The translations under genes and the position numbers were made by a program. Positions 1-64,000 of a DNA stretch of 64,000 nucleotides are shown in pieces. Below the pieces are notes generated by a model. The model was not told where the DNA came from and made no database searches. It saw only the letters and a program-made list of their open reading frames with translations. Numbering within the stretch: the stretch's first letter is position 1; the number at the start of each line of letters is the position of its first letter. The stretch comes from Perkinsus olseni (lineage: Eukaryota): NCBI GenBank assembly GCA_013115125.1, contig JABANN010000116.1, forward strand, positions 1 to 64,000, read 5' to 3'.

Positions 1-266
1 TGTTTTTTCTCCATGCTTGATTACCCCGTATGCCAAGTTTCAGACCCCCAATCGCAATAAATTGGAAGAAATGTGGAAAAAACGCGATGTGATATAATTT
101 TGTGGAAGGGTTTATTTCACAGCCGCCACATTGAATGGTTTCTCTGCCCAACTCACCAACCCAACATTGCGATGAGTCATTCACAACACGTTCAGGATAT
201 GCATGAAAAGCAGCATCACGACGCAGCAGGCCATCAGCTTGTCATTAAAGTCCATCCTTAGTTCTT

Positions 267-1621
267 TCACCTGAAGCATTCTTCAATTAAGTTAGAATGG
301 AACATGGTAACCCCACAGTGCTCCGCTCGTTGGTAATCTGCCACCCACGGAACTCGGAGGGAGGAGGGTATATCTCGATGCCATAGAGTACTTGGTATGT
401 CGCCGGTGAACTGTGCATTCTGGATATTGAAAGCGATCATTATCCTACGCTGCGTACCTACAGCCGGCGATAGACTCTACAGCGGCAGTATCACGGACCC
501 TATTTAGTACTTACTCGTGTTCGTGGAACCAGTGGTTGGTGAGACCATATGGTTCAACCAACTCGGGAACATGACCAGTTGTCCTGGATAGACGTCTATC
601 GGTACCTGAAGTTTCCACCTTCGCCCAGGGCTAAACAGGAGGGAACAGCCATCGCCAACTACACGCAGATCGAATACAAAAACGAGTGCAAGCAAGGAGG
701 CGCGGCGATATGCAGATGGGGAATGATCAGCTGTGAACTCACTGTCCGTCCGAACGGTGGAACCTGCCCTCGGGGATCCATGAGGATGAGCTTCCCGTTA
801 CTCGACCCGCGAGCGACTTTTGCGTAGAAGACAGCGACACAGTCCTGCCCGGTATGGGTATGAGGGCTGTGATACTCGTTGGCGAAGTGAACTGCTGTCC
901 AGTAACTCATGCTGAACCTACTGAAGCCGCAGCCACTCTTGCTGATGTCCATGGCCTGATGCCCCGGCCCCTCCGGCACAACAGAATAATTGCCGACAGG
1001 CGCCAGTTATGAACTTGAAATTGAGGCATACCTTTTTCTTGCGATTGCTCGGGGATCTCCTCCAGAATGCTCGAGGTAACGTCTGGCCAGGCGGTTTATG
1101 ATTCCCAACAGCTGGTGGAACCTGCGTTCCCGTGACAGGTGGAACCGATACGAGCGTGTCTCCACTTCTTGGAGTTACTCAGCCGTTTCCTCCAGGGGTC
1201 GCTCGGTTATTGGCAAGGCCATCTGCCAGTGGTAAAAGTCATCGTTAACTATCCCAGAGTTCACTGAAACCCAAGGAGAGTTGGCTTCTCGAATCAACGA
1301 CATTGGGCGCCGAATTCAAGTTTGCAGCAGCTCCAAATACACGTAGCACACCCTTCCGAGCGTACTCGTGCCATTCTCCATTTTCCCTTTCTTCTCCAAT
1401 CGGATGCGGCGTTGTTCCAGGAACTTCTCGTACGTTCTCTCTGATGCGCTTGCGATCGCCTCGGAAAATGCAGGGCCTAGGGTCGCGGAAAGATTAACCG
1501 TTTCAAGCAAGGTCGGCCACAACAGAGTGCGGTGGCTCTCAGGCAGCGGTGGCTCCTGGTCCACTGGGGGGATAGTGGCAGACACGCTAGCCATAACTAG
1601 AAGCACTCCGAGAGATACCAT
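267..1621 (-). CDS. Putative 2OG-Fe(II) oxygenase (TIGR02466/2OG-FeII_Oxy_5-like) with signal peptide, multi-exon
   Basis: Hydrophobic N-terminus MVSLGVLLVMASVSA. Exons carry HSPHTH (HxH), GKLILMDPRG, PGQLVMFPSWLNHMVSP (distal His) and RRIMIAFN. The 3' end is approximate. Confidence 0.8.
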
Positions 1622-1889
1622 AGTGAACTTGCCATGAACCCTCATAGCAAAATGATGGAAACGCTCTGCATGCAAGGTTAACGAAACATCATTCTCCGAC
1701 GGTAACAGCGGGCGCTGATTGACTCGGCATAGAGACCATTAGCTGATGAACGCAAGTCACTGATCTTTGGGAAAGTGATGACATCCCACATGAAGTGAGA
1801 CACATGTAAGAGCCAAAGAGTAGCCACCATGACTCGTATCGGGGAAGTCGGATACTCCGGCGACGGCAGAGCAGGATAGGATACAGGAG

Positions 1890-3256
1890 CTATCGCCGTC
1901 TCCTTCTTTGAGGTCGACCACGGACGGGCTCCTCGCCTGCTGTGGACGACATCGGGCCTAGCTGCTCATCAGTGGGCAGCTCTCTCCAGACTTCACCATC
2001 CTCGACAGACTGACATTCCTTTCGGGGTACTTCTGAAGCCTTCTGTGGGAGAGCCATGCAAGGATGGGCCTCGGGCTGGGGCTCGTGGCTCTCGATAATG
2101 TCTACCATGAGGCCGCTCTCCCTCGACCAATCATCTAGGATATCTCGAACGGCTTCAACGACTTCCCGATTCAGTCGCGCACCAAACTGCCCCGTCTTAG
2201 CCGGCAGGTAAGTCCAAGGGGTGGCCCACACACAGCCCAGAGGGTAGGTCAACACAAGTGAACCGCGTGGGAATTGAACCTGGACCGTCCGCTTCACGGC
2301 GTCCTCGGGCAGCTCATAACCGTGCAGGTATCTCCAATAGCGGACAAGATCCTCCTTCGACTTGAGCCCTGGCGGGGGGTTCGGGGCTGGCCCCCAACCA
2401 ACAATCGTGGCTTCAGTCATATGCGGCAGCAGAACGCAGCGAGGGTGCAACAGCTCAACCGGGTCCGACGAGGATAGATCGGGCTTGACCACTCGGAAGG
2501 TAGCCGGAGACACTTGCATCCGCAGTAGGCCTGGGAAAGGCAACTACAACCTCCCGAGCGCAGGCGCGTGAACGCGAAGTACTCGACTCGCGCCGGAGTG
2601 GGAGGGGAGATTGGGCGTGGAATTGTAAGCCTCACCTTGCTCAGGAACACACTGAGTTACAGTCAACATTGAAGCACCCACCGTGCAGGAACCAGCAGTA
2701 GACTTGTCGGGTGAGAGAACCTGCTGCCGATGCTTTCCTAACACGCCCCCGCCCTACTGCACCGCCGACCTCCGCCATCGCTAGGCGATTCGCTTTACCG
2801 CCAACGTGAATCCAGTTGCCACTCAACAGCATACCACAACAGATGCCAAAGTGCAGGAGGGAGGAAAATATCTGGAGCCGAGAAAATGAAGAACCCCCGA
2901 GGGTGGTGTTTTAACAAATCATCCGATGATCGCTTCATATCGCCCTCTGTGGAAAACCCCCAGAAAATACGCACGTCGGTGTTGAAAGTCCAACTGAACT
3001 GGGCGCGGTGCTAGACTACAAACTCACACGCGCACGAGGACACAAGGACACGACTACTCGGATCAAAATCAACTCTCACTTGACGCAAGGTTCTAATCTC
3101 GTGCCTCTGCGTTACGGCGAGCCTCAAGCCGAAGCCCACTCGCATGGAGTCCGAGGCGAGTAACTCTTGCAGGAACTTCAACTGTGAGGGGCCGAAGGTG
3201 AGAACAACTGCGGCTGTGGCAAGGTCGGGGTGCGGACAGGCTATCCACGACTTCAT
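1890..3256 (-). CDS. DUF4708 / C18orf63-like protein, multi-exon
   Basis: CVLLPHMTEATIVG...DLVRYWRYLHGYELPED...VQVQF...LTYPLGCV resembles the C18orf63 pattern VLP..YW..LYGYKLP..F..TYPLSC as I recall it. Upstream exons lie at ~2640-2830 and ~3080-3256. Confidence 0.6.
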
Positions 3257-3289
3257 CTACCAGCGGATCTCCGAACGTCCAGACAGTAT

Positions 3290-3829
3290 GACCGGTGTCT
3301 TACTTCACACTTCAGGTTCAACAGCCGAGCAACTTGCTCGGATGTACGGAATACGTAAGGCGACCTCGGGCTGCCTTTGGGCGGGGGTGGGGTCCTGAGG
3401 TGACAGTGTAGTAACTAGCCTGCCTGGGTGAACAGACCGACACTCACTTTGTGTCAATACCAACGGTAACCAGGCAGCTACTTTTCGGCAACGATCGCAG
3501 CCGAAGCTCGATCACCTCGTCCAGAGCTTTTCTCGAGGCAGGCTGGGAGCCGCTGACAAGCAGAGGTCTTCCGAAGTCTCCTGGTGCATGGCGCGATGCA
3601 GCTTAGCGAAGGCTTACTCGGAGGTAACTCCCCGCTGCGTTGTGAGAAGCCCCGCTCCGAACTCTCTAGCGGCCCTCTGTTGCTGCGGTGTCGGTGCTTG
3701 TGCTACACTCGAGCCCAGTACGGGAGGTACGAGCCCTGATGTGCCACTGGTCCCTGCCGCAGCTTGAGTCTGTGCAGGGACCTTGGCGCACGCTTTAGCG
3801 TTCGTCCGTGAGCGTTTCCTCGGTGGCAT
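3290..3829 (-). pseudogene. Short or degenerate gene (MPPRKRSRTNAK...) whose 3' part is paralogous to 7358-7645
   Basis: NLS-like start. Shared peptide AARGRLTY(S/A)V(H/R)PS and DNA similarity with 7358-7460. The frame is broken by a stop shortly after the shared motif. Confidence 0.35.
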
Positions 3830-5190
3830 TGTAACGTGAATGAAGCTGCTGAATACCAAAACGCTGACTAGCGTAATGCACAGTGGCCTGGGACGAGATC
3901 GTCCATCTGAGCAGAACAAGAGTCATCCATCGATTGCGGAAATGACTTCAGATAGACTGACCACAGGAGATGGGTTAGCCGTGACAGCTAAGCTGTCGCC
4001 GCCCCGGAGGAGGTCGTCGGGTCAATACTCCTAGACCGTACGAGACCCACGTTGGCTCCGGAGGGCTCTATGGACGTTCGATCATAGAAGGAGAAGGGCG
4101 TAGTGCTGTGCAGGTTGACTGACGCGCTTGTCGAGGGTCTCAGTTATGATTTGGTACATGTCCTTGAGACCGTTGATGCTGCTGGTCTCACCTCCAAACG
4201 TGTATGGATACACCAGGCCAACAATGGTGTCTTCCGCTTGGCGATTGCCTTGCCAGAAGGACAGGTCACCAAGGGCCCCCAAGTCCCGGCCCTGGGTGTG
4301 GCCCTGCTCTGCGATCGGTGGGGAAGGTTAAGGCCAACGTCTCCCTCACCGTTAAGGGAAGCCTGCGCGGAAGTGACACGTGTCCCGTGACAGTGACAGT
4401 GTGTGGCAGGAGGATCTGCCTGCTCCTGTTGGCCAGTGTTCTAGCTGCGGGATATCGATTGTTCGCTATATGTACATCGACTCCGTTCCGCCTTACTTGC
4501 TGCTTTAACTTTTTGACTGTGCGGCCCGCGCGTGCAAGGTAGACAGATAGACAGTATTTGGCGGGCGGGATAGTGTTAAGCGCAGCTTGTATGCGTATGC
4601 GTCAAAGGACCGATTGCATTTAGAGTCTTTCGTGGATTCTTTTGTGGATTACAGTTGGCCCGTCTGCCAACTCGTCAGCTGCAGCTCAACTATTATCTGA
4701 TATCTGTATTGCCTTTGGGATTGTGTTACCAGAGTCACTGGCATCGACTACCTAGAGTATCAATCGACGACTCGATCACGACGCTGAAGATCTCCGCGCA
4801 CAAGTGTCCTTCCCGTGACACGAGGAGACATCCCGCGCTCATGGCTCGTCATTCGTAATCGTCCTGATAGGGGATGTTAGTTTCCGCTTGGGTGTGTCGT
4901 TATTTGGTACGATCGTCACGCTTTCTAGTGGTCGAAGCCTTTGCCCCTGTGGCTGTCCTGCAATCATCAGTGGTTCTCGACTTGAGTGCGACCGGTCCGT
5001 GCAACCCGGCTCCACGGATACGAATTAATGCGACATACCTGCGGGCATCCTTGCTTACTGTGCGGGTTCTAAAGGTGCCACTCGGACTTCACAGAGGCAT
5101 CTTCAACTCGATGGTGACCTGTTCGTACCTGCATCAAAGACAAGGATCAGCGCCTCACGCTCATCCGCCTGTGAACCTCACAGTGGCCGC

Positions 5191-5217
5191 TGCTAGCCTC
5201 ACAGTGTGAGGCTAGCA
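5191..5217. repeat. Perfect 13-bp inverted repeat with 1-nt spacer
   Basis: tgctagcctcaca-g-tgtgaggctagca. Confidence 0.9.
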
Positions 5218-5467
5218 ACTTCCTACTGGTGACGGCGCGCATGCGTGCAGATTGTTCATCATAGCGGTGGCTACTTGCCGTTGCTCATGATCGTGGCTCG
5301 TGACTGAAGATCCTCTCAAACGTGGCGTCCGAAGTTCATCACGTCGAGGGGCACGCCGAACTCCCGGTATCCCAATCAGTGCAATCATCACATCAATAGC
5401 ATCTGACTGGAGATTTTGTGGGTTTCGATGGAACGCTTCAATCAGTCTTTCGACTTACTTTTACTGA

Positions 5468-6283
5468 ATGCCATCCATCACCGTCGCCTCGATGGTAGTG
5501 CTCCTCAGTCTCGGTGTCGCTCTACAGCCGGGGAAGTACTGCGCTCTGCCCGTGGTGGGTGAGCAGCTTCGTCAGACGATCTTTACGGCATGTATCTTCT
5601 TCGATTACGAATCACCCTCCAAAGCTACATTGGGTTACAACTATTGCTATTTACAGCTCTTCAACGTGAAGTATGATAACGTCGTTTTCAAGGATGGTGA
5701 TGTCATTCTGAAGCGTCGTGGTGGGCATACTGAAGGTCCTGAGTTGTATCCCTACTTCGACGTGGGCTTCGACCTCAAGTTGTCTCCCATGCACCCCGAC
5801 GTTGTGCAAATGGTTGCTAAGGACGGTAGCTACATTTACAATCTCTCCCGGAACTGTACCGGGCCGAAATCTCACTTTCCGGCGTCCCCTTGTTCCACTT
5901 CGCCGGACGGCGGATCGAGACTGTTGAGTACCGCAGACAGGCAGCCCGATGGCATTTATTCGGCCTATCCCGGCCCCGACTTCAACGCTATTCACTTCTA
6001 CACATACAAGGATGATTCTGTCCCTTATGCGGGGGGAACTCTGTTCAATTCCAGGAAAAACACCGTGTTGTATGTCACAGCCGACGCCACTTACGAGTTG
6101 GTCAAACAAGGTTCCCGTGAGCTCTTCAAGTTCAAGAATGACGCCTACAAGTTCTCGGAACGATTCTACAAGATAGCTGCGGAGTTCTTCTACAACCCAG
6201 TCAACAACACGGTGCTCTTCATCCCTAACAATAAATCAATTCCGAGCATAACACTCGAGCTTGAGGGCCCACCACATTCGTAG
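5468..6283 (+). CDS. Intronless secreted hypothetical protein (271 aa), probably two tandem beta-rich domains
   Basis: Signal peptide MPSITVASMVVLLSLGVA. Two halves each start with a P-x(0-1)-G-x-Y motif (QPGKYCA; QPDGIYSA) and are joined by a Ser/Pro linker. Confidence 0.8.
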   Translation: MPSITVASMVVLLSLGVALQPGKYCALPVVGEQLRQTIFTACIFFDYESPSKATLGYNYCYLQLFNVKYDNVVFKDGDVILKRRGGHTEGPELYPYFDVGFDLKLSPMHPDVVQMVAKDGSYIYNLSRNCTGPKSHFPASPCSTSPDGGSRLLSTADRQPDGIYSAYPGPDFNAIHFYTYKDDSVPYAGGTLFNSRKNTVLYVTADATYELVKQGSRELFKFKNDAYKFSERFYKIAAEFFYNPVNNTVLFIPNNKSIPSITLELEGPPHS

Positions 6284-7324
6284 CGCTTGGATGCGTTGGC
6301 AACTCCATACGGTTACGTGTGACTTCGTTAGCAGTCTCCGAGCCCTTGCACTCCTACAGCCTGGCCCTGGGTTGCTCGGCACTTCAGGCCTCCTTATATC
6401 ATCCACGAGTGTCGAGGGTGCTCCGTAGTGAGTCACGACTATGCCCAGTCACTACTAGTGATTACTAATCACTTATTAGGCCACACATCCGGTGCTTGCA
6501 CGCGCAGAAGTCGTGACGAGCTGTCTTTCATTTCTTTGATTCATGCCTCTCAGAGTCAATCGATGATCAGTACTTTGTTGTGGATGATCTTTCGTGAGCA
6601 TCGGTTGTACGACGGTGGTGACATGATGTAACTCTGTCTTATTTCACGCTTAATGTGTTCGCGTGCAACTCGCGTGTACACGTGTTTTGCCCGGGCCGGG
6701 CAGTGGCCGTTTTCCACTAGTCGACCTTGTCGAAAGAGTCTATGAAAAGAGAGCCCCTGTTTTCTCTGCGTTGTCTATTTGTGAAAAACGAGCTGGTGCA
6801 CCGAGGTACCTGAGTATGCGTGCAACCGCTATATTCGCTTAGGTAGATCAGTTGAATAGTTCGATCATTTTTCTCTAGACCCGCCTTGTACTTATTCAAG
6901 TCAGCCCTTTTCTTTAGACCTTAGTGGCAATGAGTTCAGCCCAGGATGGCACACCCCCTTACAATGAAAACATCGCAATAGGTGGTCGATCCACGAGAGA
7001 TGAATGCTGATGTAGTGGAGTATGGTGGATTAAACCTCTCTCTCTCCCTCCTCAACACTATGGGCAACGAGGCATTTGTTTTATTTGGACTATTGCAAAA
7101 TAGCCAATTGCACACCTTTTTAGTGTGGCAGTCGTGTTCTGGTTCATAGTTTTGAAGCAGTTAAGGCCGCAGGCAGTGAATGTAGCAAACTTGTCGAGTT
7201 TTATAGAAGCTTCAATTTCGGCGGCGTGCAGTTTCAAAGACTTCCATTCGAAAGCAGAGTTCCTTATCTGATCAGAAACCTTGCTTTCGATTATGTTATT
7301 TCATTAATTCCGCGAAGAAGAACC

Positions 7325-10300
7325 TCAATTCCAGACCGGAATCACAGGACTCGACCAGTGTCTTACTTCGCACTTCAGGTTCAAGAGCCGAGCAACTTTC
7401 CTGCTGCTCGGACGAACGGCATACGTGAGGCGACCTCGGGCTGCTTGGGGTGGCGGTGGTCCCCTGCGGTAATTCTGTAGTGAATGCTCGCACACACGTA
7501 ACGGGCTCTTACTTGAAGCACTAACGGCTTTCAGGCGACTACTTTTTTGGCAACGATTGGTCATCTCCAATAGAGATATCGGCAACAAAAACGGCGTATT
7601 AAGTACGCTAAACACGCTCGGGATGGACTTCTCAGGCAGCTGGGTATGTCCAAGTTGTGAGCAGTTGTGAAGCCATCGCCTTACATGACACGCTGAGAGT
7701 GATCGAACAGTTGTTGGCATGGCACACCTTCATGAGACTAGCGGAAAGGGAACACTTCTCCGCGTTCGAAGCAGCAAGATATTCGGCTCCGATCGTCGAG
7801 TGGAGGAGATCATGCGACTACGTTTGCTTGACCTTCGCCCGGCAGTAACAGTATTGACAGAGCGCAGACGAGGTCTAGACGAGACTGGTTTATCAAGTCC
7901 CATGGCATCATGCATCAGTCATCGTCCATGGCAGGATCTTGCAGTTGATCGTAGATGTCCATGAATCGTGCTGTCACCAACTCATTGACGTGTGCAGGGA
8001 CCTGCAGACCACACAACAGCAGTTAGTCTGTCGGAGAGCTGCTCACTCGTGCTTGCCAAACTTCCTCGTACTTCTTCAGGAATTCATCTCCGAATACTCT
8101 GACGAGGAAAGCATGAAACTTCGGCTGGTTGAATCGCTGCGAACTTGGATCCACTCACTCGTAGCACTTTGCTGTCAAGTCGATCGCATTCTTCCTAACT
8201 TCACCCGAGTGGTGGCAAAGGCCCGCGACTGCCAATGTCATGATATGGTCGAGTTGAACAGACCCGTCTGATCTGCACATGTCCATCTGGTGGAGCGCCC
8301 AACAGTGTGTGGCCCAGCCGAAGACGTCGAACAAAGCCTTACGACATCTAAACCCATCTTCACACGGGCGTTCATGAAATTTGGCGACAACCCTCGAATG
8401 GAAGCGATGCTTTCTTCGGCCGCTTCGAGGGAGTGCTTCAGCATTTTGTTCGCATCGAGGGAACTCAGGTAGGGCAGTAGGGCTTCAGCGCCACAAAGGC
8501 TTACTATCTTCAACTACAATAGAAAGAAGATTGTTCTCTGTAGCCCTATTTGCGTTCTCACGGCCAGGTTGCGCGCCTTCTCGGAAACTCGATGATTATG
8601 GTCTCCGATTCTCCTAACCAACGCTGGAGCGAGACCCGTATCCGCATGACTGATGATATATCCGAGATCCTGAAGGCAGAGAAGACGGCAGACGACTCGG
8701 ATGTCAACAGTCTAAACATTGGAAATAGTATAACAAGCACAAACGTCACTCTTGTTAACTCGAACCTGGGCGAGTACCACAATTCTCGCAAGCCTTGTTA
8801 CATGAGGATAGGTCTCGCTGTGACTATTGGAAGCCACATCATTAGCGCAGGAAGCCTTCTCACTTGAATGCTAATCATGTCCTGAGCCTCCTCCAATCGA
8901 AGGAAGGCATCTGAAGTTTCTATTGCTGATATCGTGTTCGGAACCTATCACAAACCACTTCCTTCGCGGACTATATGTGTTCGAAGTGGTACGTTGTTCT
9001 GTTCTATGAAGGACCCGCAGACTTGCGAAAGTCCACGCCAACAGCGAAGGGCCCCGGAGGCTGAGCAAGATCCTGTCGATTCAACAAAGTCGTCAATGGA
9101 GTTCTTGTACTGCTCGAGCATCCAATTCTGAACCTGCCGCCTGCAGTCATTCACTCGAGGAGTGTTCGGGCATGTGCTCCTCAGTTGGCCCACCTGCCAA
9201 AGACTTCGCTCTCGCCGAGTGGTCTTGTGTTCACGGTGGAGGATACCGGCGGCCAGTTTTCCGAAGCTCTTAGCCACTACGCCGTACTCGTCTCGCGCTC
9301 CGGTGAAATATGGCGAAGACGTCCGCGGGTCTTCCTCGTCAACTTTCGAGGTGACAACAGCATGCAAGGTCGCTTCTTAGTGAGCAGGAGGCAATAGTGG
9401 GAGTCGCTCGGAGATCCCCAGCCGCAGAGGGATGAGGCTCACTCAGAGATTTTATCTCGGGTAACACCAGTTGCTCCAAATGTGATGTGACCTCATCCGT
9501 ATCATGAGCTCTGCACTTCGTTATAACTTTTTCGGCTAGCCAACGGTCCGGACTGGACATGACCTGACGAGCTTATTACCAATAGACTGGGCAAGTTGCG
9601 TCAAAGGAGGCGTTTGCATCCGAAAGATGCCATCCTCCGATCTGCGTTTCTCAGCTGGGGAGTCCCGGCCAATCGTAAATGGGACGATTCCAGTTCGCAC
9701 CTTGATTCCTTCAATGAGGGCATCAAAGTCATCGGAACTGTTGACCTCCGTCGACGGTCTACGTCCGTCTGCGTTACTTTCTTGCAATGGCTGCTCAACG
9801 TGCTGCGTTCCGTGCCCATCCTTCGACCACTGATTTTCCTGGCTTTACGACGAGCGATGAAAAGTTGTGGTATGAAAGCAAATAAGAATGGCCGGTTCTG
9901 ACCAGGACCCTCACTCGCTATCTGGATCCACCTCTGTCGGGTTAGCTTTGGTACGGAGTACATCATCATCATCATCATCCTCGAAGGGTGTAGTTGCATC
10001 TGCCGTGATAAAATAGCGTTTCAACGACCCTTCAGGGGTGAGCCGGTGAGAAAGTCTGTATTGGCTAATATACCTTGGCCCGGCTCATCATTGCTTTCGT
10101 CAAGTCCGGCACTGAAAGTGATACGGTCTCCTCGCGCTTGCCTCATTCGGTCGAGAGCCTGTATTGCCTGAGCATAGTGAAGAGACCTCACAGAATGAGA
10201 GAGGATGAACGATCTCTCACGCAGTCACGCTGCTGTTTCAGCACGGTCACTTCGGATTCAAGAATAGAGCACTGCCGCAGCGCTTCTTCCAACCTGGAGT

Positions 10301-10660
10301 CCTCTGCTCCCTACAGAAAGCTCCCTCATGCCACGTGCCACAGCTCTCCTCTGGCCATCATTGAAGTACAGCTGGAGCCTCCATCGGATCATTTTCACAT
10401 TCCTGGTTCGGCTTGTACATCCTCTGCGTGCCAACGGGTCGAATATCCGGTAGCTCGGGGAGACTAAGGTGGCGTACATGGCAAGCATCTCCGAGGTTGA
10501 GGTCGGCCTACTCCTCGAGAGACCGACGAACCTCTGTCATTGCGGTAGACACCTCACGGGCCACCTTGTCCAAGCTGATATCCTCATCCTCGTCGCGTGG
10601 GGGCTCTCGCGTCCCTTCACGTTCTACCAGCTTCTCCGTTCTCTGAAAGAGCGAGCCCGC
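7325..10660 (-). CDS. One or two multi-exon hypothetical genes with a coiled-coil N-terminal region
   Basis: Chain of minus-strand exon-like ORFs (DISLDKVAREVSTAMTEVRRSLEE; RLEEALRQCSILESEVTVLKQQRD; 9536-9787; 9339-9560; 8948-9140; 8238-8513; 7325-7720) with GT/AG-like borders. No recognised domain. Confidence 0.45.
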
Positions 10661-11379
10661 GCTCTCAGTTACTTTTGTTTTTCCCCAACGATAGGTCGAA
10701 CGAGAATAATGGGGTACACGTCATTGGAGAGAATTCCCGGGTAGCGGACCGCAGGACAATGCCATCACATATACGATTCTCGCCCTAGGAAGACCTTCTC
10801 CTTTTCAATTCTATCCTCCCTCTTCCTCGCACCGCGGCTAGGGGCCATGTGGGTCGGTAGTGGGAAGCCGAGGATAGTAACCCCTGCGGAGCAGAGGCCA
10901 CCATGTTGCTATGCGAGCGCGGGCTAGCCTTACACTGCAGACCGACGGGCTGCTCGCTGTCCTTCCATAGCAGCATACGGAGGGTTCTCGTGGTAGCCAG
11001 TCCAGTGAGGAGAAGGCCACTCCGACCAGAACCGACTGTGATGCCGGCAAAGCGTCCCTGATGATAGTGAATTGCAGTCAGTAGACATTCATGGAAAGTT
11101 TTCTCGCACATACACAAGCAACCCCTCGAGGATGGTACGAGCGAGGAACGCGGGCCCCTCAGGGATGGATTTCTTTACAAGCATCGGACGAACGCAGACC
11201 ATTGTACTCGCATACCGTTCTCAAGTACAACAGCATTTGCCGCGGAAGCGGCTGGCATATTTTGAAATATCAGTTCAGTCGCTTACCCAGTCATTAGATG
11301 CCGGGCCGTAAGCGTCCATGCTCGCCCAGATCTCAATTCGGTCGGGCAGCAGCGCGGGCGCTTGTGGAAGCCACGCTAC

Positions 11380-11760
11380 GGCGACCTCGTGAACTTCGCT
11401 CAGTTGTCGCAATCGGAACTCCTGGAGACAGTACCGTAGATCACGAATGAGATAGTCATTAGGAAGATACGGATTTCCTCGAAAGCCTTGTGGGGATCCA
11501 AAACGAACTCATCATTGCCGAGTGTGCCAATCTTCATGGTTTGATGTGTGCGTTGAAGGGCGGGACGACGTTTGTGCGGACAGGCCCTCGCCTAAGTAGG
11601 ACGATCTCACCAGTTCCACAGGATACTGTGCAGCTCCGGAAGAGCGCCAGCCTCGGTGATCCATGCAAGGAAGACAGAGTCTGTCGGCGCTGTGGGGTTC
11701 CAACTCGGAAGAAGCTCGAACAAGCCATGCATCGAGGACCCTCGGCTTGGATGTGATGGT
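11380..11760 (+). mobile_element. Possible degenerate non-LTR retrotransposon ORF1 (gag-like) relic
   Basis: Interrupted peptide ending DPCKEDRVCRRCG, which resembles a broken zinc knuckle, preceded by VVAIGTPGD and IIAEC...LKGGTTFV. No RT found nearby. Confidence 0.25.
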
Positions 11761-11898
11761 CAACGTTGATGACATTGAGGTGAATTCAAATACAGAAAAA
11801 GGGAACCCGAGAGGGGCCCGGCGCCGAGGAAAGTGGCCGCAGGAAACGGAGCGTTAGACCAGCAACGAGGATCCGGTGACAGTAAATAGCACTATTAG

Positions 11899-13028
11899 TT
11901 ACAATTCTGAATGGCCCTTCGTGTTTTGTAGTGTGAGTTCTAACTCCCTCATTAGTTTTATCTTATCATCCACCGACAAGCTTCGAGCTTCCTCGAGGAT
12001 TTGAGTGTACTTTCGATCAAAGGCCTTCTGCTCCTGCTGCACGGGCTGGGGTGTGACCGAGTGAGAGGGGCCTGGCCCTGTGCCGCTCGAGTCGGATTCG
12101 CACTCTACCTTGCAGCGTTGATCGATGAGAATCTGACACCGTCTGTAGAGTGACCGAGAGTACCCAGGTCACCAAGTTCGACTACTACAGTAATGAAAGA
12201 AATGATGGAGTCGAAGCTCAACTCAAAGCGAATGAGCATCGCCCACCTCATCGTTCTTGCGGAACTCGTTATATAGGGCCGTCTCATCGAAATGCTCGAC
12301 AAACATGCTGCAGTAGCTACGCAGCCGCATGTCGTAGTCCCCCTGAGGTCACAGAAAGCTGCTGCCCACCCGAGCTGGCAGCGATGTCAGTCGTCCTCTA
12401 TTGAAGTACTCTGATTAGCGGGAGAGCTGCGGTGGGTTGACTTCACAATTTGTTAGCAACTGAGCTATGCCGCCTTGTCCGTGTGTCTGTTCAAGTCCAA
12501 CGCCGTCGCCGACCCACTCAGACTCAGCTTAGTTAGAATCCAGCGTGTTAACAGCTCAACGAGGAGCTCTGCGTTATTCAGTTGGCCCGAACGCTGGCTC
12601 AAGTACCAGAAGATAATCTCGTTCGCTCCGGGCACGATCGACTACGCCGTCATGTACCATTCCCATTTGGCTGAATCCTTGGCCGCTGATATGGTCCTTC
12701 ACCCCCGGGCCGAACAGGTAAGAGCGGCCGTCGAAGGTCTTCACACCATACTCCTCCTTAGTCAGCTTCCTCTGGCATACACCCTCCATCAGATCGACAT
12801 ACCTGTGCTCCGAATCAGGACACTGCGAAGTTCCGCGTCAGCAATGATCCCGAAGGTGTGGTTCTACTCGTGCTCAGCGAGTGGAGTTTTCCTTTTCACA
12901 GAGATGCCTTTGAGAGCCTTGGTAATCTGGTGTAAACTCGCCCGGCAAGAATCACATCGGAAGTACCGGAATTCTTCGAGGGCCAAAACGCAGCCGACTG
13001 CGAAAAGAAGTGATAGAAAGAAGGCCAT
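11899..13028 (-). CDS. MZB1/pERp1-like (CNPY/saposin-fold) ER luminal protein
   Basis: Signal peptide MAFFLSLLFAVGCVLA, then RCDSCRASLHQI, YVDLMEGVC...EYGVKTFDGRSYLFGPG and GDYDMRLRSYCSMFVEHFDETALY. The C-terminus is KGHSEL* (KDEL-like). Confidence 0.8.
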
Positions 13029-13202
13029 TAACGGGAAACTGGGCGCAATCGTGTTCGGAAAAGGAATTCCCATCCACGACGATAGAGGCGACCTCTAAGA
13101 GGTTTCGTCTAAAACCATCAATGAATCGGAGTCCCATTCTACATCTTGATCCGACAGTAATGCGATAGTGGCATTACGTCATCAACGGATCACTTATCGC
13201 TC

Positions 13203-15403
13203 TCATACTACCTTACAGGTCGTTACGCTGCTTACCGTATTTATCATCCTAGTACGATCACCAGGCCTACATTGGATGTGGTGTTCGCTTAATGTAACCT
13301 GTGCAGTACGGGGAATCCTGACGAAGGGGATGCCGCCGGCCAGGTCGAGCTGACCCTCTTTCATCGTCTCCCACTGATATTTATCCAACAATACAATGCT
13401 CGGCGATGGATCGAAACATAATGGTAGGCTGTGAATATTAGACTCAAAAAAACGGTATTGCAAGACAGTAGGGATACCACAACTTACAGTACACACTCCG
13501 TGAACATATTCCGCTGCCAACGATCACCTTCAATGGAGACATCAGCAGCCAACACGCCGAGAGTCGTAGCTTCCGTGAGCAGGATGGTGGCCAATGAGGG
13601 CGATACTGAGGAAGCACGATACTCACCACGAGGGGCTTCGAGCGCCTCACTTTTCCAAGTATCAGCGAGCTCCAATGCACCAACGCTGTCGTGCCAAGTT
13701 GGCAGTACCTCATCCCTCAACCGCTTACACGCCTCTTCAGTAGAGAAATTCGGCAAGGCGACCTGTCGAAACGAGAGGCAATGCGGGCCATAGATAGAGG
13801 GTGCCCCTCCCCCGGCGAGCACCGCCGCTACTTACTGCAAGGAAAGCTCCATCGCGGAACTGCCGTATAGTGAGCCTCCGATCAGATCGGGCAGCCTCAG
13901 CCTTCAGACACTGAAAAAAGGTTCTAGGAGAGATGAGGTCGAAGCCCAAAGCCCGATTGACCAAACAGTACCTACACCAGTGAGAGTCCAGCATCATCAT
14001 CATTAGGAGAATCAACTCACGCATCTTGAAGAAGCATAATGCCACAAGACTTGCTGCCTTTGGTGAGGGCGGTGCAGCAAAGTTGTATAACATGCTGATA
14101 GGTCGCTGCCGGGGTCACCATCGTGCCGTTGTCATCCGTCGCTAAGCCGTATTCCTCAAGAAGAGACCGAACCTGCTCCAAGAGAGCTGGAATACAATCG
14201 CTCGTCCCAGCCGGAGTCTCGAGTGCAGCGGCGGCGGCGAGGGAAGGATAGACTCATGAGACCAACCTGGGTCGGATCGTCCTTGTCATCGCGCTGTAGG
14301 CGTCTGGCCAGCTGCACGAGGTCTGATGCGCTCGCCTGGAGTGATCGGAGGTCAGCCAAACCTGACAGCAATCCGCAGCTACGCCGCCAATTCGGCATGC
14401 TCGATTCACTCAGACAAGAGTCGATGATTACTACCCTCGTTAACATTCCTGTTGTCCTCCTCCATCTGCTTCTCCCTCCTCTGCAGGAGACGGCCGATAC
14501 CCCCTATCCGCCCACCGACAGGTTCATAGGATGGCGAGGCGCTCCAGCTCTGGGTAGTCAACTGAGATCCAATACTAACCCCAGCGAGGTCCATGGAGGG
14601 TCGCCCACCAACTGGTTCACTATGGCATCTAATCTTTCCGCATCAGCCGAGCAAGTCCCTCGGATACTCAACCCGTCCCCAGGATGACCCCAAAACGTAA
14701 GGTAACTACTCTAAGGGAAGTGAGATAGTTTCTCCTCCTACACCTACCTACAGTTTGGCATCCCGAAAGTACCCTCCCTTAATCCGCACTGTATCAACCT
14801 GGTCCAGTCGGATACCTGTTGGCACACACAATCAGCCGCCATACTCCAAATCCAACTGCAGGAAACTGCTAAGACAAAATATTCTCACGGATGGAAGCAA
14901 TACACCATTCCAGTGGACACCTTGAAACCCTTGGAAGGCCCCTCTCAAGCCAATGGTCGATCAACTTACATTTGTATTGACCAGAATGTCGCCAGTATAT
15001 CCGATGGGTGGTTATAGTCAGCCTTGTAGCATCATAATAAGCGCCTAACAAAAGCACCACGACACGCTCCTCGAATACAATGACTGTAGAGGGCGATCCC
15101 TTCTCAAGCTGAGTATTTCAACGCGATCTCGGTAGAGAATGGTAGTTGCCCTCGTAGGTCTTTTCCCCCGACAATTCCGCTTTCAGAGGGCGAGCACAAT
15201 TCCTCAGAAACCCCTAGAGTAACCAAAACCGAGTTCTAGACAGTCGAAGCCACTACCATAAATTACCTCTCTCTTTCTCCTTTATCTTCACACCAATATC
15301 CATTCCGAACTCGCCAGCCGGCCTTTCCCCTTCTAAGGGTATCACGGCGCCGTCTCGCTCTTGACAAATGAAGACGTAGCAGTTGGGGCTAGTCGGGTCC
15401 ATA
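13203..15403 (-). CDS. Multi-exon hypothetical protein
   Basis: Start MDPTSPNCYVFICQERDGAVIP. Exon-like ORFs at 13484-13822 and 14156-14446. Terminal exon QLDLAGGIPFVRIP...TTCKVV*. Confidence 0.45.
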
Positions 15404-15542
15404 GCATCAAGTCTTCTCTGACGGACTCATCGCTCTACCATTGACCCGGCAACCCAACAGTGACAATGATAATACTAGTTGGTACGTAGGAACAGTATTA
15501 ACGTTGTGAGCAGGAGCCGAAGGCAGAAGGCGGGTGTCATCA

Positions 15543-17135
15543 CTACTCTACTCTGGCCTTTTTTCCAGGACCATCAAAGCCTCCACTCTCAGCACCCCTC
15601 TTAAAGCCCTTACCCTTACCCTTGCCTTTGCCTTTGCCTTTACCATGGCCGCCTTTCCCCTTCCCCTTGCCGTGACCGCCGAATCCTTTCCCTCCCTTCC
15701 CCTTCCCTCCTTCAAACTCGCTGAAGCCTTTACCCTTCCCTTTTCCCTTCCCTTTCCCCTTTCCCTTTCCTCCTTCTGCAAAACCGTGACCCTTTCCTTT
15801 GCCTTTGCCCTTCCCCTCACCCCCGTCATCTTCACTAAAGTCCTTCCCTTTCCCCTTGCCTTTCCCCTTGCCCTTTCCTTTTCCCTTCCCTTTTCCCTTC
15901 CCTTTCCCTTCTCCTTCCCCTCGCTCTTCATCGTCCTCAGCAGAAAAGAGGCCTTTTCCTTTACCCTTTCCCTTCCCCTTTCCTTTTCCTTTACCCTTTC
16001 CCTTCCCCTTTCCTTTTCCTTTACCCTTTCCTTTGCCCTTTCCTTTGCCCTTTCCTTTGCCCTTTCCTTTGCCCTTCCCCGTTCCGTAAGACTCTTCAGG
16101 CTCATCATCTCCACCCTCGGAGAGATCATCAAGGAACCCCTCCTCTCCCTCTTCTTCTTCTTCTTCTCCTTCTTCATCTTCTTCCTCTTCACCTCCTTCC
16201 TCATCTTCTCCTTCAGCGTCATCATCCTCAAGCTCCTCTACGGCGCCTAAAAACAGCAGTCGACTTTCCTCAACCCAGCAGACGCCGCGGTCAATCCACT
16301 AGACCAAGCATCACCTTCTTCTTCTTCCTCCTCCCCTCCACCATCACTGACATCCTCCTCCTCTTCCACTACTTCATTCTCCTCGTCATCACTCTCACCG
16401 CCGAACATCGCGTCCATCTCCTCCATGCTGAGATCCCCGTCCTCAGCGCTCTCTTCCTTCCCTGCTGGCTTGGATTTCGTGGCAGCCTTCTTCGCCTCCT
16501 GCTTCTCCTTGTAGGCCTTCAACTTATACTGAAACTTCTTCCCCGATAAATGCCTAACGACAGAGCACCTGCATTGCTAGCCCGACGAAAACCCCGATTA
16601 TAGTAGGAAACGAGAGCCCCCAAACTTCTACTTGTGGACCGAGTCAGCGTCCTTATTGACCTTCTTATGCGTAACAACGCAGAAGTAACAGTGAGGGTAG
16701 CGGTCGTGTTGGATGAGGTAATCCTTATATTGTTCAACCTGGCAGAGCAAGCAAACAAAAGATTCCCCCAAAGATGAGGGATCCAACACAGTTACCTCAT
16801 CATTAACACTGATGCCTTCCTCCACCAACTGCCTTGCCTTCAGGTACTTGGGTCTGTTAATATACTCGTGAACTATCTGGTACGTTAAAGGCATCTCATG
16901 ACCTGTCATCATACTGGCAATGAAGCCACCCACCGGTTCAATCCGCGACGATAGTTTCGGCGAGCTTCTAGACGATACTATTGACCCGACGGAGCGATGC
17001 CGGCCAGCTCAACTCTCGCCTCCCTCCATTACCCGTTGAGATGCATTTGATCTTCGTTTTCTCTTCATTGAAAGCCAAATCGGCATGCCCCTCGACGAGC
17101 TCCGTCAGCCGAGAATCTTCGGTAGCCACTGGCAT
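15543..17135 (-). CDS. SURF2: Surfeit locus protein 2 (SURF2) homolog with acidic tract and long GK-repeat tail
   Basis: Spliced sequence KIKCISTGHEMP...YINRPKYLK...EQYKDYLIQHDRYPHCYFCVVTHKKVNKDADSVHKHLSGKKFQ fits the SURF2 pattern. Ends GGFDGPGKKARVE*. Confidence 0.85.
15600..16080 (-). repeat. Coding low-complexity (Gly-Lys)n tract
   Basis: Plus strand has ccttt(c/g)/ccctt hexamer arrays, which read GGN-AAR codons on the minus strand. Confidence 0.9.
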
Positions 17136-17356
17136 TTCTCAAGTTGAGCGAATAACAGCACTTTAATGCAATATCGTTGACCCACCCTAACTTCATCACA
17201 CCCTTAAGCACTTCCAACTCAGCACAAGATAGACAAAATAATAATCTGATCGACTGGTTCCGTCACAAAATCCCCGCTGATGCCAAACTTCAACCGCTGT
17301 GCTCGGCTGGACAGTAAAGCCCTCTTCCAGCTCTGCGCTATCGTGTGTATGACCCT

Positions 17357-17780
17357 CAGACGTTCTTAGCGATGGCACCCTTCACTATCGGTTGATTCAA
17401 TAGCCGCTTTCGCGCCTCCTTCAGAGCGCCCTGAGAGACAGCGATGCCATCTCACGTCCGCGGGTCGAATAGAAACACTTCACGGCGGAGCCTCTTCCAA
17501 GACTAGCCCAATCCCCCGTGCACTACCGCTTCCTTAATCAAGCCTCTTCCCACCGCCAGCAGCCCTAAGCTCAGTATCATGAATACGATGCCACCCAGGG
17601 TCGTTTGGACATTCCATGAAGAATTCCACATTAAACTTCCATTAGCTTCAACATAAGATACCACCTAGTGCAACACTCCGCAGCAGAGACTCAGTTCAAG
17701 TGTAGTTTTCGATAGGTCAACACACATGCAGCTTATTCACTGCTGTCAGGTTCTCTCTTCATCATCGTCTCATCGGCCAT
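17357..17780 (-). CDS. Possible small membrane protein gene
   Basis: Exon-like pieces MADETMMKREPDS, TTLGGIVFMILSLGLLAVGRG (TM-like) and GALKEARKRLLNQPIVKGAIAKNV*. Splice phases not fully resolved. Confidence 0.3.
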
Positions 17781-17978
17781 ACCCGCCCCAACGATAGACT
17801 ACCCTTCGCGGGGACGTGGGAAACGGTGTAGTATAGTTATCAAGACAGGAGCAGCAGCTCCAGCCAAGATACTTACTATTAACAGATATTATTTACGTGG
17901 AGAGTTGTTGAAGGAACGGTATCAGTTATCGCTTTGGTAATAATCTCATTACTACTACTGTACTATAGGCTCTCGAGT

Positions 17979-20526
17979 TCACATGGTGAACTGCCGCTTG
18001 TCACCGGAGGCCTTCTTCCCATAAGGGTTGCTCGCGCTGAAGTCGCCTTGGCCCTTATTATACCTTCCTGACTTCACCATTTTCCGACCACCCCTGAAAA
18101 ATGACCAAGTTCCCATCAACCACAGATGCCACGCTTCAACCTAAGATACCCCTGAGGCGAGCGGCCCCTCCACTTGCCTGTCACTCTTCTTAGTATCCTT
18201 CAAATTGAGATCAACCTTCGGCGGCACTGCAAATCCAAAGCACTTAGCGAGCTTCTGCAGGTCCAATGAGTGGACATCAAAGCAATCCTTAGACGCATGA
18301 GCTGCATAAGCATGAAGATACGACCGGTAGGCGTCCCGGCTGGCGCGGTGTAGGTGGTAGTTGGTCTCCACCAACTTCTCCAACTGATGCTGTATGTTAG
18401 CAACCTTTGCTGGAGGGAAGACGTACTCGTTGAGAGTCGTCACGCCCGATTTTCGGAGGTACCTACCCGACAGTTGAGTCATCTCCCTCACCACCCAAGG
18501 AATGATCACCTCAAGAAGCCAAGCTCTTCAGGCATGAGGAAGAGGAGAGCCTTTCCAGTGCCTTCTGCGCCTCTTGCAGTTCGACCAACGCGATGGATGT
18601 ACTCCTGCGACGGCAATCCACGGTCAGGAGGTGGGGCAGATGAGTAGTACCTTCGGATCATCCGGAGGGTCGTACTGGACGATCCAATCAACCTTGGGAA
18701 TATCCAAACCTCTCGCAGCTACATCCGTACCTGCCCGTGAGTAACAGTGCTAAATTCATACCACTCCTCCGCCAAATCGCAAAGGGTGATGAGTCCCAGG
18801 CTCTTACACAGGAGTATACCAGACTCCATCTGGCAGAACCGATAGAAGTTGGTCATCCGAGCCGACTGCTTCTTCTGTCCATGAATGGATATGACCGGAA
18901 TATCGATGTAGTTGAGCAGCTCATCGTGGAACTTCACCGAGTTGCAGGACGAAAAGAAGACCATCACCTGACCAAAGTGAGTGGGGAGAAGACGACCTCC
19001 AACAGCAGCAGCAGCAGCGCTTCTTACCTTCTTTTTCTGGTTCTTCTTAAGGAAGGTGAACAACAGTCGGAGACGATCGTCGCCGCCCACAACGACATAA
19101 CCCTGCACCAACCCGGAGGCTGTCGAGGTTGCCGCATCCTACACAGGAGCACTATAACAACAAGGACTGGCAACTCCCCTCAGCTACATCATCAGCTCCC
19201 TTGCTCTGCACAAAGATAGGCTTCTTCAGCGACAACCGCGCCAAGTCGTTAACCTAAGATTCGCGATCCAGGTCGAAAGAGGAATCACAAGTAGCTTCAC
19301 CTTCTGCGTCTGAGTGGCGGAGAAAAGCGACGTCTGTCTCTTCTTAGGGAGTATCTTCAATATCTGGTTCATATCCTCCTCGAACCCTAAACCAATAGCC
19401 TAACAGCGGTCTGTGCTGCCCCAACACTACCAATCTGGAGAATCCTATCAGCCTCATCGATGACCAGGCTCATGAGGTTGGCGTAGACGAAGCCTCTGGT
19501 GTTCTGCAGGTGGTCGAGTAGCCGTCCAGGAGTGGCAACTGAGGAGGTGAGACCTTATGGACTGACGGCGCCAAAGATCAGCGCCTCACTGAGAATATTG
19601 ATTCCTCTAGAAAGTTTATCAGCTTCGTTCTTCCTATTAACTCCGCCCATGACAATACCGTAGGTTTGAGAAAGCTTCGTGGCATCGACAAGCTGTCACG
19701 GAAAGATACTCTAGAGGTCGAACAGGGGAAAGATACTACCCTCTTGCACACGTCAAAGATTTGCATGGCCAGCTCACGAGTGGGGGAGATAACCATAACG
19801 CCAGTACCTATACCACAGCATATCCGACCAACCCGGCAGCAGCTCCACCTGACCGTTCTTAGGCTGGAAACGTGTAGCCACGAGAAGCTCCAAGGCCGGC
19901 ACCAAGAAGGCCAGGGTCTTGCCGGACCCTGTCTTGGCCGCTCCCAGTACCTGCAAAGTCTCCCTCCTCTACTGACGCCGCCCCACACAGCCCTTTCTAT
20001 TACATCTTTTCCCTTCAACATGAGAGGGATGGCCTTAGCCTGGATGTCTGTCATCGTAGTGAAGTTGCAGGCGGTAAGAGCCTCCTTGAGAGGGTCGCAG
20101 ATTTGAAGGTCAGTGAACTTCTTATTCGAGAAGAATCCCTTCTTGCCCGAGGGAGGCTCAGTGGTAGCCTGAGCCATGAGCCCTCCCATACATCCCCCTA
20201 CCCCACCGCGACCTACCTCGGCCCCCTTGTCAACGCCATTACCCTCAGCAGTGGTAACTAACAGCCATAAGCGACTTAGCGGGTCGAGCAGGTTAGCGAG
20301 GCTCCTACCTGCAGCACTCTGCCGTACGGCAGAGATCTTCTCTTCCTTCTCCTCCTTCCTCTGCTGCTTCATTTCCTCTTCCCGTCGTTCCTTGGCTTCC
20401 GATGGGTCGCTCTTCTGTCAGGTTAGACGACGTATTTAACGGTAGCTAGTCCGAAGGCCAGCAGCTCACCTTTTTGAAGGCCTTCTTCCTGTTGGCCGCC
20501 GCTCGAGGCTGCTGTGGATTCGTCAT
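17979..20526 (-). CDS. HAS1: ATP-dependent DEAD-box RNA helicase HAS1/DDX18
   Basis: Q motif [90 protein letters not shown] and C-terminal NPYGK. Confidence 0.97.
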
Positions 20527-20701
20527 TCCAGTCGAAGAACAACAACAACTTCAACAATGGATCCTCCGTGCGTGTCAGTCCATTGACGCCCACTTGCGAC
20601 CTTGCTATATCTTGCATTTCCCCAACTATCTCGATTAGACGTGCATTATAAAAATCAACACAATCTCATCATTACTAAATCATGTTACATTATCCTTGTT
20701 G

Positions 20702-22056
20702 TCATTGAAGATACGGGTACATATAGATGTCGTAGTCCCCGTTGTTGGAGTCGCCTAAGCATCAACCTCAGATCCTTACCAAGCCATCGAGCCTTTCCGA
20801 TCTCCAGTCACACCCATTCCGCCGTACATCGAAATCACCAACATGCGAAGGTGAGCAGCCGCGAGTTGAAACCCCCAACGCCAACAATGCCATCGTGAGC
20901 GACCCTAGCGCGTCTCAGATCGTATTCTGGGCCACTGAGCGCTAGGCGCGGGTCCCCCTATCGCACTTACTACTAATACAAGTGAAATTGTGCTTCCTAT
21001 ACAGTTTCCCAGCGTATCTATTGCTTCGCCCCGCTGCCAGATACACGGCCATAATATCGGGTTCTACCGTGCGGATCTGCAAGCGTTCGAAGGACTACTA
21101 TACTCGAGCAGACGCTGAGGACAAGGTAAGCTTGGTGCGGTTGGGCTCACTTCATTAAGCGCCTTGGGTAGCATGGTGCTCCCGACACGCTTGTTCTGCC
21201 ATGGAGGGGTCGCCTCTACTGTCCCTATATACGCCACTACGGCATCTTCTTGTGTCTTATTTCTGAGTAGGACCGTGCTGCAATCACTAACCAGGCCTGT
21301 CGGCAGCGAGTGCGTAAGCCCTTTTCGAGGGCGTCAGAGTATGGCTCTGGTAGACTCATGAACGTCACCCAAAACTATGGTAGTCGCCGTCATGATGTGC
21401 CCTCATCACAGTAGTTGAATTCGCTGTCCTTTTGCAACCCACGCTTGAAAATCATTCTCCGGGTGCTGGATTTGAAATTGCTGTCATGGAAATATCGCCG
21501 GCACCCGGAAGGTTGTACATGTATAAGCACATCGAAAAATGAGAACAGGTATCTATTTGCCTCTAGCGTCGATCCGCACCCTAGATTGATATGAGTTGGA
21601 ACGGAGTAGAGTTTCAATACATCTCTGGCAGTACTACATTGCGGATAGGACGCAGCCGGGTACGCTCTCCGCTAGCATCCATAGCACTTTTCCCACAACC
21701 GCCTGATCACAGCAATTATGGGAGAGGTCGATCAATTCTACCAACTGCCACGCCTTCTGATCGGCGTGAGACATCACAGGGGTCTCACAGCGCCGCCAGA
21801 CCCGTCTCACCGTTGCGTGTGGGGCTTTTGGATCAACCGCGACGAACGCCTCGTATCCAAAATAGTCCTCCACGTACTCATAATCCATCATGTCGTCCCA
21901 CCTCCCTGCTCGATATACGAGCTCCGAAGCGTTGGTACTGTACCTCCTATTTCGAGCTACTACACGGCGGTGACCGCTTTTGGCAGTCGCTCGCTTAGCC
22001 GAGAGGAAGCTGATATGGGACAGGCTTGCTAGGGCGATCAGCCTTATCACTGCCAT
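20702..22056 (-). pseudogene. GNAT-fold acetyltransferase paralog 1 with signal-peptide-like N-terminus; in-frame TAG at 21634-21636
   Basis: MAVIRLIALASLSHISFLSAKRA. Motif A-like AYIGTVEATPPWQNKRVGSTML and motif B-like AVYLAAGRSNRYAGKLYRKHNF. AM*YCQR aligns with EMEACQR of paralog 4. Confidence 0.65.
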
Positions 22057-22706
22057 CGGGAGGACCGAACTAACTGACTAACGGGTGAGTGTAGTTCCGG
22101 AAACAGTGTTCATCGGGCAGTACGGTTGATGTTCGAGTTTCCGTGGCGGGCGCGCTTCGTCCGCCTTGTTTGGATGCGTTGAGATTGTGCGCGGGTAAGG
22201 GCGGAAAGCCGATCATGTGCAGTATGATCACTCGCCCTCGGAGATTACGACTCATCGACTGCAATGCGCCTTGGATGGAGGTGCACGGGTAGCGGTTCGG
22301 GGACCAGCGCATGAGATCGTGCGCAGACCGTGGTATGATACCACTGGTATCTCATGGTAACGAGGCCTTGCTAACGATTTTGGTACCAGGACGGGGCTAT
22401 CTGAAGGCAACCGAGGTGCAAGGCTGGAATAGTACGAACCCTTCCGCGGTGGTTCAAGAGAGTACTAGCATAACACTACCCCATTTCAACTCTCCCTAGC
22501 AACCTCCACCTCATTATCATAGAAATTGGCAAATTCATTATAGGCCGAGACGTTTTCCGGGAGAAACCTCATGATTAGGATTCTGCGGGATCAGCACGTG
22601 ATATTAACTCGTAACTTGAGTAAGTCAACATCGCTAGAAGCTCACCATACTCATCACAGCAAACACAGCATCTCCGATTCTCATCGTACCTCTGGCGACG
22701 GTATCT

Positions 22707-23681
22707 TTACTGGGGGTAGAGGTAAACGCAGAAAAGAGAGGAGTCTTTGTTGCCTGAACAGCAGCTCGGAGCCAACTTCAGCTCGGAAGTTTCAGACCGA
22801 GGTCATGGTGCGTGTGTTAGGTCATGCTGCACGAGTGGGGGAGACGAGAGAAGGCAGTGCATTTGAGTCATCCGGTCATACACACTTACACTTACCATGG
22901 ACACAAGTGAAGTTGGTCTTCTGGTACAGCTTTATGGCGTACGTTTTTTCCTTGCTAACTCCCAGATATGCGGCCATAACGTTTGGAACTTCGTCGCGGA
23001 TCTGCACGTTGCTATTGCACTCGAGAGGTTAGCGAAGGGTGGAGAGGGTGGAGGGGTTCCCTCCGAGGGGAGCCAGGCTCACCTTATCTAATGCTTTCGG
23101 CAGCATTGTGCTCCCGACGCGGTGATTCTGCCAAGTTGGGAGGACATTTACGGACCCTATGTAAACCACCACGGCCTCCTGCCGTGACTTGTTTCTGAAT
23201 GAGAAGACGGCCCGGTATTAGCAACGACGATAGGTAACGGCAGTGAGCACGGCGGCCTCTAATTGCCGCCCTTACATTTTGTTCAAGACAACGTCCGGTG
23301 TATTCTCCGCCATCCGCCATGAAACTTCTCCTGCGACAGCCTGCCAAATGGTTGTATCGACGGGGGAGTGTTGAACTAGCCAGTATCAGTTGCTGCATCT
23401 ACAGATGCAAAGGGGATCGATCACGAATTAGGGCTTACCTCCTCAGCCGGGGCTTTTGGATCCACCGCGACGAATATTTTATAGGAGAGGAGCTTCATAT
23501 ATTGATAAACCGGTTTATCGTCATATCTTCCTGGTCTATATATAAGCTCCGAAGCGTTTCTACTGTAGCTGCCATCTGCAGCCGATAAACGGCGAGGGCC
23601 GCTGCTTGGGGTCGCCCGCTTAGCCGATAAGAGGCCGATGTGGGCTAGACTTGCGAGGGCCAACAGCCTTATCGCTGCCAT
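22707..23681 (-). CDS. GNAT-fold acetyltransferase paralog 2 with signal-peptide-like N-terminus
   Basis: MAAIRLLALASLAHIGLLSAKRA; VYIGSVNVLPTWQNHRVGSTMLPKAL; AAYLGVSKEKTYAIKLYQKTNF; last exon GNKDSSLFCVYLYPQ*. Confidence 0.75.
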
Positions 23682-24046
23682 GAGAGGAACTGAACTCACT
23701 AAGGCGTAGCGTAGCTCTGGAAGTAATTTCCATCGGGTGATACGATTGTCGTTCGAGTTTCCGAGGCGAGCGACGTTGATAATCGTGGAGGTGTCGAGAT
23801 TTTGCAACTAGGGCGGAAAGTTGATCATGCACGGCAAGGCCGCTGGGATGAAACGCCGGCGTACCCTTTGCACGCTGAATTAAGACGGCCGTGAGCTGGG
23901 GAGCGGCAGCTTCTCAATGACCATCATGGTAACAGGCAAAAGGTTCGATAACAACCTTCACTGGAGGTCTCCCAGGCACTGCTGATGACCAGAGCTTTCC
24001 ATTGCATTACTGAGTGCTTCCAGTAGCATCGCACATCCCGCCTTTC

Positions 24047-24228
24047 AATTTCGCCGACCGTCGGCGAAATTCCGTCGGCGGCGGCCGACGGCTGGCGCGG
24101 AAAGACCGACGGAATCTTCCCCTGACTTGCGTAATCTATCATATTCTCTGCTCTCCCAGGTCTGCTGTCTAGACAATTGCTGGGAGACCGCGACAAATTG
24201 TCTGCGACAATTGCTGTCTAGTCAGACT
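24047..24228. repeat. Cluster of nested palindromes and short repeats
   Basis: aatttcgccgac-c-gtcggcgaaatt; ccgtcggc-ggcg-gccgacgg; attccgtcgg...ccgacggaat; then repeated gacaattg and tgctgtctag units. Confidence 0.85.
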
Positions 24229-25825
24229 GTAGTCCTGCTCAGCACGAGCCCAATGCGGAGTGAATTCTAAACGAGGGCCAACCGTGTGACGAGGGAGACG
24301 ACTGGATCAGATAAGGGTGTATGGGCCCTTCGTCCGGCGGCTTCCCTGCTCGGCTTTCCAGGCCGGATGGGGGCAGCGATCATGGACGTGGCGTACCTTT
24401 CAGGTCGGTATGTTGTTACGTGGCGTACGCTTTTGTGTTCGCAGTTCTTGCGAGGGGCCCCTTAGCGCTCCGCTTGTCGCCGCCTGTGTTCCATTTGTTC
24501 GCAGCTGGGCATCCTGGCGCCCACTACAGGCTGCTGTTTTTCAACACCTCCTCAGACATTTCCCGCCGTTTCCCGCGATGAAAGTCGGCCAGGTACTCTT
24601 CGATTTGAGGGAGGCCATTGTGACTAATGTGTTCCAATTCTTCCAAGTACTACTGGAAGAACAGCGGTATCAAGTCTCACAGGCCGCCTCGGCGGGCCGT
24701 CCCTTCAGGCCGGCCGATCGATATATATATTTCTCTGTGGAGTATCTTTACTCGTTATTGGTCTCATAGTTATGATCGCCACCTTTGATTCGAGGGAGGC
24801 TGCAGCCGCCCCTCCCGGATGGGAAAGGTAATAACTATCTCGTCAAGAGTGGCGGAACCAGCGAGATGCGCACACTCAGTGTGCGTACCTTTCACTCTGT
24901 TGATGGCCATGCCCGACAAGATCTATATTTCACCTTCTCACTCGGATGCGTATCTTTTGTTGACAGTAGATTCATCAGGTTCGTTGCAGCCACTGGTAGC
25001 AACCAATGGGTCAGCTGCAGCTTCCTAATAGCAGGGGGATCCATCGTACTATGATGACTCTCCTTGTTGCACTCTAATCAGCAACCCCCGTAGGTGCTCA
25101 GCATCAACTACCTACCGAGGCTAGAGGGCGAATCTTGACTACGATTGTCCCGCATGCTCCATTGGCTCGGTGTTTCACCAGAGACTGAGTTGAGTCCGAC
25201 GAGTACTGTTAATGCGACGTCCATGGGCATCCGACTCCGGTCACACGGAGCCCCTTTAGTTTTTGATAATCTTCGATGCATACGCAGTATAGTTGGTTTT
25301 CAATAGCAGCCTCGTCAACATCGTCCTTCACGCCTTTCGGGGCAGCCTGGGCAGCTTTTGGATACTCTTTCCCGAGGCCCTCTCCACCCGCCCCTGAAGT
25401 TCGACACTTGGCTCTTGGATGTAATAGATCGGATAACGTTCGGATGGCTTCCACTGTCGGTTTATGCTCTGACCATTGTTTATTCGGAATAGGTAGGCTA
25501 AGCCATGGCTGTTGCAAGCGAAGGGCGTTCCCCACTTCCTCATTCAACTGAACGGCAGCGAATTTCTCATAGACCTCGGAGGCGGTGATGCTGATTTTTT
25601 TGGTGCAAAGCATATCCCTGTTTCGAAAGTACATGGACTGTAGTCCGATGCAAATTCATGGAATATGTATATCAAGCGTCAGGATAGCTTCACCGCGAGG
25701 AGAACTTGGGGACGCAAGCGACGGTGGAAATTGGTGAATAAATTCTCAAAGCGCTGTTTTGGATCCTCTCCAAAAACAGCGTCACACTTCTCGTTCTGCA
25801 TGAGTAATCGCTGAGCCGAAATCGC

Positions 25826-27847
25826 ATGAGAGGTTGTGGGGCAGTCCGCGGTATCCAATGCTTCTCGTACGGGGCCTCAGGCTTCCTCTGTCTCACGTCC
25901 TGCGTGGTGACAGCCATTGCTAACTCCTTGATGAAGTTGGATGCGCTCCGTATTGAGGCAAAGGTGCAGCAGATGATATTGATGGACATGGATGAATGGG
26001 AACCTCCTCCAGTGTATAAACGGAGGCTTGTCGGGTAGTAGAAAGAGAGGGCCGATTCGGTGATGAGAATGAGATGAGGGCTACGGATTGCCCGAGCGGG
26101 CACCCTAAAGGCTTCTTCGGACGAGCAGCATGGACTGGGAATCCTGGCCCTACCGTGCAAGTATCGTTTGCCTCATCCATCATTCTGATGTCACGGGTCG
26201 TTGCGAGCTACGTTGGATGGCTGCTGACCCTTCAGGTTGGCGGTGGTATTCTACGTACTCTCGGCGGTGTTCGACTTCTGGTCGTTGGTCTACATCTCGA
26301 TGTCTATTCGTGCCTGCTCCTCGGGCCTTACCGTACCGGCCAATGCAGCTGTGGCCCGTGTTATGCTGGGGGAGGGTCTTTCCAGAGCACAGGTGATTTC
26401 ATCTGTCCTCATCACCATGCAAGATGAATGTCTTGGTCGGTCGGTCGGTCGGTCGGTCGGTCGGTCGGTCGGTCGGTCGGTCGGTCGGTCGGTCGGTCGG
26501 TCGGTCGCCTGTGACTACTGTCGGCGCTCCGACTTTAGTACCGTTTTGAGCATACTTGGCATATCGCGTGAGAACCGTCAGTGATATTCCTACTGGAGAC
26601 GCAGTGGATTTGAACTCACTCTCAATACCCATCAGTTTACTAGGACCGATGACTTTACTCGGGGACCATCCTCGTCGTAAACCCGGACTCTACCAACTTC
26701 GCGACCTTTACACCGCGCAGTGTTGGTCATCTCAGACGGTTGGCTCCATCCTGATAGTGCTAGGAGCGGTCTCAGCAATGGCTTTCGGGTCGTCCTCGGA
26801 TGATGGCGGTGGCTCGGATGAAAGCATAGCCGGACTGCTCTCCAGCGCTAGGTTTATAACTTTTGTTGGTAAGATGCGGGGGTTGAACTCGCGACCATCC
26901 GATAATTGAACGGGTAACTTATCGAGTTGGATATAGAGGCTCATTATCGTTTAGCGGCGACTTTCCCCTTCTACCTGCTGGCCTTCACGGTCTCCAAGTG
27001 GTCGATGAGGACACATGTGGCTATCGATGATCATATACCGGTCAGTCAAGCTCAGGTAGTCCCGAGGTGGAATCAAGCATCCGCAGCAGCCCTGGAATTC
27101 TCCTCTATCCGCACTCGCTAGGTTCACAAGCGTCGACTGCGCCGTGCTGTGGCTCTTCTCGCTCTGGCCTTCCTCGGTGGATACCAATCTGCTGTCACCG
27201 CTCTGGCTGGGAAGTTCGGCGCTCAGTACATTGCGATGGACGGCCTCGCAAGTAACGCTGACTCGCTGCTAGCCTCGATGATCGCAACTCTCGACGAGTT
27301 ATCGTTCTCGGAGTCCATTGAGTTCCACAGTGGTCGGTCTTCGCCTTTCTCCTCTTTTCAGCGTATCAGCCCTACCTATGCTTCAGCATAGTGCTAGTAT
27401 CATCGCTGATGCAGTTGACGTTCATGTCGTGGATGATGAGACAGTTCGATGCGGTGGTTTGCATACCGCCCTACCAAATCCTCCTCATGCTCTTTATGGT
27501 ATCTTTTGGAGCAGCGTGCTTCCAAGAAGTAGGTCGGATCTTATAATGCTCTCATTTTCGGAAGTCACTTCAACTCTGCCACGTGGGCTCATCATTTTCT
27601 AGGATGTGCTTCCTCTCTAGTTTAACCTGTTGTCAAGGTCATACCATCTTTTGGCCAGCTCTCAGCACCTCTATTCTAGGTGCCCAAGAACGTGCCGTGT
27701 TTCATGCTAGCCCTCGCCCTAGCCTGTGTGGGTATCGTATGCATGTCGATGGATACCGAGCATCACGACGCGAGATCGCCAATATCCGGCGCGCAAGAAC
27801 GCCCTCTGATGGTGGATACGTTAAGGCCGTCCGGACCAGTTCGGTGA
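25826..27847 (+). CDS. NIPA-family (DMT superfamily) magnesium transporter, multi-exon
   Basis: LCLTSCVVTAIANSLMK; VPANAAVARVMLGE; VGSILIVLGAVSAMAFG; MQLTFMSWMMRQFDAVVCIPPYQILLMLFMVSFGAACFQE; FMLALALACVGIVCM. Start exon uncertain. Confidence 0.8.
26435..26506 (+). repeat. (GGTC)18 microsatellite in a NIPA intron
   Basis: Perfect 72-nt tetranucleotide array. Confidence 0.95.
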
Positions 27848-28661
27848 TGAGACATGACTTTTGTACGATCAGACGTAGACTGAGAGGCGTTAATTGGATT
27901 TTGTTTGACTGCTCTGACTGTCTCATAAAACGCGTACATTGCCCTCGATGAGGTGTTTAGTTGCACAGTTGTGGTGATAGGCAATGGGACTGGCTCTTTC
28001 ATTTTCTATGAGGCTTGGATACGATTACGACCGTTGTGAGTGAGTAGACCTGTCTGGCCCTTGTTTCAAAGCCTTTGTTGTTGTTATTAACCGGGATAAT
28101 ATCCTCTTAGCGATTGCTGCGTTAAATGCAAATGTGAGATGCTGTCGAGAGATGCCGTCCGTGTTTTTGCAGAGACTACGCCATCACCGTCCGGATGACA
28201 CCTCAGTCGCGAGTTCGACGCTGACCGAGGCTGTTGGAATGGATCTTATGTATCCATGGGAGTTCCTCGCCAGAAGCAATGAGCGGTGACGTGAGCTTGC
28301 TACGGTGGCCCTTCGCTGGCTTGACGTAACTTATGAAGACGAATACCGTTGTGATGAACAACAACAACATGATGATGATGATGATGAGTCCACCGTCAGA
28401 CTGTCAACTTTCTTTAGGGATTGTAGAAGAAGGCGTAGACTTGGTGATTCTTTGAGTACGAGGAACCTGACCAATCGGACGGGGCATGGCAGTATTTTTT
28501 TCATAGTACCCTCCCTGCTTTACTGTCAAATACAGGTGATGGAAGACACTGCTCCAATCTGAGCCGCATAGCAGCGGTGTCTATAATACACTCAATTCAG
28601 TCGGGTGTCCCTCTCCTCGGTTACCGAGGATCGGTAGGGCGAGAGGCTAGCGATGGACTTA

Positions 28662-29767
28662 TCAGCGCCCATAACCCTTGGCCAGGGGACATGATAGTCC
28701 CGTACGTATCACTTGCCGAAAATTCATAGAGCGACAGCAGCCTAGACCCATACTGTGGGACTTACGACCAACATGTATGAAGTTGAGCTTGACGTATCTT
28801 TCTATCTCGTAGTCAGGTCGGTCTTTGCGGACAAGCGTGTACACTGCCATCACGTTCGGTTTCTTCTCGCGGATCTGCAAGGAACGATGGTTCTTCGGAA
28901 TTAGATGCGTTGCGGTGAAGTAATCCTGGCGAAGTTTACATGAGTAAGCGCTCTCGGGAGCAGCTCCCACCAAACTTTTGAAGCCAGTGCGAACTTGCGT
29001 CGGTAAGGCTTCACCCAGTCTGCGACTATGTAGGCCGCCGCCTGCGCCGGACTGTTTTTCTTCTGCTTTGTACTCGACGACGCCTTCGGAAGACTCTTCC
29101 TGAATGGCACCGATTATTCCATGGGAATAATTCCATTCCAAAGATGATTGAGTTTATCTTCCTGAGAGCCCCCTCGAGACTTAAAGCTCATCGAACAATC
29201 GTCCGATGGTATGATCACTGATCATCGCTTAGCCCCCCCCCCTCCCCAACGCAGTTGGCACTGTTACATTGCCCGGTACGGTACGATAGGTACGGTACGG
29301 TACGGTACGGTACGGTAGGCCTACATTTGGGAAGACACACAGCTCGGAATTTCCTTCGCCAGCTTCATCTCCCACTCCACCCCCCCAAGGACAGCCTGAC
29401 AGAGAACACGGACAGTATGGGCCTTCACCGGTCCTTTGTCTCATGTTAAGAACAGCGGCCATCTCACCTGATTCTTCGAGGCATTCGGGTTGATTGCTAA
29501 GAAGAAATAGTGAGGGTTGGGACTCCATGTTGCATTATGATGCATGACGTCGCCATCAATCTTCGGCCTGTACACGACTATGTCGTCCTCTGTCGTCGTC
29601 GGGAGAGGAGGAGGCTGAGTACTCTCCTCCGGACCCGCCCCTCTAGCCGAAGGTAGCTCGACGTGAGCTCCTAGGTCCAAATGATGAGAACCGCGCTTTG
29701 AAGTCGCCCGCTTTCTTGACAGAAGGCCGAGGTGCACCAGATTCGCCAATACGATGATGAGCCTCAT
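28662..29767 (-). CDS. GNAT-like paralog 3 with divergent acetyl-CoA motif
   Basis: MRLIIVLANLVHLGLLSRKRA; AAYIVADWVKPYRRKFALASKVWWELLPRAL; IREKKPNVMAVYTLVRKDRPDYEIERYVKLNF. The 3' end is approximate. Confidence 0.65.
29274..29317 (+). repeat. Imperfect (CGGTA)n microsatellite, intronic
   Basis: cggtacggtacgataggtacggtacggta... Confidence 0.9.
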
Positions 29768-30402
29768 CCACACAGGGAAAACTGCGCACAGTTCCTTCAG
29801 CAATCACCTCGTACTGGGTGTAGCTGGGAAAATACCCGTCACAATCAGCCACGGAGCGTGGGGGATTTCTTGGAAGAGCCCTCATCGAGCGTTGGGCCTC
29901 TCGAGCTTCCTGGGCGGGCGAGGGGAGCCCCTGTGGAGGGTGTGCAACATTTTCATAGTCCTCACAGTGGCTGGATAAATTTCACTGAAAATGTGCACTA
30001 CTGGTACGACTGAACTGTTGGTGACATGCCGGAGGACTTGCGCGACTTTTCTTCAGCCGCTATTTCCTTGAATGGTAGCCCGACCATACCAGGGAGATGC
30101 GGTGCAGTAGGGCAGGAGGATGATCAGTCTTCTCAGTTCGTGGTGGATGATTTCACAGCATCTTCTCACGCGATCAGTCTGTCGGCTTCCGCAGTTGTTT
30201 CTCAGTCTCTTATATGCGGTCGACATTTACTCGTCCTTTCATCGCCCTGACAGCACTCCTAGCGGCCTTACTGTCTCTAATACTGTAGGTAGGGTGGAAT
30301 CGTGAGGGTATCGAGTCACCATCTCCGTGAGAAGTGGCTTGGCTAGCTCCCCTTGCAACCGCAGGTGCAACTCGGGCGTCAGGTATGACTTCAATTACAT
30401 CG
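29691..30402. repeat. Segmental duplication, copy 1 (partner 34424-35190): GNAT 5' end, intergenic region and ABHD12 5' end
   Basis: Long near-identical stretches, e.g. gggtgtagctgggaaaatacccgtcacaatcagccacggagcg and tcaggtatgacttcaattacatcg. Confidence 0.9.
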
Positions 30403-30754
30403 GCCTATGCTTCAGCAAAGTGATAGTATCATCGCTGATGCAGTTGACGTTCATGTCGTGGATGATGAGGTAGCTCGATGCGGTGGTTTGTATACCGCCC
30501 TACCGAATCCTCCTCATGCTCTTCATGGTATCTTTTGGAGTAGCGTGCTTCCAAGAAGTAGGTTGCATCTCATAATGCTTTGATTCTTGGAAGTCACTCC
30601 AACTCTGCCACATGAGCTCATCATTTTCTAGGATGTGCTTGTTTTCTATCCTAACCTGTTATGAAGGTCATACCATCTTCTGGCCAACTCTCAGCGCCTC
30701 TATCCCTGGTACCGAAGAACGTGCCGCGTTTCATGCTGGCCCTCGCCCTAGCCT
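30214..30754 (+). pseudogene. Chimeric ABHD12(5')-NIPA(3') pseudogene
   Basis: Exon 1 MRSTFTRPFIALTALLAALLSLIL and exon 2 RYDFNYI are joined in frame to a 351-bp copy (30404-30754) of NIPA 27375-27725. TAG at 30471-30473 replaces CAG. Confidence 0.8.
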
Positions 30755-31249
30755 TTTCATTTCCTGTTTTACTCCGATCGTCGAATCGTGTTGAAGTCGA
30801 GCCGGGTTCGCTGATGTCGCCTCTACCACGCTGGCCTTGTTATTCTTTCAACTGCTGGTGAAGTCGTAGCATTCATTACTTCAAGGGTCCCCAATGAACC
30901 GACGGACTTGTTCTGGCCCGCGCCCGTGGCTCGCCTGCCTCCCTCATCAGCTTACTCCATGCACTTATCCTCGGTGGTTCGCTACCTGCTGATAAGAGGA
31001 GGATCGGGCAGCACTGCAACAGTAGATGTCATCGTTGATATCGTACACAGAACGTGATTTCACCACGCCAGAGTGCTACAGTGAACTGGAGCATGTTATG
31101 GGCCATGCTCTACGTTAGCTGACCTAACCAGGGGCCTTCCCCGAGTTCACGGCCAATCGACTCGTTAGTTGGTTCGGCTAGGCAAGGGACTCTGGTTGGT
31201 GAGCTCTACCTTGGCCCCAGTGTTCAGTTTTTTTTGTTCATGGAAACCA

Positions 31250-32751
31250 ATGACTGAGGATCGAACCACTCCGCGAAAGCAACAAAGGAGGCTATCACTA
31301 CTGCAGTCATTTTTGGTCGTCGTCTTGCCTATCATCATCGCCTCCGTCCTGTAACCTCGTGCTTCCCTCCAAGCTTGCTGCCGCTGGCCATCATTTCGTT
31401 CTCAGATACGATCCCACTACTGTGGTCACGGGGCTCATCCACTTGCATTTCGTCCATTGGCCCACCAGAATTTGGCCGTTGGATAACCCCGAGAGGGACT
31501 TTGGTTTGGTTGGCGCACGAAATTACAGAATCCGCAGCGGCGACGCCGAGCTGGGGTTGTGGCATGTGAGTCGTGCCACGAGGCGGGATGCTCTAGGCTG
31601 GATTTATCCCTTCCTCCACTTTTTGATTTCCCATGGTGTCAGGTACCCCCGGCTGACGGTAACAAAGGGAAGCGTGTTGTTGTGTAGGCCTTTGGGAGAA
31701 GGCATGCGGGAATCTTTCGATGGTGCCCCCGAATCAAAGTGAAGCTTGGTCTGTTGTAGTTACTTCCACGGCCAAGCTGGTGCTAGAGAGCATGGCCACC
31801 GGGTGGAGCTCTACCGGCATCTTTCGAGGGACATGGACACTCATGTGGTCACCGCGGATCTCAGGGGGTGTGCTCTCGACCGTTTGGAAGATTCACTTCG
31901 ACCTATCGTGTCCAGGTACGGCGACTCCGCAGGATTCCCTTTTGTCGAGGGCATCACCGAGGATATCAAGACCGTCACAGACTGGGCCATCGACAACGTG
32001 GCGAGGAAGCTTGATGTAGCGAACTGGCGAATAAGACTACCCGACACGACTGGGAATTCCAACAGATACCGATCTACATGTACGGTCATTCTCTGGGCGG
32101 TCCACAGGCTGTTTATGCCGCCCTGCATGCCCTAGACAGAGAACAGAAAGTGGGTTGTTGTTGTTGTTGTTGTTGCGCTCCAGAGCAACGTCCCTGGGGA
32201 CCACGGCTCCTCAGGTCAATGGCGTTATACTAGAATCGACATTCTCGAGCTTCGAGGAGGTTGCAGCTGACCACATCTCTACCTGGTTCCTCTGGATCTT
32301 CCCCCGATCCATCCGACTGGACATCATCCGATGGGGATTCTCGTAACGTTCCTCCTGCTCACGGGGTGTCTAGCTTAGCCATGTTGTATGTGTGCAGGTT
32401 CGCCCTTCAAGGGTCGGACTTCCGCTTCGACACAGCAAGGCTACTGCAAGACCTACGCAGACGCGATCCATCCATACCGATCGTCAGTTTCCATGGTGAA
32501 ACCCGGCTATCGGTTCAGCCTCGGCCCCCACTCTCGTCGAGCCCCCCATCAGTCTGTGTGCATCAGGCACGAAAGACTGGGAGATATCTCCTCACGCTAT
32601 GGACAAGTTGGCAGCTTGTGTCGATAATGTCAACTACACCAGAGTCCCGATCCAAGGGGGTGGCCATAGCACCCTTATCTACCCTCCTCAAGGGAAGCAG
32701 TTCCTCGCGGCTCTCAAGGACTGGTTCTACAGCGTGGAAGGAAGTCGATGA
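31250..32751 (+). CDS. ABHD12-like alpha/beta serine hydrolase, paralog A
   Basis: N-terminal TM; YFHGQAGAREHGHRVELY; DLRGYGDS; YGHSLGG nucleophile; ILESTFSS; FHGTKD; GGGHS. Confidence 0.9.
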
Positions 32752-33552
32752 TTATCTGCTTTAACGGCCTTCTTTTCTGTTACGATGGACGAACTGAGTT
32801 CTAGTAGAGGCAACAGGCCTTCCGGCCCTAGCCTAGGCCCTCCACTTCCGTTGCCACGACGCTAGTAGCGCTTTACTGAGCGACGTGATCGCTCTCGGGC
32901 GGGCGCTCGATTGAGGTTATTGTTTTCCCTGAGCCTCGTTGTTTTCCGGAATGGTGAGAAGTGTTGAGCTTATCCGTGGTGTGCCGAAGGATTAACTGAG
33001 GGCTGAGAAAATGAGGGGCTAGCTGGCCCCGGGTTCCCTCTTAGGGAGCAGCGGACCTTCCCTCAGGGCCTTCTCGCTGGAGTTGAGCAATTCATTCAGA
33101 CAGGCGGTGCGGGTTGAACGCTGGCACGAGGACCTTTCGTAACGGAGGAGCATTGCAGCTAGGAGGAGTTGGTGAGGCATTGATGTCCAGGTAGAGCAGG
33201 ACGAAGGTCGTCCTCGAAAGCTCTGGCCCAGTTAGCCCATGGCCTCTTCAACCGTAGCGCCGAAATGTATCCGCTTACTGCCGCTGGATCCTCCGCCCAG
33301 TCGTCGTCATTCCCTCCGTTCGTGTCCTTCGAGCATCCTGTCCTGCTCCAACAAGCTCAATTGACTCTCGTTTTTCCAACCAACCCTGCTCTGACTACTC
33401 ATCAACATGAAGAGCTGGTAATGACTAATATCACAGTCTTGTGGTTCACAGCACATCACAGCAACATGTTATTGTTTCAGTTGCACCTCTCATGGCCGGT
33501 TGTCGTAGAAGTAAGCATAAACACGGTACTGTTCGCTCCACCAGTCACCTGA

Positions 33553-34503
33553 TCATACAATTCTACCATCCTTCGTCGTCACGTTCAGCTCGAGGCCATC
33601 ACATTGCGCCCAAGCGACGACGTTGATAGTTTGCGGGTGTGATCGGATATGAAGGACATCCTCGTCACTACGACACAGACGGGGCGGTGAAGAGATTGTG
33701 ATGCCACCGGGAGAGGGGAACAGTATCATGAGATTTCCCCCGAGAGTCCTGGTGGACTCACATCCGACTGAAGTGAAGTTGGATTTCTCGTAGTGTTGTA
33801 TAACGAATGCATCGCTTCGGTCGACGAGAACGTAGGCGGCCATAATGCTTGGTACTTCGGCACGGACCTGTAGGAATAGCTCGAGAGTTGGTGTCGTGTT
33901 GTCAGCAGCAGCAGCAGCAGCAGTGCTGAGGGTTGACAAGGTTACGTTTACTTTATCGAGAGCTCTGGGGAGCATTTCACTGCGAAGCCGGGCAGCCAAG
34001 ACATGTAGCCTGTGCCATGAAGGGATGACCCACTCCGAGCTTATGTAAGCCACCACGGCATCCTCACGAGACGTCTTCCTGAAAGGGACGGCCTGGCCTT
34101 CGAAAGCCTGAAGTGCCCCCCTCACATCCTGGTCAAGATACATTCGGGTATGTCTTTGGCAAGCTTCCATTTCACCTCTCCTATAACAGCCTGACAGGTT
34201 GAAGGGCACGCTACGTTGAAGGGGATAGGGTGGGGCAAAAGGAGCACTTCCAACGCTCACCTTCTCTTTCGGAGCATCTGGGTCAATTGCTAAGACGTGG
34301 TGTGGGTCGAACCCTCCCAGAATATCAGAATGGAGGAGGCCGCCATCCCTGCCTGATGTGTACACGATCTTGGAGAAGTTGAAAGCCTCTCGTTGTTCGC
34401 CCTGGGTCGGTAGCGGCGGAGGGCCGCGCTTTGAAGCCGCCCGTTTTTTTCTTGACAGAAGGCCGAGGTGTACTAGGTTCGTCAATACGATGATGAGCCT
34501 CAT
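33553..34503 (-). CDS. GNAT-like paralog 4 with divergent acetyl-CoA motif
   Basis: MRLIIVLTNLVHLGLLSRKKRA; DAVVAYISSEWVIPSWHR...MLPRALDK; IMAAYVLVDRSDAFVIQHYEKSNF. Probable introns read through in the 337-aa ORF. Confidence 0.7.
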   Translation of the reverse strand: MRLIIVLTNLVHLGLLSRKKRAASKRGPPPLPTQGEQREAFNFSKIVYTSGRDGGLLHSDILGGFDPHHVLAIDPDAPKEKVSVGSAPFAPPYPLQRSVPFNLSGCYRRGEMEACQRHTRMYLDQDVRGALQAFEGQAVPFRKTSREDAVVAYISSEWVIPSWHRLHVLAARLRSEMLPRALDKVNVTLSTLSTAAAAAADNTTPTLELFLQVRAEVPSIMAAYVLVDRSDAFVIQHYEKSNFTSVGCESTRTLGGNLMILFPSPGGITISSPPRLCRSDEDVLHIRSHPQTINVVAWAQCDGLELNVTTKDGRIV

Positions 34504-35190
34504 CGACACAGTAAAAACTGAGCACAATACTTCTGCGCTGGGTGTAGCTGGGAAAATACCCGTCACAATCAGCCACGGAGCGCGGGGGATTTCTTGGAAG
34601 AGCCCTCATCGAGCGATGGGCCCCTTCGAGCTTCCTGGGCGGGCGAGGGCAGCCACTGTGGAGGACGTGAAGAATTTCATAGTCCTCACCGTGGCTGTGG
34701 TATATGCGCCGAAAATTTGCACTACTGGTAGGAGCCTGTCATCTTGAATGTGACCCACGAGAGGTGTGAAGTTAGCAGTGCTGTAAGACAAGCGCTCCTG
34801 CACTGTTGGTGGCATGCCGGGGGACTTGGGGTTCCAATTTAGCCGCTATGTCCCTGCATAATGCGCAATCGTAGTGACGAGATCGGTCCAGTAGGGCTTT
34901 GGAATCAGTGGTGAGCCTCCTCGACTCGTTGTGGGTGATACCACAGCATGTCCCCACGCGATCGGTCTGTCGGCTTCCGCAGTTGTTTCTCAGTCTCTAA
35001 TATGCGGCCGATTCTTCCTCGCCCTTTCATCGCCCTGACAGCACTCTTAGCGGCCTTACTGTCTCTAATACTGTAGGTAGGCTGGACTCGTGAGAGCTTC
35101 GAGTAACCATCTCGGTGAGGAGCGCCTCGGTTAGCTCCCTTTGTAAGCGCCGGTGTATCTCGAGCATCAGGTATGACTTCAATTACATCG
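34424..35190. repeat. Segmental duplication, copy 2 (partner 29691-30402)
   Basis: Direct alignment by eye. Confidence 0.9.
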
Positions 35191-36515
35191 TTGTGTCTCT
35201 CATCCACCTCGACTTCGCTCACGCACCGAGTAGTATCAGCCCACTGACCGACCCGGCGGTCTCTTCCGGTCTACAAGGGGCGCACAACTATCGAGTCCAG
35301 AGTGGGAATGAGTCCCTCGGCGTCTGGCTGGTAAGGCTCCTCTTTCTTCGGGGTATCACTGCGCTCCATCAGATACCCGCCAATAACGCCACCAAACCGG
35401 CCGAGCGAGCCGTCATGTACGACGTGCTGTCGCGCCCACCACACGCCCGTTTTCAGATACTTCCATGGGCAGGCTGGCAGCCGCGGTCAAGGCCATCGCA
35501 TCAAACTGTACAAGATGCTCGCCAACAGGCTCAGTGCTACCGTAGTTGCCTTCGACTTGAGAGGGTGATACCTTCGCTCGACTGGTCCGCCAGACGAGAG
35601 CTGTCGCTGGGTAGGTATGGCGACTCGACAGGAACCCCCTGGACGAGTGGAGTTCTCGAGGACATTCGAACGATTGTAGATTGGACTGGGAAGATGCTTG
35701 ACAATAATACGGTGAGGGATAGGAAATCACTTCTGCCCCAAGTGAACTGGAATGCACTTTATCTGCATCAAGCGGGCCTTTGCTGTAGCAGTACCTCTTG
35801 TCTCCACAGTTACCCGTGTACCTGTACGGCCATTCGCTGGGAGGCCCCCAGGCGCTGTACGCGGCACGGTATATGGTGAAGACGGGACGACGGGTAGGGT
35901 TCTCAGCAGCGCCATGAGGTCCATCTACTGCCGCTGTTCATAGGTGTCTGGTTGCATTCTCGAGTCGACCTTCGTAGAGTTCCCGAGGACGGCTGCTCAG
36001 CACCCAATGACCCTCCCGCTTTGGTTTCTACCCGTGGACACCCGTACTCGGCTCCTGGCCTCTCTCATGGAGTAGATCACGCCAGCGCTGCCGTATTCCC
36101 GGGATTCTTCCCCTCCCTGTCAGACCTGCGATGAAGGACCCGACCCGGTTCGATTATTACACAGGAAGGCAGCTGCGACTTCTGCGGCTCGAGGCTCCCG
36201 GGATGCCTGTCATCAATTTCCATGGTACGCCAGGGGCCTCTCTTCCAAGGACGGCACCGCCCTGTATTTGGCTCGAAGTCAGCAAGTCCCTTTCGGGGTT
36301 TCGTCATACCTTGTCCAGGTTTATCCGACTGGCAAATACCCCCAGAGAATGCCCGAGCCCTGAAGGAGTCCGTCGGAGGCGTCGACTATACGACTGTCTT
36401 CATCAACGGCGGCGGCCATTCCGACCTTCACACTGGCGATCACCAGGACCAAATGGTCCGGGCTCTTCGAGAGTGGTTCCCACAGACGGCAAACCGATCC
36501 TCCACTGTTTACTAA
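35002..36515 (+). CDS. ABHD12-like serine hydrolase, paralog B
   Basis: MRPILPRPFIALTALLAALLSLIL; YFHGQAGSRGQGHRIKLY; YGDSTGTP; YGHSLGG; FHGLSD; GGGHSDL. Confidence 0.9.
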
Positions 36516-36935
36516 TCAGCAGCATCTCGATCTTTATGCTCATCGAGCCGTGTTGTGTAGCCGACCGCCATTGTCGATTCCGTCGGGCAAGTCCCAGCCA
36601 CCTTGCTTGCACGTGATCGGACTTTGCACGCATGCACATAGTCTGGAGGCAAGAATTAGCGCCACCGCGGAATCAAATTGAGCAAATTCACGTGGATCGT
36701 GATGATACTGGGATACTCTTCAGAACGTGGCGAAACCCGGTAGATGACATTGCCATCTCTCGCCTCAGTTAACTTCTGTTCCTTTTTTGTTAAGCACCAT
36801 AAATGTTCGACGATATTTCCACTCAGCGACTTCACAGCCCCTCCACTGATTACGTAAGGCAGTTGATGGAGCGGACATCGACGCTGTGCCTCCGTACCTC
36901 AGGCCTATCCAACGGTAGAAGATGTGGAGAGGAAG

Positions 36936-37734
36936 ATGGAACATAGACATGATACTTCCAAGGGTGCCATCGTACACGAGAGGGTAGGCTGCTTTCTGGG
37001 CCAATCCCCATGCCAAGCTTTTCGGCGTTGGTTCATTCTTCGAGGTGTTTGAGAGTCGGAGGTGCTTCGCTGATGATCAAGCGTGTTCGCTATAGATACC
37101 GCGTCTACCTTTGGACCAGCAGCCTATCATCGGCATGTCCCACCAGACGTTCGAGACCGGCAACATGGTCGATGTGGTCTCCCATCGCGATGATACCTCA
37201 TCAGAGTTCCAGTATGCACACGACCATCCTGCTGCTCTGTCGAAGGGCCTGCAGCCTGGAACAGGGCGATTTCAACGCGATCCGGTTGTCCTGCCAAGCC
37301 GCGCTGAGGCGGCGCCCTCACCCAGTGAGGCCTACGGCCATTCTGCTGTTGTGGAGACGGTGACCTCCTACCCTCCCCGCGGAAGGCCTGGCTTCGCGAA
37401 CAAGGGTCCTGAATTCGACGGTCTAGTGTGGGAGAAGAGCAAGGCTGATGAATGCCTTGGCCATCGTGAGAACTGTACTGCTCATGATCTAGCTCTCATG
37501 CATAATGAGTTCAATCTCGACGATGCCAACAGGGTGAAGAAATACGGCCTGTCCTCCTGTACGCTGGACAGGGAGCAGCACAAGGCCCTCATCCGCGATG
37601 AGGATGCCCTCAATCACCATCACAGAGAGCCCGTGGCCCACTTCTTCAGCAACCCCGTCATCACCTATGAGAACCATATTCTGGCGCAGCAGATCTACGC
37701 CGACAAGCACGCTAAGGTAGCTGGTCAGGCCTGA
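36936..37734 (+). CDS. Hypothetical protein (~230 aa, two exons)
   Basis: 207-aa ORF preceded by a plausible exon MEHRHDTSKGAIVHER|gtagg...tag|IPRLPLDQ. Confidence 0.65.
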
Positions 37735-50600: not shown

Positions 50601-53600
50601 ATGACATTATTTTCCTTTCCCGGCCGATCGTTCCTTCCACTGGCGGCCCTTTGCTCATCCGTAATAGGGGCTAGGCTAGCCGCATCCATCTTCACGCTCA
50701 GTGTATGCCCGGGGTAGTAGGTGGCCAAGTCCAGCGTTTGAGGTCCGACCGAGGAATTGAATAGCCCACGGAAGCTCTCCAGTTTGAAGCAAGAAGACAT
50801 ACCGCAGTCCGAATCATCTTCGGGCACCACGTCCCGGACCTCGCTGGGGTTGGTGACTCTGAGTAGCTTGAAATGGTAAAGGCCGGGCTCGATAGGGAAA
50901 ATTGTTGGCTGCAGCGTGACCGTCCTAGCAGTGGTGTTCCACACACACTCGACCCCAGGAGGCAGCTCGGACCCTGGCTCCGCTGCCTCGGTGCTCGGCT
51001 CGGCCCCGCCAGAATCGTCATCTGCGACCACTGACAAGTGCGGTAGAGTCCATTCATTCATACCACTGGGGATCGTCCCCTCGGCCACCAAACGCCTAGA
51101 CTGGCTCGAGGTGGGCTCGAGTACGCAGGAAGAAGGCATTTCATAGCCCTCGGGAAAAGTGATAACGAGGGCGTCCGAAAGGGGATGGATGCTGCTGGCG
51201 GTGCGTGCCGTGAAGGTGACCTCAACCCGCTTACCCACGACAATGCTGCTGGGGGATACCTGAACCACACCAGGCAAATACAAGAGGAGCTACGCTCGAC
51301 GATTCATTCTGTGGCTCAACATTCGCAACGCTGGTGAGGGATGCACTTTCAGATTTCACATCGCGAAATGAAGAGTGAGTGATGGTGACACGCGATTAGC
51401 ACTCCCAGCTTTCCTCGAAGCCTCTCTAACGAGTTTCGCGGTATGACTGCGCGTGGATCAGTCATCTTACAGTGAAGGCTCCAAGGGAGGTTATCGTTCC
51501 AAGTTCCAGCATGGCCGCGTATGGCCGGTCGGCCGCCTCCACCTGAGGAGGAAGCGTCATCGAGACCGAACGGCACCCCAGAGCCCCGACCCACCTCGTC
51601 GAAGCCGAACTCGATGAGAAGCTTCCTTGTTGAGCCCGACGGGGGGAAGGATGGCACCATAACGGGAGCTCGGAAGCCGTAGATATGGGAGGAGTTGAAG
51701 AACAGACGCTGACTGCCCCAGGAGAGGACCTGAGGAAGACCGTCACCGTCAAACTGCAGCCTTCCTATGCTCACTGATGACTGATTCGTTGGCAACGTCT
51801 GTGTGGGCCACTCGGCGGTGATGTTATTCAACTGGTGGTAGACAGATGGGTCGCCTCTGGTGCAGTTCCGGCAGGCAACGAAGTCTTCGTCGGATCGAAT
51901 GACCCACTGCCAGCCAGCAGGTAGCGAGGCTCGAAATGTACCTCAGGAAGGAGGGCGATCGGTACCACAGGGATGAGTCTGTCGAGTACTGGTAGTCGAC
52001 CATGGCAATTGCCATAAGCGAATTTGAAGCATTGAGAGTTCCCTCCTCTGCCGATAAGGCACGGCCGAGCTGAGGCGAGCAGAGACGTGGAAGGTACCTA
52101 AAAGATCATCGAAATTGAGTTTCCCTGATGACAGCGGCAGCAGCCCCTACCATCCCTCAGTGGTTGGTCCGGCGTTGTGAGCATATACTGGTACAGCCGC
52201 CACGACCTCGCCACTGACTGTGGCATCAACGACACAGTACCTGGGGTGCCGTCGATGTATCTGAAGGGCAACAACAGGCCATCATCCCCAACAACACGTC
52301 GGCGGCCCTACTGCCGCTTGTCATTGAGAGTCCATATCCGCCATGCGTCGTCATCGCCAGAAACGATACTGTCAATAATAGGATTCACAATCCTCAAGCG
52401 GAAGCCGTATAGGGTGTCCTCCTTGAGCAGACGGTGAGTGTTTATGAGGGCTTGGTGGTACCTGCATGGGCAGCGGTGCAGCCGATCCGAAGAAGCCAAG
52501 TCGCACCGTATGGCAGTTCCCGTAGCTCCACTGTCTCCCTGCAGGTTCGGCCGGTCCTTAGCTTCGGCGAGGCCCTCACAGTTGAGTACGGTAGGAAGTG
52601 GGAAGGCGGTGACATCACCGCCGCTGACGTAGAAGTCCTCCCCCAGATCCTGCACCAGGCATGCCTTGCCGAAATCGAAGTGTCTAGGGGCATTGACCAG
52701 TATATACCCATCCTGGCCAGCCGACTGCTCAGTGTGGAACCATACGCTTATCCAGTGTCGACGAACGGTGGTAGCGGTCGAGACCGAGAAGTCGTCAGGA
52801 ACGATGATGGGCGTGCTGAGCTTGCCTAGCACTGGCCGGCTGCCATAGAACAGCTCCGGCTCGGAAGACATAAAGACGCTGCCCTCGACTTCGTACATGT
52901 TGCTGGCTTGAGAGTAATACCCACGAGAGGCGATTCTGACCCGCCATCTGTTGGAGCTGCTGGCTTGCCCAAGGGGGACGGATGGGTTGTCTACTATGAT
53001 CTTGGCCATGACACTGCTGCCACTATAAATGACGTCATAGCCCGACAGACCGAAGCTACACTCGTTAGTCGAGTCGAAGGACCACATCTCGGGCTTCTCT
53101 ACCGTGCCCCTGCCTTGGGGTACTCTCTGCTCGAACAGCAACAGATCATCCTCGACAGCGGCAGCCCCTCGACAGATATACCCCTCTGGCAAGCTTAGAG
53201 TGAATTGTGCGCTGGTTGCAGCGCCGCCACCAGCGAAGAGTGTCGCGCCAAGATTGAGCTTGACGTAAATGCTGTTGCCGGTGTCCGATCGGAAGGGCTC
53301 CGTGTCACCATCAGTGGCGAGGACCTGAGTGTACGACCTAAAGCGAACTGAGTGAAATCGGAGGCTTGCGGCCCACCTTTCCGACGGTGTATCCTGCATC
53401 AGGCTTCTTCCAGATGTAGTCCCCACTGGACATGATATAGGAGGGGCTTTGGTCTGTAGCCGTGGTGATCTGTGCTGCCAGTCTATCCGGGAAGAAGCCA
53501 CCCGTTGGCAACTGCAGATTGTAGAGCTCTATCTTATGCGCTCTTCCGCCATGCAGTGGAGTCATCCCACTAGGGAAGCTGAGTCTTAGGACGCTCTTAT

Positions 53601-56600
53601 GACCATTGGGCACGATCGTCTCGGTCTTGACTTCGGTGATATCACCACACACGTGCTCGGAGTCCACGGGCGTGCACACTGCTGTTGGCTCCCTTTCCAT
53701 GTCCCACTGCAGCAAGGGCCACAAGAATATCCGCAAGATGCTGCCACCAACAATGGCCGACAGTTCGTTCGCTGAGCCCTTCACAACCAGTGTTAGCTGA
53801 GCATCGCTGCCGCTGAGGGCGGAGCCGGTGGTCAACTCCCTCACTTGGTTGTTGCCTCCAGTAACTGCTAAGCCACCAGGTATCAGGAAGTGAGGATCAG
53901 TGACACCTCCCTCCGGCACGGCCAAGCGAGTGAGCAGTGGTCGGCCCATCTCCAAGGCGGTGTAGGGAGCGCTCTCTAGTGCAACCATCGAGATGATGCG
54001 GACATACTCTTGGTCGCTTGACTGCCCCGCGAAGCCTGCCATGTTCATAACGATCTTATAGCTGGTGTCCGGCCGCAGTCCACTACGACGATCGAAAACG
54101 ATGAAGAACTCTCTGTAGGAGTCGTAGGAGCGGTAGTAGCAGCCCTTGGGCATCGGAAAGCCGTTCTCAGTGTCGTCACTCCACAGCTCTTTAAAAAGCT
54201 TCCCGCAGACGTATTGCCGGGCCTCCTCGAGCTCATCTTCACTCGCGTTGTTGTCATCGATTTCCGGGCTCTCGGTGCCTGAGTAATAGGCCTCAAGAAA
54301 ACCCGTGTCCAGGAAGATTATCTTCAACTGCGTCAGCTCCGTCGACTGAGTGTAGTGCTTTCCGATAGCCCCGCTTGCCGTCTTGAACGAGATGACCCCA
54401 GGAGCCCGCACCCCTAGAGCCGTAGTTGAGAGGGACACGGAAGTTGCTGCCATCGGGAAGGGGTCCACAAATGATATGTGCCCTGCCTCAGCGACGTAGT
54501 TGCCGTTGCCGCCATACGACCAGCAGACTTTCAAGTCATGCTTCTCTGCAGTAGCTTTGATCTCCTCTTTCGTTATGACGCGGTTCAGGACAGTCCACGC
54601 ACCGAACGAAGAGCCTGTTGCGAAGACAGGCCGCCTGCTCTCCGGCCAGCCAATGTTCACTGCGAATTTCGTCAAAGTGCCATCCAAGGCTGTGACTGTA
54701 TGCCCCACGAAGTAGGTATCAGCCAGTGAGGCATTGTTAGTGTTGTAGTCCGCGAACTCATAGACGCCTTGCATCGCCGCGACCATGTCGTCATTGCAGG
54801 GGTTATCGGTGACGGTAGAATCACACTCAATACCGGAGGTGATGATGAGAACGTCCCCTGTTCTGAGGTAAGGTGCTCCAGAGAAGTAGAGGTAGGTCAT
54901 GGTGTCGCTGCTGACTTCAAGTCGAGTGATGAAGGCTCTATCGCAGTTGTTGTTTTGAACGTCACAGTTGATCTGGTCGAACCTTGGTGTAATACCAGCT
55001 ATGTTCGTTTCTGACCCTGCCACACTTGATGCTGTGGCACATCTTGTCGGGCACCCGACCTGAACACTCGGTTCCACATCGAGCGGGTTGCCACCGTTGT
55101 CCAGGCAGCTGGCTTCCGCGCGTATGATTCTGACAGTGTCCTCGCTACTTAGACCCCACCCTGTGTACTCGAACCGTACGCCAATGTTAGTTGCAAACGA
55201 CCATCGCTGGCCGGCCGTCGGCCCTCTGATAGTCAAGCGTAGAATGAGGCTCCAAGCGGCACTGTCGAGGCACTGGTATGTGGTGGGGTCCGTCAAGGCA
55301 CAGTAGCAGACGGCCATGATGCCGGCCTTAGTGGCCAGAAGAGTATCCGATAGGTCGCTGTGGTTGGTTTTGTTGGTGAAACCCATTTGGTACGGGAAAC
55401 TGCTGTGCTGAAGGCCTCTGTATCTCCCAGCCGTTGATTCGTAGAGAGCAGGCACATAGTCGGTATCCCACGGACGGGATTGGCACTCGGTATCGGTCAT
55501 TGATCCATCATCATCACTGAGCAGCTTCACGATACCGTTATCCTGCAGGCCAAGGGTCATCTGGTCGGAGGTGTGGTTGAGCCAACGGTTGAAGGTCAAA
55601 GTGCCGTTACGATTCACATACCGTAAAAAGGCGTACTCCTCCACCGTATCGCCCTGGAAGGCATAGCCGCTCGAAGGCCGGAAGGGGTGCAGTGAAAACT
55701 GGCCGACTTTGAACCAGCTTGTGGAAGTCTCACAAGATCCGTGGCAAAAACACACATCGAACTCCTTAGCCGAGTTGAAGTTCAACTTCTCGTGATCAGT
55801 CCAGCCCGCGTCGAATACGTAAGCTGGTGTGCCGTTGGCTGGCAGGCCGAATTCCTTCCAGTCCTGCCGGTAGCCGCCGTGAAGGGTGCAGTTGGTCGGA
55901 CTATAGCAAGTGGCTGGAGTAGGGAGCATTTCCGTGTGGCTGGCCCCATGGCAGCCATGGGCGATGGGAGTCGTGGTCCAGCTAGGAAGGTTAAACGCCG
56001 ATCCATGGCGAGAGGCGTCCGCGATGGCAACCACCTTTAGGCGACTGTCTAGATTGAACTCGCAGGCCCCTGGTGGACAATCGACTCTGACGCTGAACTT
56101 CTGGCCCGGGGTGACCGCTGTGAAGTAGTTGTCAGCGCAAGGCTGCAGGAAGGGACTGCACAGCCTCACTGTGTATATCTGAATGACTCCGATCTGTTGC
56201 ACGTACCTGATGGAAAGCAGCAGTACTGGCGATGGCAGTAGCCGAACGGAGTAGCTTACTCATCGAAGGCATCACATTTTCCGCCCACTGTAGCGTCGTA
56301 GTCTGGACAGTAGCAGGCCGCCACGGACGTCGCTGCGAATGTCGTTCCATTGAGCCACCCTACTGTTTGCGGAATCTTCACTTCCAAGTCGCTCTTCAGG
56401 CCATCGGTGCTCAGCATATACCCGCCGGTCATGTTGCAGCTGCCACCAGCATCACAGATGACCCCTGAGGGGTAGGTCGATCCGCAGGTCTGTACAGTAT
56501 ATGACGCCTGTGACCCCGTAGTAGAATCGTAGGTGGCGGCAAAGCTAGCTGACCAGGTGAGCTTGCCGGGAGCGTCCGAAGGCGTGAAGGCATCGTAGTT

Positions 56601-57630
56601 GACAATGCAGCTGTCTGCGGCACTACGGGCATTCCACAACGCCCAACACCGGAAGGGCCTTGAAGCCAGGCAGTCTCGGTCCTCACAGTTGACGCTGACG
56701 CCACTAACGTGTATTGATATGTCTGGTGTGTCTGTCTTCCCGCTGGCGAAGGAACCTGACAGGAAGCGCAGTTGAGGGAGGGCCTTCCTTGAAGGGCTCA
56801 CCGTCTGAGGAGTAACACAGACGATAGATACCGCCCATCTTGAAGGCCAATGGGGTAAGCGTGGTGACAGCCCCGCTAGTGGTCTGCCCATAGAGCAAAG
56901 CCGCTGGTGTAGTGACAGTGTCTGTTGTAGCCGCATGAGGTGTTTCAGCCCAGGGGTCGGACACTCTCGCTGGGCCTGCTAGCTGCGAGCTGGCATGCCC
57001 AGCCAAACAGTAGCCATTCTGCACCTGAAAGGAGCATCCTCGCCAGGGAGCCCAGGAACACTTGGGCTATGCTCGCTTCCTACCGTCGCGGTGTCCGGCT
57101 CTCCTATCACGAAAGTTATCCTGGCTTGATCGACACTGAACTGATCGCCGTTGCGCAGACGTATAGCCAACCATTGGTATCTAACATAGGCGATACCACT
57201 CCATCCACGATTCAAGATACCGCAAGCCTCACTCGAGACCAGCATAGAGTGCGTTGAGGTCCTTGAAGCTCTGCTGGTAACCACGATTGAGGGGAGTACT
57301 CTCGCTGGGCTCCAGCACCTCTACCTCGGTATTCGCTTGAACGAAGGCGTCTGTGATGGTAGCCTACATGACAAAGTTAACACGGCGGCTGCAGCGTTGT
57401 GCTATTTTCTGAAAGTCGGATAACCCGAAGGACGTCCTGCACCTCCTCAGAGGGAACATTGGCAAGCGGATAACACTCAATCCCCCAGGTGATCTTACCA
57501 AGTTTCTCTTGGTTTCCGAAGTGATGCGCTCCTTTCTAAGTGATGAGGACTCGGTCGCAGTTGAACCGCCGTTGATACAGACGGCTGCCAGAAGTGTAGC
57601 CGACAATGGCGAAAGCCGGCGACGCCACAT
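44615..57630 (-). CDS. Giant multi-exon secreted/surface protein (~13 kb locus), beta-strand and Cys-rich
   Basis: Signal-like start MWRRRLSPLSATLLAAVCING. Contiguous minus-strand exons include 954-, 452- and 397-aa ORFs. Recurrent YRLCY/ACYC/VCFC/VCYC/KVCW motifs. Could be more than one gene. Confidence 0.7.
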
Positions 57631-58810
57631 ACGCCGTAGAGCAGCTGCTTTCATTATATCATACACAGGTCAACTTCGGCACCGAGTCCTTCTAATTCGA
57701 GCTCAAGATCACAGGAAGGCTCTCATGTACTGCCTGAGCCTAATGTGATCGCCGCGACTTGTACAGTGTGCCAGTCCGCGCAATCTCCCCAACAAGATCG
57801 GAGAGAATCACACAGCCCCGCCGTTTCAGCATGAATTGACAAATCCAATACGGACTTGATTTGATGATTGAGATGATACGATGATTGAGATGATTACGGA
57901 TGATTGAGTTAAAGGGCTATCGAAACAATCTAGCTGGCCTTTTGAGGAAGCACTACCCTCTGTCCGTTGCATCACCACAGCCGAGAAGGACAACGAGCGA
58001 GCAAGGAAGAAATGGTAGGGCAACCCCTCAAGCCTGGTACATATAGTTGAATCAAATGTAATACAGCTCAAACTCCTTTGCTACTACTACTATTATCAAT
58101 GATAATAATGATGATAATTTATCATCATAACATCTAGCAATTAAGGTTGGTACAACAATGGTGAAAACAACAACAACTACCCCAGCAAGCGCTCTCGCCA
58201 CTGAGCGCATACCGAACGGACCCCGGGCTTTTTACTAGACACCCGATAGGAAATAGCAGACGATACAGCAGACCCCTCATGAGCAGATGTTGAGTTGCAC
58301 GAGTTGGTAGTAATGGCGGTGTATGGTAGGGCAGCTGGTGTTGACGCTGAAGCAGAGCTAGCAGCAGCACCGACAGCAGAGGCATCCGACAGCGAAGCAG
58401 CATAAAAACTCAGAACTAGAGAAGGATGGCGACTCAAGTTGTTGTCTATATGACGACAAGCAGTAGAGGGGTGCGCATCGGGGGCAATAGTGATGGTAGT
58501 AATAGTAGTTGAAGAAGGAATCGACCTAATGGCCAACATCATTAATGGCTTATTCCCAATAACCAACAGCAGCTACTGCTACAACGACGACGACAACAAC
58601 AACGCTAATGGTGATTAAGATGATACCAGCCGCACTGGAGCTCCAAATGATATGGTACAAGATACTGACGGAGCTCCTTGTACGGAACAACGGGAGGGTA
58701 TATAATGACGACCAGTAGCAGCGGCAAAATCTCACCGTTCATATAATGACTGTCAGCGGAGGCTCTTCAAACCCCCGCCTTCACCGCTCGCACAACTCCC
58801 ACCGCGGCTT

Positions 58811-60217
58811 CTAAGTTTCGATTCGCAAATTGGGTTTGCCATCGCCACGGCCACTGGCAGCGCTATGTGCGGAGCTCTTGGAAGCTCTTCTATGGTCTTC
58901 ACCGCCGCCTCCACCGTTGGACATGCGATGGAAGGTCCTCTCCGGCGGAGGGAAGGGGACCATCAAACCGTTGCGGAAGCATACAGGCTTGTACTCGTCG
59001 GGGATGGTACCTCGGGCCGCAGACTTGCGGAAATGATCAACATTGGCCTTCAACCCCTGCACTCGAGCTGGGCACACTTCGCAGACCTTATGTGACTTAT
59101 ACAAGGGCAGCTTCTGACCGTGGAATTCTTGCGTGAATCTTTCGACCTCATCCACATTAACAAAGTTGATGAAGGCGTACCCGAGGTTGCACTGATTCTG
59201 GAAGTCCATCGGCATATAGAAGAAGTCCATACTCATAGCAAAGCCCTTGTCTCGGATAACCTCACGGAGAGCCTCTGGAGAGAATCTATTGGGGATGTTG
59301 CGGAACATCACCGTTGTGTTGGGCCCGTCATGAGGAGGAGTCTCCCGATTGTATCTTATTGGTCCGCCTCCCTTCCTTACAGGTGCTCCTTGCTGTGGAG
59401 GGAATCTCGAACTCGTAGGGGCAGTAGTAGTAGAGGGACGGGTGCCTGCAGATTTCTGAGCTGCCTGGCCTTTCTTAGGAGGCGACATCGGCTGCTGCTG
59501 TGGTTGAGGCGATTTCTGCTCTTGTTGCTGTTGTTGGGTGTATAAGGGGAAGGGCTGAGGCGACGGTGCCTGAGGCGACTGCGGCACGGAAGCCGGAGGA
59601 GTATCTTGAACTGGCATGAGAGGTGGGGTCGCCAGCAGGCCATCCAAATGAGCGAGTACGCTGGCTGAAGCCGGATCTGGTGGGGGACATGAGCCCAGTA
59701 GGCCTTCTTCCTCATCGTCATTAACTTCTTCTATTCCCTCCAACCCAGGCTGATGCTGCGGTTTACGCAGAGAAGTGGGAGGCATGTATGAAGGGAAGGG
59801 CCCCAGATTGAGTCCACCATCATCGTTGCCAAAGCTATCCTCAATTCTATACGGATTGACATATTGCAGCTCCTGTGTAGCCGGATCATACTCTCCTATC
59901 AGCACCGAGGCATCCGTCTTATTAGCCGTCATATCACTCTGACTTCGCTGTCTACACATCTCCTGCAGAGTTGGGGGCGCCCCCACAGTCTCCTCCTCGA
60001 AGTGCACCACTGAGTTCTTCAACAATAATTTCACCGTCGATGGCCGCCTGTTCGAGTCCGGCTCATCATCACCCTCCAGAACGCCCCTGCTTCCAACAGC
60101 AGGGTCGTTGTAGCTGCTGCCCCATGCTCCCTGCTCCTCTTGGTCGTTTTTATCGAGATCGGCGATGACCGGCGACGGCTTCGGCAGCGAAGGTGGCTCA
60201 CCAAAATGGTCCATCAT
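58811..60217 (-). CDS. Mei2-like RNA-binding protein (C-terminal RRM3 only), intronless
   Basis: TTVMFRNIPNRFS...DFFYMPMDFQNQCNLGYAFINF...KVCEVCPARVQG is the Mei2 RRM3 (RRM_2) signature. Pro/Gln-rich disordered N-terminus. Confidence 0.92.
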   Translation of the reverse strand: MMDHFGEPPSLPKPSPVIADLDKNDQEEQGAWGSSYNDPAVGSRGVLEGDDEPDSNRRPSTVKLLLKNSVVHFEEETVGAPPTLQEMCRQRSQSDMTANKTDASVLIGEYDPATQELQYVNPYRIEDSFGNDDGGLNLGPFPSYMPPTSLRKPQHQPGLEGIEEVNDDEEEGLLGSCPPPDPASASVLAHLDGLLATPPLMPVQDTPPASVPQSPQAPSPQPFPLYTQQQQQEQKSPQPQQQPMSPPKKGQAAQKSAGTRPSTTTAPTSSRFPPQQGAPVRKGGGPIRYNRETPPHDGPNTTVMFRNIPNRFSPEALREVIRDKGFAMSMDFFYMPMDFQNQCNLGYAFINFVNVDEVERFTQEFHGQKLPLYKSHKVCEVCPARVQGLKANVDHFRKSAARGTIPDEYKPVCFRNGLMVPFPPPERTFHRMSNGGGGGEDHRRASKSSAHSAASGRGDGKPNLRIET

Positions 60218-60401
60218 TCACTGCTCTATCAATGAGGGGAAATGGCTCAACAACTACCGATGCCTTTCACAAATTCACAAGTTCCACCAGCACCACACGA
60301 CCCCTCCGCAACGCAGCCCACAACAGCTTCAGAAACATGCCCACGGTTGTGGGGCAGACGGGAAACAAGCATGTCACCGCGGCAAACACGGACGATCATC
60401 G

Positions 60402-63400
60402 TCAGGCGTTTCCACGCACATCAGTCCTACTCTGAGGCCCATCAAGTAGTACGATAAGCCGCCCTCGTCGATTCACTACCTTGGGTGCCATGAACCTCCC
60501 CGAGCCTGGCGTAGGGTAGAGAGTGTTCTCCTCGGTCGTCAAGGACTTCACCAGATTGAACTGCTGCCGCCGTTTGTTCAAATGCCACTGCCATTTATTC
60601 ATCACAGGCTGCCAAGCAAACCTGCGATGAGTACTACCATAAAAGCAGCCCTGGGAAGGCCTCCTTACCTAGTGAACCCTGGCCGGACCTCCAGTGGTGA
60701 TACCAATACATTGCCGCGCTTCTTGCCATGCAGTAGATGCCTACAACGATAGGAAGGTCCTCGACAGAGGAAGTCCTCTCCACCAACCTCCTCTCGTGGC
60801 GAATCATATGACCCTTCTGGTCGTATCGTCGACGGACCTCCTTGAACCATCGATCAGGCCAGTGCACCCAATGATCCCCCGGCGCCATCAGGTGAGCATA
60901 CCTTCACCATCAAGCAAAGGGAAGTCGCCGAGGCTTCTGAAGACATTACTTTTTGCCTTCCCCATTGGCGACAGTCCTCCGGCTCATTATCATGCTCGTC
61001 GTCCGAGTAATAGCCCTTGTTCTCGATAACCACGACAGCTCCCCTTCGAATTTCAACTCTACATTATGCAGACCCATGATGTAGACCCAAGGCAAGTACC
61101 TTCAGAGCCGACCTAAACTACCGCGCGCCACGAAATTCCTCGCACCGTCGATTGCATAGGATGCCAGACTCGGCGGGCAAGGGCAGTATCTTGCATTTCT
61201 GGCCGTACTCCCTCGCTATGACCGGGGCGTGCAGTGTCCGACTGCTGTCTAAATCAATGAACTGAAAGACGAAGCGAAGCCGTCATCCAGCGAGGCCCGA
61301 TGCCACAGCCTTGCCTGCAGTCTCTTGAGGGCCTGCATGGCTGCATCAGCCCGTGCTGTCGTAATGGTATTGCCATACCCAACACCGAAGCCGTAGACTC
61401 CTTTACCATTACCCACCATGAGGATACATCGGTAGTAGTACCTAGGTGCATCATCAGCACCAGCATGGACGACAACTCTGGCCCTACACGCGACCATTAG
61501 GGGCCATAGAGCATAGCCTAGAGACAGCCATCAAGTGCTGCCGCAAACCCTCGTAGTTGAGGAGAGGGTCGGTCACATTCTGCTGCCGCAGATACCTATA
61601 GATGCGCTGCTGCTGTCCTTAGACGGGACTTCTACACAAAGTCCTACATCTGCCGACGGGCGTCATAGACAGCATTCAGAGGTTGCTTCCACTTCCAGTC
61701 AACCGAGTTCTCATCCGGTCGCACAGCCTACATCATTACCCCCACGCAGTCGAGAGGACCTCAACAAGTTTCACTGCGCCAAGAAATGTCTCACCGGTCC
61801 CATAGTCTTATAGCTTTGAACCTCGCTCTCTATGATTTGCTCCACTGGAGTCTTCGAGAAGCTGTTTACGAACTCCTGAGATGCACTCGCCTCCACCCCA
61901 TCACCGCCCTCTACCCGACTACCTTGAACTCCTCATCATTCCTCTCCCGCTGTACGGCCAGGACCCTCGAGGCGTCGCCAATGTCCATCAGCCTGTCGAT
62001 CTGTTCATCAGAAAGGTAAGGGTTCTCGGGCAACGCAGCCAACTCCTCCGGTATCTACCACCACGATGGTGCTCACAGAGCAGACCACGCAGCAGCTCCT
62101 ACGGATTTAGAAGGCAGACCGTGGAGGAGTTTATACGGGTCCGTCGCCTCGAAGTCCAACAGGTTAGGCTTCCCTCGGGCTGCTGCCTTGAGCATCATAC
62201 TGGCCACGTTCATGTCCGCCGGTGTCGTCTGGCGAATCAGCGGCACCTAGCGTCAGACCGTGATGAGCGCTGTGAGAGCGGTCCGCTACATTTCCCTTCG
62301 GTATGTGCTTCTCGATATCCTCTATATTCATCTTCAGCCAATTGCCAAGGCCTATCTTCTCGAGGTCGTGTACCAGGGTCTTGAACTGTCCCAGCAGGCC
62401 GTTCCTGTCAGCGGCTATTAGGTGCTGCTGCATCCCCGCCCGTACTACTCCTCTGGGTCGAACTCAAAGAACTTGGCGAAGCTCTCGAACCACTTGCCGG
62501 CGTCTTGCACCGGGAACTCGAGGTTCCGATCATCCACCAGAGTGGCCGGGAGGGGATACCTGAGCGGTCATCCCGTCATAACAAGTGGGACCGACTGTCT
62601 TCTGCTGCAGAGACAACAAACACTACAAGCATGCAAGTTTATTGGGAAGATATAATTCAACCAACAGGCGTCACGAAACATCGCCGCCACGGGCAAATTC
62701 CCATCGACTTACGTGTCGTAAATAAAGTCCTCACCAAAGCTATACCACTCCTCCGTGCCTGAGTAAGAGCATCATCGCCATCAACCCCACTCAGGTCTAT
62801 GCTCCAGCATACCCTTCTTGGGTGCCTTGTGTAACCATATCTTTCTGTGCTCCTTCTGATTGTGTATGACACGTTGGAGATGTCCTCTCAGCCAGTCCGC
62901 CACATCCGTATCCGGCAGCCTGAGGAGCGATACTGCCGATGGCCCTCATGGCAGATCTGGTGTACTCGGCGATGGCAGGGGGCATGAGCTGCTTCAACCT
63001 AGGCCAATGGTTGAACATGAACTCGTCAACATACTCAGGATCCTTCCGCAAGGGGAAGGCGAACATCACGCTTTCTACCAAACGCTGAAACCTGATAGGC
63101 GCCATCCAACCGTCACTAGCTCCAGGACGGCCGACCTCAAAGGGTCATCCTGAGCGGGAAGCTCCTCTGCCTTTATGCCCAAACAAGATGCGATGTACCT
63201 AGCACACGCTATCACAAGATGCTGCCGCGGGAGCCCTTCTGTCTACTCCAAATCATCACATAAGCTCCTGCATGCAGCCTCCAGTGCTATCAGGAAGGCC
63301 TTCGGGTTGACTACTGGCAGCTGGAACTGGAAGGGGTCTACCACCTCATTCTTCAACTGACACCAACACAGCAAACGAGTGCCCCCGCTGGATGTGCTCA

Positions 63401-64000
63401 TCTCGTGAGCACCTGCAGCTTGTCTCGAGGGAGAACAGCCCCCGTCTGGTTAGGGGCTACCCCTCGGCCGCTCTCCATCATATGGAGTCTATTCATCTTT
63501 GCCTTTATACCTGCTCAACGAGAACTGGCCCATAGTCTACTGTGGGCAATACCTACTCAGCACTGCATCCTCTTGGTAGAACGGCAGGGCATCTGGTCGC
63601 AATGCCCGATACACACGCAGACCTTCGTTAACCTGGAGAGTACTACTTGAAGGACCTCATGGTTCTTGAACTAGATGACTGGCTAGAGCTAACCGCCCGG
63701 TAGAGTGCTTCACGATGAATTCGTCACTCGGAAGGGCCTCTCCCGCGGGTGTGGCGAGGCACGTACAGTAGATCGCAACACTTGCTCCTTCTCAGCAGCC
63801 AGCTTCCTAACATCCCTCTTAGACTCCAACAAGGCATTCCGTTCCTCCTCGCCGAACAACGAACCGATCTGATGACGATCCATCGTCCACTTCAGTCAGG
63901 GGAACCGACGCAGCAGCAACAGCCCACCTGCTGTTTGGTCAGCATGGTGTCCCTGGCATGCTTGTCCTTCTCCCTCCGCAATACCGACATCTCCGGAGCT
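60402..64000 (-). CDS. Large mitochondrial ribosomal protein uS5m-like, multi-exon; 5' end lies beyond the window
   Basis: YYYRCILMVGNGKGVYGFGVGYGNTITTARADAAMQALKRLQFIDLDSSRTLHAPVIAREYGQKCKILP is the S5 core. Many upstream exons on the same strand. Confidence 0.75.

What the first reader, a model, noticed from the sequence alone, without database searches (positions are those of the whole stretch)
29441..36515. Duplicated head-to-head cassette pairing a secreted-type GNAT acetyltransferase with an ABHD12-like deacylase
Seen: twice, a minus-strand GNAT-like gene and a plus-strand ABHD12-like gene start ~450-500 bp apart, and the whole intergenic region was copied with them (29691-30402 vs 34424-35190). 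Known: GNATs add acyl groups, and ABHD12-type serine hydrolases remove them from lipids on the luminal or extracellular side. Inference: this may be a co-regulated acylation writer/eraser module on a bidirectional promoter that remodels a surface lipid or host substrate. It sits in a cluster of 4 GNAT and 3 intact ABHD genes.
Basis: partly seen in the sequence, partly recalled or inferred. Interest (0 to 1): 0.75.

Follow-up and report, generated by a model that had tools for sequence, protein, structure and literature searches.

The report
Partial promoter-region copy, Perkinsus gene cluster
In the mollusc parasite Perkinsus olseni, the 0.7-kb start region shared by an acetyltransferase-like gene and a lipase-like gene was copied onto an older sister gene pair, leaving a dead lipase gene start; this looks like ordinary gene-cluster evolution, and a joint "write and erase" role is not shown.

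Summary
The repeat is real: 29686-30402 matches 34419-35190 (75% over 792 columns, 85% ungapped). It is a patch, not a copied cassette. The window is Perkinsus olseni DNA. It holds four intact 5-exon genes of a signal-peptide-like, NAT-type GNAT family (X1-X4, minus strand). It also holds three intact 9-exon ABHD12-like hydrolase genes (A1-A3, plus strand).

X4/A2 start 498 bp apart. The "second ABHD start" (30214) is only exon 1, intron 1 and 20 nt of exon 2. It is fused at 30403 to a 351-nt copy of a NIPA-like exon and stops after 53 codons. The intact neighbour A1 starts at 31250 with its own exon 1.

Beneath the patch lie two old divergent pairs, X3-A1 and X4-A2. X3/X4 share 52% of residues, A1/A2 share 44%, and silent sites are saturated.

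The GNAT call holds for the family: 22 of 33 relatives reach the Pfam cut-off, and an X4 model matches Naa60/Naa50. However, X3 and X4 lack the acetyl-CoA motif, and the nearest relatives acetylate proteins, not lipids.

Co-regulation and any writer/eraser link remain untested. Interest is low to moderate.

The parts
20705..22056 (-). X1, GNAT-family gene. 5 exons, 190 aa, hydrophobic N-terminus, motif WQNKRVG.
   Evidence: Spliced alignment. Model check: GT-AG introns, no stops. tblastn.
22710..23681 (-). X2, GNAT-family gene. 5 exons, 190 aa. Its close relative P0007 (167/190 identical) reaches the Pfam Acetyltransf_1 cut-off.
   Evidence: Pfam: P0007 scores 30.0 bits against a cut-off of 20.7.
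27375..27725 (+). Part of gene N, a NIPA-like membrane protein gene (lead only). This is the source of the 351-nt fragment copied to 30404-30754.
   Evidence: Repeat at 89.5%. Atlas: nearest clusters carry Mg_trans_NIPA, score 0.92. Pfam found nothing.
28417..29767 (-). X3, GNAT-family gene. 5 exons, 230 aa, intact. Its first 27 codons and 5' flank lie inside the copied patch. It has no acetyl-CoA glycine motif.
   Evidence: Spliced alignment to P0012, 195/230 identical. Model check. Motif.
29686..30402 (.). Copy 1 of the patch, the derived copy. It holds the X 5' coding end, the intergenic region, ABHD exon 1, intron 1 and 20 nt of exon 2.
29814..29973 (.). Best-conserved block of the intergenic region: 149 of 161 columns identical to 34538-34697. 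It lies 47-206 nt upstream of the X3 ATG.
   Evidence: No RNA structure signal: z -0.50 to +1.70. No Rfam match.
30214..30402 (+). Truncated ABHD 5' end: exon 1 (30214-30284), intron 1 (30285-30382) and the first 20 nt of exon 2. It reads on into the N fragment and stops at TAG 30471-30473 (53 codons).
30404..30754 (+). Copy of the gene N fragment, 89.5% identical to 27375-27725, with CAG changed to TAG in frame.
31250..32748 (+). A1, ABHD12-like hydrolase gene. 9 exons, 334 aa, with its own exon 1 (31250-31350).
   Evidence: 334/334 identical to P0040. The P. chesapeaki relative P0041 has the same layout.
33493..34503 (-). X4, GNAT-family gene. 5 exons, 199 aa when started at ATG 34503. It has no acetyl-CoA glycine motif.
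   Evidence: Exons 2-5 and the 3' part of exon 1 agree with P0002. The start is chosen by homology with X1-X3. AF2 and Foldseek.
34690..34815 (-). Upstream exon used by the public model of X4 (P0002) in place of the hydrophobic start. It is doubtful, because copy 1 lacks 64 nt of it.
34419..35190 (.). Copy 2 of the patch, the source copy: X4 5' end, the 498-bp intergenic region and the A2 5' end.
   Evidence: A2 exon 1 is collinear with A3 exon 1.
35002..36512 (+). A2, ABHD12-like hydrolase gene. 9 exons, 329 aa.
   Evidence: 310/329 identical to P0004, which one source names 'Monoacylglycerol lipase abhd12'.
42931..44564 (+). A3, ABHD12-like hydrolase gene. 9 exons, 329 aa, 78% identical to A2. 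No GNAT gene is next to it.

Best explanation
This is a Perkinsus-specific gene cluster with an old duplication and a younger ectopic copy laid over it.

Shown: the window carries four genes of a lineage-restricted NAT-type GNAT family with hydrophobic, signal-like N-termini, and three ABHD12-like membrane hydrolase genes.

Inferred (old event): a divergent GNAT/ABHD pair was duplicated in tandem, giving X3-A1 and X4-A2. A2 was later duplicated to give A3.

Inferred (younger event): about 0.72 kb of the X4-A2 start region was copied onto the 5' end of X3. Likely routes are gene conversion or template switching during repair, starting in the homologous first exon of X. The copied tract ran through the intergenic DNA into A2 exon 2, then switched to an exon of the nearby NIPA-like gene N, and rejoined upstream of A1.

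Consequences: X3 now carries X4's signal-peptide codons and 5' flank, so it may share X4's regulation. The ABHD start that came along is a dead 53-codon stub.

Function (inferred from relatives): the A proteins are Ser-Asp-His lipid esterases anchored by an N-terminal helix. The X proteins have a protein N-terminal acetyltransferase fold and probably enter the secretory pathway. X3 and X4 have lost the acetyl-CoA motif and may not be enzymes.

Nothing shows that X and A act on the same substrate.
For: Species. P0002 (207/207) and P0040 (334/334) are P. olseni proteins identical to window models.

Gene models. All seven are complete, with GT-AG introns and conserved intron phases.

Age contrast. 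Four-fold sites are identical at 23/52 for X3/X4, 21/73 for A1/A2 and 103/146 for A2/A3. By contrast, the patch is 85% identical (ungapped), its ABHD intron 1 is 78/98 identical, and the N fragment is 89.5% identical. The X3 and X4 bodies do not align as DNA.

Junctions. Homology to A2 ends at 30402 and homology to N starts at 30404. The in-frame stop is at 30471.

Direction. A2 exon 1 is collinear with A3 exon 1 (35009-36075 vs 42929-43979, 79%). A1 has a different exon 1 that is shared with P. chesapeaki.

Tree. X3-like and X4-like proteins form a clade with 98/95 support, using 16 of the 35 family proteins held.

GNAT. A profile of X1-X4 finds 33 relatives, and 22 of them reach the Acetyltransf_1 cut-off. 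The family profile hits AtNAA60 6tgx at E 3.3e-9. The X4 model (pLDDT 73.8) matches N-terminal acetyltransferases in Foldseek ranks 1-31.

ABHD. Pfam finds Abhydrolase_1, Hydrolase_4 and Abhydrolase_6. Ser169, Asp268 and His298 are invariant in 5 of 5 proteins. The nearest Atlas clusters are named ABHD12 or ABHD12B, score 0.97.
Against: The repair mechanism is inferred from anatomy alone. No clear microhomology is visible at 30402/30404.

Conservation inside the patch is very uneven, from 51% to 100% by segment. In permutations, 21 of 5000 reach the observed maximum and 1 of 5000 the observed minimum for 120-column windows. This fits repeated conversion or selection better than a single event.

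The dead ABHD exon 1 has the same splice phase as A1 exon 2, so it could still serve as an alternative first exon.

Two old, intact divergent pairs surviving side by side would also be expected if the pairing were functional.

The start of X4 at 34503 differs from the public model.

Signal peptides were judged only by hydropathy.
Confidence: 0.7

Rival explanations
1. One reading: X and A form a co-regulated two-gene module. They are driven by one bidirectional promoter and work on one substrate as acyl writer and acyl eraser at the parasite surface or on host molecules.
For: X4 and A2 start 498 bp apart, head to head.

Two old paralogous divergent pairs (X3-A1, X4-A2) are both intact.

Both families carry hydrophobic N-termini, so they may share a compartment.

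Promoter-proximal blocks are 92-93% identical between the copies.

In P. marinus, one intergenic region between divergent genes (PRDX) drove reporters in both directions (bioRxiv 10.1101/2021.06.11.447996, passages read).
Against: The nearest structural and sequence relatives of X acetylate protein N-termini, not lipids.

X3 and X4 lack the acetyl-CoA glycine motif that other family members keep. Among the 33 library relatives, none of the 5 X3/X4-type proteins (P0008, P0009, P0012, P0023, P0029) has it.

X1, X2 and A3 are unpaired.

At least 9 of 33 family representatives hold two or three GNAT cores, which points to GNAT-only arrays.

The middle of the intergenic region is its least conserved part, 51% with a 64-nt indel.

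The A-side block is equally well conserved in copy 1, where it serves only a stub. Conservation here may therefore reflect youth or conversion rather than function.

All pairs seen trace to one locus. No independent pair could be looked for.
Confidence: 0.15
2. Copy 1 is a working second pair. The exon at 30214-30284 is an alternative first exon of A1, spliced over a 1,121-nt intron (30285-31405). The patch would then give A1 an A2-type membrane anchor and promoter.
For: The donor GTAGGT is intact. Exon 1 ends in phase 2, as does A1's own exon 1, so the product would be in frame.

Exon 1 and its 5' flank are 90-92% identical to those of A2.
Against: A nearer acceptor (30382) with 20 nt of A2-type exon 2 follows and leads to a stop.

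Introns in these seven genes measure 29-375 nt, not 1.1 kb.

A1's own exon 1 is part of the public protein and has a counterpart in P. chesapeaki.
Confidence: 0.08
3. The junctions are an assembly artefact: paralogous or allelic reads of a repeat-rich, heterozygous genome were joined wrongly.
For: The structure is a mosaic of three sources with sharp borders.
Against: The copies differ by 15-25%, so they are not collapsed duplicates.

A separate library protein, P0012, has the same converted X3 N-terminus joined to an X3-type body.

Public gene models match the window exactly on both sides.
Confidence: 0.04

Closest known systems
Naa60 / Naa50 type N-terminal acetyltransferases (GNAT superfamily; solved examples 6tgx, 5icv, 3tfy)
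   Same: These are the best sequence-profile and fold matches of the X family. The beta4 'YI' tyrosine aligns with the one in 6tgx.
   Different: X proteins have a hydrophobic, signal-like N-terminus. Naa60 instead attaches to the cytosolic face of membranes (PMC7790372, passages).

Most family members have K/R where the motif Q/R-x-x-G-x-G/A has its first glycine, and X3/X4 have neither glycine.

The position aligned with the His of 'YLHV' in 6tgx is not conserved. That this His is the catalytic one is recalled, not tested.
Catalytically inactive yeast Naa50
   Same: It is a NAT-fold protein without the acetyl-CoA-binding motif (PMC7790372, passages). This is a precedent for X3/X4 being non-enzymes.
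   Different: It is a cytosolic subunit of a ribosome-bound complex. No partner is known for X3/X4.
ABHD12 / ABHD12B lysophospholipid lipases
   Same: Alpha/beta-hydrolase Pfam domains, a GHSLGG nucleophile elbow, invariant Ser-Asp-His and one N-terminal hydrophobic helix. The nearest Atlas clusters bear these names. One source names P0004 and P0005 abhd12.
   Different: Orthology was not tested by a tree and activity is unknown. A3 has a weaker anchor. That ABHD12's active site faces the lumen or outside is recalled.
ABH effector domain of Vibrio MARTX toxin (6imp, 6ii2)
   Same: It is the closest solved sequence relative of P0004: E 7.4e-12 over residues 87-213, including the nucleophile elbow.
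   Different: It is a bacterial toxin domain with only partial coverage. It was used for fold-family context only.
PRDX bidirectional promoter of Perkinsus marinus
   Same: It is an intergenic region between divergent genes that drives expression both ways in a reporter (bioRxiv 10.1101/2021.06.11.447996, passages).
   Different: No test has been done on 34504-35001, and no sequence comparison with the PRDX region was possible.
NAT8 / NAT8B, ER-lumen membrane-bound GNAT acetyltransferases of mammals (recalled, no call)
   Same: They are GNAT enzymes placed in the secretory pathway by an N-terminal membrane segment.
   Different: Not compared here. The X family's best matches are NATs, not NAT8.

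Membership tests
GNAT superfamily (Pfam Acetyltransf_1, PF00583) | Sequence match to the family model at its curated cut-off | tested here: not met
   X3/X4 themselves and their close relatives get no hit: the window ORFs, P0001, P0002, P0008, P0009, P0012, P0023 and P0029. Homologues do match: 22 of 33 family representatives reach 20.7 bits, including the X2 relative P0007 at 30.0 bits.
GNAT superfamily | Homology to undoubted GNATs, and the GNAT fold | tested here: met
   A profile of X1-X4 finds the 33 relatives, down to E 2.5e-58. The family profile, with X4 as first row, hits 6tgx at 3.3e-9 and other NATs. The AF2 model of X4 (P0002; pLDDT 73.8; 93 residues at 90 or above) matches Naa60, Naa10, Naa50 and Ard1 in Foldseek ranks 1-31, with target-normalised TM up to 0.61. 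Caveat: the alignment used for the model contained the GNAT-positive relatives.
GNAT superfamily | Acetyl-CoA pyrophosphate-binding motif Q/R-x-x-G-x-G/A at the start of helix alpha3 (motif as recalled) | tested here: not met
   X4 has WHRLHVLAARLRSE and X3 has YRRKFALASKVWWE: no glycine, and 5 extra residues. X1 and X2 have WQN(K/H)RVG, which keeps only the second glycine. Some relatives are canonical (RRKGIG, RSKGVA, QGKGVG).
GNAT superfamily | Acyl-CoA-dependent transferase activity | not testable with these tools
   Needs purified protein.
ABHD12-like alpha/beta hydrolase | Alpha/beta-hydrolase domain with a GxSxG nucleophile and a Ser-Asp-His triad | tested here: met
   Pfam: Abhydrolase_1 at 62.9 bits and Hydrolase_4 at 56.4 bits for P0004. 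S169, D268 and H298 are invariant in 5 of 5 proteins. GHSLGG, (S/K)DW and GGGH are present in A1, A2 and A3. The triad assignment is by position, not by structure.
ABHD12-like alpha/beta hydrolase | Single N-terminal membrane anchor | tested here: inconclusive
   Maximum Kyte-Doolittle hydropathy (15-residue window) is 2.87 for A1, 2.75 for A2 and only 1.53 for A3. No topology predictor was available.
ABHD12-like alpha/beta hydrolase | Orthology to animal ABHD12 rather than to another ABHD subfamily | not tested
   Only leads exist: Atlas neighbour clusters named ABHD12, ABHD12B or WAV2-like at 0.97, and one source's name for P0004/P0005. No tree with reference ABHD proteins was made.
Bidirectional-promoter gene pair | Divergent starts less than 1 kb apart | tested here: met
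   X4/A2: 498 bp, or 186 bp if the public X4 model is right. X3/A1: 1,482 bp, including the inserted fragments.
Bidirectional-promoter gene pair | Correlated expression, or activity in both directions | not testable with these tools
   No RNA data were within reach. A reporter system exists in P. marinus.
Ectopic gene conversion / segmental copy between paralogues | A tract far more similar than the flanking paralogous sequence, with discrete borders | tested here: met
   The tract is 85% identical (ungapped). By contrast, the X3/X4 bodies do not align as DNA and only 23/52 four-fold sites are identical. Borders lie at about 29686 and at 30402/30404.

The most novel reading that the evidence does not exclude
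X3 and X4 are pseudo-acetyltransferases. They are NAT-fold proteins that enter the secretory pathway, have lost acetyl-CoA binding, and have stayed paired head to head with an ABHD12-like lipase since before the X3/X4 split. They would then act as a partner, chaperone or specificity subunit of that lipase at the parasite surface. That would make this an unrecognised two-gene unit of a mollusc parasite, not a chance neighbourhood.
Probability: 0.08. Interest if true: 0.7.

Novelty: new variant of a known kind. Interest (0 to 1): 0.3.

Why it matters
As a duplication, this is routine genome evolution, and it warns against reading a copied promoter region as a copied functional cassette.

What is worth keeping is the gene family. 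Perkinsus carries a sizeable family of NAT-type GNAT proteins with signal-like N-termini: 33 representatives at 50% identity in a 1.84-billion-protein library. The named P. olseni members seen here are annotated only as hypothetical proteins, and four keyword searches of the held papers found no mention of the family.

One clade, X3/X4, has lost the cofactor motif and sits beside ABHD12-like lipases. If these proteins are secreted by a parasite that kills oysters and clams, they are candidates for host or surface modification.

The locus also offers a natural test of promoter function: the same 5' flank now sits in front of two different GNAT genes.

Tried and rejected
- Raw ORF translations against Pfam gave nothing for X and only a weak hit for one ABHD exon, because the genes are split by introns.
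- The first structure prediction (P0001 with an 11-row alignment) failed with pLDDT 34.7 and was not used.
- I first read the layout as one tandem duplication of a 3-4.8 kb unit (27375-30403 and 30404-35190). I rejected this because the interiors of the units do not align.
- I first thought A1 might begin at 30214. I rejected this when its public protein and the P. chesapeaki relative showed that A1 has its own exon 1.
- My first reading of X exon 2/3 frames was wrong in part. Family alignments corrected it.
- The conserved 160-nt block was tested as a structured RNA: z-scores -0.50, 0.83, 1.70 and 1.19 and no Rfam family. As a small ORF, the 3 differences in its 88-nt core all change the residue (my reading). 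Both ideas were rejected.
- Pfam for the NIPA idea found nothing. Only the Atlas lead supports it.
- Complex prediction on the A2-type lipase domain with the X4 domain returned no verdict. It counts neither for nor against binding.
The species of P0007-P0039 is therefore unknown.
- Literature searches: Perkinsus + ABHD12 returned 0 papers. Perkinsus + acetyltransferase + secreted returned 4 papers, none relevant by title and abstract start. Perkinsus/GNAT/N-acetyltransferase: one paper of the 8 listed holds all three terms, a dinoflagellate histone study, irrelevant by title and abstract start. The P. olseni genome-assembly/gene-duplication search listed nothing useful.
No second Perkinsus locus could be fetched.

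Full report
WHAT THE WINDOW IS. The window is intron-rich eukaryotic DNA with 49-58% G+C in 2-kb windows. Two public Perkinsus olseni proteins are letter-for-letter identical to gene models in it: P0002 at 207/207 and P0040 at 334/334. Relatives come from P. olseni, P. marinus and P. chesapeaki. I therefore treat the window as P. olseni nuclear DNA.

THE OBSERVATION.
- The repeat exists. Self-comparison gives 29691-30009 vs 34424-34733 (84.6%) and 30010-30402 vs 34798-35190 (79.4%).
- As one alignment, 29686-30402 vs 34419-35190 has 594 of 792 columns identical and 95 gap columns, or 85.2% without gaps.
- The intergenic sequence has no other copy in the window, and no similarity to the upstream regions of X1, X2, A1 or A3.
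- Two further repeats matter. 27375-27725 matches 30404-30754 at 89.5%. 35194-36057 matches 43121-43961 at 84.7%.

GENE MODELS. Long ORFs mislead here, so I mapped public relatives onto the window with tblastn and my own spliced aligner. I then checked each model for GT-AG introns, frame and stops.
- Minus strand: X1 22056-20705 (190 aa), X2 23681-22710 (190 aa), X3 29767-28417 (230 aa), X4 34503-33493 (199 aa). Each has 5 exons with intron phases 0, 2, 0, 1.
- Plus strand: A1 31250-32748 (334 aa), A2 35002-36512 (329 aa), A3 42931-44564 (329 aa). Each has 9 exons with the same phases.
- All seven are intact, so "4 GNAT and 3 intact ABHD genes" is right.
It also misses the last exon.
- The public X4 model (P0002) starts in an upstream exon (34815-34690) and skips the hydrophobic start. 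I prefer ATG 34503 for three reasons. X1, X2 and X3 all begin with the same kind of hydrophobic N-terminus. 13 of the 22 family representatives that begin with M do so too, by a crude hydropathy rule. Copy 1 lacks 64 nt of that upstream exon. This choice is not verified.

WHAT THE X GENES ARE.
- Pfam finds nothing in X3/X4 or their public models.
- A profile of X1-X4 searched against 1.84 billion representative proteins found 33 relatives at E up to 0.001 (16 up to 1e-10, 7 up to 1e-30).
- Of these 33, 23 match Acetyltransf_1 at E up to 0.01, and 22 reach the curated cut-off. The X2 relative P0007 is among them. The other 10 do not match, including all five X3/X4-type proteins.
- A 21-row family profile with X4 as first row hits solved N-terminal acetyltransferases: AtNAA60 6tgx at 3.3e-9, archaeal Ard1, Naa50 and human Naa60.
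- With that alignment, AlphaFold2 gives X4 a mean pLDDT of 73.8, with 93 residues at 90 or above. The doubtful first 46 residues score below 50.
- Foldseek ranks 1-31 against the PDB are all N-terminal acetyltransferases, and 162 matches have E up to 0.001.
- So the family is GNAT, of the NAT type.
- Family hallmarks are a hydrophobic N-terminus, NASELxYRP, FVAVDPKA, AVVAYI, W-Q/R-N-K-K/R-V-G-S-x-MLPKAL, and K-x-NFT-x-V (NFT in 17 of the 18 rows of A4 that cover it, my count). The two conserved N-x-S/T sequons and the signal-like start fit a secretory route. This is inference only.
- X3 and X4 form a clade with 98/95 support and long branches. The tree used 16 of the 35 family proteins held; multi-domain and fragmentary rows were left out.
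- That clade has replaced the cofactor motif by a glycine-free stretch 5 residues longer. Other members keep a glycine or alanine at the motif's last position, and four have a canonical R/Q-x-x-G-x-G/A.
- A NAT without this motif, yeast Naa50, is catalytically inactive (PMC7790372, passages).

WHAT THE A GENES ARE.
- P0004-P0006, P0040 and P0041 carry Abhydrolase_1, Hydrolase_4 and Abhydrolase_6 (precomputed).
- Ser169 (in GHSLGG), Asp268 and His298 are invariant in 5 of 5. The same motifs are present in A1-A3.
- A1 and A2 have strong N-terminal hydrophobic helices. A3's is weaker.
- Atlas neighbours are named ABHD12, ABHD12B or WAV2-like at score 0.97, and one source names two of the proteins abhd12.
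- The closest solved sequence relative is the ABH domain of a Vibrio MARTX toxin, E 7.4e-12.
- "ABHD12-like" is a fair label. Orthology was not tested.

ANATOMY OF THE REPEAT. Copy 2 (34419-35190) contains, in order:
- X4 codons 1-28;
- the 498-bp intergenic region;
- A2 exon 1 (35002-35072) and intron 1 (35073-35170);
- the first 20 nt of exon 2.

Copy 1 (29686-30402) has the same parts in front of X3. At 30402 the homology to A2 stops. From 30404 the sequence is a copy of an exon region of gene N (27375-27725). The Atlas places that exon with NIPA magnesium transporters (0.92, a lead; Pfam is silent). Read from ATG 30214, the chimera encodes 53 residues and stops at TAG 30471-30473, where gene N has CAG. 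A1, 1,482 bp from the X3 ATG, has its own first exon. That exon is part of its public protein and is paralleled in P. chesapeaki. The second "ABHD start" is therefore a stub.

HISTORY (INFERRED).
- X3/X4 share 52% of residues and 23/52 four-fold sites. A1/A2 share 44% and 21/73. A2/A3 share 78% and 103/146.
- X3 and X4 are sisters. A2 and A3 are far closer to each other than either is to A1.
- This fits an old tandem duplication of a divergent X-A pair (X3-A1, X4-A2), followed by a later A2 to A3 duplication without an X gene.
- The patch is much younger than the X3/X4 split. ABHD intron 1 is 78/98 identical and the N fragment 89.5%, while the X bodies no longer align as DNA.
- A2 exon 1 is collinear with A3 exon 1 (35009-36075 vs 42929-43979, 79%). 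The X4-A2 copy is therefore the source and the X3-side copy is derived.
- A tract that starts in homologous X exon 1, runs into A2 exon 2, switches to gene N and rejoins before A1 is what conversion with template switching would leave. I see no clear microhomology at the switch, so the mechanism stays a guess.
- A library protein, P0012, with the same converted N-terminus on an X3-type body argues against an assembly error on that side.

CONSERVATION INSIDE THE PATCH. Identity by segment:

| Segment | Identity |
|---|---|
| X exon 1 | 87% |
| -1 to -46 from the X ATG | 57% |
| -47 to -206 from the X ATG | 93% (88-nt core at 97%) |
| Middle | 51% (includes a 64-nt indel) |
| Last 60 nt before the ABHD ATG | 92% |
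| ABHD exon 1 | 90% |
| ABHD intron 1 | 80% |
| First 20 nt of ABHD exon 2 | 100% |

- Column shuffles reach the observed 120-column maximum in 21 of 5000 trials and the minimum in 1 of 5000.
- The conserved block shows no RNA structure signal and no Rfam family.
- Two promoter-proximal blocks with a decayed middle look like two separate 5' regions rather than one shared core.
- The ABHD-side block is just as conserved in copy 1, where it serves only a stub. Conservation alone therefore cannot be read as function here; patchy, repeated conversion is equally possible.

THE MODULE IDEA.
- For it: two old divergent pairs are both intact. X4 and A2 are closely spaced. Both products are probably membrane or secretory. 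Bidirectional activity has been shown for one other Perkinsus intergenic region.
- Against it: the X fold points to protein N-terminal acetylation. The paired X genes are the ones that lack the cofactor motif. ABHD12-type enzymes cleave lipid esters (recalled), so the pair is not an obvious write/erase couple on one substrate. X1, X2 and A3 are unpaired. At least 9 of 33 family representatives contain two or three GNAT cores, several with an internal signal-like segment, which indicates same-strand GNAT arrays. Every pair I can see belongs to this one locus.
- P0001 and P0005 share a contig length of 84,569. P0002 and P0040 share 69,743. This suggests only that the same locus exists in other assemblies.

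WHAT STAYED UNCHECKED. These items remain open:
- genome-wide pairing and synteny in other Perkinsus species;
- expression and spliced-leader sites;
- signal-peptide prediction with a proper tool;
- ABHD orthology.

Four keyword searches of the held papers, judged from listings only, found no paper on these families in Perkinsus.

VERDICT. The "duplicated cassette" is a 0.72-0.77-kb converted patch ending in a pseudo-start, laid over an older duplicated gene pair. The functional module is possible but has no positive evidence. The divergent secretory-type NAT family, and its cofactor-motif-less X3/X4 clade next to lipase genes, is the only part that merits follow-up.

Noticed in passing
window 42106-42179 (-): A tRNA-Trp (CCA) gene, the only Rfam or ARAGORN hit in the window. 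It lies about 750 bp upstream of the A3 start, where the other ABHD genes have a GNAT neighbour.
   Followed up: partly
window 30829-30972 (-): This stretch matches the N-terminal 48 residues of library protein P0023 (75%), an X3-type model, but has a stop codon in the window. It is probably a spurious upstream exon in another assembly's annotation.
   Followed up: partly
window 39733-41676 (+): A 648-codon open frame rich in acidic, Ala, Glu, Ser and Pro residues, with no Pfam family. It lies between A2 and A3. The opposite strand is also open for long stretches, as is usual in low-complexity DNA.
   Followed up: no
window 14001-18000, and 15602-16085: A region of strong negative GC skew (-0.26 to -0.29) holding internal direct repeats of about 115-235 nt spacing at 67-68% identity. 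Several long frames are open on both strands.
   Followed up: no
window about 26400-26510: A run of a 12-nt unit, read as GRSV or PTDR repeated about six times in different frames, inside the region of the NIPA-like gene N. It is probably intronic microsatellite DNA.
   Followed up: no
window 3290-3412 and 7353-7481: A 130-nt direct repeat at 80% identity, unrelated to the cluster.
   Followed up: no
window 58811-60214 (-), 19578-20414 (-), 1890-2540 (-): Flanking ORFs carry RRM_2 (84.2 bits), a piece of a DEAD-box helicase domain and DUF4708. The cluster therefore sits among ordinary housekeeping-type genes.
   Followed up: no
library proteins P0010, P0016, P0018, P0019, P0020, P0024, P0028, P0030, P0035: Family members with two or three GNAT cores. 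In P0010 and P0016 the second core is preceded by its own hydrophobic, signal-like segment. This suggests merged predictions of tandem genes rather than true fusions.
   Followed up: partly
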